Positions 1-46,616 of a DNA stretch of 46,616 bases are shown in pieces (position 1 is the stretch's first letter; every line of letters begins with the position of its first letter). The notes below the pieces were generated by a model. It saw only the letters and a list, made by a program, of their open reading frames with translations, was not told the origin of the DNA and did no database searches. The translations under genes and the position numbers were made by a program. Location: NCBI GenBank assembly GCA_018061205.1, contig JAGOUP010000001.1, forward strand, positions 1 through 46,616, written 5' to 3'. Source of the DNA: Candidatus Levyibacteriota bacterium. Lineage in GTDB: Bacteria > Patescibacteriota > Microgenomatia > Levybacterales > UBA12049.

Positions 1-11
1 GTAGTTAAGGT

Positions 12-78
12 TGTCATCCTGAACTCGTTTCAGGATCTTTTTGTATGGACGAGATTCCGAAATAAATTCGGAATGACA
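12..78 (+). repeat. double-hairpin mini-element, copy 1 (tgtcatcctgaa..ttcaggatc / attccgaaataaattcggaatgaca)
   Basis: Hairpin 1 atcctgaa-N5-ttcaggat, hairpin 2 attccgaa-ataaa-ttcggaat, terminal inverted tgtcat/atgaca. Ends 5 nt before the first CDS. Confidence 0.8.
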
Positions 79-83
79 AAAAA

Positions 84-656
84 ATGAGTATCTACACTCG
101 TACCGGGGATAAAGGAAAAACAGGATTATTCAATGGCAAACGAGTTTTAAAATCACACAAGAGAGTAGACACATACGGAACGATCGATGAGTTGAATAGT
201 ACGATTGGGGTAGTTGTTGCACAAATCACAAATCACAAATCACAAATCACAAAAAAAGATATTGGAGCCTGGAATTTGGTACTTGGAATTTTGGTAGAGA
301 TTCAAAATGATTTATTAGACATTGGGTCAGCATTGGCATTTCCCTCCTCACCACCAGTGTATGGCTTGAAGAATCGAGCAGAGGAATTTGAAACAGTGAT
401 TGATGAGATGACAGAGAAAATGCCGACGCTTCAAAATTTTATCTTACCTGGTGGGGGAGTAGTAGGCGCTACTCTTCATCTGGCTAGAGTAGCGGCTCGA
501 AAAGCAGAGCGAAAAATAGTCGATTTGATGCAAAAAGAAGAAATAGATGAGCAAATCGTAAAATATATCAATCGTTTATCAGATCTTTTTTTCACCATGG
601 CCAGGTACACAAACATGGTGGAAAAACAAAAAGAAACCATTTGGAGAAAAAAATAA
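84..656 (+). CDS. ATP:cob(I)alamin adenosyltransferase, PduO/MMAB type
   Basis: 190 aa. N-terminal IYTRTGDKGKTGL...RVDTYGTIDELNS block is typical of PduO-type adenosyltransferases. Contains an in-frame segment (ITNHKSQITKK) encoded by a 7-bp tandem repeat. Confidence 0.8.
   Translation: MSIYTRTGDKGKTGLFNGKRVLKSHKRVDTYGTIDELNSTIGVVVAQITNHKSQITKKDIGAWNLVLGILVEIQNDLLDIGSALAFPSSPPVYGLKNRAEEFETVIDEMTEKMPTLQNFILPGGGVVGATLHLARVAARKAERKIVDLMQKEEIDEQIVKYINRLSDLFFTMARYTNMVEKQKETIWRKK
220..253 (+). repeat. 7-bp tandem repeat (cacaaat) x4.8 inside the pduO-like CDS
   Basis: Direct reading of the sequence. The ORF remains open through it. Confidence 0.9.
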
Positions 657-796
657 TATGCAAACGATAGAAACATGATAAAAAGGTAACCTATTCGTGT
701 GTAAAAACTGTAATGAAGAATCTCATGTATGAGTGGGGAATTAGTTGTTGGTGGGAAGCGTAACTCTTTGAAAAATTGCCTCTTGTTTGTCTTTTC

Positions 797-811
797 TGAT
801 ATCATATATGT
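797..811 (+). promoter_or_regulatory. extended -10 box tgatatcat, 6 nt before ATG 812
   Basis: TGnTAnnnT pattern, N6, then ATG. No SD sequence. Confidence 0.5.
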
Positions 812-1324
812 ATGGATGACCCAACGAAAAATCAACAGGTGTCCTCTTCTGCTCCGGTGTCATCATCACCTCCAGCAGTAGATGATACTGTCCAGGAAGG
901 CCAGGTAATAGAGCAGCCTATTTCACCACCAATCACACATCCCATTCCAACTCCTGAGTCAGTCGGAGGGATGAACAAGGAAATGGGTCCTATGGGGAGT
1001 GTAGAAGCGCCTTTGTCAGAGGTATTGCAACCGAGTGAACAAGCGCCTGTTTTGGAACAGGAAGTAGAAAAGGCAGGAGTAGAAGTCTCAAAAAATCCGG
1101 ATGTTCCTGATTTGACTATGCATGATCGAAATGCAGGTATTTCTCATGCTCCTGTTATTGCTCCAATTCCAACAGAGCCGAGTGGGGTTGTGGATATACA
1201 AATTACCAAAGAACAGGCTTTGGAGCAGGTAAAAGCCAACAAAAATCCCAAAAATTCAAAATCATGGTTAGTTATTGAGTTTTTAAAAATGGCACAAAGA
1301 AAACTGATGGGAGGGCATGATTGA
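812..1324 (+). CDS. hypothetical Pro/Ser/Glu-rich low-complexity protein
   Basis: 170-aa ORF, compositionally biased, no recognisable domain. Its stop overlaps the next ATG (TGATG), suggesting translational coupling with the ATPase. Confidence 0.5.
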   Translation: MDDPTKNQQVSSSAPVSSSPPAVDDTVQEGQVIEQPISPPITHPIPTPESVGGMNKEMGPMGSVEAPLSEVLQPSEQAPVLEQEVEKAGVEVSKNPDVPDLTMHDRNAGISHAPVIAPIPTEPSGVVDIQITKEQALEQVKANKNPKNSKSWLVIEFLKMAQRKLMGGHD

Positions 1325-3678
1325 TGGATGTAACAGCACTGATTAGTATGCTTTTTGGGTCTTTTTTTGGCATTATTGCTCTCATTGGGCTTTTTTGGGG
1401 AGGAGGGTATATCTTTTTGTTGTGGTATCGAAATCGCCATAGGGAACATGATGCGCTCCATTCTGTCATGCTTCAAATCACTATTCCTCGTGAAAATGAA
1501 ATCAAAATTGATGCTGCAGAACAGCTCTTTGCATCATTTGCCTCACTCGCCAAACATAGTACCTTTCATTTTTTACACAATCAACCACATATGTCTTTTG
1601 AGATAGTTGGTATGCCAGGAGAAATTCATTTTTATGCCAATGTGCCGAAGAAATTACAAGACTTAGTGGAAAAACAAATCAATGGTGCGTATCCTGATGC
1701 GGATATCCAAGTAGTTACCCCTAAATCTGTACAGCACAAAGAATATGTATTAGGTGATGAGTACAATATCTTTTCAGAAACTGGCCATGTCGCCTTTGCC
1801 TCTATGAAACTTAGTGGGCCAGATTATGCACCGATCAAAATGTATAAAGATTTAGCGGTTGATCCATTGTCATCGATTACCTCGGTTCTAGCAAAAATGA
1901 CTGAAGGCGAAGGAGCAGCTATTCAGGTTATGGTATCCCCAGCAGGGGATCACTGGAAACATAAAGGAAAAGAATATTTATCCAAAACGAAAAAAACAGA
2001 AGCAAATCCTGAAACAGCACATTACAACTCTGATGCAAAAGAATTGGAAGCAATTGAAAGCAAACTTTCAAAGCCAGGATTCAATGTCGTTGTTCGTATT
2101 GTCGTTTCATCAAGCACTCATGAAGCAGCTGAAGCACATTTGAATAACATCGAAACGGCATTCTCCCAATTTTCAGGTATCAACTCATTTACGCATAACA
2201 AACATTTTTTCAAAAGTCTTTTTATGACTGATTTTATTTATCGCTATATGCCCATGAGAGGGCAGACATCAGTGCTTTCTAGCGAAGAATTAGCAACTAT
2301 TTTTCATCTTCCCAACAAAAGTATTACAACGCCAAATATTGTGTGGATGACGAGTAAAAGAGCACCTGCTCCTGCACAAATTCCGACGTCTGGCCTCTAT
2401 CTCGGTAAGAGTACCTATCGTGGTTTTTCAAAACCAGTATTTATGAATCTGACAGACAGAAGAAGACACATGTATATTATCGGCAAAACAGGTACAGGAA
2501 AATCCGAATTTTTGAAAGATATGATTATGCAGGATATTAATGAAGGAAAAGGTGTTGCAGTTATTGATCCTCATGGAGATTTGGTAGAAGATATTTTACC
2601 GATGATTCCAACACAGCGTGCAGAAGATGTGATTTTGTTTGATCCCTCAGATGTTGCCAGGCCTTTGGGTATCAATATGATTGAAGCCCAGACAGAGGAT
2701 CAAAAACATTTGATTACGACATCAGTTATCGGACTTATGTACAAGCTTTTTGATCCGAATAAAACAGGTATTATCGGTCCTCGTTTTGAACATGCTGTTA
2801 GAAATGCTATTTTGACAGTTATGGCAGAACCGGGGAGTACGTTTATCGAAGTCATGCGGGTTTTGACTGATCAGAATTTTGTACAGGAGATATTACCAAA
2901 AGTGCAAGATCCGATTATTAGACGTTATTGGACAGATCAAATTGCACAAACATCAGATTTCCACAAATCTGAAGTCCTTGATTACATCACATCCAAATTT
3001 GGTCGATTTGTGACCAATAAAATGATTCGAAATATTATTGGTCAGTCTGAAAGTGCCTTTTCATTCAGACAAGTTATGGATGAAGAAAAAATCTTGTTAG
3101 TAAATTTAGCTAAAGGAAAAATAGGAGAGGAAAATTCATCCTTTTTAGGTCTTATTTTGATTCCAAAATTGCTTGTTGCTGCGATGAGTCGACAGGACAT
3201 GCCCAAAGATCAACGAAAAGATTTCTTCCTTTATGTTGACGAGTTCCAAAATTTTGCTACTCCTGATTTTGCTCAGATTTTATCCGAAGCCCGAAAATAT
3301 AAATTGAATTTAGTTGTTGCCAATCAGTTTATCGGACAAATGGAAGAAGAAATCAAAAATGCTATTTTTGGAAACGTTGGTACGATCTGTTCATTCCGAG
3401 TGGGTGTGACTGATGCCAATTATCTCCAACACGAATTCCAACCAACATTCACTGAAGTTGATTTGATCAACATAGATAAATATAACAATTACATCAAAAC
3501 TATCGTGAATGAAGAACCTGTTCCTCCATTTTCACTTGATTTAACTCGTGATATGAGCAAAGAAGCAGAAAAAATAAATCCTCGAGTAGCAGAGCTGGTT
3601 CGTGAACTCTCACGTCTCAAATACGGTCGAGACGTCGCAGTAGTCGACGCCGAAATAACCCAACGCGCTCGGTTATAA
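1324..3678 (+). CDS. membrane-anchored P-loop ATPase of the VirD4/TraG/TraD (coupling protein, FtsK/HerA-like) type
   Basis: About 784 aa. Hydrophobic N-terminus (LFGSFFGIIALIGLFWGGGYIFLLW), Walker A GKTGTGKSEF, Walker B-like FFLYVDEFQNF. The ORF-track start at TTG 1321 was moved to ATG 1324. Confidence 0.7.
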   Translation: MDVTALISMLFGSFFGIIALIGLFWGGGYIFLLWYRNRHREHDALHSVMLQITIPRENEIKIDAAEQLFASFASLAKHSTFHFLHNQPHMSFEIVGMPGEIHFYANVPKKLQDLVEKQINGAYPDADIQVVTPKSVQHKEYVLGDEYNIFSETGHVAFASMKLSGPDYAPIKMYKDLAVDPLSSITSVLAKMTEGEGAAIQVMVSPAGDHWKHKGKEYLSKTKKTEANPETAHYNSDAKELEAIESKLSKPGFNVVVRIVVSSSTHEAAEAHLNNIETAFSQFSGINSFTHNKHFFKSLFMTDFIYRYMPMRGQTSVLSSEELATIFHLPNKSITTPNIVWMTSKRAPAPAQIPTSGLYLGKSTYRGFSKPVFMNLTDRRRHMYIIGKTGTGKSEFLKDMIMQDINEGKGVAVIDPHGDLVEDILPMIPTQRAEDVILFDPSDVARPLGINMIEAQTEDQKHLITTSVIGLMYKLFDPNKTGIIGPRFEHAVRNAILTVMAEPGSTFIEVMRVLTDQNFVQEILPKVQDPIIRRYWTDQIAQTSDFHKSEVLDYITSKFGRFVTNKMIRNIIGQSESAFSFRQVMDEEKILLVNLAKGKIGEENSSFLGLILIPKLLVAAMSRQDMPKDQRKDFFLYVDEFQNFATPDFAQILSEARKYKLNLVVANQFIGQMEEEIKNAIFGNVGTICSFRVGVTDANYLQHEFQPTFTEVDLINIDKYNNYIKTIVNEEPVPPFSLDLTRDMSKEAEKINPRVAELVRELSRLKYGRDVAVVDAEITQRARL

Positions 3679-3684
3679 TCTTTT

Positions 3685-3729
3685 CTATTTGTCCTATTAG
3701 TCATATTGGTCTTATTCGTCTTATCTCTT
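3685..3729 (+). repeat. 9-bp tandem array x5 (consensus YTATTNGTC)
   Basis: ctatttgtc ctattagtc atattggtc ttattcgtc ttatctctt, between the ATPase stop and tRNA-Ile. Confidence 0.8.
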
Positions 3730-3771
3730 TTAGTGGTAAATCCCAGGCTAATTTGTTATCATAGGAGGCAT

Positions 3772-3843
3772 GCGTCTGTAGCTCAGTGGTAGAGCGCTAC
3801 TCTTATAAAGTAGATGTCCTTGGTCCGAACCCAAGCAGACGCA
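3772..3843 (+). tRNA. tRNA-Ile, anticodon UAU
   Basis: Hand-folded cloverleaf: acceptor gcgtctg/cagacgc, D arm gctc-agtggta-gagc, anticodon arm ctact-cTTATAa-agtag (34-36 = TAT), T arm cttgg-tccgaac-ccaag, discriminator A. CCA is not encoded. Confidence 0.8.
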
Positions 3844-3845
3844 CT

Positions 3846-4838
3846 TTAATATCCTCTTTTTTTATCCACCAAATTCGGCAATTGTTTTTTATCCAGGTAG
3901 GCTTTCAGGTTTTCACAAAAAATATCGATGACACGGTTCATATATTCAGGTGTTGATCCAGAGGAGTGAGGGGTGATCAGGACGTTTTTCATATTCCACA
4001 AAGGACTCTTTTGAGATAGTGGTTCCTCTTCAAAAACATCCAATCCTGCTCCTGCAATCATTCCTATTTCCAAAGCTGCAATCAAATCTTTTTCTTCAGC
4101 TACTGGCCCGCGGCCAATGTTGATAAAATACGCAGTTTTTTTCATGTGTTGAAATTTCTGCATGTCAAAAAAGTGATGGGTGGCAGGAGTGAGGGGCATT
4201 GCATTGACGACAAAATCTGAACGTTTTAACATGATAGCTATATCTTTTTCCATAATCAGTTCATCAACATCATGATATTTTTTACTCGTATCTCGTACCA
4301 TAGCGATCACGTGCATTCCCAGTGCCTTTGCCAACTTTGCAATATGACTGCCAATTCTGCCCACTCCCGTAATACCGATTGTTTTTCCATACAGTTCTTG
4401 GATGGGATATTTCTGGTATGCATAGTCCCAGGTTTTTTTCTCTATTTGTGTTCTATGCAGTGTGTGAAACTGATGAGAGAACGTGAGCATAAAGGTCATG
4501 ACATGTTCAGCTATCGGAATAGGGTGGACACCTGAGGCATTGGTGATGATGATGTCATTGTTTATCAATTCTGAAGGCAATCCATTCACCCCAGCTGATG
4601 TTACTTGCATCCATTTCAGATTTTTTGCATAGGGTAGGGGAATAAGATTGATATTTGGTGTGATGACCATATCTACAGACTCCATTATTGTTTGAAGATT
4701 TTCAGTATCGTTGACTATTTGTATTTCGGATCCAGGGAGAACAGTTTTTATTTGTTCAAGATGCCTGTCTGTCACATCCATAATCGGCTTGAATTGAGGA
4801 TTCGTACTTTGAATAATAAGTATCTTCATATCAAACAA
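3846..4838 (-). CDS. D-isomer-specific 2-hydroxyacid dehydrogenase (NAD-binding; glyoxylate/hydroxypyruvate reductase or PGDH-like)
   Basis: 330 aa. Rossmann motif GITGVGRIGSHIAKLAKALG and C-terminal GRGPV...GLDVFEEEP...ITPHSSG blocks typical of the family. Confidence 0.8.
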   Translation of the reverse strand: MFDMKILIIQSTNPQFKPIMDVTDRHLEQIKTVLPGSEIQIVNDTENLQTIMESVDMVITPNINLIPLPYAKNLKWMQVTSAGVNGLPSELINNDIIITNASGVHPIPIAEHVMTFMLTFSHQFHTLHRTQIEKKTWDYAYQKYPIQELYGKTIGITGVGRIGSHIAKLAKALGMHVIAMVRDTSKKYHDVDELIMEKDIAIMLKRSDFVVNAMPLTPATHHFFDMQKFQHMKKTAYFINIGRGPVAEEKDLIAALEIGMIAGAGLDVFEEEPLSQKSPLWNMKNVLITPHSSGSTPEYMNRVIDIFCENLKAYLDKKQLPNLVDKKRGY

Positions 4839-4865
4839 TTATATCACCCTTAAGTATTCTTGTTC

Positions 4866-5018
4866 GTGGTTCCCGCCATTAGGAGCACGCGTGAAGAAAA
4901 TGCAACGACTGAGCGTTAAGAAAATGGAACATTTTTAGTGAAGAAGGAAGTATTTTTAGCGCGCGCACGCTGGCGAATGCTTTTGGTACTTTTACGCTAA
5001 AAGTACAAGAAAGAAAAA
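4866..5018 (+). repeat. composite repeat family C, copy 1 (short form)
   Basis: gtggttcccgccattaggagcacgcgt ... gcgcacgctggcgaatg..ttttggtacttttacgctaaaagtacaagaaagaaaa. Shares both ends with the copies at 9558 and 21449. Confidence 0.8.
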
Positions 5019-5029
5019 ATCTTTTACTC

Positions 5030-5063
5030 TTGACCCTTACTCTCTCTCATGATAAAGTAAGCT
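5030..5063 (+). promoter_or_regulatory. guaB promoter: ttgacc, N17, (tga)taaagt, N5, ATG
   Basis: Near-consensus -35, 17-nt spacer and TG-extended -10. The ATG is 5 nt downstream. Confidence 0.6.
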
Positions 5064-6287
5064 ATGGAAGACGTAGAGCACCACTTTCCCCAAGGCTTGA
5101 CGTTTGATGACGTCTTACTCACTCCTGGATATACAGATTTCTCACGCTCTGATATCTCTCTTTCTACAAAATTCACAAAAACCATTACACTTGATATCCC
5201 GTTTGTCTCATCGCCTATGGATACCGTGACAGAAAGTACTCTAGCGATTGCATTGGCAAAAATGGGTGGTATTGGGATTATTCATCGAAATTTATCTGTT
5301 GAAAGCCAAGCAGATGAAGTAGCAACAGTCAAAAAAGCAAACCTTCTTGTTGGTGCTGCTATTGGTGTATCAGCAGGTTTTGAGGAGAGAGCAGAGGCAT
5401 TGATGGCCGCAAAAGTTGATGTTTTGGTTATGGACTCAGCACATGGATATACAAAAACCATGATTGATGCAATCAAGCATGTAAAAAACAAATATGCATC
5501 ATTACAAATCATTGCTGGAAATATTGCGACATTTGATGGTGCTAAAGGACTAATTGAAGCGGGTGCCGATGCTTTACGTGTTGGCATGGGACCAGGTGCT
5601 ATTTGTACGACTCGTATAGTATCCGGTATGGGTGTTCCACAAGTAACTGCTATTTTAGAAACCCATAGAGCAGCAAAAAAATACGGAGTTCCTGTTATTG
5701 CTGATGGGGGACTCAAATATTCAGGTGACATGGTGAAAGCATTAGCAGCTGGTGCGTCAGCTGTTATGATGGGATCATTTTTTGCATCAACATTTGAAGC
5801 ACCAGGGCGAATTGTTACCCTAAAGCGAGAATTTGTCCCAAAGCGATTTTTGAGTGTTTTTGGTGGTGAAGAAAAAAAACTCCTCGAATCAAAAGAACAC
5901 CAAACAGAAAAAGATATTGAGCAAGTCGAAGAATCGATAGAAGGAGAAATCTATCAGTTTAAAGAATATAGAGGTATGGGTTCAGAAGGAGCGATGAAAA
6001 AAGGAGCCGATGTAAAATCAGAAGACGAATATCATGGAAAAAGCTATAAAGACAAAGTATTAGTAGCAGAAGGAGTGGAAGGATTTGTGCCGATCAAAGG
6101 AAGTGTCCAAGATGTGTTGGAACAGGCGATTGGTGGCATCAAATCAGGTATGTTTTATGTGGGTGCCAAAACTCTAGAAGAATTACAAGCAAAAGCAAAA
6201 TTTATCCAACTCACGCAAGCATCACTTACAGAAAGTCATCCTCACGATGTGCTGGTAACCAATCCAGGAAAAAGTTATAGTGGCTAA
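5064..6287 (+). CDS. guaB: IMP dehydrogenase lacking the CBS/Bateman subdomain
   Basis: 407 aa. [17 protein letters not shown], catalytic loop [22 protein letters not shown] and YRGMGS blocks. The sequence goes directly from VKK to LLVGAAIG where the CBS pair normally sits. Confidence 0.9.
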
Positions 6288-6296
6288 TTTTTTTAT

Positions 6297-6395
6297 TGTC
6301 ATCCTGAACTTGCTCCGCCTCGAAGTGGCCAGTCCCCTTGGGGGATTTCAGGATCTTTTTTACATTTAGATTCTTCGGTAAACCTCAGAATGACA
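6297..6395 (+). repeat. double-hairpin mini-element, copy 2, with a GC-rich expansion in hairpin 1
   Basis: tgtcatcctgaa...[ctccgcctcgaagtggccagtccccttggggg]...ttcaggatc ... cagaatgaca. Sits between the convergent guaB and add stops, so it may also act as a terminator. Confidence 0.7.
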
Positions 6396-6403
6396 AGTAT
6401 GAG

Positions 6404-7423
6404 CTACAAATAAGGCGTAAGTCCTGAAGATTTTATAAAACTACTTTCAAATGCAATTTTATTGCATGTTTCTAGTTGCTCTTCGGAGAGTATTGTTTGT
6501 TCTTTCAAGAATCGGAATTGTTTCCATAAATGTGCATCTTTGATTGTTTCTGGCCAGTCGGTATTGATTGTAAATAATACGTTGTGTTCTTTAAATTTTT
6601 GAAAAATAAATTTGAGCTCTTCAATATTTTCTACTGCTTTCGTTGCCAGATTGGAAAGTGGACAAATCTCAAGAACTATCTTTTTTTCACTGAGTACTTG
6701 CATGAGCTTTTCGTCTTTTGCAGCCAGAACTCCGTGACCGATTCTACTCGGATTGCCAAATTCGATAGCTTCCCACATATCATTTGCCGCTGTTACTTCG
6801 CCACTATGAATGGTGATTTCGAGTCCTTCTTTTCGCGCTTTATCAAACAGATCTTTATAGTCTTTGAGATGAAAATCAGGATTCGCAGGTCCTGCAACAT
6901 CGATTGCGATCACGCCTCGATTTTTATATTTGATCGCTTTTTCAACCAGGATTGCATTTTGTTCATAGGAAAATTCTCTGGCCATACAAAAGATGATACC
7001 GGCTGATAAATTTTCATATTCCAAAAGCGCTCGCTCCATACCATGAAGCATAGCCATAATGATATGATCCAAATCTAGTTCTGCATTATTATTGTGTTTC
7101 ATAGGATTCGTACGGAGCTCCATCAGGGTAATGCCATTTCTATAGCCCCCAGAAAAAATTTCATAGACTGCTTTTTCCAATGCATACGTTCCGGAGCTGA
7201 GTTTGTTTAAGAGGGGATGATAAATCTCATGAAGGTAGTCATCAAGGGACATTTTTCGATCCTCAGAGAGGGTTATATATTCAATAAATTCCTTATATTC
7301 TCGTTTTGGGAGTTTGAATCCTTGTGCATGGGCTATTTGCCAATAGACTGATGGATTGATTGCCGTAGATAAATGCGCATGGAGTTCTGCGAGAGGGAAT
7401 AGTGGATATTTGAGTGAGCGCAT
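6404..7423 (-). CDS. add: adenosine deaminase family protein
   Basis: 339 aa. N-terminal metal-binding ELHAHL, ITIHSGE and FTINTDWP blocks are consistent with the adenosine/AMP deaminase amidohydrolase fold. Confidence 0.75.
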   Translation of the reverse strand: MRSLKYPLFPLAELHAHLSTAINPSVYWQIAHAQGFKLPKREYKEFIEYITLSEDRKMSLDDYLHEIYHPLLNKLSSGTYALEKAVYEIFSGGYRNGITLMELRTNPMKHNNNAELDLDHIIMAMLHGMERALLEYENLSAGIIFCMAREFSYEQNAILVEKAIKYKNRGVIAIDVAGPANPDFHLKDYKDLFDKARKEGLEITIHSGEVTAANDMWEAIEFGNPSRIGHGVLAAKDEKLMQVLSEKKIVLEICPLSNLATKAVENIEELKFIFQKFKEHNVLFTINTDWPETIKDAHLWKQFRFLKEQTILSEEQLETCNKIAFESSFIKSSGLTPYL

Positions 7424-7449
7424 GAGAGTAGTCTACCAAACTTTTACTC

Positions 7450-7484
7450 TTGCTGCAATAAAAGAGCATATGTTACAATAGCTC
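7450..7484 (+). promoter_or_regulatory. guaA promoter: ttgctg, N18, (tgt)tacaat, N5, ATG
   Basis: Extended -10 tgttacaat. Shares the upstream 12-mer cttttactcttg with the guaB promoter. Confidence 0.6.
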
Positions 7485-9023
7485 ATGGAGAGTATGATTG
7501 TTGTCGTTGATTTTGGAGGACAAACAGCACATCTGATCTCACGCCGCCTCAAAGAACTCGGAGTTTCTTCACGAATGGTTATCCCCGAAGAAGCGTTAGC
7601 TGAAATCACGAAAACAAAACCAAAAGGCATTATTCTTTCAGGTGGCCCTTCATCAGTATATGGTGATAATGCACCAACAATAGATACAAAAATTTTCTCT
7701 GTAGATATTCCTGTGTTAGGTATCTGCTATGGTGTACAACTGTTTGCCCATTTATTAGGTGGGGAAGTGGTATCTGGAAAAAAGGAGTATGGACCAGCGG
7801 ACATTGAGATAACAACACCGAATACCAAGCTTACCAAAGGGTTACCTAAAACGTTTACTGTCTGGATGAGTCATGGTGATGAGGTTATTAGTATTCCAAA
7901 AGGGTATAGTACTGTTGGTTCAACGCCGCATGTGCCACATGCCTTTGTCGAAAATGATGAAAAAAAAATATATGGTGTGCAGTTTCATCCTGAGGTAGAG
8001 CATACACAGCATGGCATGGTGATTTTGCAAAACTTCATAGAGATTTGTGGTATTACGGCAAAACATGAAGTTGTGGATCTAGAAGCGATGAAAGCTCAAA
8101 TCAAAGAAACTGTTGGTGATGCATATGTTATTGGTGCAGTTTCTGGTGGTGTTGATTCAACTGTTGCTGGTATTTTAACTGCACAAGCAATTGGTGATCA
8201 CTTCTTGCCGATTTATGTAGACAATGGGTTGATGAGGGAGGGAACAGAGGAGTCTGTGAAAAGACTTTTCACAGAACAAGGGCATATTAGGCCTATAGTC
8301 CTTAGAACAGAGCAGGAGACTGTGGATAACTTGGCTGGTATAACTGATCCTGAGGCTAAAAGAAAGTGGATTGGATCAAACTATATCAAGCTATTTGAGC
8401 AAGAAATGGACAAACTGATCTCGAAAGGTTTAGATGTCAAATTCTTACTGCAAGGGACTATTTATTCAGATGTTATTGAATCGCAAGGCTCAAAACATTC
8501 CTCAAAGATAAAATCACACCACAATGTCGGGGGTCTCCCCGAGCACATGAAGCTTACCTTACTTGAACCTTTGAGGCAATACTATAAAGATGAGGTTCGA
8601 ATTATCGGTGAGACGCTTGGACTGCCAAAGGAGTTCGTCTGGAAGCAGCCTTTTCCAGGGCCAGGGTATGCTGTTCGTATTCGTGGTGAGGTTACTATGG
8701 ATCGTCTGAAAAAAATACGAATGGCCGATCAGATAGTATTACAGGAGCTCGAAAAAGCAAATCTGCTGAATGACGTATTCCAGTCATTTGCGATTATGAC
8801 CGGTGCATTCTCAACTGCTGTCAAAGGAGATGAGAAATTTTTTGGAGAAGTTATCGCTATTCGTGTTGTTAATTCCAAAGATATCATGACTGCAACATGG
8901 GCACCTCTCCCCTACAATGTCTTACAAAATATGAGTAGTCGCATTGTTAACGAAGTGCCTCAAATCTCGCGCGTGGTATATGACATAACCACCAAGCCTC
9001 CTGCCACCATGGAATGGGAATGA
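7485..9023 (+). CDS. guaA: GMP synthase (glutamine-hydrolysing)
   Basis: 512 aa. GATase domain (GICYGVQ, FHPEV), ATP-PPase P-loop SGGVDSTV, C-terminal dimerisation domain ending PPATMEWE. Confidence 0.95.
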   Translation: MESMIVVVDFGGQTAHLISRRLKELGVSSRMVIPEEALAEITKTKPKGIILSGGPSSVYGDNAPTIDTKIFSVDIPVLGICYGVQLFAHLLGGEVVSGKKEYGPADIEITTPNTKLTKGLPKTFTVWMSHGDEVISIPKGYSTVGSTPHVPHAFVENDEKKIYGVQFHPEVEHTQHGMVILQNFIEICGITAKHEVVDLEAMKAQIKETVGDAYVIGAVSGGVDSTVAGILTAQAIGDHFLPIYVDNGLMREGTEESVKRLFTEQGHIRPIVLRTEQETVDNLAGITDPEAKRKWIGSNYIKLFEQEMDKLISKGLDVKFLLQGTIYSDVIESQGSKHSSKIKSHHNVGGLPEHMKLTLLEPLRQYYKDEVRIIGETLGLPKEFVWKQPFPGPGYAVRIRGEVTMDRLKKIRMADQIVLQELEKANLLNDVFQSFAIMTGAFSTAVKGDEKFFGEVIAIRVVNSKDIMTATWAPLPYNVLQNMSSRIVNEVPQISRVVYDITTKPPATMEWE

Positions 9024-9514
9024 AAAAGCAACACTATAAGATAGGTTTGATTATTGGGAGATTTCAACCATTCCACCACGGTCATGCCTATTTACTCAAG
9101 AAAGCACTCGAATATTGTGATGAAATAGTCATAGGTATTGGGAGTGCGAACAAAACTGATGCAGATAATCCCTGGAATGTCGTTATGAGAAAAAAAATGA
9201 TTGAGGCATTTTTAGAACATGAAAATCTTGCAGATAAAGTGCATACAATTGTAACGCTTGATGATATGACTGATGAAGCATGGACAAAAGAAGTATTACA
9301 AAAAGCAGGCAACTTTGATGTTGTGATTGGTAACAATGATTGGGTAAATAGTCTCTTAGGAGATGCAGGAAAAAAAGTGCTGACACTTCCCTACTTCCAA
9401 AGATTTTTATATGAAGGACAAAAAATAAGAAAAAATATGAAGGAAGGAAAAGAATGGGAAAATAGAGTTCCATCGTATATCACTCCCTTGCTCAAAGGTA
9501 CGATTAACGATTAA
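9014..9514 (+). CDS. nicotinamide-nucleotide adenylyltransferase (archaeal/NadM-type cytidylyltransferase fold)
   Basis: 166 aa. GRFQPFHHGH nucleotidyltransferase motif. An alternative start at 9020 forms an ATGA overlap with the guaA stop. The last codons and the stop lie in a 7-bp tandem repeat. Confidence 0.7.
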   Translation: MGMKKQHYKIGLIIGRFQPFHHGHAYLLKKALEYCDEIVIGIGSANKTDADNPWNVVMRKKMIEAFLEHENLADKVHTIVTLDDMTDEAWTKEVLQKAGNFDVVIGNNDWVNSLLGDAGKKVLTLPYFQRFLYEGQKIRKNMKEGKEWENRVPSYITPLLKGTIND

Positions 9515-9535
9515 CGATTTAAGATTTATGATTTT
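9501..9535 (+). repeat. 7-bp tandem repeat (cgattaa-like) x5 across the NMNAT stop codon
   Basis: cgattaa cgattaa cgattta agattta tgatttt. Confidence 0.8.
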
Positions 9536-9557
9536 TCTGTCAACATTGATCTTTTTG

Positions 9558-9745
9558 GTGGTTCCCGCCATTAGGAGCACGCGTTAAGAAAATGTGACGA
9601 GTGAACGTCCCGTAGGGAAAAAGAGATAGGCGGAGCGAAACGCAGTGAGCGCAGTCCGTCTTTTTAGTGAACGAGGAAGCATTTTTAGCGAGCGCACGCT
9701 GGCGGAGGCTTTTGGACACTTTTGCAGTAAAAGTGTCAGAAAATA
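9558..9745 (+). repeat. composite repeat family C, copy 2
   Basis: Same termini plus a central gataggcggagcgaaacgcagtgagcgcagtccgtc module. Same orientation as the other copies. Confidence 0.8.
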
Positions 9746-9750
9746 TAATT

Positions 9751-10677
9751 ATGAAAGATGTGATAGGTATCGGTTCAGCATTTGTTGATTATTTCTTTGA
9801 TGTTGATGAGTCGTTTTTGCAGCGTGTACATCTGAGTCCAGAAGATTCACGTGCTATTACCCCGCAGGAATTTACGACGACATTTTCAGAATTACCAGTT
9901 TTAGCAAAAAGTCCTGGGGGTTCTACTCTCATTACGCTAGCAACGCTTGCTTCTTTAAGTATCCCAGTTGGCTATGCGGGTATTACTGGTGATGATACAG
10001 ATGGATTATTTTGGGAGACGAATCTCTCTTCTGTTTCTTTGCAGTTGCAAAAAAAAGGAGAGACTGCGAGATCAGCATGTTTGTTGAGTAACAATCGTGA
10101 GAACAGATCATTTTTATATACACAAGATAAAAAAGAAAACGATTTTTTTGATGATGTCGATTTTGATATTCTGAATAACTGCAAACTACTTCACATAACC
10201 CCCTTTTATAATGACACGGAAGTAACACTGGAAAAATTGATAAAACTCACCGACCATATTGAAAAGCCAAAAATCAGTTTTAACCCTGCTTTGGTTTATT
10301 CGATGCTTGGTTTAAAAAAGCTTGCTCCTATTCTGAAAAGAACAGAAATCATCTTTTTTAGTAAAGAAGAATTATCGCTGCTTTTTACAGATATAAAAAA
10401 AGGAAGCAAAGAACTAGTAACATATGGTCCAAAAATTGTCGTCTGTACCCTGGGTGAAAAAGGTGCATTGATAACATCAAGAGACAAACAAATTTTAGTA
10501 GCAACAAAACCAGTTACGAATATCATTGATACCACAGGAGCAGGTGATGCATTTGCTGCCGGATTTTTATCAGGAATTCTACAAAATAAATCCCTTGAAG
10601 AGTCCGCTAACATAGCCAACAAAATTGCAGGAAAAAGCATCACAAATTTCGGCCTAAATTGGATTTACAGCAAGTGA
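9751..10677 (+). CDS. PfkB-family sugar/nucleoside kinase (ribokinase or adenosine kinase-like)
   Basis: C-terminal DTTGAGDAFAAGFL motif. Start moved from 9667 to ATG 9751 because the first 28 codons of the ORF-track call lie inside a dispersed repeat copy. Confidence 0.75.
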   Translation: MKDVIGIGSAFVDYFFDVDESFLQRVHLSPEDSRAITPQEFTTTFSELPVLAKSPGGSTLITLATLASLSIPVGYAGITGDDTDGLFWETNLSSVSLQLQKKGETARSACLLSNNRENRSFLYTQDKKENDFFDDVDFDILNNCKLLHITPFYNDTEVTLEKLIKLTDHIEKPKISFNPALVYSMLGLKKLAPILKRTEIIFFSKEELSLLFTDIKKGSKELVTYGPKIVVCTLGEKGALITSRDKQILVATKPVTNIIDTTGAGDAFAAGFLSGILQNKSLEESANIANKIAGKSITNFGLNWIYSK

Positions 10678-10700
10678 GACTAACAATATATACGTACTTG

Positions 10701-10728
10701 CAAAATACAAAATACCAAATACGAAATA
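10701..10728 (+). repeat. 7-bp tandem repeat (cNaaata) x4
   Basis: caaaata caaaata ccaaata cgaaata, between convergent gene ends. Confidence 0.75.
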
Positions 10729-10731
10729 CTT

Positions 10732-11448
10732 TTATTTCTCTTTCTCAAAAAACTTCGTAAGAATTTGTATAAATTCTCTCTTCCACTCCCCTCTTGAGAG
10801 TTGATGATCTGCGTCGATCATGATTTTGTGTGTCGCATTTTCTCCAGCAGCCCGAAGGTAAAATTCTATAATACTATGTGGGATGATTTGATCTTTTTCT
10901 GATTCAATAATCATGAATTTGCCATGAATACTTTTAACACCAGTGAGTGACACATTAGTTTCTTCAGGAGTCATATCAGTGAAAAAATCTTCCTTGCGAT
11001 CAGCAATGAGTTTTGCTGTAGGAGTGTCCATATCTTTATTTGTGTATAGTGCTGGTGCTCGAAGAATGAGATTTTTAACAGAACGTTTATCAGCTAGCAT
11101 AGCTGCGAGATTTCCACCATAACTTGTTCCAACAACGGAAATATTATTTACATCGACATTTTTCTGCATTGCCAAAAAATCATATGCTGCGATTGCATCA
11201 GTGAGATGATCAGCTCTTGAAAACTCATCCAATTTCCCATCACTCTCCCCATGTCCACGAAGATCGATTGTTAAGCAAATAAAATCCATAGAGACAAGTG
11301 GCTCTGCCCGAAATGTATACCCCTGTCGATCACTACTCCATCCATGAATCAGAATGATAGCAGAATTTTTTTCTTTCAGTTTCTCAGGGAGAAAAAGCGT
11401 ACCTTTTATATGTTGTTTATTTGTCGTCACAATCGTTACATCTTTCAT
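10732..11448 (-). CDS. alpha/beta hydrolase (dienelactone hydrolase / S9-like)
   Basis: 238 aa. HGWSS oxyanion region, nucleophile elbow GTSYGG, C-terminal DADH. Confidence 0.7.
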   Translation of the reverse strand: MKDVTIVTTNKQHIKGTLFLPEKLKEKNSAIILIHGWSSDRQGYTFRAEPLVSMDFICLTIDLRGHGESDGKLDEFSRADHLTDAIAAYDFLAMQKNVDVNNISVVGTSYGGNLAAMLADKRSVKNLILRAPALYTNKDMDTPTAKLIADRKEDFFTDMTPEETNVSLTGVKSIHGKFMIIESEKDQIIPHSIIEFYLRAAGENATHKIMIDADHQLSRGEWKREFIQILTKFFEKEK

Positions 11449-11471
11449 AACACAAAGCCGCGTTTGACGCG

Positions 11472-11535
11472 GTCATCCTGAATTTATCCTTCGATATACT
11501 CAGGATCCTGAGCTTGCCGAATGGATTTCAGCATC
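11472..11535 (+). repeat. degenerate or composite copy of the hairpin elements
   Basis: gtcatcctgaa...tcaggatcctgagcttgccgaatggatttcagcatc. The tcctgagcttgccgaa hairpin appears nested inside a tgtcatcctgaa..ttcagcat element. Confidence 0.6.
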
Positions 11536-11538
11536 TCG

Positions 11539-11583
11539 TTATTTGTCTTATCAGTCTTAGTTGTCCTATTGGTTTTATACTCT
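11539..11583 (+). repeat. 9-bp tandem array x5 (consensus TTATNNGTC)
   Basis: ttatttgtc ttatcagtc ttagttgtc ctattggtt ttatactct. Same consensus and orientation as 3685-3729. Confidence 0.75.
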
Positions 11584-12707
11584 CACCGTAAATTCAGTGT
11601 ATCACCTTTAAATGTAATATTTCTTGGTGTTATAATAACTTGCTTAGCACCTTTCTTTACGTATCCTGCATCTATTCCCTGGAATTTATTTTTTTTAATT
11701 ATTGCCAGTGTTTTTTCCACATCTTTTTCTGGTAGAAAGAGTGCATAGTCCTGCCCCATGTTATATGTATGGTACATATCATAATCATTCATTCCTGCGT
11801 TTTCTTGAATAAATGAAAATATTTCTTGTGGTTCAAAAATATGTTCCAATAGATATGTAAATTCTTTTCGTGCTCGCATAATCTTTCGCAAGCCATGCCC
11901 TGTTATATTGGAGATGTAATGTAAATCAATGTTTGCATCCAACAACTCTTGAATCAGTTTTGCGTAGATATTTGTTTTCGTCAGCAGTGCTTCTCCATAC
12001 AATTCTCCACTGGGTAATTTGGTTCCATACCCTTTTGGTAATTTTTTTGCAATTGCTCGGGTGAGTGAAATACCGTTTGCGTTCACACCATTACTTTTTA
12101 AGAGTATGATTCTATCCCCTACTTTCAGTTTTTTATCATTGAGGAGTCGTTTTTTTTGTTTGATGATGCCAACAACTGAAGAGCCGAGTGCGATAGCTTT
12201 TTTCTCAACAATATCATTATATGATGGTGTTTCTCCTCCACCCCAAGTAGCACCGCTGAGATTACATGCATCTTCCCATCCTTTGACTAAATCTTTGATA
12301 CGGGGTACATCATTGAACCAATTACTATCACCAACTGCCCAAAATGCATGAACAGTCAAAGGTTTTGCACCCACAGAAACCAGATCATTAACTGCTGATG
12401 CGATTGTGTCATGACCGATGACATCATAATATGTTTTTCCGCTTATCTCTCTGGTGCCATCGGCAACGAGATTTTTTGTTCCGAGACTTTCCATGATTGT
12501 TGCCATGTATATATCTCCGACAGTCCAAACAAATGCAGATTCTCCTCTTGAATCAGGTATTTCAGGAAAGCCTGCTTTTGTTAAATTCTTTGCCGTTTTG
12601 CGTGCTGCTTCTTGCCCGAGTTTTTTTGCAGGATCGAGTGATCCATAGTTCACTCCTGATTGTTCATAGGTCATTTTCTTCTTTTTCATATCAGGCTTTT
12701 TTGACAT
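11583..12707 (-). CDS. purM: phosphoribosylformylglycinamidine cyclo-ligase (AIR synthetase)
   Basis: 374 aa, PurM-type N- and C-domains, position in the pur cluster. The start could instead be ATG 12689 or 12674 (Lys-rich N-terminal extension). Confidence 0.9.
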   Translation of the reverse strand: MSKKPDMKKKKMTYEQSGVNYGSLDPAKKLGQEAARKTAKNLTKAGFPEIPDSRGESAFVWTVGDIYMATIMESLGTKNLVADGTREISGKTYYDVIGHDTIASAVNDLVSVGAKPLTVHAFWAVGDSNWFNDVPRIKDLVKGWEDACNLSGATWGGGETPSYNDIVEKKAIALGSSVVGIIKQKKRLLNDKKLKVGDRIILLKSNGVNANGISLTRAIAKKLPKGYGTKLPSGELYGEALLTKTNIYAKLIQELLDANIDLHYISNITGHGLRKIMRARKEFTYLLEHIFEPQEIFSFIQENAGMNDYDMYHTYNMGQDYALFLPEKDVEKTLAIIKKNKFQGIDAGYVKKGAKQVIITPRNITFKGDTLNLR

Positions 12708-13476
12708 AGGAAATCATGTTTTTAAAAATTTGGAGTCCGTGTGGTTTTGTGATGTTTGTTCTTCTCCAATTTGGGTGTTGTTGCGTTTGAACAAAACATT
12801 CAGGATGGGGCATAAGACCCAAAATTCTGCCACTTGTATCAGTGACTCCGCCAATTGCATTGAGTGCCCCATTTGGATTTTCAGGATAGTGTTGTGTTGG
12901 GTTACTCGCATTATCAATATAGCGAAACGCAACCAGATTATTTTCTTCTATTTGTTTGAGTGTTTTATTATCAGTGAAGAATTTTCCTTCGCCATGAGCC
13001 ACAGGATAGAGGACGTGCTTTTCTTGCATGTCTTGCAGGAATACACATCGACTTTTCTCAATTTTGAGTGGTACCCATCGGCATTCAAAATGCCCGGAGT
13101 CATTATTCGTCAAAGTAACAGACATAGTTCCTACATTTCCAAATGGCAAGAGTCCTGTTCGAACCAATGCTTGAAACCCATTACAAATACCAATCGTTAA
13201 CGTATCTTTCCGATTGATAAATGTTTGCAGCTCATTTTTGAAAAATGACGTCAGTTCTGTTGCTAAGATTTTCCCAGATGCGATATCATCACCATATGCA
13301 AAACCACCAGGGATGGCGAGGATTTGATAGTTTTTAAAACTATCTTTTTTTGCACGTAAATCATTGATATGTACAATAGCTGCATTTCCTCCAGCAATAT
13401 CAAATGCATACTTCAATTCCACATCCCGATTGATCCCATCCGCGAGTAATACTAATACTTTCGGTTTCGTTTTCAT
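12691..13476 (-). CDS. purQ: FGAM synthase glutaminase subunit
   Basis: 261 aa. Class I GATase with GICNGFQ nucleophile motif and HPE near the C-terminus. Adjacent to purL. Confidence 0.9.
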   Translation of the reverse strand: MKTKPKVLVLLADGINRDVELKYAFDIAGGNAAIVHINDLRAKKDSFKNYQILAIPGGFAYGDDIASGKILATELTSFFKNELQTFINRKDTLTIGICNGFQALVRTGLLPFGNVGTMSVTLTNNDSGHFECRWVPLKIEKSRCVFLQDMQEKHVLYPVAHGEGKFFTDNKTLKQIEENNLVAFRYIDNASNPTQHYPENPNGALNAIGGVTDTSGRILGLMPHPECFVQTQQHPNWRRTNITKPHGLQIFKNMISYVKKA

Positions 13477-13505
13477 AACAATTTAGCAATATAACAATTG
13501 AACAA

Positions 13506-16331
13506 TCAAGAAAAAAGTTCCTTCATCGGCTTCTGCCAAGCCATCTTCAAATCTTCAAGCTTTACACTGAAAAGATTTTTGACTTCAATCGTTTTCTCTT
13601 TTTGTGTTTTACCCATCACCATATAGGGAATACCCTTAAACAAACCCTTAGCAACCCTTTCATTTGCTACTTCTACAACAAAACATCCTGCAGTTTCATT
13701 GAACAGTAGTTTCTCGGGATTTTTTTCTTTCAGAGTTATTGTTGCTCCCATTTCTCCACCAACACACATTTCAAAAATTGTGGTGATGATGCCTCCTTCA
13801 CTCACATCATGACATGAGAGGATTTTTCCATTACCAATTCCTTTATAAATACTGTTAAATAGTTGGGGTAATTTTTGTAGATCTGCTTTTGGTACTGATG
13901 TGCCCAGAGTTTTATTGATGTCATAATAAATAGAACCACCTAGTGAATCATCTGGTCTGCCGACGAGGCAGATAACAGAATCTGTTTTCTTGAAATCAGT
14001 AGTTTGTGTTTTTTGAATATCTTTTATTCTGCCAAAAGCAGCAATACCCAAAACAGGTGGAATTTTTAAAACCATGCCATCTTTTCCTCTATATGTTGAA
14101 GAAAGACTATCTTTTCCTGAAATGACAGGTGTGCCAAATGTTTTCATCAAATCAATCACTGCATCCACACTGCGATCAAGTGTCCACAGACTTTCTTCAT
14201 CAGGAAACGGCCACACATAATTATTTATCAGGGACGTCTCTTTATAGTTTCCTCCTACCGCCACCAGGTTACTGAGTGCTTCAACACCTGCCCATATACT
14301 GCCCCAGTATGGATCTATGTTATTTAAAATCGGATTGATACCATGAGAAACAATCATGCCATATGGTTTGTTGAGTAGGGGACGAATGACTGCTGCATCA
14401 TTTGGTCCATCCATTTTTTCTCCACTGTATGGTGCCACAATGCTCGTTCCTTGTACACTATGATCATACATGCGAACAATCGGTTCCTTCGAACAAACAT
14501 TCCCATGAGAAAGGATTTTTTCTACTGTGGTAATCCATTCTTTTTCTGTTTTTGGTCCCTTCGGCTCTCTTCCCTTAATTCGTAATTCGTAATTCGTAAT
14601 TCTTTTTGCCGTCATCTGTCTTTGTGGTAGTCCATGATGTAAAAATTCCATATCTAAATTACATACGACTTCTTTTTTATAGAGCACTTCGAGTTTTTTT
14701 GTTTTCGTAAATTCACCCAAGAGGGATACTTCGACATTATATTTTTTTGCCACTGTTTGAAATGCTTTTATTTTGTCCTTTGGAATTGCTAGAACCATAC
14801 GTTCTTGTGATTCAGCGACCCATATTTCCCAAGGAGACAGACCAGGATATTTTAATCGTTCATGTTCTAGGTGTACACGAATGCCAGTTGTAGCGCCGAT
14901 TTCACCAACAGCTGATGAGAGACCACCGCCTCCGCTATCTTGTATTGCTCTGATCAAATTTTTATCTCGTGCTTCAAGTATCAAATCAGCAACTCGTTTT
15001 TCTTCAATTGCATTTCCTATTTGTACTGCTTGAGCATTCACATTGATTGTTCTCTCAGTCATCTCTGCACTCGAGAATGTCGCACCATGAATGCCGTCTC
15101 TACCGACTCTGCCCCCTATGCTGATCACGACATCTCCAGGTTTTGGTTTTCCTATTTGTGCTGTTTTTTTAGGGAGTATACCATATGCACCAACGAGGAC
15201 TGTGGGTTTTGCTCGAAAATCATCGTGAAAATGAAATGAACCATTATTCGTTGGTATACCGATTCGATTGCCATAATCTCTCACCGCTGCAACTACTCGT
15301 TTTAAAATATACCGGGGAGGGAGACAGCCGGGAGGTAATGTCTCTGATGACAAATCAGGAGGAGCCAGACAGAAGACATCTGTTGAAACGAGTGTCTTAG
15401 CACCTTGTCCTGTTGCCATGACATCTCGGAATACACCGCCACTGCCAGTCATAGCACCACCGTATGGTTCAATAGCAGATGGAGAGTTGTGAGTTTCTGC
15501 TTTTCCGCAAATTGCATAGCCATCATAAAAATCCATAACACCTGAGTTGTCGACAAATGCTGAGACGATATGTTTTTTATGTTTCCATGCTTCTTTTTGA
15601 ATACGTTTAATAAACGGCATTTTGCTGTTTCCATCAACAGTGAGTGCTGCTTTAAATGTTTTATGCCCTGAATGTTCACTCCATGTTTGTGCAATTGTTT
15701 CTATTTCGCAATCAGTTGGGTCTCGTTTTAAATGTGAAAAATATGTTTGGATGACTTTTATTTCTTCTAAATTTAAAAAGAGTTTATCTTTGGAAAGTGT
15801 CAAAAGTTCATCATCACTCATATCCCGTAGTGGAATTGTTTCTGTTTTTCCAACACTACCTTTAATTACTAACGTTTTAGGATTTTCAGTGACGATATGT
15901 TCGACAAGTTTGTTGTAGAGGTTTAATTTTGTAATAATGTCGATGGTTTTTTCTTTGTTGACGCTTCCATAGAATCCATATTCACGACTGGTATCAGCAG
16001 CTAAAAGTTTGATGCCTAAATCGTTTGCTGCTTTGAGAATTGAAGCAACTTCAGGATTCATAACACCTGGTTTATATGCTATTTCGATGACTTCTCTTGC
16101 ATCAGTGATCAGTGGTGTGTCTATGGAATATTTTTGATTGATAGATTCAGCAAAAAGTGTTTGAGCCAAAATTTTTACTTGTGCTTTTTCTATCCCTTCA
16201 ACCCTGTACACTTTTGTCGTCTGTATTTTTTTTACATCCGTATTGTGCAAAAAATGTTGTATATCAGACAACACTCCTTCTCCCAAAAGATCCGGTCCTT
16301 TTACTGTTTGTACTCGAATTGTATGCACCAT
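13506..16331 (-). CDS. purL: FGAM synthase II with two N-terminal PurS-like domains (PurS-PurS-PurL fusion)
   Basis: 941 aa, against about 740 aa for a small PurL. Residues 1-75 and about 80-150 each resemble PurS. The core carries PurL blocks (ETHNSPSAIEPYGGAMTG, GKDSLS). Carries an in-frame heptamer-repeat insert. Confidence 0.85.
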   Translation of the reverse strand: MVHTIRVQTVKGPDLLGEGVLSDIQHFLHNTDVKKIQTTKVYRVEGIEKAQVKILAQTLFAESINQKYSIDTPLITDAREVIEIAYKPGVMNPEVASILKAANDLGIKLLAADTSREYGFYGSVNKEKTIDIITKLNLYNKLVEHIVTENPKTLVIKGSVGKTETIPLRDMSDDELLTLSKDKLFLNLEEIKVIQTYFSHLKRDPTDCEIETIAQTWSEHSGHKTFKAALTVDGNSKMPFIKRIQKEAWKHKKHIVSAFVDNSGVMDFYDGYAICGKAETHNSPSAIEPYGGAMTGSGGVFRDVMATGQGAKTLVSTDVFCLAPPDLSSETLPPGCLPPRYILKRVVAAVRDYGNRIGIPTNNGSFHFHDDFRAKPTVLVGAYGILPKKTAQIGKPKPGDVVISIGGRVGRDGIHGATFSSAEMTERTINVNAQAVQIGNAIEEKRVADLILEARDKNLIRAIQDSGGGGLSSAVGEIGATTGIRVHLEHERLKYPGLSPWEIWVAESQERMVLAIPKDKIKAFQTVAKKYNVEVSLLGEFTKTKKLEVLYKKEVVCNLDMEFLHHGLPQRQMTAKRITNYELRIKGREPKGPKTEKEWITTVEKILSHGNVCSKEPIVRMYDHSVQGTSIVAPYSGEKMDGPNDAAVIRPLLNKPYGMIVSHGINPILNNIDPYWGSIWAGVEALSNLVAVGGNYKETSLINNYVWPFPDEESLWTLDRSVDAVIDLMKTFGTPVISGKDSLSSTYRGKDGMVLKIPPVLGIAAFGRIKDIQKTQTTDFKKTDSVICLVGRPDDSLGGSIYYDINKTLGTSVPKADLQKLPQLFNSIYKGIGNGKILSCHDVSEGGIITTIFEMCVGGEMGATITLKEKNPEKLLFNETAGCFVVEVANERVAKGLFKGIPYMVMGKTQKEKTIEVKNLFSVKLEDLKMAWQKPMKELFS
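14576..14603 (-). repeat. 7-bp tandem repeat (attacga on the coding strand) x about 4 inside purL
   Basis: Coding strand aga att acg aat tac gaa tta cga att aag gga = RITNYELRIKG. Confidence 0.9.
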
Positions 16332-16336
16332 AAACT

Positions 16337-16364
16337 CTTAATTCGTAATTCTTAATTCGTAATT
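16337..16364 (-). repeat. 14-bp unit cttaattcgtaatt x2, filling the purD-purL spacer
   Basis: Same aattacgaattaag motif as in purL and at the purF start. Confidence 0.85.
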
Positions 16365-17716
16365 CATAAATTTTTCTCCAGCTCCCCCCATCCGATATCT
16401 GTTCGGAAATGTAAGTTATTCCCCTCAATATATATCATGGACATTGCTGCATACGCAAGTTGTCTTGCTTCTTTGATATCTTTTCCTTCAGCCATGACAT
16501 GAAAGAGTCTTCCTCCATTTGCAAAAAACTTCTTTCCTTTTCTTTTTACTCCGGCTCCATAGATTGTTACTCCAGAAATCTTCATAGCTTCTTCCAGTCC
16601 AAAAATTTCCTTACCAATTGTTTTTTTATAATCACCCGGATATCCAAATGAAACTCCACAGACACTCAATCGTTTTTTGTTATCGGACACAATTTTTAAT
16701 TTTGAAAGTTTTTTATGGATGACTGCGTTGACGATATCAACATAATCATTTTTGATAGCAGGAACTAATACTTCGGTTTCTGGATCTCCCCATCTTGCAT
16801 TAAATTCAATTACTTTGACACCGCTGGTTGTGAGCATGCCACCGAGATATAATACCCCTGAGTAAGGTCTATTTTCTTTTTGCATACCTATCATAAAAGG
16901 CTGCAAGATTTTTTCCTCCACTTCTTTTATGACGATTGGTGTAATTATTTGGGGATTTGATACACATCCCATGCCGCCAGTATTGAGACCTTTATTTTTG
17001 TTATACACTGTCTTATGATCTTGTGCAGATCCGATAATTGTATACTCTTTTCCATCGCACAGAGCAAAAAGAGAAAATTCTGAACCTTTGAGTTCTTGCT
17101 CTATAACAAATGTATCGCCTGATTTCCCAAACTCTTTCATTCCGTTGATGGCATCAATAGCTTGCTGTTTATTCTCAGATCGAATGACACCTTTTCCCCC
17201 AGCAAGACCTGCTGCTTTAATAAAAAGTACTAAATTTTTGTCATTCTGGAGCGAAGCGATAGAATCTTTTTTATATAACTTATTTACATAGGTTATTGCT
17301 TTGTTAGCATCCGAAAACGTTTCGTATTGTGGAATAGGCAATTGATATTTTTTCATAAAATCTCTCGCCCATGCTTTATCCCATTCTATTTGAGCGGCTT
17401 TTTTTGTTGGCCCAAAAGTTGCTATATTTTCCTCAGTAAATTTATCGACGTACCCTGCCCCTATGATGTCATCTTGAGAAACATCAACAAAATCTATCTT
17501 TTCTTGTTTACAGATTTTTAATACTGATTTAAAATCCCCAACAGCAACATCCGGATAATTTTTTATTTTTCTGTCAAGTCCTGAGCTTGTCGAAGGATTA
17601 TAATCAGTTAATCCGTTGCCGGGGATCATGATAATTTTTTTGACTTTCTTGCTCTTACTATATGCTTGGGCCAATGCATGTTCTCTTCCATTACCAGTGA
17701 GAATCAAAATATTCAT
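16364..17716 (-). CDS. purD: phosphoribosylamine-glycine ligase
   Basis: 450 aa. GNGREHAL, AAGLAGGKGV and ATP-grasp blocks. Two repeat-derived in-frame inserts. Confidence 0.9.
   Translation of the reverse strand: MNILILTGNGREHALAQAYSKSKKVKKIIMIPGNGLTDYNPSTSSGLDRKIKNYPDVAVGDFKSVLKICKQEKIDFVDVSQDDIIGAGYVDKFTEENIATFGPTKKAAQIEWDKAWARDFMKKYQLPIPQYETFSDANKAITYVNKLYKKDSIASLQNDKNLVLFIKAAGLAGGKGVIRSENKQQAIDAINGMKEFGKSGDTFVIEQELKGSEFSLFALCDGKEYTIIGSAQDHKTVYNKNKGLNTGGMGCVSNPQIITPIVIKEVEEKILQPFMIGMQKENRPYSGVLYLGGMLTTSGVKVIEFNARWGDPETEVLVPAIKNDYVDIVNAVIHKKLSKLKIVSDNKKRLSVCGVSFGYPGDYKKTIGKEIFGLEEAMKISGVTIYGAGVKRKGKKFFANGGRLFHVMAEGKDIKEARQLAYAAMSMIYIEGNNLHFRTDIGWGELEKNL
17239..17266. repeat. single-hairpin element variant inside purD
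   Basis: tgtcattctggagcgaagcgatagaatc. Translated in frame as DSIASLQND. Confidence 0.7.
17572..17598. repeat. tcctgagcttgtcgaagga hairpin inside purD
   Basis: tgtcaagtcctgagcttgtcgaaggat. Translated in frame as NPSTSSGLD. Confidence 0.7.
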
Positions 17717-19734
17717 AACGTAGATAATTTCTGCAACGCTTCAATGTAGAGAGCGTTTTCTTTCTTTTTTAAACGTGCATACAAAGAATCCACTGTGTCA
17801 TCTTTTTTTATTTTTTCAAATGTTCTACCCAACACAGGTCCAAAATCAACTTCTTTGGTGAGAAAGTGAATTGTCGATCCAGCATAGGTTGCACGATTAT
17901 CCAAAAAATTTTGTAGTGCTTTATTCGTGAACTTTTTTTTATTCCACAATCCTTTTGTTCCATCAGGATTTTTCACAACACCATCAATCGTATCGGGAAT
18001 GAGCCCTGGATGAAGATTAAGTATTTGATTGGAAAATATTTCTAATACCTCAGATGACAAAAATTGTTTCCATCCTGTGAGAACAATATAATCAACAGTG
18101 TGTTTTTTTAAAAGTTTTACTAGAGAACCTTTTTCTGTATTAATTTCTGTTGGAATACGATGTTTTTTTGCGCGAACGAGTCCAAATGCATCTTTCTCAT
18201 CACTGATAACCACAGCAATTTTAGCGTTAATTTTTTTATTTTCAATCCCATCAATAATTGCTTGCAAGTTTGTTCCGCTTCCTTTGTTTGAGACAAGCAC
18301 AGCAAGTCTTGGCTTATGAGAAAAAGTGGGAATGACCTGCATCACTTTTGCCCCTTTCAGTTTTTTGATATTACTTCCTATATCTATTGGATACTCTCCA
18401 GTAAAACAGGAAGTACAGAAAAGATCCTCTGGCAATTCAGTTGCGTTGATCAATCCTGACAGGGAAAGGTAATAGAGTGAATCAGCGCCAATAAAGTCTT
18501 TCACTTGCGTGACTGATCTGTGTGATGCAATGAGTTCTTTTTGTGTTGGCGTATTAATACCATAAAAATCAGGAAACTTGACGGGTGGACTGCTACTAAT
18601 GACATGCACTTCTTTCGCTCCTGCATCTCGCATCATCATCACGAGTTTTTTTGATGTTGTTCCCCTTACAATTGAATCATCAACCAATATTACTCGTTTC
18701 CCAGCAATAAGTTCTTTTATTGGATTGAGTTTCATTTGTACACTTCTATCTCGCATTTTTTGATCCGGCATAATAAAGGTTCTACCGATATATCTATTTT
18801 TTGTGAGTGCATGATCACAGGGAAGACCCAATGCTCTGGCATAACCTACTGCTGCAGGAATTGAAGAATCAGGAACTGGGATTACAACATCAGCTTTTAT
18901 CGGATATTCTTTTGCCAATTCTCTTCCTAAATTTTCTCGTACTTTATACACATTTTTTCCAAGCAACATACTATCAGGTCTCGCAAAATAAACCATTTCA
19001 AAAATATCGAGCTTTTGATTCGCCGTGGCAAATTGATATGAGTGGAGTCCTTTTTCATCAACTACTACCATTTCTCCAGGATTTACTTCTCGGATATAGG
19101 TTGCATTTACCATATCAAGCGCACATGTCTCAGATGCAAAAATATATCCACCGTTTAGTTTTCCAATACAAAGTGGCCTGATACCAAAAGGATCTCTTAT
19201 TGCTGCTAGTTTGTTTTTGCTCATAACCAGCATGGAATATGCACCTGTAAAAAGTGGAAGTGATTCTAAAATTGCATCTTCAAGGGTATATTTTTTAACC
19301 AAATAATACTTGATGAGCATATGCATCAGTTCTGAGTCATTGCTTCCTTTGATATGGATACCCAGTGTTGAAAGAAATCTCGCTAGTTTTGTTGTTGTTG
19401 GAAGATTACCATTATGAGCTAAAGCGATGCTATCGTTTTTGGTGACCACTGGTTGTATATGTTCTGGACTGGTTCCACCGGAGGTTGCATAGCGATTATG
19501 TCCAATTGCCATATCTCCTTTTAGTTTTTTCAGAACATCTTCAGAATAGACTTGTGTAACGAGTCCGGATCCTTTATGGAAAGACAACTGTTTTCTATTG
19601 CTGCTGACAATACCTGAACATTCCTGTCCTCTATGCTGCAATGCAAAAAGACCAAAATAGGTAAGCCTCGCAGCATCCATACCCTTTCCAAAAACTCCAA
19701 AAACCGCACACTTTTCCCTTAATTCGTAATTCAT
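17713..19734 (-). CDS. purF: bifunctional amidophosphoribosyltransferase / GAR formyltransferase (PurF-PurN fusion)
   Basis: 673 aa. N-terminal Ntn-GATase with CAVFGVFG after an 8-aa propeptide, PRTase loop VILVDDSIVRGTT, CTSCFTGEYP. The C-terminal ~195 aa show PurN blocks (SGTNLQAIIDGI, NLHPGLIP, GSTIHFLTKEVDFGPV). Confidence 0.85.
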   Translation of the reverse strand: MNYELREKCAVFGVFGKGMDAARLTYFGLFALQHRGQECSGIVSSNRKQLSFHKGSGLVTQVYSEDVLKKLKGDMAIGHNRYATSGGTSPEHIQPVVTKNDSIALAHNGNLPTTTKLARFLSTLGIHIKGSNDSELMHMLIKYYLVKKYTLEDAILESLPLFTGAYSMLVMSKNKLAAIRDPFGIRPLCIGKLNGGYIFASETCALDMVNATYIREVNPGEMVVVDEKGLHSYQFATANQKLDIFEMVYFARPDSMLLGKNVYKVRENLGRELAKEYPIKADVVIPVPDSSIPAAVGYARALGLPCDHALTKNRYIGRTFIMPDQKMRDRSVQMKLNPIKELIAGKRVILVDDSIVRGTTSKKLVMMMRDAGAKEVHVISSSPPVKFPDFYGINTPTQKELIASHRSVTQVKDFIGADSLYYLSLSGLINATELPEDLFCTSCFTGEYPIDIGSNIKKLKGAKVMQVIPTFSHKPRLAVLVSNKGSGTNLQAIIDGIENKKINAKIAVVISDEKDAFGLVRAKKHRIPTEINTEKGSLVKLLKKHTVDYIVLTGWKQFLSSEVLEIFSNQILNLHPGLIPDTIDGVVKNPDGTKGLWNKKKFTNKALQNFLDNRATYAGSTIHFLTKEVDFGPVLGRTFEKIKKDDTVDSLYARLKKKENALYIEALQKLSTL
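19718..19734 (-). repeat. aattacgaattaagg motif forming the first codons of purF
   Basis: ATGAATTACGAATTAAGGGAA = MNYELRE. A 19-nt match to the purL-internal copy. Confidence 0.8.
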
Positions 19735-19745
19735 AATACTTACCT

Positions 19746-19812
19746 TGTCATCCTGAACTTGTTTCAGGATCTAGTTTTATATATGAGATGCTGAAATAAA
19801 TTCAGCATGACA
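19746..19812 (+). repeat. double-hairpin mini-element, copy 3 (overlaps the purC 3' end)
   Basis: tgtcatcctgaacttgtttcaggatct-N13-agatgctgaaataaattcagcatgaca. Both arms are identical to the purK-internal copy. Confidence 0.9.
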
Positions 19813-20763
19813 GTTGTGAATGATTCTCTCCTCAATCGGATATGAAAATTTTTTGAACGTTTTTCCAGTGAGCTTTTCATAGACTCCTATATATCGTTTT
19901 GCTAGCGCAACGATGAGTTCTTGTGTCATCTTGGGAGGTTTTCCTTCTCCTGTATAGCCCTTGTTTGCATACCAGAGTCGCAAGAATTCTTTATCAAAGT
20001 TTTCTGGTTCCATCCCTTTTGCGATACGTTTTTTGTATGTTTTAGCGATCCAAAAACGAGATGAATCAGGGGTATGTATTTCATCCATCAGCATCAACTG
20101 ACCTTTTTCATCCAAGCCAAATTCATATTTTGTATCAACCAAAATTAGTCCTCGTTTTTCTGCCAGCTTGCTGCCAAAGGAAAAAAGCTCCAATGCTGCT
20201 TGTTCCATTTGTTCATATATTTTTTTACTAATGAGCTTTTTATCTACGATTTCTTTTTTTGTAAGTCTTTCATCATGACCATCTTTTCCTCCTCCATGTG
20301 TTGTTGGCGTGATAATAGGAGTTGGAAGTTTGTCATTTTTGTTGAGTCCATCGGGAAATGAAACGCCATAAATAGTTCTTTCTCCTTGTTGATAGGAATA
20401 CCAAATAGATGTTTTGGTAACGCCACTCATATATCCGCGAACAATCATCTCAATAGGTATAGGCGTGAGATTTCGGGCAATCGTCACATTTGGATCTGGA
20501 ACAGCAATCATATGGTTTGGGATGATATGTTTTGTTTTTGAAAACCAAAATGCGGCGAGCATATTGAGAACTGCGCCTTTATAGGGAATCGTTCCTAGCA
20601 CAAAATCAAATGCTGATTGCCTATCTGTTGTGATGATTATTCTTTTGTCGTTTTGTATATAGAAATCTCTGACTTTTCCTTGCTGTTTTTTTCCTGCACG
20701 TTTGAGGTCTAGTGTTTCTAAACAATTTGGTATGGTAGTAAGAATTGTTTTTGTCTGGAGCAT
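19777..20763 (-). CDS. purC: SAICAR synthetase
   Basis: 328 aa (long form). GKVRDFY, LILVDTKYEFG, DEIHTPDSSRFW blocks. The last 11 codons and the stop lie in a dispersed repeat. Confidence 0.9.
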   Translation of the reverse strand: MLQTKTILTTIPNCLETLDLKRAGKKQQGKVRDFYIQNDKRIIITTDRQSAFDFVLGTIPYKGAVLNMLAAFWFSKTKHIIPNHMIAVPDPNVTIARNLTPIPIEMIVRGYMSGVTKTSIWYSYQQGERTIYGVSFPDGLNKNDKLPTPIITPTTHGGGKDGHDERLTKKEIVDKKLISKKIYEQMEQAALELFSFGSKLAEKRGLILVDTKYEFGLDEKGQLMLMDEIHTPDSSRFWIAKTYKKRIAKGMEPENFDKEFLRLWYANKGYTGEGKPPKMTQELIVALAKRYIGVYEKLTGKTFKKFSYPIEERIIHNCHAEFISASHI

Positions 20764-20806
20764 ATGATATTCCTATGAAGAAAAATAAAAATAATATATC
20801 ACGCAC

Positions 20807-20834
20807 AAAGCTTTACTTTGCAAAGTAAAGCTTT
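20807..20834. repeat. perfect 28-bp palindrome aaagctttactttg|caaagtaaagcttt
   Basis: Lies between the purE stop and the purC start. Has the ACTTT/AAAGT core shared with four other hairpins. Confidence 0.8.
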
Positions 20835-20851
20835 AGGGCGCCTCATTATTC

Positions 20852-21379
20852 TTACGTTTTCATCATTTTTGCTAAATATTTTTTATGTCCGTCTCTTTCT
20901 AAATTGTTTGATTTTTCAGTAATTGTTCGATCTAAATTTAGCATATATGCATTTATTGCGTCCATAAGATTTTTATCACTGATCGCGAGAATTTTTGCTG
21001 CCAAAATTCCTGCATTTTTTGCACCATTGATTGCCATAGTTGCAACAGGAATACCAGGTGGCATTTGTACAATTGAGAGGAGTGAATCCATACCATCCAG
21101 ACTTTTTGATTTTATGGGAACACCAATCACAGGGAGGGGAGTCAGTGATGCTGTTATACCAGGAAGATGTGCCGCGCCACCTGCTGCCGCAATAATTATT
21201 TGTAGTCCTCGTTCTTTTGCAGTTGTTGCATATGTATACATCCTTTTTGGTGTTCTATGTGCAGAAACGATAGTGACTTCGAAGGGGATAGAAAAGTCTT
21301 CAAGAATTGTTATAGCATCTTGCATGACAGGAAGATCTGAATCAGAGCCCATTATGATGCCAACAAGAGGAGTTGTCAT
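20852..21379 (-). CDS. purE: N5-CAIR mutase
   Basis: 175 aa. [19 protein letters not shown] and AGGAAHLPG motifs. A purK gene is nearby, so class I. Confidence 0.9.
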
Positions 21380-21448
21380 GCGTATACAAATTTATACCAC
21401 ATTTCTTTTTAAATAGAAAGATATCGTTTTGCTCGGTGTAATTTATTT

Positions 21449-21654
21449 GTGGTTCCCGCCATTAGGAGCACGCGTTTATCCTGAGCTTGCCGAAGGATTA
21501 AAGAAATGTGTCGAGTGAGCGTGAAAAAAAGAGATAGGCGGAGCGAATGCATATGAGCGCAGTCCGTCTTTTTAGCGAACGAGAACACATTTCTAGCGAG
21601 CGCACGCTGGCGAATGTTTTTGGTACTTTTACGCTAAAAGTACAAGAAAGAAAA
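21449..21654 (+). repeat. composite repeat family C, copy 3 (with nested hairpin)
   Basis: Fills the purK-purE spacer and abuts the purK stop codon. Confidence 0.8.
21477..21498. repeat. tcctgagcttgccgaagga hairpin nested in composite repeat copy 3
   Basis: Present only in copy 3 of the 150-200 bp repeat. Flanked by TTA on both sides. Confidence 0.8.
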
Positions 21655-21656
21655 TT

Positions 21657-22859
21657 TTAGATACTAATTAGTCTTCTAGCTTTTTTTACTCTTTTCAAAC
21701 ATATTTCAAGTGATGGACCAATACTTGTTATATGTCCCATTTTTCTCTCCATTTTCGTTTCTGCTTTTCCATACATATGGATGCTGACTCCTGGGATTTT
21801 GAGAGCTTCTTCTAGTCCTTTTATTTTTGCTGTTCCATTTCGTTCTCCTAAAATATTTATCATCACAGCAGCAGGGGTTTTCATGAGAGTTCTCCCTAAC
21901 GGTAAACCTGTTACTGCCCGAATATGTTGTTCAAACTGTGATGTGATAGATGACTCTATCGTTACATGGCCACTATTATGAACTCTGGGTGCAATTTCAT
22001 TCACCAAAATTTGAGCTTGCCCTGAGCTTGTTGAATGAGTCAGGAACATCTCTATTCCAAAAACACCTGCACCTTTGAGGTGCTGCATTACTTTTTTTGC
22101 CAAGCTTTCGGCTTTTTTGCTGAGTGGTTTACTGATAGGTGCTGGAGCGAGTACTGTTTGTAAAATATTATTTTTGTGAATCGTTTCAACAACAGGAAAT
22201 GTTTTGATTTTACCAGTGAGACTTCTGACTGCAATAATCGCCAATTCTTTTTCAAAGGGGATAAATTTTTCAACATACAACTCATTACCTTTCAGTTTTT
22301 CTAACCCTTTTGTAATATCATTTTGAGTTTTAACAACAAAATTTCCCCTCCCATCATAAGCACCAGTTTTTGCTTTAAGGAGGAAAGGATAATTGATTCT
22401 CTTTGCTATTTTTTTGATGTCATCCTGAACTTGTTTCAGGATCTCTACATTGCTTTTTTTAGATGCTGAAATAAATTCAGCATGACAAGAAGGTATGTCC
22501 ACAAATTCAGCAACAGGAATTCCTGCTTTTTTCAGAAAGACTTTTTGTTCATATTTATCTTTTATCATTCGGAGTGTTTGCGGAGAAGGGTTCACTGTAA
22601 TCCCTTTTTGTTTTATTTCTTCCAAAAGCTCCGGGTTGGCCAATTCCCAGTCGAAAGTCATAAAGTCTGAAAGATGTGCCAATTCCCACATTGCTTTTTC
22701 ATCATTTAAATCAGCAACAATCTGTTTATCCGCGAGTTGTCCAGCAGGTGATTTTGGTGTCGGATCCAAAATTGTAACGGTAAAACCTAGGTGTTTGGCA
22801 GAAGGGATCAGCATACGGGCGAGCTGTCCACCACCAACAATACCTATTCTATTTTTCAT
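21657..22859 (-). CDS. purK: N5-CAIR synthetase
   Basis: ATP-grasp fold. IGIVGGGQLARML, AKTGAYDGRGNF, NEIAPRVHNSGH. Start moved to ATG 22859 (MKNRIGIVGGGQ). Contains a 70-bp repeat element read in frame. Confidence 0.9.
   Translation of the reverse strand: MKNRIGIVGGGQLARMLIPSAKHLGFTVTILDPTPKSPAGQLADKQIVADLNDEKAMWELAHLSDFMTFDWELANPELLEEIKQKGITVNPSPQTLRMIKDKYEQKVFLKKAGIPVAEFVDIPSCHAEFISASKKSNVEILKQVQDDIKKIAKRINYPFLLKAKTGAYDGRGNFVVKTQNDITKGLEKLKGNELYVEKFIPFEKELAIIAVRSLTGKIKTFPVVETIHKNNILQTVLAPAPISKPLSKKAESLAKKVMQHLKGAGVFGIEMFLTHSTSSGQAQILVNEIAPRVHNSGHVTIESSITSQFEQHIRAVTGLPLGRTLMKTPAAVMINILGERNGTAKIKGLEEALKIPGVSIHMYGKAETKMERKMGHITSIGPSLEICLKRVKKARRLISI
22011..22042. repeat. degenerate gagcttg-type hairpin remnant inside purK
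   Basis: ttgagcttgccctgagcttgttgaatgag. Translated as HSTSSGQAQ, the same STSSG frame as in purD. Confidence 0.45.
22418..22487 (+). repeat. double-hairpin mini-element, copy 4 (entirely inside purK)
   Basis: tgtcatcctgaacttgtttcaggatct-N16-agatgctgaaataaattcagcatgaca. Read through in frame. Confidence 0.9.
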
Positions 22860-24258
22860 GAAGTGATTTTTGCGTTTTTCGTATGTTTTCAATACCACTT
22901 TTTGTTAGTTGTGTGGCTAGCCCTATATATGTTTGTGGTGAGAGTGTTTGCAGACGTTTTTTACCATCATCCGAAATTGCCAATCCATTTACCCATGTTT
23001 TCCATTCATTTTGAGAAATATGTTTTCCTCGTGTGAGTGTTGCAATGAGTGAGTATGGATCTGAAACACCATTGCTGCGCAACAGTGTTTGGACACCTTC
23101 GGATAGTATTGTCCAATCTTTTTGGAGATCTTTTGTGATTTTTTCTTCATTCACTGAAATTCGAGACAACCCCGTCAGGATACTTTTATATCCAACCATC
23201 GAGTACCCAAAAATCACACCGATGTTACGCATTACTGTGCTATCCGATAAATCTCTTTGTAGTCGAGAGATAGGGAGTTTTCGAGCCATGTATTCAGCAA
23301 TAGTATTTGCCATTCCCAGATTTCCTTCACTATTCTCAAAATCTATTGGATTTACTTTTTGTGGCATTGTTGACGATCCAACCTCACCTTTTTTAGCCGT
23401 TTGCACGAACCATTCATCACTGATATATCGCCACATATCTTGATTAAAATCCAACAGGATACTATTGATTCTTTGATAATTTTGAAGATATGAAGCGATG
23501 TCTTCATAGGTATTTATTTGCGTCGTTAATAGATTTGGTTCCAGTTCTAATGAGCGAATAAAGTTTTCAGAGAATTCGATCCAGTTCACATCAGGATATG
23601 TAAATACTACTGCATTAAAATTCCCAACTGCACCGGAGAGTTTTCCATCCAGCTTTTTTCCAGATAGTTCAGTCGTTTGTTTTTGTAATCGATTTGCAAA
23701 AACCATGAGTTCTTTTCCAACAGTTGTTGGAACAGCTGCTTGTCCGTGAGTTCGGGCCAGCATAGGGAGTGATGCATATTTTTCTGCCCAGTCAGTGAGT
23801 GTTGTGATGATGGTATTGAGTGTCGGCGTGAGTACTATTCTTGTTGCACGTTTGATCATGAGACGGTAAGAGAGATTATTCACATCTTCTGAGGTGAGTC
23901 CAAAATGAATCCATTCAGTGAGATCTTCTAATGTTGTTCCTTTGAGCATATGGCGAAATGCTCGTTCCATAGCTTTGACATCATGACGTGTTTCTCTCTC
24001 AATAGTTTTGACACTTTCACAGTCCTCAAGAGAGAGAGATGGACCAAAATTTTTTAATACATGTTCTTCTTCTTTTGTTATTTTTCGAATGATTCTGCCT
24101 TCTGATAATGCAATCAGATAGAGTGCTTCTACTTCCATCCGAGTTTTTATCAAAGCATATTCAGAAACAAACGGTACGAGGTCTAGTGTTTTTTCTCGAT
24201 ACCTTCCATCCAAGGGATTGGTAGTTGTTAATTCAGTAAGAGGTAATGATTGATTCAT
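22849..24258 (-). CDS. purB: adenylosuccinate lyase
   Basis: 469 aa. Fumarate-lyase family signature GSSTMPQKVNP. PurB-type N-terminus PLDGRY. Confidence 0.9.
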   Translation of the reverse strand: MNQSLPLTELTTTNPLDGRYREKTLDLVPFVSEYALIKTRMEVEALYLIALSEGRIIRKITKEEEHVLKNFGPSLSLEDCESVKTIERETRHDVKAMERAFRHMLKGTTLEDLTEWIHFGLTSEDVNNLSYRLMIKRATRIVLTPTLNTIITTLTDWAEKYASLPMLARTHGQAAVPTTVGKELMVFANRLQKQTTELSGKKLDGKLSGAVGNFNAVVFTYPDVNWIEFSENFIRSLELEPNLLTTQINTYEDIASYLQNYQRINSILLDFNQDMWRYISDEWFVQTAKKGEVGSSTMPQKVNPIDFENSEGNLGMANTIAEYMARKLPISRLQRDLSDSTVMRNIGVIFGYSMVGYKSILTGLSRISVNEEKITKDLQKDWTILSEGVQTLLRSNGVSDPYSLIATLTRGKHISQNEWKTWVNGLAISDDGKKRLQTLSPQTYIGLATQLTKSGIENIRKTQKSLHEK

Positions 24259-24848
24259 AAAACGTTTACGCCGAATTTTTTTAGCGATGGGATGATTTTA
24301 CTCAATGGTAATCCCACTACATTATAGAAATCTCCATCAATATGTTCAAGGAGTACTGCCCCAATTCCTTGGACACCATACCCTCCTGCTTTGTCCATTG
24401 GTTTTTCTATTTTGAGATATGTTTTTATTTCTGCATCACCCAGTTTTCGAAAGGTAACTTTTGTTTCCACAGAATCGGTATGTGTTTTTTTGAGTTTATT
24501 ATCCAAAAGGGTAAAACCAGTGATAACACTATGTGTTTTTCCTTGCAGTTTTTTTATCATACGTCGAGCATCATCCATATTTCTTGGTTTACCCAAAATC
24601 TCTCCCTTACTATCTATAATCGTATCAGCTGCGATGATAATAGCATCTGGATATTTTATTGCCACCGTTTGCGCTTTTTCTAAAGAAAGCTCTTCTGCTT
24701 GGCCTTTTGGTTTGAGTCGAGGATTGAGTTTTTCCTCGATATTACTTGGGACAGTCGTAAAAGATAATCCTATTTGTTCCAAAAGTTTTTTCCGTCTCGG
24801 TGATTGCGATGCTAAAATAATCTGCCTCATATCTTTCTCCCTTGTCAT
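24255..24848 (-). CDS. maf: Maf-like nucleoside triphosphate pyrophosphatase
   Basis: 197 aa. ILASQSPRRKKLL, IIAADT, KAGGYGIQ-like (KAGGYGVQG) motifs. The first ATG lies in a repeat hairpin, so ATG 24830 (MRQIILASQSPRR) is an equally good start. Confidence 0.85.
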   Translation of the reverse strand: MTREKDMRQIILASQSPRRKKLLEQIGLSFTTVPSNIEEKLNPRLKPKGQAEELSLEKAQTVAIKYPDAIIIAADTIIDSKGEILGKPRNMDDARRMIKKLQGKTHSVITGFTLLDNKLKKTHTDSVETKVTFRKLGDAEIKTYLKIEKPMDKAGGYGVQGIGAVLLEHIDGDFYNVVGLPLSKIIPSLKKFGVNVL

Positions 24849-24869
24849 CCTGAACTTGTTTCAGGATCT
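24843..24869. repeat. solo hairpin 1 (tgtcatcctgaacttgtttcaggatct)
   Basis: Exact 27-nt match to hairpin 1 of the composite element. Overlaps the first ATG of maf. Confidence 0.85.
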
Positions 24870-24904
24870 AGTATAGTAATATATTATACAGTAAATACTT
24901 TTTG

Positions 24905-25669
24905 TTATGATTTCGTATCCAAAATAAACTTTCCTATCACATCCGCAACTCCATCATTATCAACAGATGGGGCGATATAATCTGCAATTGCTTTTACTTC
25001 ATCCACTGCATTTCCCAACGCCACTTTGAGGCCACATGCCATAAGGAGGGGAAAGTCATTGTAACTGTCTCCTATACCGATGATCTCATCGGTGCGAATG
25101 TCTAAAATTTGTGCCACTTCTAATATGCCGTGTTGTTTTGTCGCAGTGAGAGGGGTTATGTTGATCCCAAAACCGCCCTCCCATGCATGAAATTTATATG
25201 CATGCAAAGTCGGCACATCGTGTATTTTTCCCAAGATACTATCACATTGTTTTTCTGATAGCTGTGAAGAAATAACAGCAAAAACCTTTTCTGTATGAGT
25301 TTTATCAAAAGGAATATCTTTTGTCACACTTTGCAGAAAAATTTCTTTTACCTTTTCTTTGTGCAATATTTCTTCAATGATTGGAAGATCTTCTGTGTGA
25401 ATGAGTTTTTCTGCATATACCTTTCTTGTTTTGACATCTATAATTTGTGCGCCATCATTTACAATTGACACTCCTGTAAATTGCACACTCTTGAGGATAT
25501 TCTCGATCATAAATACAGGCCTTCCTGTGGCAATACCTGTATGAAGATATTTCCCTGCTCTATTGACTGCTTCAATCACACTCTTTGATGGAAGTGCATG
25601 CTCCGCATTCTTAACCAACGTCCCATCCAAATCCATCATCAAAGCCTTATATCTCTTTTTATGGTTCAT
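24905..25669 (-). CDS. HAD-superfamily hydrolase, Cof/IIB type phosphatase
   Basis: 254 aa. Motif I MMDLDGTL, motif III/IV GIGDSYND. Confidence 0.8.
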   Translation of the reverse strand: MNHKKRYKALMMDLDGTLVKNAEHALPSKSVIEAVNRAGKYLHTGIATGRPVFMIENILKSVQFTGVSIVNDGAQIIDVKTRKVYAEKLIHTEDLPIIEEILHKEKVKEIFLQSVTKDIPFDKTHTEKVFAVISSQLSEKQCDSILGKIHDVPTLHAYKFHAWEGGFGINITPLTATKQHGILEVAQILDIRTDEIIGIGDSYNDFPLLMACGLKVALGNAVDEVKAIADYIAPSVDNDGVADVIGKFILDTKS

Positions 25670-25738
25670 AGTTCATTGTAAATATTATTTATATATATTA
25701 AATTCTTCTATTTCGTTTGCATTGAGAGAGCAAGGTAA

Positions 25739-25825
25739 GTACTTTTTGAGAATTGTCAGGGGGATTCCTCGGCCCGAAGGGATCGAGGAGGGGGTAAACT
25801 CACCCGACTAATTCTCAAAAAGTAC
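25739..25825. repeat. 87-bp element with 16-bp perfect terminal inverted repeats and a GC-rich core
   Basis: gtactttttgagaatt ... aattctcaaaaagtac. The core contains tcctcg-gcccgaagggat-cgagga. Single copy in this window. Confidence 0.7.
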
Positions 25826-25859
25826 GCCCCATTCTTCTTTCACAGCAAACATGTTTTGC

Positions 25860-25880
25860 GCTACTTTACGCTAAAGTAGC
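25860..25880. repeat. hairpin gctacttta-cgc-taaagtagc
   Basis: Lies 28 nt downstream of the purA stop. Same loop (cgc) and core as gtactttta-cgc-taaaagtac in family C. Confidence 0.75.
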
Positions 25881-25907
25881 TATAAGAAAATCATCTGTGG
25901 TCGATAA

Positions 25908-27179
25908 TTATATTTTAATGATCTCGTGGCGCTTTTGTCCGGTAGAAACAAATGAAATACTAATACCGGTTTGTTTCTCAATTTCTTTCAGGTAAATTTT
26001 GGCTTCCTTGGGAAGATCAGCGTATTTTGTTAAGCCTTTTGTTGGTTTATTCCATCCTTTCATTGTTTTATAGATCGGTTTTACTTTTTCCAAAAACTGA
26101 GAATCGCCATCATAGTATTCCGCTCTCTTTCCATTGATTTCATATCCGGTGCAAATTTTTATTTCAGAAAAACTATCTAAAATATCCAGTTTTGTTATTG
26201 CGATACTCGTTAGCCCATTGATCTCTGCGGCAAAACGGATGAGTGCTGCATCGAACCATCCACATCTTCTTGGTCGACCTGTTGTTGTCCCAAATTCAGC
26301 ACCTTCTGTTCTGAGTTTTTCTCCTGTGCTGTCCAAAAGTTCTGTTGGAAATGGGCCGGAGCCAACGCGTGTTGCATATGCTTTTGCAACACCGATACTA
26401 TTGGTGATATGTTTGGGTGCGATGCCAGCACCCGCATTAGCACCACCGATGAGCACTGTTGATCCGGTCACAAATGGATAGGTACCCCAGTCATTATCTA
26501 AGAACACACCTTGTGCTCCTTCGAGGAGAATGTTTTTTTTCTGCTTCAGGGCTTTTTGTAAATGAGGATATGGTTCGTTAACAAATGGTTTTATTTTTTT
26601 CTTCAAAACTGCAAAATATGTTTCTACTTCTTCTTGTTTGAGTGGCTTTTCACCGAGAGCTATTATGATTTTATTTTTTACTCGTAGTTGTGTTTCTAGT
26701 TTTTGCGAGAAGAGTTTATCATCCAGTAAATCTGCAATTCGGATACCATTATAACTGACCTTATCTGCATACACAGGTCCGATTCCCCTGCCCGTAGTTC
26801 CTGTTTTCTGTTTCCCTTTTGCTTCTTCATATACTTTGTCCAAGACTTTGTGATACGGCATGATGATATGGCAACGAGGAGAAATGAACAATTTGTTGGT
26901 TAAATCAATACCTGCATTTTTCAACATCTCAATTTCTGAAAGCAGTACCTCGAGATCGAGTACTGTGCCGTTGCTGATACAACCGATTGTTTTTTTCTGG
27001 AAAATACCTGAGGGGATGAGATGAAGTGCGAATTTGCCGTAGTCATTGATGACCGTATGCCCTGCATTGTTGCCTCCATGGAATCGAACAACATAGTCTG
27101 AGTTTTGAGAGAGATAGTCTATAATTTTCCCTTTCCCTTCATCTCCCCACTGTGCACCAATGATGATTGTTGCTGGCAT
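25908..27179 (-). CDS. purA: adenylosuccinate synthetase
   Basis: 423 aa. GAQWGDEGKGK P-loop, GGNNAGHT, GTTGRGIGP, TTGRPRRCGW. Confidence 0.95.
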   Translation of the reverse strand: MPATIIIGAQWGDEGKGKIIDYLSQNSDYVVRFHGGNNAGHTVINDYGKFALHLIPSGIFQKKTIGCISNGTVLDLEVLLSEIEMLKNAGIDLTNKLFISPRCHIIMPYHKVLDKVYEEAKGKQKTGTTGRGIGPVYADKVSYNGIRIADLLDDKLFSQKLETQLRVKNKIIIALGEKPLKQEEVETYFAVLKKKIKPFVNEPYPHLQKALKQKKNILLEGAQGVFLDNDWGTYPFVTGSTVLIGGANAGAGIAPKHITNSIGVAKAYATRVGSGPFPTELLDSTGEKLRTEGAEFGTTTGRPRRCGWFDAALIRFAAEINGLTSIAITKLDILDSFSEIKICTGYEINGKRAEYYDGDSQFLEKVKPIYKTMKGWNKPTKGLTKYADLPKEAKIYLKEIEKQTGISISFVSTGQKRHEIIKI

Positions 27180-27234
27180 ATAGCTGTGTAATTGTAATCA
27201 ACTCAAAGCACAAACACAAGGGGAAAATTTCACT

Positions 27235-27262
27235 TGTCATCCTGAACTTGTTTCAGGATCTC
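27235..27262. repeat. solo hairpin 1 (tgtcatcctgaacttgtttcaggatctc)
   Basis: Exact match. Lies in the purA/dnaG divergent intergenic region. Confidence 0.85.
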
Positions 27263-27272
27263 AGATTATTTT

Positions 27273-27300
27273 CCATTTATCATTTGCCATTTTCCATTTA
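27273..27300 (+). repeat. 7-bp tandem repeat (ccattta-like) x4
   Basis: ccattta tcatttg ccatttt ccattta, in the purA/dnaG intergenic region. Confidence 0.7.
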
Positions 27301-27361
27301 TTTTTTTATTTCAAAATTCCGTTTTTTTATAAACCCTGAACTATGAACAACGGTTATCCCG

Positions 27362-27378
27362 TGCTACAATACCCTCGT
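27362..27378 (+). promoter_or_regulatory. extended -10 tgctacaat, 8 nt before dnaG ATG 27379
   Basis: Sequence pattern only. Confidence 0.45.
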
Positions 27379-29166
27379 ATGGATCAAGTAGCTCAAATAC
27401 GAGAAAAAACAGATATTGTTGCTCTTCTTTCGGAATATCTCCCACTCAAAAAACTCGGACGAAACTTCAAGACCACGTGCCCGTTTCATAGTGAGAAAAG
27501 TCCCTCATTTGTTGTCTCCCCTGAGCGACAAATTTGGCATTGTTTTGGGTGTGATAAAGGAGGAGATGTCTATACGTTTTTGATGGAGTATGAAAATTTA
27601 GAATTTCCTGAAGCCCTCAGATTGTTAGCAAAAAGAACCGGAGTAGAATTGGAACAATTCAAAGGTTCTTCAGTTACTACGTCAAAAAAAGAAGCAATCT
27701 ACAAAATAAATGCATTGACTGCTGAGTTTTATCACTATGTGTTGCTACATCTTCCTGCTGGGAAAAAAGCACTGGAGTATCTGACCAATGAGCGGAAATT
27801 AAGTCCTGAAGTGATAAAAACATTTACTATTGGCTTTGCACCAAAAAGTGGGAGAGCACTCGTTGACTATTTGATCACAAAGAAAAAATTTAGACAAGAT
27901 GATGTGGTCGATGCAGGATTGACATCGATGCGTAGTGGACGAGTATCAGATTTTTTTACGGATCGTATTATGTTTCCGCTTCTTGATCATCGGGAGAATG
28001 TGATTGGTTTTTCCGGACGTGTTATGGATCCCTCAACAACGCAGATGGGAAAATATATCAATACACGTGAAACACTGGTATATCACAAAGGCGAAGTCTT
28101 TTTTGGTCTCAACACCGCAAAAAATGAAATCAAAAAAGAAAACAGAGCGATTATTATGGAAGGAGAATTTGATGTTATTTCCTCTTTTCAGGAAGGCATC
28201 AGCAATGCCGTTGCAGTCAAAGGAACTGCATTGACTCCTATCCAAGTAAATTTGCTCGCTCGGTTTTGCTCAAAAGTGAGTATGTGTTTTGACCAAGATA
28301 GTGCAGGGCAACAAGCACTGCTTCGAAGTATCCCTATTCTTGAAAAGAAAGGGATGACGATTACCGTCGTGCTGATACCAGGAGGAAAAGATCCGCATGA
28401 TGCGATTATTGCCGACTCTTTTGTTTTCAAGCAGTCAGTCAAACACGATGTTGGTGTGTATGATTATTTGATTGATCAGACAGTAAAAAAATACGGTGTA
28501 AAAAGCGCAGAAGACAAAAAACACATTAGTGATACGATATTGCCACTTCTGCAAGGGATTGAAAATGAGATCATCAAAGAACACTATATGCGTGTCTTAG
28601 CGACCAATCTTGACACATCCTATGAAAGTATTGACCGACAAATAGAAAAAGGAAAACAGCTACAAAGTGTTGAGAAAATTGTCCAAATTGCCAAGGAGAA
28701 GAAAAATAGAGATGAAATGCTTGAATCCTATGTATTGGCTCTTGTATTACAGTCTCCCGTACCAAAGGATGCAGTTACTGCGTTAGAGCATATTTTAACT
28801 CGAGATTTTCCAAAAGAGCGTGCAGTGCAAAAGATACTGATCGCTTTGATAGTGCATTTTGAAATAGCAGATACTATTGCTATTCATGCGTTTGGGAACA
28901 ATCTGCCTCAGGAGCTCATCAAAACGTATGATACCGCCTTTTTATATCCGATTCCAAAATTTGTAACAGATGAAGAGTATATAACAGAAGTAAAGAAAGC
29001 TGCCAAGGAATTAAAGCTGGTGTCTATACGCTCCCAAATGAAGCTGATTTCAGAAAAAATGAAAGAAAAACACGGAAAAGAAGAGGTAAACCAGGGGGAG
29101 AGTGCATTGAGTCAATTACAGGAGGAATTTACTCGTTTAAGCACACAATTGCACGAAAGCTCATAG
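27379..29166 (+). CDS. dnaG: DNA primase
   Basis: Zinc finger CPFHSEKSPSFVVSPERQIWHCFGCDKGGD, TOPRIM EGEFDV...DQDSAG. Start moved from 27343 to ATG 27379, which sits 8 nt after a tgctacaat box. Confidence 0.9.
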   Translation: MDQVAQIREKTDIVALLSEYLPLKKLGRNFKTTCPFHSEKSPSFVVSPERQIWHCFGCDKGGDVYTFLMEYENLEFPEALRLLAKRTGVELEQFKGSSVTTSKKEAIYKINALTAEFYHYVLLHLPAGKKALEYLTNERKLSPEVIKTFTIGFAPKSGRALVDYLITKKKFRQDDVVDAGLTSMRSGRVSDFFTDRIMFPLLDHRENVIGFSGRVMDPSTTQMGKYINTRETLVYHKGEVFFGLNTAKNEIKKENRAIIMEGEFDVISSFQEGISNAVAVKGTALTPIQVNLLARFCSKVSMCFDQDSAGQQALLRSIPILEKKGMTITVVLIPGGKDPHDAIIADSFVFKQSVKHDVGVYDYLIDQTVKKYGVKSAEDKKHISDTILPLLQGIENEIIKEHYMRVLATNLDTSYESIDRQIEKGKQLQSVEKIVQIAKEKKNRDEMLESYVLALVLQSPVPKDAVTALEHILTRDFPKERAVQKILIALIVHFEIADTIAIHAFGNNLPQELIKTYDTAFLYPIPKFVTDEEYITEVKKAAKELKLVSIRSQMKLISEKMKEKHGKEEVNQGESALSQLQEEFTRLSTQLHESS

Positions 29167-29222
29167 TTTCATCTTTGTGTGTTTTGTGGTACAATGGATA
29201 GACTCAAATCCCAAAGATTTTT

Positions 29223-30305
29223 ATGAAGCAACTCACCACGACCAAAATTACCGACATTGTCGCCTCCGCCAAGAAACGTGGATACATGACACAGGATGAG
29301 ATTTTGACTATCTATCCGCTTCCTGAACAACACATTGCAGAACTTGATGAACTGTATGACAAACTCTTCAAGCTCAATTTAGATGTGTTTGAAAGTGTGG
29401 CTGAAACAGCGAGTGATGAAAAACCTATTGAGCAGCTCGAAAAAGAACTCGAAGCATTGACAGTTTTGACAGAAGGGACTGTCTCTGATCCTGTCAGAAT
29501 GTATCTCAAAGAAATTGGCCGTATTCCTCTGTTGAAATTTGAGCAGGAAATATCGTTGGCAAAACAGGTTGAAAAAGGCAGTAAAGAAGCGAAAAAAACC
29601 CTGATTACCTCTAACCTTCGTTTGGTTGTGTCTATTGCGAAAAAGTACGTTGGTCGAGGACTTACCCTGCTTGATTTGATCCAAGAAGGAAACCAAGGGT
29701 TGATTCGAGCAGTTGAAAAATATGATTGGAGACGAGGCTATAAATTCTCAACCTATGCAACATGGTGGATTCGTCAATCAATTACCCGTGCTATTGCTGA
29801 TCAGGCACGAACGATTCGTATTCCCGTACACATGGTTGAAAATATCAATAGATTTTTGCGAACTTCTCGAAAGCTCATGCAGGAACTCGGTCGTGAACCA
29901 ACCCCTGAAGAAGTAGCCAAAGTGTTAGGTATTGAACCAGACAAAGCACTTGAAATCATCAAAATCTCACAAGAACCAGCCAGTTTAGAATCACCAGTAG
30001 GCGATGAAGAAGATAGTAGACTGGGTGATTTTATCCATGACACCAATGCCCCAACCCTTTTTGATACCGCTTCTCGTGAACTGTTGAAAGAACAAGTAGA
30101 GCAAGTATTAGACACGCTTTCTGATAGAGAACGACGAGTATTGGAAGAACGATTTGGTCTCAAAGATGGAAAGTCAAAGACACTAGAAGAAGTAGGCAGA
30201 ACTTTTGCGGTTACTCGTGAACGTATTCGTCAAATTGAAGCAAAAGCACTCAGAAAGCTCAGACATCCCTCACGTGGGAACAAACTCCGTGACTATTTAG
30301 GCTAA
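29223..30305 (+). CDS. rpoD: RNA polymerase sigma factor, primary sigma-70 type
   Basis: 360 aa. Region 2 ([40 protein letters not shown]) through region 4 ([20 protein letters not shown]). Confidence 0.9.
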
Positions 30306-31295
30306 GTTATCAAATCCTATTGCCTCAAGTTTTATTTTTTCTCCGTTGGGTGAAACCAGTATTTTCCCTTGTTTTTTTGGAGTGATCTTACCGATTACAG
30401 AGATAGTAATCCCGATTTTTTCTTTTATAGTGTCAATAATATGACGCTCGTACCGTGCGGGAGCAGTAAAGCAGAGTCCAAAATCCTCCCCGCCTTCAAG
30501 TGCAAGCATAAGGGGATTTTTGCCTGCTATTTTTCCATACGCCTTGACTGCAGGACTGATAGGAATATGTTTTGCCTCTATGGTGACGCCGACACTACTT
30601 GCATCACAGAGATGGAGTACATCAGTAGCCAATCCATCGCTCATATCAGTCATTGCTGTTACTACTTTTAGGCTTGCAAGTATGATTCCTTCTTTTACCT
30701 TTGCTGTTGGTTTAAAGTGATGCGTGAGTAGGTATTGTTTATGTTTTTTACTCAACGGTATCTGAGGGTGTTGTAGCAATTCCCATCCGGTATGTGCATC
30801 ACCCAAAAACCCGGTGACAAAAACAGTATCACCAACCCGAGCCCCTTTTTTTAGTAACAAGTGAGCAGTATCGACTTCTCCAATCGCCATGATATCGATT
30901 CCCCACAATGCTGATTTGGTAACATTGCCGCCGATGATTGTTGTATTATATGCGCTGCATGCTTCTAAAATGCCTTTATTTATTTCACGCATCCACGTAT
31001 TTCTTTCAGGTCTATTTGGGACGAAGAGAGAGCTGAGACAATATTTTGGTGTTGCACCCATAGCGATAATATCACTCACTCCTGCACTCATTGCCCGAAA
31101 TCCTAACTGATGCGGATGGATTTGGGTTGTTTTAAAATGGGTATTTTCTACTTGTGAGTCGCAGGTATACACTAGCTTCATATCAGGAGAAGGTGTGGTG
31201 ATAGCTGCATCATCACCGATACCCACGACAATCGAAGCATCCTTTTTGTAAAAAAGTTTTTGAAAAGATGTGAGGAGATCGTTTTCTGTTTGCAT
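30297..31295 (-). CDS. thiL: thiamine-monophosphate kinase (AIR-synthase-related family)
   Basis: 332 aa. [27 protein letters not shown] blocks typical of ThiL. The 3' end overlaps rpoD by 9 nt, convergently. Confidence 0.7.
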
Positions 31296-31305
31296 GAGGG
31301 ACTTA

Positions 31306-32661
31306 TTATAAATGATGTTCTGTCATTGCGGCTACTGTTTTCCAAAACTGCATAACACCCGTATCATCGAGTTCATCTTGATGTGTATCTTCACTATGTT
31401 GTTGTCTCGTATAGTCCATCATCTTTGCAAAAATACCCTCTCGCAGACACCAGATGATGAAATTGCTTGATTGCAGTGAATGAGGGGGGAGGAGGATTCC
31501 TCTCCATGTTTTGGCGACTCGCAAGAGCTCTCTTCCAAAAACAGTATCCAGCGATACATTCTTTTCTGCTTTTTCCCACAACATTTCATGGACTGTTTTG
31601 TTTGGGATGAGATGATGGCGCCGTAAAAAAGCGATATTGTCGTACTCTTGTTTTCCTACTGGATGTGCAAAGAGGAGGAGTGATCCTCCTGTTTGCTGTG
31701 GTGTCAGTAGTGCTTTAAATGTTTGTTCGCTTGGTTTGGTTACTTCCAGTGAGATGACATGATCGGTATAGAGTTTTTCATAATTATTGACTGTTTCTCT
31801 ATCATGGGGTGAGACATGCAAATGAACATATGGGTGATCAAGCATGGATGTTAAAAATTGATTCGTGTATTGTGCTTGTTTTGCTATGATATGAAAAACA
31901 AAACGATCTGATGCTTGATGCAAATACGGGATGAGTTTTGCTAAAAAGTCAGTTCCCACAGCAGCACCTGGGATAGGGAGTGCGACATGAATCTGTGTGC
32001 GGCTTTGCAGATGTACTTGTTCTTGTTTTTTGTGCTGTTTTTCAGCAGTGAGATGCGTTGAAAAAGAAGGAGAAAGGGGATAGGGAATAATGGTCATAGG
32101 GAGTTTTGCAAAAGTGAAAAGTTTTGCAAAATCATCCAATTTTTCTTTTGTATAGTGACTTGGGACAAAGGTCATAGCAGCCCCTGGTATATACCAGAGT
32201 GGTTGTGGACTGTCATCCGTTACTTGGACAAATAACAGTAGTTTGATATTTTTTTTCTTTTCGATTGTTTCCTTGATATGGGAGAGTTGGTGTGCGAGTC
32301 CAAAATGTGTTGCAACAACCACGATAGTATCAGGAATGATGAGTCGCTCATCCAAAATAGTTGCGAGTTGTTGATAGAGGAGTTTTGTTCTGGTGTGGAG
32401 GATAAATTCATAAATAAAGGTCGTGACATATTGCATCCATCCTGTTTGTCCCCATTCAAAAAGAGTTCTTGTTATGGGATGAATACTCATAAATCGATGG
32501 AGTGCACCGACTGCTTTATCTTGTGAACCCAGCAGTATTGGACTAACTGTTTCAGGGAGTCCTTCATAAAGCGCATCAGTAACCCGCAGATGACCGAGTC
32601 CTGTTGGAGAATAAGCAAAAATAACGAGAACTGATTTTTGTGAGAGGGCAGAAAGTGACAT
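31306..32661 (-). CDS. hypothetical protein with MGDG-synthase/UgtP-like (GT28) N-terminal region
   Basis: 451 aa. VLVIFAYSPTGLGHLRVTDALYEGL resembles the UgtP/MGDG synthase N-terminus (TANYGNGHVQVAKTLYE). The C-terminal half was not recognised. Confidence 0.35.
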   Translation of the reverse strand: MSLSALSQKSVLVIFAYSPTGLGHLRVTDALYEGLPETVSPILLGSQDKAVGALHRFMSIHPITRTLFEWGQTGWMQYVTTFIYEFILHTRTKLLYQQLATILDERLIIPDTIVVVATHFGLAHQLSHIKETIEKKKNIKLLLFVQVTDDSPQPLWYIPGAAMTFVPSHYTKEKLDDFAKLFTFAKLPMTIIPYPLSPSFSTHLTAEKQHKKQEQVHLQSRTQIHVALPIPGAAVGTDFLAKLIPYLHQASDRFVFHIIAKQAQYTNQFLTSMLDHPYVHLHVSPHDRETVNNYEKLYTDHVISLEVTKPSEQTFKALLTPQQTGGSLLLFAHPVGKQEYDNIAFLRRHHLIPNKTVHEMLWEKAEKNVSLDTVFGRELLRVAKTWRGILLPPHSLQSSNFIIWCLREGIFAKMMDYTRQQHSEDTHQDELDDTGVMQFWKTVAAMTEHHL

Positions 32662-32684
32662 ATCTCCAGTCTAGCAAGGGAATT

Positions 32685-32712
32685 TACAATGTACAATGAA
32701 GAATGTATAATG
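32685..32712 (+). repeat. 7-bp tandem repeat (tacaatg-like) x4 across the start of the four-helix-bundle gene
   Basis: tacaatg tacaatg aagaatg tataatg. Confidence 0.8.
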
Positions 32713-33077
32713 AGGGGACGGAAAATAGGACTTTTGATATTCGACAACGAAGCTTTCAATTTGGAGTAAAGATCGTTCTTTTTATTAGAACCTTTCCAAA
32801 AGATACGGCAGGGTTTGCTATTGGAAATCAATTGATACGTTCTGGAACTTCAGTGGGAGCAAATATTGAAGAAGGACAAAATGCTAGTAGTCGAAAGGAT
32901 TTTATTCATTGTTTGACTATTTCCTTAAAAGAAGCAAGAGAAACTGAATATTGGTTGAAGATAATTCAAGAAACGAAATTAATTATACATGAAGATTTGG
33001 TAGGACTTTTACAAGAGATTAACGAATTAATTAAAATATTGACAACAATTATTAAAAAATCCAAGGAAAAATTGTAA
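32703..33077 (+). CDS. four-helix-bundle protein (23S rRNA intervening-sequence protein family)
   Basis: 124 aa. Family blocks QLIRSGTSVGANIEEG, KDFIHCLTISLKEARETEYWL. Flanked by GTACA-type repeats. Confidence 0.8.
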   Translation: MYNEGTENRTFDIRQRSFQFGVKIVLFIRTFPKDTAGFAIGNQLIRSGTSVGANIEEGQNASSRKDFIHCLTISLKEARETEYWLKIIQETKLIIHEDLVGLLQEINELIKILTTIIKKSKEKL

Positions 33078-33126
33078 AAGTACATATAAATTTGTACATT
33101 TTACATTTTAAATTGTACATTTATAT
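33078..33126 (+). repeat. gtacat-rich periodic repeat downstream of the four-helix-bundle gene
   Basis: Contains attgtacatt (33112-33121), the reverse complement of aatgtacaat at 32688-32697. Confidence 0.75.
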
Positions 33127-33128
33127 AT

Positions 33129-33200
33129 TCCGCGATAGCTCAATGGTAGAGCAGGAAACTGTTAATTTCAAGGTTCTAGGTTCGAATCCTAGTCGCGGAG
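33129..33200 (+). tRNA. tRNA-Asn, anticodon GUU
   Basis: Hand-folded: acceptor tccgcga/tcgcgga, D arm gctc-aatggta-gagc, anticodon loop cTGTTAa (GTT), T arm ctagg-ttcgaat-cctag, discriminator G. CCA is not encoded. Confidence 0.85.
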
Positions 33201-33216
33201 CAAGTTAGCCTTGCAG

Positions 33217-33600
33217 TTATATATGATCAGAGGTGTCTGATTCTGCTTCCTGTTTAGTTTTATGGATAGTTCGGGCTTTGTGGTGTGCGGGTGAATATAC
33301 AGTATAAAGCTTCAAGGGTTCAGTAGAGGAAGAATTTACAATATTATGCTTTGTTCCTGCGGGAACAATAATTGCGCTTCCGTCTTTCAGCAAATGTTCT
33401 TCCTCGTTCATGATAACTTTGCCTTCGCCTTTTTCAATTCTGAGAAACTGGTCGGTTGTCTCATGAATTTCGATTCCTATATCTTCTTTGGGCAATAAAG
33501 ACATAAGAACAAGCTGTGAATGTTGTGCAGTATAAATTACTTTTCGAAAGTTATTATTGGATAATGTTAGCTCTTCAATATTTTTTACGAAACCATGCAT
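33217..33600 (-). CDS. cupin-domain protein
   Basis: 127 aa. Cupin motifs IEIHETTDQFLRIEKGEG and SAIIVPAGTKHNIVN. Confidence 0.7.
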   Translation of the reverse strand: MHGFVKNIEELTLSNNNFRKVIYTAQHSQLVLMSLLPKEDIGIEIHETTDQFLRIEKGEGKVIMNEEEHLLKDGSAIIVPAGTKHNIVNSSSTEPLKLYTVYSPAHHKARTIHKTKQEAESDTSDHI

Positions 33601-33615
33601 ATGTATATAATACCA
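33601..33615 (-). promoter_or_regulatory. extended -10 tggtattat, 6 nt before the cupin ATG
   Basis: Minus-strand reading tggtattat-atacat-ATG. Confidence 0.5.
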
Positions 33616-33772
33616 TAAGTATCAATTGCAGGTCATCAGATTTAATATCATTTATTTCCGGATATTAATTTGACTGAAAAATCCCGCAACTATATTTCCG
33701 TCAAGGTAAGATTTTCTATCAATTATCTTACAAGCCAATAGATTGAAGCCTGACTTAAATCTTTAATAAGTA

Positions 33773-33784
33773 TATAATACAAAT
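33773..33784 (+). promoter_or_regulatory. -10 tataat, 6 nt before ATG 33785
   Basis: tataat-acaaat-ATG. Confidence 0.45.
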
Positions 33785-34108
33785 ATGATTTCTATAGAAT
33801 ATTTACGCCAATTTAGAATTGCGCAGTTTGCTATTTTTGACACCACGGCTGCTTATGTAGGCATTCTGATTCTCTCACCTATTTTGACATGGCTGATGTC
33901 CAAACTACATATTAAAATTCCTATTATCTCTTGGCTTTGGTTTACCTTGCCGTTATCTGTTATTTTTCATATGATTTTCCATCAATCTACTCCTTTGATG
34001 AAAATACTAGCAAATCCCGGGCATTTTCAATTTTATATCGCTATCTTTATTCTCTTTGTTATGACCTATATGGGTTTTAGAAAAATAAGCAAAATTAGGT
34101 CATCGTGA
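33785..34108 (+). CDS. small hypothetical membrane protein (3 predicted TM segments)
   Basis: 107 aa, three hydrophobic stretches. A tataat box lies 6 nt upstream of the ATG. Confidence 0.5.
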   Translation: MISIEYLRQFRIAQFAIFDTTAAYVGILILSPILTWLMSKLHIKIPIISWLWFTLPLSVIFHMIFHQSTPLMKILANPGHFQFYIAIFILFVMTYMGFRKISKIRSS

Positions 34109-34219
34109 ATTTACCAAAATAATCTGGTTTAACAGAAGCAGCGTTTTCACTCCGAAATAACAATTGAAGATTGAATAATTTGAAGACTGTCACAAGTGAA
34201 TTTAACGGTATTTATATTT

Positions 34220-34257
34220 CTATTCTTTTGTTCCTGAATATATCAACCACGGGGAGC
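34220..34257 (+). repeat. 38-bp dispersed repeat, copy 1
   Basis: ctattcttttgttcctgaatatatcaaccacggggagc. Followed by an inverted arm gtggattgatatatt (34264-34278). Confidence 0.7.
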
Positions 34258-34302
34258 TTTGATGTGGATTGATATATTTATCCGAACTTTGGGGAGCAGA
34301 TA

Positions 34303-35064
34303 CTATAATCTACTATTATTAAAATAATGGCTCCAATCTCCATCATGAAATTCATTTAAGACCATACAAATATCTATACCAAAATCGTTTTGTATGTATA
34401 CCCACACACACTTTATTTCCGGTACATCTATGCCTTCTGGAAATAATTTCTTAAAATCCTCATATTTCGCTTCTACTTGTAAATCTATTTGTATAAGAGG
34501 TGTAGATGATTTTGAAAAAGAAACTATTTCAATTTTTGGTCTTCTGATTAAATCATAATTTACTTCTCCGCTCTCGATTTCTTCTTTTGTCCCAGGAAGT
34601 ATAAAATCCCAAGGTTCATCAGCAAGTTCCTTAGGAAAGGTATGATAGAGACAAGTCTCTTTTAGCTTTTCTCTCAGTTCAAGTATTTGAGGATGAATGC
34701 CGCCAAAATATGGGAGATTAAAACCAGTATGATCGACAGCTTTTAATAATAGATCTTTAGCTCTATTAAGATACTCGTCCATAGCTATATGTTTATATTC
34801 ATGTGGACTTTGTTTCGTAATGCCAGTTACATTTGTTATATCTACAGAAAATGAAGAGTTATCACTAAAATTAAAATGTACTTGCGGAATCTGTCTCTCT
34901 GAAAAAGAAAATTTTGTTGAAGGGCTATATGTGTTTTCTGAAAGATTTAGTCTTAATTCTTCATTTTCTACATTTCCTAGATGAGACAAGTAATCAAGAA
35001 AGGATTTAGTAAATTCTTTGTTTTTGTTTGGGAGTTTGTAGAGTACATCTATTAAATATTTCAT
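34303..35064 (-). CDS. hypothetical protein, paralogue of 45820..46584 (possibly VOC/glyoxalase-like fold)
   Basis: 253 aa, highly similar in protein and nucleotide sequence to the ORF at the window end. VDHTGFNLP and IQIDLQVE are weakly reminiscent of VOC metal-binding strands. Start overlaps the upstream kinase gene by 4 nt. Confidence 0.6.
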   Translation of the reverse strand: MKYLIDVLYKLPNKNKEFTKSFLDYLSHLGNVENEELRLNLSENTYSPSTKFSFSERQIPQVHFNFSDNSSFSVDITNVTGITKQSPHEYKHIAMDEYLNRAKDLLLKAVDHTGFNLPYFGGIHPQILELREKLKETCLYHTFPKELADEPWDFILPGTKEEIESGEVNYDLIRRPKIEIVSFSKSSTPLIQIDLQVEAKYEDFKKLFPEGIDVPEIKCVWVYIQNDFGIDICMVLNEFHDGDWSHYFNNSRL

Positions 35065-36032
35065 TGTTTGATTGTGGTAAATTGTAAACCAATTCTTCCA
35101 AGATTTAAGAAATATTCATTTTCTTTTGTTTGATTACCATTCACTTTTTTTTCATATGTCGCACCAAGCAAATGCATAGCATGAGCTACTTGGCAATATA
35201 AAGGTAAAATTTCTAACTCTATCTTTTCCAATGGAATATATTTTTGATATTCATCTAGTGTTTGTTTGTAAAGATCCTCATACTTATCTAAATTTTTTGT
35301 GTCAAAAAACACATCACACATCAATACTGCAATTTCTTGTATTCGTGGATAACAGTTTGCTACGGAAAAATCGAGGATATATAAATGGTCATTTTTATCT
35401 CGCATTATATTAGTTTTGATTAAATCTCCATGCACAAAACAATGTGGTAAATCATCTGTATTGATTTGCCGAAATTTTTCTATTAATGGATGAACTAATT
35501 TTTTATCTTCTTCAGTAAGATATTGCATCTTTTTTCCTGCTTCTGCCAAGAAATTAACTATAGCCCAACTATCATAAATTGATGAAGGTTTTAATGAAAT
35601 TTGATTTATTTTTGCTGCCTGCTCTATCAGAAAAAGAGCTTCTTTTTGTGTCAATATTGTAGGAGTATCAAATAATGTCCATCCATCAATATAGTGCATA
35701 ACAATAAGTCTGATTGGGTTACCATCGATAATGGTTTCATATATATAATTTTGATATCGTGTAGGATACACTTCAGGCTGTTCAACTCCCGAATATTTTG
35801 CTCGTTCTAGTATCTCTACATACCGCTCGCAGTCTGATTTATCTCTAAATGACGCAAAGATTTTTACAAAAAACTTATGATGACTTGTTTCAACAACTAC
35901 ATTTAAATCCTCATAACCCATTTCTACTATAGAGTGTGACTTGTATGAACCATGGTTGTAGTTCTCAAACGCTTTCGTCAAAATAGGGGCGAGATCACCC
36001 TCATAGCCAATACGAGATTGTATGTTAATCAT
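35061..36032 (-). CDS. APH/choline-kinase-family phosphotransferase
   Basis: 323 aa. Catalytic loop HGDLIKTNIM and metal-binding ILDFS, typical of the aminoglycoside phosphotransferase / homoserine kinase II family. Confidence 0.75.
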   Translation of the reverse strand: MINIQSRIGYEGDLAPILTKAFENYNHGSYKSHSIVEMGYEDLNVVVETSHHKFFVKIFASFRDKSDCERYVEILERAKYSGVEQPEVYPTRYQNYIYETIIDGNPIRLIVMHYIDGWTLFDTPTILTQKEALFLIEQAAKINQISLKPSSIYDSWAIVNFLAEAGKKMQYLTEEDKKLVHPLIEKFRQINTDDLPHCFVHGDLIKTNIMRDKNDHLYILDFSVANCYPRIQEIAVLMCDVFFDTKNLDKYEDLYKQTLDEYQKYIPLEKIELEILPLYCQVAHAMHLLGATYEKKVNGNQTKENEYFLNLGRIGLQFTTIKQ

Positions 36033-36047
36033 GAAGCTAGTATAGCA
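36033..36047 (-). promoter_or_regulatory. extended -10 tgctatact, 6 nt before the kinase ATG
   Basis: Minus-strand reading tgctatact-agcttc-ATG. Back-to-back with the divergent promoter at 36060. Confidence 0.55.
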
Positions 36048-36059
36048 TCTATTTTTGAG

Positions 36060-36074
36060 TGCTATAATCAGCTT
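36060..36074 (+). promoter_or_regulatory. extended -10 tgctataat, 6 nt before ATG 36075
   Basis: tgctataat-cagctt-ATG. The same box is duplicated at 39668 and 44193. Confidence 0.55.
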
Positions 36075-36548
36075 ATGAAGGAATCTAAATTTGATTGGAG
36101 AAAATACATAGAAGAAGCATTATCAGCTACAGAGTATTGCAGCTTAGCTACAGTGGATGAAAAAGGAGTGTGGTCAAATCCTGTCTATTTTGCTTGGGAT
36201 GAAAAATATAATCTGTATTTCATTTCCCAAATGCATTCTCGTCATATGCAGAATATAAAAAGGAATAATCGGATAGCAGTATCTATCTATAAAACAGAAC
36301 AAAAAGGTGATGTACTTGGTATACAATTGGAAGGTAGAGCAGAAATTTTAACAGGAAAAAAAGAAGCAATGAAAAAAGCGTTCGATATTTATTTTGCCAG
36401 AGCGGGGAAAGGTAAAGACCAAGAAGAATATATGACTAACCCTACTTGGCATTTTGTTAAAATTACTCCTGAACATATCTACTATTTCGACACCAATTTT
36501 TTTGAGGAAGAAAGGCAAGAAGTACCATTGCAAGAGCTAATAAACTGA
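36075..36548 (+). CDS. pyridoxamine 5'-phosphate oxidase-like FMN-binding protein (general stress protein 26 type)
   Basis: 157 aa from ATG 36075. The ORF-track extension back to 35952 overlaps the divergent kinase gene and its promoter. Split-barrel-like pattern CSLATVDEKG...NPVYFAWDE...LYFIS. Confidence 0.65.
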   Translation: MKESKFDWRKYIEEALSATEYCSLATVDEKGVWSNPVYFAWDEKYNLYFISQMHSRHMQNIKRNNRIAVSIYKTEQKGDVLGIQLEGRAEILTGKKEAMKKAFDIYFARAGKGKDQEEYMTNPTWHFVKITPEHIYYFDTNFFEEERQEVPLQELIN

Positions 36549-36931
36549 TGAAATGGATTATCTTTATTCTCAATCTTCCTTATACGCTTGCAGGAATTGT
36601 TCTAACAATTCTGTCTGTCCCTTATCATGCAAGATTAATTACAGATCCATTTGCTATCGTATGTAACGTAAAAAGTTTTTGGTGGGGGTTTTGGTATTTG
36701 AAAAATGCTCGTGCATTAACTATTGGACATACTATTCTCATGAGTCCAAAAGAGCTAGAGAACGATTTGGAACATGAAATTATCCATATAAAACAGTTTG
36801 AACAATATCCTTTTATCTTCCCATTTTTATACTTTTATGACAGAGCAAAGAAGGGGTATAGAATGAATCGTTTTGAGGACGAAGCCTATACAAAATCAAA
36901 GAGTTTTTATAAAGGCGTAAGACAAGGATAA
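36548..36931 (+). CDS. small membrane protein with HExxH motif (putative zinc metallopeptidase)
   Basis: 127 aa. N-terminal TM segment and LEHEIIHIKQFE motif. Start overlaps the previous stop (TGATG). Confidence 0.45.
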   Translation: MKWIIFILNLPYTLAGIVLTILSVPYHARLITDPFAIVCNVKSFWWGFWYLKNARALTIGHTILMSPKELENDLEHEIIHIKQFEQYPFIFPFLYFYDRAKKGYRMNRFEDEAYTKSKSFYKGVRQG

Positions 36932-36943
36932 ATTTTTAATTTC

Positions 36944-36958
36944 TGATATAATCTTGAT
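36944..36958 (+). promoter_or_regulatory. extended -10 tgatataat, 6 nt before ATG 36959
   Basis: tgatataat-cttgat-ATG. Confidence 0.5.
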
Positions 36959-37327
36959 ATGTATAAATTGGATGAAAAAGTATTCAAAAAGTGGATGGAT
37001 ACCATGGGAAAAGCATGGACTACCAAAGATACATCTCTAGCTGTAAGCCTGTTTGATGACAGTGCTACCTACGCAGCAACACCATACCGAGAAGTATTGA
37101 AAGGAAAAGATGCTATTCATCACTATTGGGAAAGTGGTATGAGTACTCAAGAGAAGATAACATTTGATTATGAAATACTTGCTGTAAAGGATAACTACGG
37201 AATTGCTCATGCATGGGGTTCTATGATGCAAGATGGTAAGGATGAAGCATGGGATGGTATTTTTTGGGCTACATTTGCAGAAAACGGAAAATGTAATATC
37301 TGGCGGGAATGGTGGGTTAGTAAATAA
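36959..37327 (+). CDS. NTF2-like (SnoaL/DUF4440-type) protein
   Basis: 122 aa. Size and pattern (AWTTKD...LFDDSATY...GKDAIHHYW) are typical of the SnoaL-like fold. Confidence 0.5.
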   Translation: MYKLDEKVFKKWMDTMGKAWTTKDTSLAVSLFDDSATYAATPYREVLKGKDAIHHYWESGMSTQEKITFDYEILAVKDNYGIAHAWGSMMQDGKDEAWDGIFWATFAENGKCNIWREWWVSK

Positions 37328-37367
37328 ATTATCTCTTTTGAAAATCCATTGCCATAAAAGCTATTGA

Positions 37368-37381
37368 TGTTACAATGATTT
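37368..37381 (+). promoter_or_regulatory. extended -10 tgttacaat, 5 nt before ATG 37382
   Basis: tgttacaat-gattt-ATG. Confidence 0.5.
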
Positions 37382-38413
37382 ATGAACAATACGCTAACAG
37401 CCTTAAAAGGAATAAAAGTAGGACATTCTACTCGCCTTGATAAACTTACTGGTTGTACCTTCATTTCTTTTGATAAAGAACTACCTGTTGCATATAAATC
37501 ATATGGTGGTGCTCCTGGAACATATGCAACAGAAAATTTGAATAATGGTATGTCTTTTGCTTCAAGAGATGGCTTATTTATTGCAGGAGGAAGTCTTAAT
37601 GGACTGACTTGTGCCGCAGGAATTGTAGAAAGATTAGTTGAAAAGAAACAAGGGTATAAAATTGGGAATAGTCTTATGCCTGCTATAAGTGGAGCGATTG
37701 TTTGGGATTTAGGTGTCGAGATTGCACAATTTCAGTCATCATACGGAAAAGAAGCCGTAGATAATCTTTCTGATAAACCAGTAGAAAATGGAAATGTTGG
37801 TGCTGGTACAGGAACAGCAGTTGGTAAGTTTCAGTATTTAGAACTAGGAAAAAGTAATCCTGCTATGAAAGCAGGAGTGGGTTCTGCAAGAATAGATTTA
37901 GGAAATGGGATAATAGTTTGTGCCTTATCTGTTGTAAATGCTTTAGGAAATGTAATAAATCCAGACGGAACTGTTCTGGCAGGTAATAGAAATGAAAAAG
38001 AAGGATTTACCACATTTGAAGAAGTAACAGAGTTTGTAACAACTAAAAAATCAAATACTACAATTTCTGTAGTAGGTATAAATGTTGATTTGAAATCAAG
38101 AGAAAACTATGAACGAATTGCACATTTTGGTACTCAGGGACAAGTACGAGCAATAAGTCCAGTACAAACCTCCGTAGATGGTGATACTGTTTTTGTTTTT
38201 TCTACAGAAGAAATCAAAGAACCACTTAATTCTTTTGGAAAGTATTGGGAAACTCCTGCTTGGCCAGAGTTTACTGTAGATATTATTGGACAAGCAGTAG
38301 CAAAAGCAGTACAAGAAAGTATTTATGATGCTTGTCAAAAAGCTGAAACTATAGAGTTTGAAAAGGCATACAAAGGTGTAATACCTTCTACAAAGGACTA
38401 CAAAAAGATTTGA
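37382..38413 (+). CDS. peptidase family S58 (DmpA/L-aminopeptidase-like, Ntn hydrolase)
   Basis: 343 aa. GIKVGHST...LTGCTFI...GGAPGT...FIAGGSLNGL N-terminal blocks and SNTTISVVG self-processing site region. Confidence 0.75.
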   Translation: MNNTLTALKGIKVGHSTRLDKLTGCTFISFDKELPVAYKSYGGAPGTYATENLNNGMSFASRDGLFIAGGSLNGLTCAAGIVERLVEKKQGYKIGNSLMPAISGAIVWDLGVEIAQFQSSYGKEAVDNLSDKPVENGNVGAGTGTAVGKFQYLELGKSNPAMKAGVGSARIDLGNGIIVCALSVVNALGNVINPDGTVLAGNRNEKEGFTTFEEVTEFVTTKKSNTTISVVGINVDLKSRENYERIAHFGTQGQVRAISPVQTSVDGDTVFVFSTEEIKEPLNSFGKYWETPAWPEFTVDIIGQAVAKAVQESIYDACQKAETIEFEKAYKGVIPSTKDYKKI

Positions 38414-38482
38414 AAATTCAGGAAGCCATACTTATTTTTCCTCTGATTCCTCTAAAGAATTAATAAAATAGCTTCAAGCTTC

Positions 38483-38497
38483 TGATATACTGCAACT
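38483..38497 (+). promoter_or_regulatory. extended -10 tgatatact, 6 nt before ATG 38498
   Basis: tgatatact-gcaact-ATG. Confidence 0.5.
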
Positions 38498-39667
38498 ATG
38501 GATAGAAATATACAAATTGCATATATATTAACCATTTTTAAAAATACGTGGTTTTGGCTGGGTATATGGATTTTTTATTATCTCCGATTTACTGATTACG
38601 CTGGTATTGGGCTTATTGAAACATCATTAGTTATTGCTATGGCGATTAGTGAAATCCCAACAGGAGCAGTAGCTGATTTATTAGGTAAAAAGAAAACCTT
38701 ATTTGTTTCCTTTCTTTTGCAAGCAATCGGTGGATATATGATGGCATTTGCTCCTCATGTATCGTGGCTTATTGTTGCAGTTTTTATCATGGGAATAGGT
38801 GGAGCATTTTATTCAGGAACTTTAGAAGCCTTGGTATATGATTCGTTAAAACAAAAAGGGCAAGAGGCTACATATAACAAAGTTATTTCTCATATTACTT
38901 CTTTAGGACTTGCTGTTCCTGCAATATGTAGTATCCTTGGAGGTTTTCTTTATATCATGCAACCTAATCTACCCTTCTTAGCAAATGCCCTTGCTTATTC
39001 TCTTGCACTTATTTTCTGTTTATTCCTTATTGAACCAAAGATTGATACTGAGAAGTTTTCAATGAAAAATCTTTTGGTTCAAACACAATATGGTTTCCAT
39101 CAACTATTTAAAGAAAACTACATACGAAAACAAATGATTATTTTATTAGCTATCGGATTAGTTGTTGTTATTTGTGATGAGATGCTCAATAGTTTCTTAG
39201 GAGTAGAGTTTGGATTCAAGCCTGAATCTATTGGCATATTGTGGGCTGTTATTTATCTCGTTTCTGCGTTTGCTTCACAATTAACTCCATACATCACAAA
39301 ATTCATGCCATATGATAAGTCAATTATTCTTATTGGTGTACTTATAGCCGTATCGCTTATTGTATCTCCATGGCTTGGATTGGTTATTGGAGGTTTTTCT
39401 CTTTTACTGCGATCATCCTTACAAGCAGTCTATGGAAATGTATCATCCATTATTATTAACGACCATACAGAATCTCGGTATAGAGCAACAACATTATCTA
39501 CATTTAACCTCATCAAAAATATTCCTTATGTATTAACGGCATATCTTCTAGGATCTATGGCTGATACATATTCTGCTGTCGTTTTAGCAAGTATTTTAGG
39601 TGTTGTACTTATGATTATGCTTCTTTATCCATTGTTTGGAATTTTAGTAAATAGGCCTAAAATCTAG
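38498..39667 (+). CDS. MFS transporter
   Basis: 389 aa, about 11-12 hydrophobic segments. GAVADLLGKKKT loop resembles MFS motif A. Confidence 0.75.
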   Translation: MDRNIQIAYILTIFKNTWFWLGIWIFYYLRFTDYAGIGLIETSLVIAMAISEIPTGAVADLLGKKKTLFVSFLLQAIGGYMMAFAPHVSWLIVAVFIMGIGGAFYSGTLEALVYDSLKQKGQEATYNKVISHITSLGLAVPAICSILGGFLYIMQPNLPFLANALAYSLALIFCLFLIEPKIDTEKFSMKNLLVQTQYGFHQLFKENYIRKQMIILLAIGLVVVICDEMLNSFLGVEFGFKPESIGILWAVIYLVSAFASQLTPYITKFMPYDKSIILIGVLIAVSLIVSPWLGLVIGGFSLLLRSSLQAVYGNVSSIIINDHTESRYRATTLSTFNLIKNIPYVLTAYLLGSMADTYSAVVLASILGVVLMIMLLYPLFGILVNRPKI

Positions 39668-39688
39668 TGCTATAATCAGTTTATAAAT
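39668..39688 (+). promoter_or_regulatory. extended -10 tgctataat, 12 nt before ATG 39689
   Basis: Duplicated together with the PNPOx-like gene (gtgctataatcag shared with 36059). Confidence 0.5.
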
Positions 39689-40108
39689 ATGTCAGATTTT
39701 GAATGGAAGAGATATATAGAAGAAGCGTTATCAGTTACTGACTATTGCAGCATTGCAACAGTAGATGAGAAAGGTGTCAAATATAATCTATACTTCATTT
39801 CCCAAATGCACTCTCGTCATATGCAGAATCTGAAAAAAAATAACAGGATTGCAGTATCTATTTATAAAACAGAACAGAAAGGTGATGTCTTAGGAATACA
39901 ACTAGAAGGAACAGCAGAAATTTTGACAGGGAACAAAGATGAAATGGAAAAAGCCTTTGCTATTTATTTTGCAAGAGCTGGAAAAGGGAAAGATCAAGAA
40001 ACATACATGAATAATCCTACATGGCATTTTGTCAAAATCACCCCACAGAAAATGTACTACTTTGATACTAGATTTTTTGAAGAAGAAAGACAGGAAGTAT
40101 CATTATAA
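39689..40108 (+). CDS. PNPOx-like FMN-binding protein, paralogue of 36075..36548 with an 11-codon in-frame deletion
   Basis: 139 aa. Near-identical blocks (YFISQMHSRHMQN, AVSIYKTEQKGDVLGIQLEG, YFARAGKGKDQE), but WSNPVYFAWDE is missing. Confidence 0.6.
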   Translation: MSDFEWKRYIEEALSVTDYCSIATVDEKGVKYNLYFISQMHSRHMQNLKKNNRIAVSIYKTEQKGDVLGIQLEGTAEILTGNKDEMEKAFAIYFARAGKGKDQETYMNNPTWHFVKITPQKMYYFDTRFFEEERQEVSL

Positions 40109-40113
40109 ATGTT

Positions 40114-40506
40114 ATGAACTACACAGGAGTTATTATTGAAGAAAGTCTGAAAGATGCTTCATTTCTGCAAAATATAAAGATATTAGACACAAAAGTTGAA
40201 CAAGTTACTTTAGATCATAAGACTCCCTGGCTCAAGCAATGGACACTCCATACAGTTGAAATACCAGAAGGCAAAGGTGATGAAATTGCTGATGAAATAA
40301 GTACATCATTTGATCCAGAACATCCTGATTGGTATGCAGACTTCAAAAATGACAAGTATCATTTCATTATTTTTTCCAATAAAGTATTTAAGCTAGAGTT
40401 AGAAAATCCTGTTTTATATAAAGATGCTAAAGCCTATGGTATATCTATTGGCATTCCTGAATACCAAGTAGATTTTGTCCCAGAGGACAAAGTGTGGGAG
40501 AGATAG
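40114..40506 (+). CDS. hypothetical protein (family shared with 42864..43244)
   Basis: 130 aa. Alignable by eye to the 126-aa ORF at 42864..43244 (ESLKDASFLQN/ESFEDPTILNN; PDWYADFKN...FIIFSNKVFKL/PDWNAMFYN...YAVFKGKIFTL). Confidence 0.5.
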   Translation: MNYTGVIIEESLKDASFLQNIKILDTKVEQVTLDHKTPWLKQWTLHTVEIPEGKGDEIADEISTSFDPEHPDWYADFKNDKYHFIIFSNKVFKLELENPVLYKDAKAYGISIGIPEYQVDFVPEDKVWER

Positions 40507-40508
40507 TT

Positions 40509-40952
40509 ATGAAAAAAGGTATTGATTATATTGGTGTAGGTGTTGGGGCTGCAATCTTTAATAAAGAAGGAAAACTATTTATTACACTCAGAGGAGAAAA
40601 AGCACAAAATGAAAGAGGCAAATGGGAAATACCAGGAGGTGGCGTAGAATTTGGAGAAACATTCGAAGATGCGATAAAACGAGAGATAAAAGAGGAGCTA
40701 GATATAGATATTGAAGTCATAGAGCTACTTGGAGTTTGTAGTCATATCATTCCAGATGAAAAACAACATTGGGTAGCACCAACGTATATTTGTAAAATCA
40801 AAAAAGGTAGCCCCAAAATTATGGAGCCACATAAATGTGCAGACATAGGATGGTTTACAATAAAAGAAGCAGAAAAACTCAATCTTTCTTTGATTACCAA
40901 ATATGACATTGGACAAATTAAAAAGAAGTACCCGAATGGAATAAATATATGA
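40509..40952 (+). CDS. NUDIX hydrolase
   Basis: Nudix box GGGVEFGETFEDAIKREIKEELD. Start set to ATG 40509, which has GGGAGAG about 8 nt upstream. Confidence 0.8.
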   Translation: MKKGIDYIGVGVGAAIFNKEGKLFITLRGEKAQNERGKWEIPGGGVEFGETFEDAIKREIKEELDIDIEVIELLGVCSHIIPDEKQHWVAPTYICKIKKGSPKIMEPHKCADIGWFTIKEAEKLNLSLITKYDIGQIKKKYPNGINI

Positions 40953-41359
40953 CGAATAAACCGTTAATAGATAAGTTGGCTTGGATTTATATTAAAGATC
41001 GAAAAATACTTTCCACTCGTTCCAAAGGAAAAGATGCTTGGTATATACCAGGAGGTAAACGTGAAGAAGGTGAAAGCGATAAAGAAGCACTAGTTAGAGA
41101 AGTACTTGAAGAACTGACGGTAGACCTCATACCAGAAACTATAAAATATTTGGAGACCTTTAAAGCACAAGCTCATGGAAAACCACAAGGTGTATTTGTA
41201 CAAATGACGTGTTATACAGCAGATTATAAGGGTGAGCTTGCTCCATCAGCAGAGATTGAAGAAATGGCATGGCTCACATCAGATACAGACCCAAAGCTAT
41301 TGTCCCCAGTTGATAGGATAATTTTTAAGCACCTTAAAGAGGAAAACTTAATTGACTAA
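40949..41359 (+). CDS. NUDIX hydrolase
   Basis: 136 aa. Nudix box GGKREEGESDKEALVREVLEEL. ATGA overlap with the preceding NUDIX gene. Confidence 0.8.
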   Translation: MTNKPLIDKLAWIYIKDRKILSTRSKGKDAWYIPGGKREEGESDKEALVREVLEELTVDLIPETIKYLETFKAQAHGKPQGVFVQMTCYTADYKGELAPSAEIEEMAWLTSDTDPKLLSPVDRIIFKHLKEENLID

Positions 41360-41426
41360 GCGAGAACTGAGTTGATGTGCAGTGTCTCAAAAACCGTTTG
41401 GATGTTTTGCAAAGTGAAACCAAACT

Positions 41427-41464
41427 CTATTTCTTTGTTCCTGAATATATCAATCAAGGGGAGC
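41427..41464 (+). repeat. 38-bp dispersed repeat, copy 2
   Basis: ctatttctttgttcctgaatatatcaatcaaggggagc. Confidence 0.7.
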
Positions 41465-41525
41465 AAAATGCCCAATAAAGCATCTTATTATAACCTGATT
41501 TTAGCATAATTGCCTTAAATTGAAG

Positions 41526-41594
41526 CCTAACATAGCATTGACACTTGTTAGGTTTTAGTGCTATAATCCTAACAAGTCCAACTAAGATGTTAGG
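41526..41594 (+). promoter_or_regulatory. Fic promoter (ttgaca, N18, tataat with TG extension) embedded in two CCTAACA-N13-TGTTAGG palindromes
   Basis: Half-sites at 41526-32, 41546-52, 41568-74 and 41588-94. -35 at 41538-43, -10 at 41562-67, SD aggag at 41592-96. Confidence 0.6.
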
Positions 41595-41605
41595 AGTCAA
41601 AAATA

Positions 41606-42742
41606 ATGAAAATCGGTAAATTAATCAAACAACCCACAGGATATAACGCATTTATTCCAGATAAATTTCCTCCAGTACCACCAATCAGTTTAAATGCCAA
41701 AACGCAGCAACTACATGCTAAAGCGGCCCTTATGGTAGGAAAATTAGATGGCATAACCCAATTATTGCCCGACCTTGATTTCTTTATTTTCATGTATATT
41801 AGAAAAGAAGCATCAAGATCAAGTGAAATAGAAGGAACAAGAGCAACAATGATAGATGTTATTAAGACAGAAGCAGAGATAGATAATAAGTTACCTGAAG
41901 ATGTCGATAGAATTTTACACTACATAAAAGCCATGAATTATGGATTAAAAAGGATTGAAGACTTACCTCTTTCTTTACGATTTATTCGTGAAGTTCATAA
42001 AGTTCTTTTGGAGGGGACTATTGATGCACCTGGTAAAACGCCAGGAGAATTTCGTAAATCTCAGAATTGGATAGGAGGAGGTTCTCCAAATACTGCTAAA
42101 TTTGTTCCTCCGCCTCCCATAGAAATGACACAGTCTTTGGGTGAGTTAGAAAAATTTCTTTATTCAGAAGATGAATATCCACCGTTGATTAAGGCAGCTC
42201 TGGTTCATGCACAATTTGAGACCGTTCATCCATTTCTTGATGGGAATGGTAGAACAGGAAGATTATTAACAACATTTTACTTATGCAAATTGGGTATTCT
42301 TGAAAGACCTGTTTTATATTTGTCTGATTATTTTTTAAATAATCAGCAAGCATATTATGATGCTCTTAATACATATCATAGTGAGAACGGTGCTGTTGCA
42401 ATTTGGTTAGATTTTTTCCTTGATGGAATAGCAATTATTGCAGCAGAAGCAGTTGAAGTATCAAAAAAAATTAATGATTTAAGTAAAAAAGACACAATAA
42501 AAATTCAATCTCTTGGTAGGCGTACAAAAACAGGAATGACTGTACTCGAAAATCTGTACAAGTTACCAATTATTAGTGTACGGAAAGTTGAAGAATGGAC
42601 AGGTCTTTCTCGAACCCAAGCAAACGAGTTAGTCCAAAAATTTGTAGAATTGAATATATTAGAGCAAAGAGATAAAGAAGTAGAGTATGGGCGTGAATTT
42701 CGATATAAAGACTATTTGAAGTTATTTACTGACGAGCTTTAA
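41606..42742 (+). CDS. Fic-family protein (AMPylase type) with N-terminal inhibitory motif and C-terminal wHTH-like region
   Basis: 378 aa. Fic motif HPFLDGNGRTGR, upstream SSEIEG matching the (S/T)xxxE(G/N) inhibitory helix motif. AGGAG lies 9 nt upstream of the ATG. Confidence 0.85.
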   Translation: MKIGKLIKQPTGYNAFIPDKFPPVPPISLNAKTQQLHAKAALMVGKLDGITQLLPDLDFFIFMYIRKEASRSSEIEGTRATMIDVIKTEAEIDNKLPEDVDRILHYIKAMNYGLKRIEDLPLSLRFIREVHKVLLEGTIDAPGKTPGEFRKSQNWIGGGSPNTAKFVPPPPIEMTQSLGELEKFLYSEDEYPPLIKAALVHAQFETVHPFLDGNGRTGRLLTTFYLCKLGILERPVLYLSDYFLNNQQAYYDALNTYHSENGAVAIWLDFFLDGIAIIAAEAVEVSKKINDLSKKDTIKIQSLGRRTKTGMTVLENLYKLPIISVRKVEEWTGLSRTQANELVQKFVELNILEQRDKEVEYGREFRYKDYLKLFTDEL

Positions 42743-42863
42743 GTATTTTATTTTTGTTATAAGCGCTTAATCTCTTTCTTTTGTTTTTGGTATACTCTTC
42801 TTAAATCGTCCAACCATTTAATAATTTTTTCGAACTGTGTGTTCGTCGGGGAGCTTATTTGTT

Positions 42864-43244
42864 TTATTTCCTAAGAAGCTGATTGTAGTGAGCAAAAACC
42901 TCATTCATATCTAAATCTCCCACGTCAGCGTTTTTAGCATACTTCTTTACTTCCTCATAGTCTTTAAGATTCCAATTATTTTTCATCTGTAACGTAAAGA
43001 TTTTTCCTTTAAATACTGCATACAATATATTTTTGTTATAAAACATCGCATTCCAATCAGGTTTTAAATTTTTTGATATCATTTCTACAACATCATCTAT
43101 TTGCTCATCTTTAATTTTCAATATAAAAATGTGCCAAAAGCCCATCCCGTCTGCTCTTTTCTCAACAATAACTTTATGATGGGTATAGTTATTTAAAATT
43201 GTTGGATCTTCAAAGCTTTCTGATTCAGTAAAACCGTAAAACAT
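42864..43244 (-). CDS. hypothetical protein (family shared with 40114..40506)
   Basis: 126 aa. Starts 4 nt downstream of the EamA-family gene stop, probably co-transcribed with it. Confidence 0.5.
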   Translation of the reverse strand: MFYGFTESESFEDPTILNNYTHHKVIVEKRADGMGFWHIFILKIKDEQIDDVVEMISKNLKPDWNAMFYNKNILYAVFKGKIFTLQMKNNWNLKDYEEVKKYAKNADVGDLDMNEVFAHYNQLLRK

Positions 43245-43248
43245 AAGA

Positions 43249-44163
43249 TTATTTTCCTTCTTTTTTCAAAGGATAAATGCTTGTAAGATAAAAACTTACT
43301 CCAATAATCAACGTTGCTATAAAAAGTAATGGTGTTACTTTTTCTCCAAGCAGCGGTATAGCAACCAATGCCGCACTGATGGGAGCGATATATGTGGCAG
43401 AAGATACGATAAAAGATGTTGTATATTTTGTAGCCCATGCATAGAGAAATATGACAGCGACACAAGAAATTGTTCCTAACAAAATAATACTAATGATGGA
43501 TTCTGGGAAAATATGTCTTGGAGGGAAAGTGCCATTTTGGAATTCTAAAAAAACAAATGGCACACTGATCAGAAAATTTGTGAGACATGCATACATCGTA
43601 ATAGTTACTGGGGAATATTTTGTAACAAATACTTTGGAGGCCACCAAATAACATCCCCAAAAGATAACAGCAAGAAGTACTAATAAATTTCCTTGGAATG
43701 TGCCAAATGATAATTGCGTTACCGCCGAAGTACTAAAAAACGATTGAGCAATAATAATAGTCCCTCCAATAAGGCCTAATGCTACGCCTATTATTTCAAA
43801 TAGATGAAATTTCTGACGAAACTGAATTGTCGAAAGAAGTAACACAACAATTGGAGTAAAAAAATAGAGTATTTGTGCAACAATGACCGTTGTGTATTTA
43901 ATACCAATAGTAATTGCCAGGCTATTTCCCGCTATAAATAGTAATGCCCAAAAAAGTATTTTCAAATCTTTCTTCTCGATTTTGTATTGTTTCGTTATCA
44001 AAACAATTGGTATCAAAATCGCACTTGCCAAAAGATAATCCAACATAAAAGTAGCAATTGGAGAAAAACTTTTGAACGCAAATTTGAGAAACACACCACC
44101 AACACTCCCTAGTATTGCGGCCAGAATAATAGTCGCTATTGCCATGTTTGCATGTGATTTCAT
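43249..44163 (-). CDS. DMT-superfamily (EamA-like) transporter
   Basis: 304 aa, about 10 hydrophobic segments in two similar halves. Confidence 0.75.
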   Translation of the reverse strand: MKSHANMAIATIILAAILGSVGGVFLKFAFKSFSPIATFMLDYLLASAILIPIVLITKQYKIEKKDLKILFWALLFIAGNSLAITIGIKYTTVIVAQILYFFTPIVVLLLSTIQFRQKFHLFEIIGVALGLIGGTIIIAQSFFSTSAVTQLSFGTFQGNLLVLLAVIFWGCYLVASKVFVTKYSPVTITMYACLTNFLISVPFVFLEFQNGTFPPRHIFPESIISIILLGTISCVAVIFLYAWATKYTTSFIVSSATYIAPISAALVAIPLLGEKVTPLLFIATLIIGVSFYLTSIYPLKKEGK

Positions 44164-44179
44164 TATTTTTAGTATAACA
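44164..44179 (-). promoter_or_regulatory. extended -10 tgttatact, 7 nt before the EamA-family ATG
   Basis: Minus-strand reading tgttatact-aaaaata-ATG. Confidence 0.5.
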
Positions 44180-44192
44180 TCTTCTCTTATGG

Positions 44193-44207
44193 TGCTATAA
44201 TCATCTT
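44193..44207 (+). promoter_or_regulatory. extended -10 tgctataat, 6 nt before ATG 44208
   Basis: tgctataat-catctt-ATG. Confidence 0.55.
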
Positions 44208-44543
44208 ATGGTATTACCATTTTCTCCATCTATCTCCAAAAACGGCTTTGTATTTATTTCCGGACAAATTCATCTTAAAGATGGAAAACTTTTAGAAGGA
44301 ACTATTGAAGAACAAACGCACCAGATAATGAAAAATCTTCAAGCTCTTTTAGAAAAAGAGGGAGTATCGTTCAAAGATGTAGTAAAAACAACTATCTATA
44401 CCACGGATCTATCTTTATATGAAAAGGTAAATGAAGTATATATCAGTTACTTCTCTGAAAATCCACCTGCAAGAGAAATGGTAGGCGTCAAAGAACTTCC
44501 TCTTGGAGCAACATTGGAAATAAGCATGATCGCAGCTAAATAA
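44208..44543 (+). CDS. RidA/YjgF/YER057c-family protein
   Basis: 111 aa. VFISGQI...TTIYTTDL...PAREMVGVKELPLGATLEI blocks. The N-terminus is short for the family. Confidence 0.75.
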   Translation: MVLPFSPSISKNGFVFISGQIHLKDGKLLEGTIEEQTHQIMKNLQALLEKEGVSFKDVVKTTIYTTDLSLYEKVNEVYISYFSENPPAREMVGVKELPLGATLEISMIAAK

Positions 44544-44619
44544 ATATATCTCTAAAGGTCTCCTCTGTTTCAATAAAATGCGTTCTAAGTGTTCAAACGC
44601 TGGGAGTAAATTCTTCTTC

Positions 44620-44634
44620 TGATATAATTGCCTC
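44620..44634 (+). promoter_or_regulatory. extended -10 tgatataat, 6 nt before ATG 44635
   Basis: tgatataat-tgcctc-ATG. Confidence 0.5.
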
Positions 44635-45393
44635 ATGCAACCTACCTCATACGAAGAAGTAAATTCACTAATTCAACTTCTCCTATCACAAATCAAAGAT
44701 ATTCTTGGTGAAAAAATGATTGGATTGTATCTCTATGGTTCTTTAGTAACGGGTGATTTTGATATAAAGATTAGTGATATTGATCTCCTCTGTGCAGTTT
44801 CATCAGATGTTGATTCTCATGAGTTTGAAAAACTGAAACAAATGCATGAAGACTTTGCGAAAACTCATAAAGCATGGAACGATAGGATTGAAGTGCAATA
44901 TCTCTCTATAGATGGATTAAAAACATTTAAATCAAGAACGACAAAGATGGTAGATATTAGTCCTGGTGAGCCAATTCATATACTAGATGCTGGAAAAGAA
45001 TGGTTAGTGAATTGGTATATGGTACAAGAAAAAGGCCTAACATTATTTGGTGCTTCTTCGAAAACTATAATTGATCCAATTTCAAAAGATGAATTTATTG
45101 AAACGGTTAGAGAACATACTAAAATATGGAGGACAAAGGATATACCAAAACGAAGAGGCTCTCAAGCCTATGCTATTTTAACGTTGTGTCGTGCATACTA
45201 TACATTGAAACATGGTGAACAAGTTCCAAAAAGAGAAGCTGCTGTTTTTATACAAAAAGAATTCCCTGAATGGAAAAGTCTAATAGACGATGCGCTACAA
45301 TGGCGTGATGAACAGTGGAAAACTCAAGCTGAAGATGAAACAGTTTATCCCCAAACAGTAAAATTTGTTAATTTTATGATTGATCAGATATAA
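44635..45393 (+). CDS. nucleotidyltransferase of the aminoglycoside adenylyltransferase (ANT/AadA-like, DUF4111) type
   Basis: 252 aa. LYLYGSLVTGDFDIKISDIDLL minimal NTase motif plus an AadA-like C-terminal helical domain. Confidence 0.7.
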   Translation: MQPTSYEEVNSLIQLLLSQIKDILGEKMIGLYLYGSLVTGDFDIKISDIDLLCAVSSDVDSHEFEKLKQMHEDFAKTHKAWNDRIEVQYLSIDGLKTFKSRTTKMVDISPGEPIHILDAGKEWLVNWYMVQEKGLTLFGASSKTIIDPISKDEFIETVREHTKIWRTKDIPKRRGSQAYAILTLCRAYYTLKHGEQVPKREAAVFIQKEFPEWKSLIDDALQWRDEQWKTQAEDETVYPQTVKFVNFMIDQI

Positions 45394-45400
45394 TTCTAGT
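45389..45400 (+). promoter_or_regulatory. -10 tataat, 6 nt before ATG 45401
   Basis: tataat-tctagt-ATG, located inside the 3' end of the ANT gene. Confidence 0.4.
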
Positions 45401-45823
45401 ATGAACATTCAAGTACTAGAACAAAAATCAGAAGAGATGAAAGCTTTTGATAAGCATGAATGGAAAGCATATGATCAAGAACACTTTGGGCATGTAATAG
45501 TCTGGGATACCAAAACGTATTTCCTTAAAGCAGAAGATGAAACAGGAATACTCGGTACGCTTGAGGTTAAAGTAGAGGGAGGAGTTGGTAAAATAAATAC
45601 TCTTCTCGTTGGAAAAGGTAATCAACGAAAAGGGGTGGGAAAAGCACTTATGGAAAAGGCGGAAGAAATAACTAAGCAGCAAAATGGACATAAACTTTTT
45701 TTGATGACAGGAAAAGGATGGGAAGCAATAAAGTTTTATGAAACAATGGGATTTGAAAAGACTGCTGAAGTAAACAATCACTACTTTAATACCGATTTTA
45801 TAGAGTTAACAAAGTTTATTTAA
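45401..45823 (+). CDS. GNAT-family N-acetyltransferase
   Basis: Acetyl-CoA motif QRKGVGKALMEKAEE. Start set to ATG 45401, 6 nt after a tataat box inside the end of the ANT gene. Confidence 0.7.
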   Translation: MNIQVLEQKSEEMKAFDKHEWKAYDQEHFGHVIVWDTKTYFLKAEDETGILGTLEVKVEGGVGKINTLLVGKGNQRKGVGKALMEKAEEITKQQNGHKLFLMTGKGWEAIKFYETMGFEKTAEVNNHYFNTDFIELTKFI

Positions 45824-46584
45824 AATAATCTGCTATTCTTGAAATAGTGACTCCAATCTTCTTCTTGAAACTCATTTAATACCATACAAATATCTATGCC
45901 AAAATCGTTTTGAATGTATATCCATACACACTTTATTTCAGATACATCTATCGCTTCAGGGAATAATTGCTTAAAGTCCTTATATTTTGCTTCTACTTGT
46001 AAATCTATTTGTATAAGAGGAGTAGAAGACTTAGGGAAAGAAACAATTTCGATTTTTGGTCTACGAGTAAGATTATAATCAACCATATTACTTTCAATCT
46101 CCTCTTTTGTACTAGGAAGAATAAAATCCCACGGCTCATCTGCTAATTTTTTGGGGAAAGTATGATAGAGACAAGTATCCTTTAATTTTTCTCGCAGTTC
46201 CAGAATTTTGGGATGAATGCCTTCGAAATAGGGAAGATTAAAACCAGTATGGTCTATCATTTCTAATGACAAATCTTTAGCTCTTTTGAGATAATCATCT
46301 AAACTAATATGCTGATATGCATGAGGACTTTTCTTTTCAGTACCAGTGGTATTTATAATATCTACAGAAAATGAAGAGCCATCACTAAATTTAAAATGCA
46401 CTTGTGGAATCTGTATGTCTGAAAAAGAAAATCTTGTTGAGGGGATATATATACTTTCTGAAAGATGTAGTTTTACTTCTTCATTTTCTATAGTTCCTAG
46501 ATGAGAAAAGTAGTCCAAAAAAGATTTAGTAAATTCTTCATTTTTGTTTGGCAGTATATATTGCACTTCTACTAAATATTTCAT
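45820..46584 (-). CDS. hypothetical protein, paralogue of 34303..35064
   Basis: 254 aa, collinear with the 253-aa ORF. Here it stands alone with its own tgttatact box upstream. Confidence 0.6.
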   Translation of the reverse strand: MKYLVEVQYILPNKNEEFTKSFLDYFSHLGTIENEEVKLHLSESIYIPSTRFSFSDIQIPQVHFKFSDGSSFSVDIINTTGTEKKSPHAYQHISLDDYLKRAKDLSLEMIDHTGFNLPYFEGIHPKILELREKLKDTCLYHTFPKKLADEPWDFILPSTKEEIESNMVDYNLTRRPKIEIVSFPKSSTPLIQIDLQVEAKYKDFKQLFPEAIDVSEIKCVWIYIQNDFGIDICMVLNEFQEEDWSHYFKNSRLF

Positions 46585-46603
46585 TGTTACGTGTAGTATA
46601 ACA
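46585..46603 (-). promoter_or_regulatory. extended -10 tgttatact, 10 nt before ATG 46584
   Basis: Minus-strand reading tgttatact-acacgtaaca-ATG. Confidence 0.45.
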
Positions 46604-46616
46604 CCTTCTTCTATAG

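Follow-up and report, generated by a model that had tools for sequence, protein, structure and literature searches.

How a purine biosynthesis gene comes to take its last codons and its stop codon from a dispersed repeat, and whether it matters that the same peptide is read from the same repeat inside a second gene of the cluster, are the questions raised by the junction of purC and purF described here. The junction lies in the window, by which we mean the whole stretch of 46,616 nt that was analysed, corresponding to contig C9 of a host genome of 707 kb (109 contigs, 74% complete, 38% G+C). On the minus strand of the window, the genes purB, purK, purE, purC, purF-purN, and purD follow each other in this order (Table 1). 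PurC homologues from public sources name relatives within the Microgenomates (Roizmanbacteria, Daviesbacteria, and Gottesmanbacteria), and the host is, therefore, considered a CPR bacterium.

Table 1. Features of the purC-purF junction and related repeat copies, with positions counted from the first nucleotide of the window.
Feature	Position	Strand	Remarks
purC (SAICAR synthetase), 328 aa	19777..20763	-	Pfam SAICAR_synt, E = 1.9e-65
purF-purN fusion gene	17713..19734	-	Start MNYELREKC; ATG at 19734
67-bp head-to-head heterodimer of two 26-nt REP-type hairpin units, probable insertion	19746..19812	-	TGTC tags outward
Arm 2 (5' on mRNA), TGTCATGCTGAATTTATTTCAGCATC	19787..19812	-	Encodes C-H-A-E-F-I-S-A + 2 nt of S
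15-nt spacer, mRNA strand tcatatataaaacta	19772..19786	-	Rest of Ser, His, Ile, TAA
Arm 1, + strand TGTCATCCTGAACTTGTTTCAGGATC	19746..19771	+	Between purC stop and purF ribosome-binding region
11-nt flank AGGTAAGTATT	19735..19745	-	purF Shine-Dalgarno region; presumed ancestral purC AGG + TAA
Sister doublet, 70 bp, in frame inside purK	22418..22487	-	Arms identical to purC copy; spacer unrelated
Third doublet in window, intergenic	12..78	.	Arms CCTGAA + TCCGAA
Single unit, head abuts ribosome-binding site of next minus-strand gene	24843..24868	+	Same family
Single unit, TGTC hairpin family	27235..27260	+	

The end of purC is encoded by a hairpin doublet

A preliminary description of this DNA had assigned the last 11 codons of purC and its TAA to an element copy at 19746-19812, with a gap of 42 nt between purC and purF. 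Coordinates and gap length are exactly as claimed, and the codon map agrees with the assignment, the codons being contributed by one arm of the element and the adjoining spacer. On the minus strand, positions 19812-19777 read TGT CAT GCT GAA TTT ATT TCA GCA TCT CAT ATA TAA, corresponding to CHAEFISASHI* and, thus, to residues 318-328 of PurC. Both arms of the doublet share the layout TGTC-AT-N-CTGAA-loop-TTCAG-N'-AT-C; the new purC stop codon (19777-19779) sits in the spacer between them, and arm 1 is present on the pur mRNA as its reverse complement, GATCCTGAAACAAGTTCAGGATGACA. The gap from the TAA to the purF ATG (19776-19735) is composed of 5 nt of spacer, the 26-nt unit, and 11 nt of flank. 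Hairpin 1, which had been said to fill this gap, does lie there (19771-19746), although with its 26 nt it covers only most of the 42 nt. The sequence aaggtaag upstream of the purF ATG turned out not to be the terminus of the element, since the unit ends in ...GATGACA (19746), so that aaggtaag comprises one element base (A) and flanking DNA. Judging from the sequence, this flank most likely holds the last codon and the stop codon of the ancestral purC (AGG TAA), both of which also form part of the ribosome-binding region of purF.

The two arms are exact copies of the 2 commonest variants in the genome (31 and 26 copies), and the number of chance matches of either arm in the window was 0.00 (100 shuffles). 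The sequence of arm 1 recurs five times within the window, while the 26-mer of arm 2 recurs in purK (22462-22487), identical at 26 of 26 bases and read in the same frame (SCHAEFISASKKSNVEILKQVQDD), confirming that the peptide CHAEFISAS is common to both proteins. Compared to PurK of a relative (L002), the purK doublet results in a net gain of 20 aa. PurK furthermore contains a second insertion, of 5 aa, at residues ~274-282 (window about 22010-22040), where HSTSSGQAQ is found instead of KDGK in a relative; the corresponding DNA (TCAACAAGCTCAGGGCAAG) looks like a unit in decay, with ...TSSG as its reading frame and the TGA lost.

The unit belongs to an abundant repeat family with a heads-out doublet architecture

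Throughout the 707 kb, the pattern TGTCAT-N-CTGAA-N3-7-TTCAG-N-ATC was matched 112 times, compared to 0 matches for the reversed control, and a looser search revealed approximately 135 units, forming 42 doublets and 51 singles, which corresponds to about 1 unit per 5 kb. An enrichment of the repeat in the pur cluster was considered as well and rejected, as the density in the window (approximately 1 unit per 5.2 kb) equals the genome average. All 42 doublets are oriented heads-out, i.e., with the TGTC ends outward, and their spacers range from 2 to 36 nt and vary in sequence. Heterodimers account for 41 of the 42 doublets, while random pairing would give 35% homodimers; the usual pair, which is also the one at purC, consists of GCTGAA with the loop TTTAT and CCTGAA with the loop CTTGT.

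Across the 22 distinct variants, the 8-bp stem (ATNCTGAA/TTCAGN'AT) is 98.9% paired, and double-sided changes occur at 3 of the 8 pairs, a value reached by 0 of 500 shuffles. This covariation includes C-G, G-C, and U-A at one pair as well as U-A and C-G at another. Loops are 5 nt long (CTTGT, TTTAT, or CTCGT). The tag is TGTC in all distinct variants but one, a single GGTC copy, with G2, T3, and C4 being invariant. On the other side of the stem, the unit tail consists of an invariant C followed by T (90-96%) and then C or A, and beyond the head, the strand carrying TGTC is rich in pyrimidines and poor in G.

Shared frame and stop codon follow from the unit sequence

Gene positions of 93 elements were determined with a crude longest-ORF map, according to which 56 are intergenic, 14 lie near ORF starts, 16 are inside ORFs, and 7 overlap ORF ends. 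The placement in unidirectional, convergent, and divergent spacers corresponds to background proportions, and many unit heads directly abut the ribosome-binding site of the next gene in the same way as at purF. A total of 8 ORFs end inside a unit or doublet, 7 of which stop three codons into the unit at the TGA of TGTCATCCTGA (LSS*, MSS*, VSS*, or LSC*). ORF-end units are found at C26:7965-8031, C63:3320-3391, C15:1948, C19:6433, C68:2611, and C88:3474, and in the case of C26, a single doublet terminates two convergent ORFs, one in each arm. The only ORF that enters a unit in the CH frame and stops in the spacer is purC.

Inside ORFs, units are read as CH(A/P)E(F/L)(I/V)S(A/G)S or, in the opposite orientation, as E(I/M)(L/P)KQV(Q/R)(D/H)D. 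The other open frame, VILNLFQD, is never used inside ORFs of this genome, and the remaining frames contain a TGA. The frame shared by purC and purK, to which attention had been drawn, is therefore real, but it is not a coincidence in need of explanation, CH.E..S.S being the only head-to-tail frame found inside ORFs. Similarly, the spacers do differ between the two copies, being open in purK and containing a stop in purC, as noted before, yet the selection after insertion that had been proposed on these grounds is not needed: spacers vary across all 42 doublets, and of the 84 read directions, no more than 16 are open in this frame. With stops in 81% of doublet read-throughs, the stop in the purC copy is the expected default, and no reshaping of the spacer after insertion has to be assumed. 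The open purK copy has survived selection against disruptive insertions, with intragenic copies representing the surviving open subset. Both the shared frame and the stop thus result from the unit sequence and purifying selection.

Comparison with relatives points to an insertion ahead of the original purC stop

Among 120 aligned homologues, PurC is conserved up to YPIE.RI..N, after which a short variable tail follows. Homology stops at or before residue 306 in solved PurC structures and at or before residue 319 in the genomes of 18 relatives. A CHAEFISAS-like tail in repeat-free PurC proteins, which had been named as the observation that would speak against a repeat origin, was not encountered: CHAEF-type peptides occur in the PurC tails of 0 of 119 homologues, neither such a tail nor a unit is present at the purC end in any of 18 related-genome loci, and 0 of 21 related loci (the 3 contigs with the closest homologues and the 18 genome loci) have a unit near the purC end. 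The structure predicted for PurC by AlphaFold2 (mean pLDDT 90.2) has residues 311-321 in the terminal helix, residues 321-328 average a pLDDT of 60, and residues 326-328 remain below 50, a prediction that fits a tolerated appendage at the C-terminus.

Relatives with adjacent purC and purF genes show either a stop-start overlap (ATGA, or 8 nt) or a gap of at most 5 nt. When 19746-19812 is removed in silico, the junction reads ...ATC ATT CAC AAC AGG TAA gtatt ATG, and PurC would end in ...IIHNR-stop, 5 nt before purF. We therefore infer an ancestral purC end ...N-R-TAA and an expected empty site in which ...CACAAC is directly followed by AGGTAAGTATTATG, with AGGTAAG presumably being old sequence that still bears the predicted purF ribosome-binding site. 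The insertion boundaries and the ...N-R-TAA end are thus presumed ones, the nearest relatives being at approximately 82% PurC identity (81-82% for the closest homologues, from 3 contigs). In metagenome contigs, the predicted empty junction (ATCATTCACAAC-N0-30-ATTATGAATTACGAA) had 0 matches, and a scan of metagenome contigs for any purF gene with the same N-terminus likewise gave 0 matches. Since head flanks are purine-rich genome-wide, the AGG might also have come with the element or mirror a target preference. Furthermore, the reconstructed tail would be no longer than the shortest tails among the homologues (11 residues after YP).

The start of purF is in register with its relatives: at a position that is conserved, PurF begins with an 8-residue propeptide followed by the catalytic Cys (MNYELREKC compared to MSERLREKC and MQKLQEKC in relatives). 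It should be noted that the same region contains heptamer repeats (ATTACGA/ATTAAGG), which are present at 3 sites of the window (19711-19742, 16330-16361, and 14567-14598), and that the purF start, ATTATGA-ATTACGA-ATTAAGG-GAAAAG, has 19 of 20 nt in common with a segment inside purL. Therefore, a second repeat family touches the purC-purF junction, adjoining the hairpin doublet. Another repeat family of 60-100 nt (GTGGTTCCCGCCATTAGGAGCACGCG ... GCGCACGCTGGCG) has 3 copies beside purine/guanine genes (window 4858-4986, 9550-9715, and 21441-21623).

Several further observations concern the purC end of relatives. In one of them (locus L150 of genome G005), a different palindromic element of ~120 nt (fold -41 kcal/mol) lies 6 nt after the purC stop and is bounded by TGTCAT...ATGACA, representing an independent occupation of the same gene end with the same termini. 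Moreover, domain fusions in the pur cluster vary among close lineages: besides the PurF-PurN fusion of the host genome, PurC-PurN fusions exist in some relatives (P0005 and P0015, 522 and 548 aa), and at 2 loci (L138 and L143 of G011 and G016), purC runs on as a longer open frame of 697 and 508 aa.

A tolerated insertion is a more probable explanation of the junction than a useful RNA

Taking these results together, we consider it very probable that a REP-type doublet was inserted at the end of purC, that the tail is a by-product of this event, and that the family is kept, probably, together with an Ssn-like nuclease (see below). According to this model, the doublet would have inserted one codon ahead of the original purC stop, so that translation would pass from ...IIHN into the first arm in the CH-A-E-F-I-S-A-S frame and continue into the spacer, where it would stop at a chance TAA. 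The old ...N-R-TAA end would thereby have been pushed 67 nt downstream, with AGGTAAG still serving as the purF ribosome-binding region. The new 11-residue tail, predicted to be in part an extension of the helix and otherwise poorly ordered, would replace a tail that is short and variable in relatives, and we regard it as a by-product of a tolerated insertion rather than an adaptation. Between the purC stop and the purF start, which were presumably once about 5 nt apart or overlapping, there would now be 42 nt with a stable hairpin, and the ancestral tight coupling of both genes would be lost. Ribosomes on purC would have to open arm 2 and would terminate 6 nt ahead of arm 1, which may then fold 5' of the purF AAGG.

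The same arrangement could be read differently, namely that the doublet has been kept as a useful RNA that processes, stabilises, or attenuates the transcript or uncouples purF translation and, thereby, sets the ratio of the enzymes. The predicted structures are compatible with this: on the mRNA, the 67 nt could fold either into a single hairpin that is long but imperfect (-25.3 kcal/mol) or into a pair of small hairpins (-19.3 kcal/mol together; -9.7 for arm 2 and -9.6 for arm 1), and the junction RNA is more stable (-27 kcal/mol, z = -4.0) than all of 200 shuffles. The purC stop lies 6 nt before a hairpin that has the purF Shine-Dalgarno region at its foot, and many REPs have been argued to act as RNA elements downstream of ORFs (PMC3733652). 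However, the junction copy is only one of approximately 93 elements that are placed at background proportions, and as 0 relatives have a unit at the purC-purF junction, the placement is not conserved. Furthermore, the hairpin is devoid of a U-tract on the sense strand; a search for a sense-strand terminator at the junction found none, and the only terminator-like call was arm 1 on the antisense (+) strand. Therefore, we think it unlikely that an RNA function accounts for the doublet, and favor the tolerated insertion.

The repeat family is probably linked to a small GIY-YIG nuclease

With respect to the maintenance of the family, a known precedent is provided by the small GIY-YIG nucleases of the SsnA type, for which such hairpins, in single-stranded form, are binding sites, with strand-specific cleavage a few nt upstream of the motif (Chenal et al. 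2025, Nat Commun 16:2388, PMC11893778). Binding and cleavage of the Ssn-related motifs (SRM; NTS in Neisseria) depend critically on the 3 bases preceding the palindrome and on the C that follows, the proteins are assigned to the cd10448 clade, an ssn gene usually has copies of its own motif on both sides, hundreds of motif copies occur per genome, and a role of the Neisseria Ssn system in transformation has been shown (PMC11893778). In the host genome, contig C90 contains an ORF for a GIY-YIG protein of 97 aa (12852-13142; Pfam GIY-YIG, E = 3.4e-17), for which NCBIfam gave a weak GIY-YIG match and PDB a UPF0213 protein (E = 0.009). This ORF is bracketed by identical TGTCATGCTGAACTTGTTTCAGCATC units with their heads outward, at 12815-12840 (+) and 13170-13195 (-). 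The closest homologues in 5 relatives (G006, G009, G002, G039, and G001) are also located beside TGTC/CGTC hairpins, which have their own stems, and one of these hairpins is near the Neisseria motif (ATTCCCGCGAAAGCGGGAAT). Unit numbers are higher in those relatives that have a close homologue (Mann-Whitney p = 0.0004, Fisher p = 0.03, uncorrected for phylogeny), and the rank correlation between the homologue and the unit count across relatives is weak (rho = 0.26, p = 0.11, likewise phylogenetically uncorrected).

The published SRM pattern, HGTCWYN(0-2)YYVSBRHN(0-5)WNVSBRGN(0-2)RNCYNB (PMC11893778), fits only 1 of the 135 units, while its head (HGTCWY) and tail (RNCYNB) modules fit 85 of 135 and the stem fails at the S/V positions. 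The pattern misses the host units because their stem is AT-rich, whereas a G+C-rich stem is required by the pattern, and we therefore do not claim literal membership in the SRM. Nevertheless, the host units resemble SRM in that their head is of the HGTCWY type and the palindrome is immediately followed by a conserved C, and a single-domain GIY-YIG gene of ~95 aa with its own motifs on both sides, as found on C90 and in the 5 relatives, resembles an Ssn cassette. A link between the host repeat family and an Ssn-like GIY-YIG nuclease therefore appears probable, and the family may have been maintained or spread together with this small putative single-strand DNA nuclease. A second small GIY-YIG gene is located at C53:6343-6585; it has no TGTC hairpins beside it and, instead, a direct repeat (CAATTTTCAATCAATGTTTCAA.ATATTAATTTTCAAA) on both sides. 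Its product of 87 aa is presumably UPF0213/YhbQ-like.

Alternatively, the doublets could be REPINs or MITEs moved by a transposase, either a RAYT (Y1_Tnp) or a DDE enzyme that would recognize TGTCAT...ATGACA as inverted termini. The inverted-doublet architecture would suit such a mechanism, and a Y1_Tnp gene does exist in the genome (C77:1115-1789, E = 1.8e-11). Yet this gene is flanked by its own long palindromes and not by TGTCAT units, 0 of 13 Y1_Tnp loci in the host and its relatives have a unit within ~1.5 kb, unit counts and Y1_Tnp counts do not correlate (rho = 0.12, p = 0.47), and the tag is TGTC rather than GTAG. Target-site duplications of 2-9 bp are no more frequent than expected by chance. 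Moreover, half-elements are as common as doublets, and because the spacers are not conserved, doublets are not copied as fixed units. An origin as RAYT/REPIN was rejected on account of the unit-free Y1_Tnp loci and the absence of a copy-number correlation, and so was a DDE-type MITE, for which inverted termini are present without target-site duplications; overall, mobilization by a transposase seems very unlikely. The Y1_Tnp (IS200/RAYT-like) gene on C77 is the only one in the assembly, and the palindromes around it (C77:1060-1840, ...TATTTGTAAGGCCTGGCCTTACAAATA...) are found nowhere else in the genome, so that it corresponds to the TIR-flanked tyrosine transposases of Di Nocera 2013.

Finally, a junction created by the assembly, i.e., a repeat-induced mis-join or a collapsed repeat, is hardly credible even though the metagenome-assembled genome is fragmented (109 contigs, 74% complete) and short repeats can confuse assemblers, as the order purK-purE-purC-purF(-purN)-purD across the element matches independent contigs of relatives, the flanks on both sides align in register with the ends of purC and purF homologues, and the 67-bp repeat is below typical read length.

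The unit occurs in many bacterial lineages

The unit is present in 19 of 41 related genomes, mostly of the same family, in 1-36 copies, with the host genome having by far the highest number. A scan of one genome per species revealed at least 120 stretches with the unit (L017-L136). Among the matches listed, many CPR lineages are represented as well as Alpha- and Gammaproteobacteria, Treponema, Bacteroidota, Nitrospirota, Melainabacteria, and others; near-identical 26-nt units with the same loops occur in more than 10 phyla, and the exact 26-nt unit was found in the genome of a Rickettsia endosymbiont. N and N' are complementary in 128 of the 136 matches listed, and the same loops recur.

Discussion

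The junction would represent a clean, base-resolved case of a selfish hairpin repeat replacing the C-terminus and the stop codon of a gene, and of a repeat separating two translationally coupled genes in a host whose genome has hardly any DNA to spare. For annotation, this implies that internal or C-terminal peptides like CHAEFISAS, CHPELVSGS, and EILKQVQDD in CPR proteins should be regarded as repeat-derived and not as conserved motifs. Going further, TGTC doublets with AT-rich stems might be active non-autonomous elements that spread as single-stranded DNA by means of Ssn-type GIY-YIG nucleases and were missed by the published search, a proposal that we put forward tentatively and consider doubtful. 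If it were true, the remodelling of gene termini and operon junctions by doublets would be a regular event in streamlined CPR genomes. In the host genome, the family provides stop codons for 8 ORFs and in-frame peptides for further ORFs (16 elements inside ORFs on the crude ORF map), and the near-unchanged 26-mer in more than 10 phyla would point to a horizontal spread of nuclease-plus-motif cassettes.

Among the known repeat classes, the BIMEs of E. coli and the REPINs of Pseudomonas resemble the host units in combining two inverted REP types (compare the Y and Z REPs) in addition to singlets, and in being located mostly just after stop codons. However, BIMEs and REPINs have a GTAG tag and REP-flanked RAYT genes, whereas the host units have TGTC and are not associated with Y1_Tnp. 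The Rickettsia palindromic elements, which Ogata and colleagues reportedly described in 2000 and 2002 as lying in frame in housekeeping genes and being tolerated as surface peptides, are likewise palindromic repeats in frame in such genes and are said by these authors to be always read in compatible frames. RPE-1, a single long palindrome of ~100-150 bp, is longer than the 26-nt host unit, and the Rickettsia elements lie within genes, whereas the purC doublet occupies the 3' end of its gene and has taken the place of the stop codon.

The closest correspondence is to another class. Based on its sequence, the element fits the CGTC/TGTC-tagged REP superfamily, a known and widespread class that includes RPE-4 and RPE-6 of Rickettsia conorii and dRS3 of Neisseria, and in which the unpaired tag at one end of a short stem-loop is CGTC, TGTC, or CCTC, with TGTC instead of CGTC being common (Di Nocera, De Gregorio & Rocco 2013, BMC Genomics 14:522, PMC3733652). 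These repeats have stems of 8-9 bp starting with A-T and T-A, loops of 4-5 nt, and the tail consensus CCA; they are interspersed, mostly as head-to-head dimers, including heterodimers with variable spacers, while head-to-tail dimers are negligible, and no dedicated transposase is known for them (PMC3733652). They also occur at ORF ends and inside ORFs (RPE-4 and RPE-6, encoding 20-30 aa), and a stop supplied by the repeat terminus has been described only for GTAG REPs (PMC3733652). The purC units share with this class the unpaired TGTC tag, the 8-bp stem starting with AT, and the 5-nt loop, and the host family shares the high copy number, the head-to-head dimers and heterodimers with variable spacers, and the copies in ORFs and at ORF ends. 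They differ in the unpaired tail (C-T-(C/A) compared to CCA), in the AT-rich stem (CTGAA/TTCAG), in the very high density in a CPR (Microgenomates) genome of less than 1 Mb, and in that the purC stop stems from the dimer spacer (TAA), unlike the repeat-terminus stop of the published GTAG REPs. Our literature search found no REP or MITE descriptions specific to CPR/Patescibacteria, and the CGTC/TGTC-REP (Ssn-motif) class would hereby be extended to a Microgenomates genome, with approximately 1 unit per 5 kb. No new mechanism is revealed: this is a known REP class in a new host lineage and an ordinary remodelling of gene ends by selfish repeats.

Follow-up and report, generated by a model that had tools for sequence, protein, structure and literature searches.

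We show that one unit, 23 net bases long, has been inserted into copy 3 of a lineage-specific intergenic repeat (family C) in a 46.6-kb stretch of Microgenomates DNA, hereafter the window. The 19-mer within this insert is probably the core of a REP-type unit, a G·A/A·G-interrupted variant of the CGTC/TGTC superfamily that colonises this genome, and the unit probably moved as a single-stranded hairpin without duplicating its target. We argue that the inserted entity can be one unit and that no target duplication is made in the process. The repeat is of a known kind, and the case is a clean illustration rather than a surprise. We found no earlier report for a candidate-phyla-radiation lineage: a literature search for REPs in Patescibacteria or the candidate phyla radiation returned nothing relevant, and a bioRxiv text search gave no match to the motif itself.

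The window is densely coding (37% G+C), and its purine and guanine genes form a cluster with synteny to two relatives, designated L099 and L157. By its PurD homologues the organism belongs to Microgenomates (Daviesbacteria/Levybacteria-like), with the nearest relative at 68-71% protein identity. The three copies of family C and the insertion are located as follows.

4866..5013, forward strand: family C copy 1, with an empty site at 4885-4902 that reads GCACGCGTGAAGAAAATG
9558..9745, forward strand: family C copy 2, with an empty site at 9577-9594 that reads GCACGCGTTAAGAAAATG
21449..21650, forward strand: family C copy 3, with the filled site, between purE (20852-21379, reverse strand) and purK (21657-22859, reverse strand)
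21475..21497, unstranded: net 23-nt insertion relative to copies 1 and 2, placed equally well at 21476-21498 or 21477-21499

The strings that the earlier note quoted for the three copies are letter-exact (4885-4902, 9577-9594, and 21479-21497). Copy 3 reads GCACGCGTTTA-TCCTGAGCTTGCCGAAGGA-TTAAAGAAATG, with the 19-mer TCCTGAGCTTGCCGAAGGA at 21479-21497. When the family C copies are aligned (n = 3), a 5′ block of 24 nt is identical in all of them, and the extra segment is confined to copy 3. An empty copy-3 allele would read GCACGCGTT joined straight to AAAGAAATG. Relative to copy 2, the insert measures 23 nt net rather than 22 (19 + 3), and its position slides by 2 nt (TT), leaving its ends not base-exact. 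Outside the window, family C-like elements of two other Microgenomates (L099 17075-17262 and L107 4440-4625, both on the reverse strand) align with the window copies and have an empty site. Because the paralogues (n = 2) and the outgroup homologues (n = 2) are all empty, the difference is an insertion and not two deletions. The earlier claim of a discrete 19-bp insertion therefore holds for the insertion itself and fails for its length. A single filled/empty comparison at nucleotide resolution underlies this reading; judged from the aligned sequences, the copy 3 segment is a genuine insertion into the family C repeat.

Could the unit instead be ancestral to family C, with copies 1 and 2 having lost it by slippage between TTA repeats across the hairpin? 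Short direct repeats around a palindrome favour precise deletion, and copy 2 keeps one TTA. However, copy 1 has TGA rather than TTA, and the empty sites of the related elements in other genomes mean that the unit would have had to be lost precisely and independently three or four times or more, whereas a single gain in copy 3 is far more economical. We therefore consider an ancestral unit very unlikely. The same two elements speak against secondary deletion in copies 1 and 2, which the earlier note had named as an outcome that would overturn its proposal.

In both syntenic relatives (L099 and L157), the purK-purE spacer is short (67 and 129 nt) and has no family C element, so that all of copy 3, too, is specific to this lineage. 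The family C 5′ core had no matches in genome_contigs and metagenome_contigs, and an exact-protein purE search for more copies returned one identical 1.6-kb contig, which was uninformative.

Several further features of family C were observed. A fourth, diverged copy lies at about 25700-25890, and all four copies fall inside the purine/guanine gene cluster. Syntenic spacers of the relatives are without copies 1 and 3. The orientation of the copies relative to neighbouring genes is inconsistent, their predicted helices show a few compensatory changes, and they have no Rfam match. A 3′ module, TTTTGGTACTTTTACGCTAAAAGTAC, occurs in the window at 4980-5006 and 21617-21643, at L104 4937-4964, and in loci L105-L108; a Saccharibacteria MAG and JGI contigs contain it with 100% conservation, downstream of unrelated sequence that is strongly self-complementary, and it had no matches in IMG/VR. 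Copy 2 retains the hairpin of this module via compensatory changes (GACACTTTT...AAAAGTGTC).

The insert belongs to a set of similar units that are dispersed across the window. Near-copies of the 19-mer are found at 17579 (1 mismatch) and 11506 (2 mismatches), and the number of matches with up to 3 mismatches in the window is 3, versus 0.00 expected. The canonical unit of the window is TGTC-ATCCTGAA-CTTGT-TTCAGGAT-CT, with the close variants ATGCTGAA-TTTAT-TTCAGCAT and ATTCCGAA-..-TTCGGAAT. The 46.6 kb hold 4 tag-outward dimers, 2 canonical singles, and 5 further sites of CTGAG...CGAAG type, including 21478-21498. The units described in the text are the following.

21478..21498, forward strand: REP-type body ATCCTGAG-CTTGC-CGAAGGAT, with 8-nt arms, a 5-nt loop, and G·A/A·G at arm positions 6-7
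12..78, unstranded: TGTC-tagged dimer, tags outward
6297..6396, unstranded: dimer, tags outward, its left unit with a 34-nt insert in the loop
6369-6396, reverse strand: right unit of the preceding dimer, CTGAG...CGAAG type, TGTC-ATTCTGAG-GTTTAC-CGAAGAAT-CT, with a TCT tail
11475..11532, forward strand: nested element, an inverted CTGAG...CGAAG pair in the loop of a ATCCTGAA...TTCAGCAT hairpin
17239..17267, forward strand: second TGTC-tagged unit in purD, TGTCATTCTGGAGCGAAGCGATAGAATCT, encoding DSIASLQND
17572..17600, forward strand: TGTC-tagged unit TGTCAAG-TCCTGAGCTTGTCGAAGGA-TTA, in frame inside purD (gene on the reverse strand), encoding PSTSSGLD
19746..19812, unstranded: TGTC-tagged dimer, tags outward, its right unit forming the last residues and stop codon of purC
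22020..22041, forward strand: degenerate unit in purK, encoding HSTSSGQ, absent from the L099 orthologue
22418..22487, unstranded: TGTC-tagged dimer, tags outward, CHAEFISASKKSNVEILKQVQDD, wholly in frame in purK
24843..24869, forward strand: canonical unit, single, TGTCATCCTGAACTTGTTTCAGGATCT
27235..27261, forward strand: canonical unit, single, identical to the unit at 24843

Units of the window dimers are spaced 13-16 nt apart, and identical units occur with differing dimer spacers. Every related unit in the window starts with A and ends with T (ATCC...GGAT, ATGC...GCAT, and ATTC...GAAT). Units nested in the loops of other units lie at 6297-6355 and 11475-11532.

In the inserted body at 21478-21498, pairs 1-5 and 8 of the arms ATCCTGAG/CGAAGGAT are standard and pairs 6-7 are G·A and A·G; the energy model scores only a 5-bp stem. 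The hairpin of the motif alone is weak (5-bp stem, 11-nt loop, DNA −1.7 kcal/mol, z about 0) and no better than shuffled sequence. In the same model, canonical units fold well (z = −3.0), as do dimers (z = −5.9). The loop is CTTGC; sister copies have CTTGT, which is the loop of canonical units. The body has no proper tag: its left flank is GCGTTT, in which GTTT or CGTT, each one base from GTTC/CGTC, is partly host sequence. Its tail is TA/TTA rather than CT/CCA, and it is a singleton, not a dimer. We file 21478-21498 under the family body, as a copy whose tag is missing or degenerate, rather than among the canonical units. One candidate explanation, that the 4-nt tag is a pre-existing target (the insert lies directly after CGTT, and 23 nt is the canonical 27-nt unit minus the tag), is contradicted by purD, whose tag lies inside the inserted 24 nt. 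An extended stem drawn from the flanks is present in some copies and is not general, with no extension in 48 of 94.

Units of the superfamily also lie within genes of the purine pathway. The 19-mer copy at 17579 encodes PSTSSG inside an 8-residue PurD insert, and most homologues lack the insert. In purK, the dimer at 22418-22487 adds 24 residues in frame (CHAEFISAS...EILKQVQDD), and at the same site the L099 orthologue holds a different single unit. The C-terminus and stop codon of purC are unit-derived in the window; L099 and L102 instead carry units in another purC loop. The window, the L099/L102 clade, and L101 all carry an insert at one and the same purD codon boundary, with matching orientation and frame. 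The inserts of the window and of L099/L102 probably stem from one event, because the 3′ part CAGGRCTTGRCAG is common to both. The L101 insert has a different 3′ part, and the sister of L101 is empty, so that this boundary has seen at least two gains or several precise losses. Between contigs with identical PurD, we found no presence/absence polymorphism (L099/L100 and L102/L103 are 100% identical). We show that separate lineages acquired units of this superfamily by insertion, in spacers, within loops of other units, and, in frame, at surface loops of purine enzymes. Their in-frame presence in purD, purK, and purC, together with their nesting in one another, shows that the superfamily is clearly insertion-prone.

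The genes with REP-added peptides of 8-24 residues are purD (16364-17716), purK (21657-22859), and purC (19777-20763). For annotation, this means that REP units add junk peptides of this length (PSTSSG, CHAEFISAS, EILKQVQDD, and DSIASLQND), and even C-termini, to candidate-phyla-radiation proteins, where they disturb alignments and gene calls.

Beyond the window, 97 IMG/VR stretches contain the 19-mer (N at position 12); on its left they share the conserved sequence CCG(C/T)TC(A/G), and conservation on its right is poor. Among 94 IMG/VR copies, the tag is CCG(C/T)TC(A/G), with CCTC and TGTC variants. The 19-mer is also present in proteobacterial plasmids and replicons, with many copies per replicon in Comamonas and Sphingobium, and in Sinorhizobium. 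The canonical 19-mer is found in 29 IMG/VR stretches, on contigs of 28-71% G+C. An exact 25-mer, GTCATCCTGAACTTGTTTCAGGATC, is shared by Sphingobium, Novosphingobium, and Sphingomonas replicons; at the Sphingobium locus that we inspected, it carries a CGTC tag and a CCA tail. A tag-outward dimer resembling those of the window was found in Treponema saccharophilum. Exact REP cores of 19-25 nt are common to Alpha- and Betaproteobacteria, Spirochaetota, Bacteroidota, the candidate phyla radiation, and viral-classed contigs (IMG/VR loci L002-L153 and plasmid hits H1-H43, from genomes of 28-71% G+C), which is unusual conservation for selfish repeats.

Across copies, the arm pairs beside CTGAG/CGAAG covary (TC/GA, CC/GG, TT/AA, and TG/CA). 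The exact conservation of the interrupted stem across phyla suggests that its G·A/A·G mismatches matter. A related observation is noted in the discussion of Di Nocera 2013 (PMC3733652): RAYT cleavage of Escherichia coli REP DNA was abolished when mismatched residues at the loop edge were paired. Exact conservation and covariation would also fit a functional module that was selected in copy 3 and is not selfish DNA, such as a stem-loop in a family C transcript that binds a protein or RNA. Yet within enzymes the motif lies in frame and is so oriented that it yields the harmless peptide PSTSSG; its location with respect to genes is not consistent; copies 1 and 2 manage without it; and it has no Rfam match. 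A selected module in copy 3 is thus highly improbable. In Rfam searches of the window at gathering score, of the copy-3 region at E ≤ 10, of the relatives' loci, and of 14 motif-bearing IMG/VR loci, neither the hairpin nor family C was covered, and the sole match, to STnc410 at 19 bits, is noise. A hammerhead-like ribozyme core (CUGAG...CGAAG) was rejected by inspection, since the motif lacks the UGA and the A of the CUGAUGA...GAAA core and Rfam offers no support.

The earlier note had explained the insert by a transposition-like event of a very small element that duplicated TTA; this would correspond to a cut-or-copy, MITE-like element moved by a DDE-type or similar transposase. TTA does abut the 19-mer on both sides, and only one TTA is present at the site in the empty copy 2. 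For a fixed 19-nt stretch, only 2% of window positions show a flanking 3-nt direct repeat; when the boundaries may shift by ±2 nt and the length may range over 17-23 nt, the share of positions is 42%. When 2- to 4-nt repeats were scored at all boundary pairs, the best case was found in 10 of the 94 copies versus 4.7 expected, an about twofold excess of a 3-nt repeat at these boundaries that consists mostly of TCA...TCA. However, about 90% of the 94 other copies have no flanking repeat at any offset, and neither do the tag-outward dimers of the window. Independent copies with a right-hand TTA (the purD site, L022-type, and L027-type) have AAG, TTG, or TCG on their left, and the right-hand TTA of purD is the complement of host codons (TAT AAT / TTT AAC).

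The composition of the triplets also argues against a duplication. Since A opens and T closes every related unit, the first stem pair takes up one base of each triplet, the A on the left and the initial T on the right, and the flanks that remain once this pair is removed are TT and TA. Given a net insert of 23 nt rather than 22, a duplication of TTA would require one extra indel and, in the right flank, two substitutions. MITEs consist of an internal segment bordered by distinct terminal inverted repeats, usually exceed 50 bp, and make regular duplications; the short duplications among them are TA for IS630/Tc1-like elements such as Correia and TNA for some IS5-group elements. The window units resemble MITEs in being small, non-autonomous, dispersed, and sometimes nested, but they lack distinct terminal inverted repeats, a length above 50 bp, and a regular duplication, and the copy 3 insert has no terminal inverted repeats besides its hairpin. 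A TTA-duplicating transposon is therefore unlikely. The idea that a duplicated TTA marks transposition is not supported by the survey of 94 non-redundant copies, which show no consistent duplication at any tested boundary. We infer that the TTA triplets are not a footprint, each contributing one base to the stem and the rest being A+T-rich host or tail sequence, and a flanking TTA is not a dependable sign of transposition.

The reading that we prefer, a REP-type unit, places the insert in a published superfamily. CGTC-tagged REPs are defined, in the text of PMC3733652, by a CGTC tag (often TGTC or CCTC), an 8-9 bp stem that almost always starts with complementary A/T, a 4-5 nt loop, and a short tail; they form mostly tags-outside dimers and include intragenic copies. 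The body at 21478-21498 agrees in its 8-nt arms, which start with A-T and T-A, and its 5-nt loop; its sister units in the window agree in the TGTC tag, the short tail, the tag-outward dimers, and the in-frame intragenic copies. Exact sequences are shared with Sphingomonadaceae and other genera that PMC3733652 lists in its text. The body differs in having no proper tag, a TA/TTA tail, and two non-Watson-Crick stem pairs. Its assignment to the CGTC superfamily draws on the written definition and on exact sequence shared with the genera listed, and the supplements of PMC3733652 hold no sequence matching the motif. Candidate-phyla-radiation hosts are absent from both the 2013 CGTC survey (PMC3733652) and the 2025 RepRanger survey. 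According to the text of the 2013 survey, no dedicated transposase was found for these REPs (Di Nocera, De Gregorio & Rocco 2013, PMC3733652), and the window likewise has no linked transposase. The very small mobile element nested in a repeat that the earlier note proposed is thus recovered as a member of a dispersed, insertion-prone family, though not as a new transposon.

REP/REPIN-RAYT systems (PMC3116915; PMC6006769) are similar in having short hairpins with a 5′ tetranucleotide and inverted doublets that fold into one long hairpin, and single-strand, duplication-free movement has been proposed for them (Bertels & Rainey 2011, PMC3116915; Quentin et al. 2018, PMC6006769). In contrast to those systems, the window tags are TGTC/CGTC-like rather than GTAG/GTGG, the doublet spacers are not conserved, and no RAYT gene was seen in the window. 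Moreover, REPIN theory holds the doublet to be the replicative unit and singlets to be immobile remnants, whereas family C copy 3 received one unit of 21-23 nt. Among Rickettsia palindromic elements, RPE-4 and RPE-6 are described as CGTC-type in the text of Di Nocera 2013 (PMC3733652). Like these elements, which lie in frame in housekeeping genes and are tolerated in surface loops, the sister copies here lie in purD, purK, and purC. The classic RPE-1 differs in its length of 100-150 bp, as opposed to units of 21-29 nt and dimers of about 70 nt here, and in belonging to another phylum.

Cyanobacterial SDRs, said to have been described by Elhai et al. in 2008, reportedly have units of 21-27 nt with nested copies, their mobility having been argued from filled and empty sites, and were reportedly confined to one subgroup of (heterocystous) cyanobacteria. 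By this description, the window resembles them in unit size, in nested units (6297-6355 and 11475-11532), and in tandem heptamer repeats in the same genome.

We propose that the unit would travel as a single-stranded hairpin and that its placement would leave the target unduplicated. This step could be carried out in trans by an HUH/Y1-type nuclease, which is the proposal for REP/REPIN and IS200/IS605, or by another enzyme. A Pfam scan of 30 ORFs revealed no transposase or Y1_Tnp within the window, the remaining ORFs being purine and guanine genes, and no IS200/IS605 TnpA or RAYT was found within the window.

The unit could also have been copied into place by recombination or repair, either by gene conversion from another REP, which would keep the family alike, or by template switching at a fork primed by TT/TTA microhomology. 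The 2-nt TT ambiguity of the insert is typical of microhomology junctions, and 21478-21498 is without the tag that the nuclease would need. Different units occupy one purK loop in the window and L099, and one purD boundary is filled in separate lineages, both of which are expected if conversion overwrites resident units; identical units with unlike dimer spacers are likewise in keeping with it. But the window holds no donor of the same sequence (the GCC variant flanked as here), conversion requires a pre-existing homologous target that the empty copies do not show, and spread to many unrelated sites would still require an insertion step. We regard copying of this kind as a somewhat unlikely alternative to duplication-free hairpin movement.

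We conjecture, with considerable doubt, that single CGTC-type REP units of 21-27 nt, and not only dimers, are still inserting in candidate-phyla-radiation genomes of about 1 Mb; they would do so with no dedicated transposase and would show some site preference, since the same purD codon boundary has been struck in separate lineages. If so, these units would be among the smallest active mobile DNAs, and such gene-poor genomes would be the place to identify which enzyme or host process carries CGTC REPs from phylum to phylum. On how CGTC-tagged REPs multiply, a filled/empty pair of a single unit, resolved to the nucleotide, is a small but useful datum, and so are the in-frame inserts, specific to single lineages, that essential purine enzymes carry in a bacterium with a minimal genome.

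Other features of the window were recorded alongside the repeats. Tandem heptamers (AATTCGT, 3-4 copies, and CACAAAT, 4 copies) lie at 14567-14598, 16330-16361, 19711-19742, and 220-263, with one AATTCGT set in frame inside purL (14567-14598); the spacers of relatives contain other heptamers, GGTTCACAG and AATTACG. A gene for a 23S_rRNA_IVP / bAvd-like four-helix bundle is present in the window (32703-33077), in L099 (4288-4635), and in L157 (2597-2944); it adjoins purA in both relatives and is flanked by short repeats, TGTACA-rich in the window and GGTTCACAG in L099. On the reverse strand, a single ORF at 17713-19734 fuses PurF (amidotransferase and phosphoribosyltransferase) with PurN (formyltransferase). 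The same fusion occurs in L157, purN is separate in L099, and other relatives fuse purN or purC to neighbours. A tRNA-Ile with anticodon TAT, uncommon in bacteria, lies at 3772-3844. Two paralogous pairs with 77-85% DNA identity (34303-35064 / 45820-46584 and 35952-36548 / 39689-40108), one encoding a protein of unknown function without a Pfam match and one a PNPOx-like protein, are found near Fic, NUDIX, and AadA-like genes and a gene resembling a T4SS coupling protein (1321-3678).

Follow-up and report, generated by a model that had tools for sequence, protein, structure and literature searches.

In-frame palindromic repeats in essential genes are a textbook oddity, known mainly from Rickettsia. 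The RPE-1 element of this genus is reportedly a palindromic repeat lying in frame in genes for essential proteins, where it is said to be tolerated as a surface segment. The CGTC-tagged REPs, in turn, are defined by a CGTC tag (TGTC or CCTC being accepted), an 8-9 bp stem starting with A, T, a 4-5 nt loop and an unpaired 3-bp tail with the consensus CCA; they are multi-copy, mainly arranged as tags-outward (HH) dimers and mostly intergenic, and some intragenic dimers encode 20-30 aa (PMC3733652; Di Nocera, De Gregorio & Rocco 2013, BMC Genomics 14:522). Their families occur in 5 phyla, most of all in Alphaproteobacteria, and the superfamily also takes in Neisseria dRS3 and, as CGTC-4 and CGTC-1, RPE-4 and RPE-6 of R. 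conorii; repeated occupation of one orthologous site over many genomes is described for Xanthomonas recB alone (PMC3733652). Hairpins with a CGTCAT tag are bound and cut as ssDNA by the Ssn GIY-YIG nucleases, for which an NTS-ssnA-NTS layout has been reported and mobilisation of the repeats has been proposed as a hypothesis only (PMC11893778; Chenal et al. 2025, Nat Commun 16:2388). Searched by term, its text brings up neither in-frame or intragenic copies nor Patescibacteria.

Here, we analysed a stretch of 46,616 nt (the window) from a Candidatus Levyibacteriota contig, in which the original prediction had placed a 70-bp double-hairpin element, in frame, inside the purK ORF. The quoted sequence was found at 22418-22487, wholly within the ORF, as an inverted pair of 27-nt units with a 16-nt spacer between them, each unit consisting of a TGTC tag, an 8-bp stem beginning AT and a 5-nt loop. 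The host gene and the parts of the element are as follows.

21657..22859, minus strand: purK (N5-CAIR synthetase), 400 aa, the host gene; the insert is aa 125-147.
22418..22444, plus strand: unit A of the purK copy (TGTC tag, ATCCTGAA stem, CTTGT loop, TTCAGGAT, CT).
22445..22460, no strand: AT-rich spacer CTACATTGCTTTTTTT, 16 nt, with no stop in the purK frame.
22461..22487, minus strand: unit B of the purK copy, inverted, tag outward (TGTCATGCTGAATTTATTTCAGCATCT on the minus strand).

In our view, this segment is very probably a tags-outward ("head-to-head") heterodimer of TGTC-tagged REP units, belonging to the CGTC-tagged REP / Ssn-related-motif superfamily and lodged in the PurK linker. 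Selfish repeats of this sort are already known; here one occurs in a host new to them, at a site where insertions recur. The insert reads through as CHAEFISASKKSNVEILKQVQDD, with the border peptides ...DIPSCHAEFISASK and SNVEILK, and only one of the six frames through it is open, the one in use. The in-frame placement was therefore correctly predicted; the length was not, as the frame-preserving insert measures 69 nt (23 codons) and its last base(s) overlap a native-like GATGACA at the right border.

The same arms had been predicted to recur at three other places in the window. All three copies are real, and three more were found (the two singles and the degenerate nested unit below).

12..78, plus strand: tags-outward dimer, unit B stem ATTCCGAA; intergenic, 5 nt ahead of the ATG of the cobalamin adenosyltransferase gene.
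6297..6395, plus strand: dimer with guaB and the adenosine deaminase gene converging on it; the loop of unit A has a 33-nt insertion.
11472..11540, plus strand: degenerate unit with a second hairpin nested in its loop; intergenic.
19746..19812, plus strand: dimer between purF/N and purC; the purC ORF crosses unit B and has its stop in the spacer (...NCHAEFISASHI, then stop).
24843..24869, plus strand: single unit A; intergenic, upstream of maf.
27235..27261, plus strand: single unit A, with purA and dnaG diverging on either side.

The window thus holds at least seven copies (four tags-outward dimers, two singles and one degenerate), of which the purK copy is the one fully intragenic (23 aa), one other overlaps a gene 3' end and the rest are intergenic. 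The contig itself begins within a repeat copy. If the intergenic copies have any action, it is probably that of a hairpin in DNA or RNA, by analogy with the REP literature.

Unit A of purK is identical over 27/27 nt to 19746-19772, 24843-24869 and 27235-27261, and unit B, again over 27/27 nt, to 19786-19812. The three stem variants of the window (ATCCTGAA, ATGCTGAA and ATTCCGAA) are all 8 bp long with 0 mismatches, their loops (CTTGT, CTCGT and TTTAT) are each 5 nt, and compensated pair changes are the sole differences among the stems; between units A and B of purK the change is a compensatory C-G to G-C. Spacer sequence varies from copy to copy, which would argue against simple copy-and-paste of the whole dimer. 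The enrichment of the repeat in the window is not due to chance: with up to 2 mismatches, the 12-mer GTCATCCTGAAC occurs 12 times against 3.7 expected, a number reached in 0/100 shuffles, and TTTCAGGATCT occurs 11 times against 1.8 expected. Folded as ssDNA, the purK element reaches −14.4 kcal/mol (z = −5.4), and none of 200 shuffles gave an equally good fold. A contig scan found the exact 27-mer in unrelated contexts across at least 12 phyla.

The features of the window copies agree with those of the CGTC-tagged REPs in most respects. All full units begin with TGTC, stems and loops fall within the published ranges, and copy number, HH dimerisation and placement are as described for that superfamily; the shared traits also include heterodimers, a location mostly near gene ends and no transposase alongside. 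The window copies differ from the described families in their host (CPR/Patescibacteria), their AT-rich stems, their short (13-16 nt) and variable spacers and their tail, which is short (C-T, then variable) and off the CCA consensus; in relatives that flank ssn genes, the final bases are CC or CT. The original prediction had likened the element to the Rickettsia palindromic elements, and this likeness is more than an analogy because RPE-4 and RPE-6 are assigned to the same superfamily (PMC3733652). RPE-1 shares with the purK copy the in-frame position of a palindromic repeat within an essential-protein gene and is set apart by its description: about 100-150 bp, a Rickettsia-specific sequence and no tagged 27-nt hairpin pair.

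Other classes fit less well. As in the REPIN-RAYT system (Bertels & Rainey 2011), two REP units stand in inverted orientation and can fold together into one long hairpin, and the element is non-autonomous, with a presumed need for a single-copy enzyme that works on hairpins of ssDNA. However, its tag is TGTC rather than GTAG, the enzyme would be a GIY-YIG nuclease rather than an IS200-like Y1 transposase, and REPINs are essentially extragenic; REPIN/RAYT membership was rejected on the tag and on the absence of any transposase family among the 46 Pfam-scanned window ORFs. A classical MITE was also rejected, since no direct duplication flanks any copy and the ends are self-folding hairpins, not simple terminal inverted repeats. 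At the gathering threshold, Rfam returned two tRNAs and nothing else for the whole window, and at permissive E-values only chance miRNA-like hairpins for the element. A third repeat family (4858-5012, 9550-9715 and 21441-21648), considered as a riboswitch, had no Rfam match, and its third copy is antisense to its neighbours.

The original prediction had noted no transposase in the window. Indeed, neither a transposase nor a GIY-YIG gene was found among the 46 Pfam-scanned ORFs (of 47 non-overlapping ORFs of at least 100 aa); the families detected are metabolic or housekeeping only, and 8 ORFs had no significant match even at E up to 1. The ORFs of 119 cross-phylum loci were clustered in search of a gene travelling with the 27-mer. 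The largest cluster, with 12 loci, consists of type IV pilin-like genes from Gastranaerophilales; it reflects the lineage and is no enzyme. ABC ATPases and HTH regulators are also incidental, and a small 4-locus GIY-YIG cluster is the sole relevant one. A 23S-rRNA-IVP four-helix-bundle cassette was also considered as hairpin cargo and rejected, as tagged units flank none in L002 or in the window.

The GIY-YIG genes in question are single-domain, of about 95 aa (PF01541 matches the L108 homologue with E = 5e-16), and the units flanking them in other genomes are identical or near-identical to the window type. Outward-tagged units bracket GIY-YIG ORFs in L044, L037, L129 and L127; units on both sides of a cd10448-type gene were found in L044, L037, L144, L145, L149 and L166 and in the CPR genomes L129 and L127. 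Some Ssn homologue genes are flanked by TGTCATCCTGAA or TGTCATGCTGAA units, and the 27-mer of window unit B adjoins, with 27/27 identity, the GIY-YIG gene of L145 and L166. Among 70 metagenome loci with a GIY-YIG gene, at least one unit lies within 150 nt of it in 60, and on both sides in 37. Close to the gene there are 6.7 units per kb, against 0.15 per kb at a distance, a 45-fold local enrichment, and 112 units point outward against 24 inward. The cassette and the purK dimer have the same tags-outward geometry, with a gene in place of the 16-nt spacer.

By analogy with these cassettes, the likely partner enzyme of the window repeats would be a small GIY-YIG "Ssn" nuclease, not a classical transposase. 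The window units resemble the NTS/SRM-Ssn system in their (C/T)GTCAT head followed by a hairpin and ATC, and in the IS-like layout in which units bracket genes of about 95 aa. They differ from it in that the window has no ssn gene and its units miss the published SRM pattern: HGTCWYN(0-2)YYVSBRHN(0-5)WNVSBRGN(0-2)RNCYNB gave 0 matches on both window strands, because it needs G/C at stem positions that are A/T here. As identical or near-identical units flank nuclease genes elsewhere with their tags outward, the purK insert looks like a gene-less cassette, and it may be a non-autonomous derivative of an Ssn cassette. A putative nuclease of the Ssn type, with its gene elsewhere in the genome, would recognise the units as ssDNA hairpins. 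Selection would then have filtered the insertions, or the replacements of an older unit in situ, leaving only a copy that preserved the frame and lay in a tolerant loop.

That the element is dispersed and is not PurK sequence, as first proposed, is borne out both by its identity to the intergenic copies and by its absence from solved PurK structures and from most relatives. A linker of 15 residues is found in 89 of the 120 closest PurK homologues, against 35 residues in the window PurK. A further 29 have an expanded linker with different inserts at the same site, from 6 to about 49 extra residues, and are patchily distributed over the phylogeny. An indel of 23-24 aa had been anticipated. T. 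maritima PurK (3ax6) does lack 23 residues at the insert site; B. anthracis PurK lacks 20, and the net gain over the nearest empty sites is likewise 20 aa. With a net gain of 20 rather than 23 aa and a native-like GATGACA at the border, the exact insertion event cannot be reconstructed.

In all six expanded linkers checked at the DNA level, tagged hairpins of different subfamilies were found, and the relative L211 carries a canonical NTS-type unit (TGTCATTCCCGCGAAGGCGGGAATCCAG) at the same PurK site. A 5' half-unit "stutter" was also seen upstream of full units. The empty site of L125 reads GAT GAC ATA, resembling the ATGACA tag of the repeat, so that the site might be targeted; at the second empty site, that of L124, the sequence is AAT GAT ATT, with one mismatch. 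This tag-mimic target is a lead and not a result, with the single empty site of L125 behind it. The wider reading, in which the PurK ATP-grasp linker is a recurrent landing site for Ssn-associated hairpins across Microgenomates, maybe targeted beyond being tolerated, and its residents are kept identical to the active family, is offered tentatively and is in our judgement unlikely.

It is possible, if doubtful, that the linker was colonised long ago and that its resident unit has been turned over in situ, overwritten by gene conversion or joined by a new unit. P0002, P0006 and P0007 share an orthologous unit (DPIASLQDD, DSIASLQND and DPIASLQGD) in the same columns as EILKQVQDD of the window, with the same final codons CAG GAT GAC as the window segment; its third-codon positions are 89-100% identical against 52-63% gene-wide, over 9 codons only. 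The 100% identity of the window copy to other contig copies and the variation of spacers among dimers are also consistent with turnover. However, in a quick neighbour-joining (NJ) tree without support values the window PurK lies beside the insert-free P0015, whose site is empty at the DNA level, and P0022, and occupied and insert-free sequences are interleaved, so that several clean losses would be needed.

Returning to the heterodimer of REP units, we considered its effect on the host protein. The window PurK is identical to a deposited "Candidatus Levybacteria" PurK, a protein known from a single contig. The insert occupies the linker between the first strand and the first helix, at the start of the ATP-grasp domain. 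AlphaFold gave a mean pLDDT of 94.1 and a pTM of 0.92, with dips to 72-77 in blocks 121-140 only, and by Foldseek the model matches 3ax6 with a TM-score of 0.93; on these predictions, the PurK fold is kept despite the insert. Structure prediction had been suggested as a check for a surface loop, and this was found for part of the insert only: a low-confidence loop (about aa 122-136) is followed by an N-terminal extension of the helix at 137-155. PurK would presumably stay active with the 23 extra residues translated.

Inactivation of PurK, as an in-frame pseudogene or in a pathway that no longer needs it, is improbable. The insert does lie where the mobile lid region of the ATP-grasp domain begins, the Pfam match to that domain starts only at residue 141 (profile position 16), and the identity of both units to other copies would indicate a recent event that selection may lag behind. 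Against this, the reading frame has no stops or frameshifts, every invariant column of the alignment, of which the window PurK is the first sequence, is retained, the fold is predicted with confidence, and the extra residues are tolerated there by the 29 related PurKs, some inserts being common to diverged genomes. The surrounding pur operon also appears intact: Pfam scans cover purC, purF/N, purD, purQ, purM, maf and purK, while purA, purB, purE, purL, DnaG and sigma-70 were assigned by position or synteny with L002, the neighbouring ORF being called purE here by annotation.

A repeat-induced mis-join in this metagenome-assembled contig is more improbable still. The protein comes from one contig only, this contig starts in a repeat copy and short repeats can confuse assemblers; but the sequence on either side of the element is contiguous purK read in one frame, a mis-join would not produce an extra 69 nt that keep the frame and include a unique spacer, and analogous inserts occur at the same codon in independent assemblies of other samples. 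A native, lineage-specific linker merely resembling the intergenic repeats would agree with the variable length of the PurK linker, but is effectively refuted by the 27/27 identity of both units to intergenic copies, whereas the purK genes of relatives reach only 69-80% identity, and by the unrelated contexts of the 27-mer across phyla. Finally, removal of the hairpin after transcription or translation, in the manner of an intron, intervening sequence or intein, to give a mature PurK without the insert, has a negligible probability: the transcript could form a long hairpin, but Rfam matches to the element are chance hairpins, 69 nt show no ribozyme or intein features, and hairpin cleavage cuts an mRNA without re-joining it.

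The heterodimer of TGTC-tagged units in purK means that the element class known from Rickettsia performs the same in-frame colonisation in a CPR bacterium with a tiny genome. Such repeats lengthen proteins, give rise to spurious peptides such as VIPAKAGIQ and CHPELVSGS and can interrupt the match to a Pfam domain, and this AT-rich subfamily escapes the published SRM search pattern. Many related PurKs carry different hairpin repeats at one codon position, and insertion, homogenisation and protein tolerance could be compared between these naturally occupied sites and the empty ones. Moreover, a candidate enzyme, from the recently discovered family of single-strand-specific GIY-YIG nucleases, is suggested for a repeat superfamily that had no known partner until 2025. 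If this is true, the classic in-frame RPE phenomenon would be tied to these nucleases, and the PurK locus, together with the half-unit stutter, would be the first concrete handle on the integration and turnover of CGTC/SRM repeats.

The element predicted at 22418-22487 was found exactly as described, that is, TGTCATCCTGAACTTGTTTCAGGATCT, a 16-nt spacer, and AGATGCTGAAATAAATTCAGCATGACA, and it lies inside purK, a minus-strand ORF (21657-22859) with a 400-aa product. The product is a 100% match to a deposited 5-(carboxyamino)imidazole ribonucleotide synthase ("MAG: Candidatus Levybacteria bacterium"), contains all three PurK Pfam domains, and matches solved PurK structures with E = 4e-99. On the coding strand, the element reads as CHAEFISASKKSNVEILKQVQDD (aa 125-147), and only one of its six frames is open, namely the one used by purK. 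The surrounding gene block (purA-maf-purB-purK-purE-purC-purF/N-purD-purL-purQ-purM) is intact: purC, purF/N, purD, purQ, purM, and maf were covered by Pfam scans, the remainder by ORF position and synteny.

The element had also been described as dispersed, with copies at 12-78, 6297-6395, and 19746-19812. All three were recovered with unit matches, and the units of the purK copy recur 27/27 at other contig positions:

22418-22444 (+): left unit (unit A) of the purK copy
22461-22487 (-): right unit (unit B) of the purK copy
19746, 24843, and 27235: left unit without mismatch (27-nt comparison)
12: left unit with one loop change
6297: left unit with 33 extra nt in the loop
19786-19812: right unit, 27/27
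52-78: right unit, 23/27
11472-11540: degenerate copy with a second hairpin nested in the loop

Shuffled sequence never attained the observed repeat counts. Outside purK, the copies are intergenic except for 19746-19812, where purC enters the right unit and ends in the spacer. The dimer's right unit and spacer thus supply the final 11 purC codons plus the stop codon (tail ...NCHAEFISASHI, 19777-19812), in the frame used in PurK. The unit loops take in further insertions (33 nt at 6297-6356, the nested hairpin at 11472-11540). Unit A lies on the + strand in 7/7 window copies, while gene orientation and GC skew vary along the contig, which may reflect a strand-biased insertion process or a single replichore.

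All units are built from an unpaired TGTC, an 8-bp stem starting with AT, a loop of 5 nt, and a short tail. Left and right units are reverse complements of each other whose stem differences are compensated (stem pairs ATCCTGAA/TTCAGGAT, ATGCTGAA/TTCAGCAT, and ATTCCGAA/TTCGGAAT), and the dimer can fold as two hairpins or as a single long one (as DNA, -14.4 kcal/mol, z = -5.4). Spacers between window units are 12-16 nt long, AT-rich, and unconserved from copy to copy. The CGTC-tagged REPs of Di Nocera et al. (PMC3733652) have an unpaired CGTC, often TGTC, 8-9-bp stems starting with A-T, loops of 4-5 nt, a short tail, and no associated transposase; tags-outward "HH" dimers, often heterodimers, predominate, and the repeats are chiefly intergenic, with some intragenic dimers coding for 20-30 aa. 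The same work equates Rickettsia conorii RPE-6 and RPE-4 and Neisseria dRS3 with CGTC-tagged REP families. The window unit follows all these rules but the tail consensus; the likeness to Rickettsia palindromic elements (RPE), originally drawn as a resemblance in behavior, is therefore a family-level match, within a REP superfamily that includes RPE-4 and RPE-6.

The original prediction expected an indel of 23-24 aa exactly at the element borders. An extra segment compared to most PurKs is indeed present: 23 of its residues are absent in T. maritima PurK and 20 in B. anthracis PurK, and the linker has 35 residues in the window PurK versus 15 in 89/120 best homologues (55-69% identity, largely CPR). 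That the segment is simply native linker is not favored. P0015, the homologue neighboring the window PurK in the NJ tree, has an empty site (TTT GTT GAA GTT ACG ACA CGA GAT GAC ATA), where the window reads TTT GTG GAC ATA CCT TCT [TGT CAT ... GTT CAG] GAT GAC ATC; the net gain is thus 20 aa, and the right border is ambiguous because GATGACA is already present in the native sequence.

The AlphaFold2 model of the window PurK, based on the 120-sequence alignment, reached a mean pLDDT of 94.1 and a pTM of 0.92, with pLDDT dipping only at residue blocks 121-140 (72-77) and 271-280 (81). In the model, residues 122-136 are mostly loop, and 137-147 lengthen helix 137-155. Compared with T. maritima PurK, it scores a target-normalized TM of 0.93 on superposition; in silico, the linker tolerates the in-frame extra segment and the PurK fold is preserved. 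All invariant alignment columns are kept, and an in-frame pseudogene is not favored, nor is removal of the segment after transcription; the insert-bearing PurK is predicted to be active, with the extra residues translated.

A second variable PurK site lies at 22011-22040 (minus strand, aa 274-283), where THSTSSGQAQ represents +5 residues and pLDDT dips to 81. A near-same peptide occurs in 9/120 homologues far apart on the tree, in a longer form in homologue P0004; the DNA of the peptide, CATTCAACAAGCTCAGGGCAAGC, is similar to CCTTCGACAAGCTCAGGGC within the insert of homologue P0002.

Expanded linkers at the insert's position were found in 29/120 homologues, many with tell-tale peptides (VIPAKAGIQ, VISSDSERSRDFS, VILKGAKATDRI) and with C-terminal ...ND, ...DD, or ...MT, two open readings of ATGAC. 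In a quick NJ tree, they are dispersed among insert-free sisters. Tagged hairpins were present in 6/6 expanded linkers checked as DNA (loci L001, L002, L004, L126, L210, and L211), including a near-canonical NTS unit, TGTCATTCCCGCGAAGGCGGGAATCCAG, with an inverted partner in L211; an assembly artefact in the window is not favored. A unit orthologous in three diverged genomes has a third-codon identity of 89-100% versus 52-63% gene-wide, which points to nucleotide-level constraint or homogenization. The window copy itself may have inserted recently, or it may be an older resident that was overwritten.

Two of these loci carry a "23S rRNA intervening sequence protein" cassette between purA and maf (L002 7660-8007; L126 7645-7992); the window has a HAD hydrolase gene and a single repeat unit there instead, and its homologous gene (small, four-helix bundle) adjoins tRNA-Asn at 32703-33077. 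A tRNA-Ile gene with anticodon TAT, uncommon in bacteria for AUA, lies at 3772-3844. Repeats of another family, each about 170-200 nt long (4858-5012, 9550-9715, and 21441-21648, all + strand), share a long conserved core, with 61-88% identity to reference copies in gapless register and no match in Rfam; the copy at 21441-21648, between purE and purK, has an untagged hairpin, TTATCCTGAGCTTGCCGAAGGAT, nested within it. Diverged duplicated blocks (77-85% identity; 34303-35064 versus 45820-46584, 36058-36535 versus 39666-40110) encode one pair of paralogous 253-aa proteins without Pfam match and one PNPOx-like pair.

The 27-mer, searched exactly with one loop base free, matched at least 119 stretches. 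Its hosts include at least CPR lineages (among them another Levybacteria genome), Bacteroidota, Rhodothermota, Ignavibacteria, Elusimicrobiota, Alpha-, Gamma-, and Deltaproteobacteria, Spirochaetes, Firmicutes, Melainabacteria, Dependentiae, and Nitrospirae. Among the matches listed, 47/139 units are paired with an inverted tagged unit no more than 130 nt away (spacers 3-102 nt, mostly 12-45), and about 20 of the 122 testable units are in a frame without stops over 50 or more codons in both directions, an upper bound for intragenic copies. In Gastranaerophilales (Melainabacteria), the 27-mer lies just 5' of type IV pilin-like genes at 12 or more independent loci (including L007, L010, L042, L059, L069, L080, L107, and L122). 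Stacked immediately ahead of full units are 5' half-units (tag and left arm, e.g., TGTCATCCTGAAC) with 6-9 nt after them (L037 at about 7907-7989; L045, L066, L101, L106; L210 in purK, where the stutter is translated in frame); within 60 nt of the 139 units listed, 27 are upstream and 5 downstream.

Chenal et al. 2025 (PMC11893778) described CGTCAT-tagged hairpins (NTS; more broadly, SRM) bound and cut as ssDNA by Ssn, small single-domain GIY-YIG nucleases whose genes are typically repeat-bracketed in an IS-like layout; mobilization of the repeats by Ssn is a hypothesis in that work. Among the loci fetched by the 27-mer, a cluster of ORFs of ~95 aa proved to be GIY-YIG (PF01541, E = 4.8e-16), and units of the window type bracket such genes, tags outward, as in locus L044:

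1523-1549 (+): unit
1557-1859: GIY-YIG gene
1872-1898 (-): unit

The same layout occurs in L037 and, within CPR, in L129 (Patescibacteria) and L127/L128 (Kuenenbacteria). Such proteins are encoded at 70 metagenome loci examined; 60 of these show a unit with outward tag no farther than 150 nt away, and at 37 there is one on either side. Units number 6.7 per kb beside the gene versus 0.15 per kb more than 300 nt away, and 112 tags point outward versus 24 inward. The window right unit, 27/27, adjoins a GIY-YIG gene in L145 and L166. The published SRM pattern did not match the window units, and no GIY-YIG gene was found in the window. Since the purK dimer has the cassette geometry with a 16-nt spacer in the gene's place, we read it as a gene-less derivative. 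An Ssn-type nuclease encoded in the host genome could act on it in trans, the units would be recognized as ssDNA hairpins, and purifying selection would filter reading frame and site.

Searches of the literature turned up neither repeats of this kind in CPR proteins nor a hot spot in PurK, and when the Ssn paper (PMC11893778) was searched by term, neither Patescibacteria nor intragenic copies came up. Two extensions are worth following: the recurrence of the insertion at an orthologous site, and the connection of Ssn nucleases with RPE-like repeats that sit in frame.
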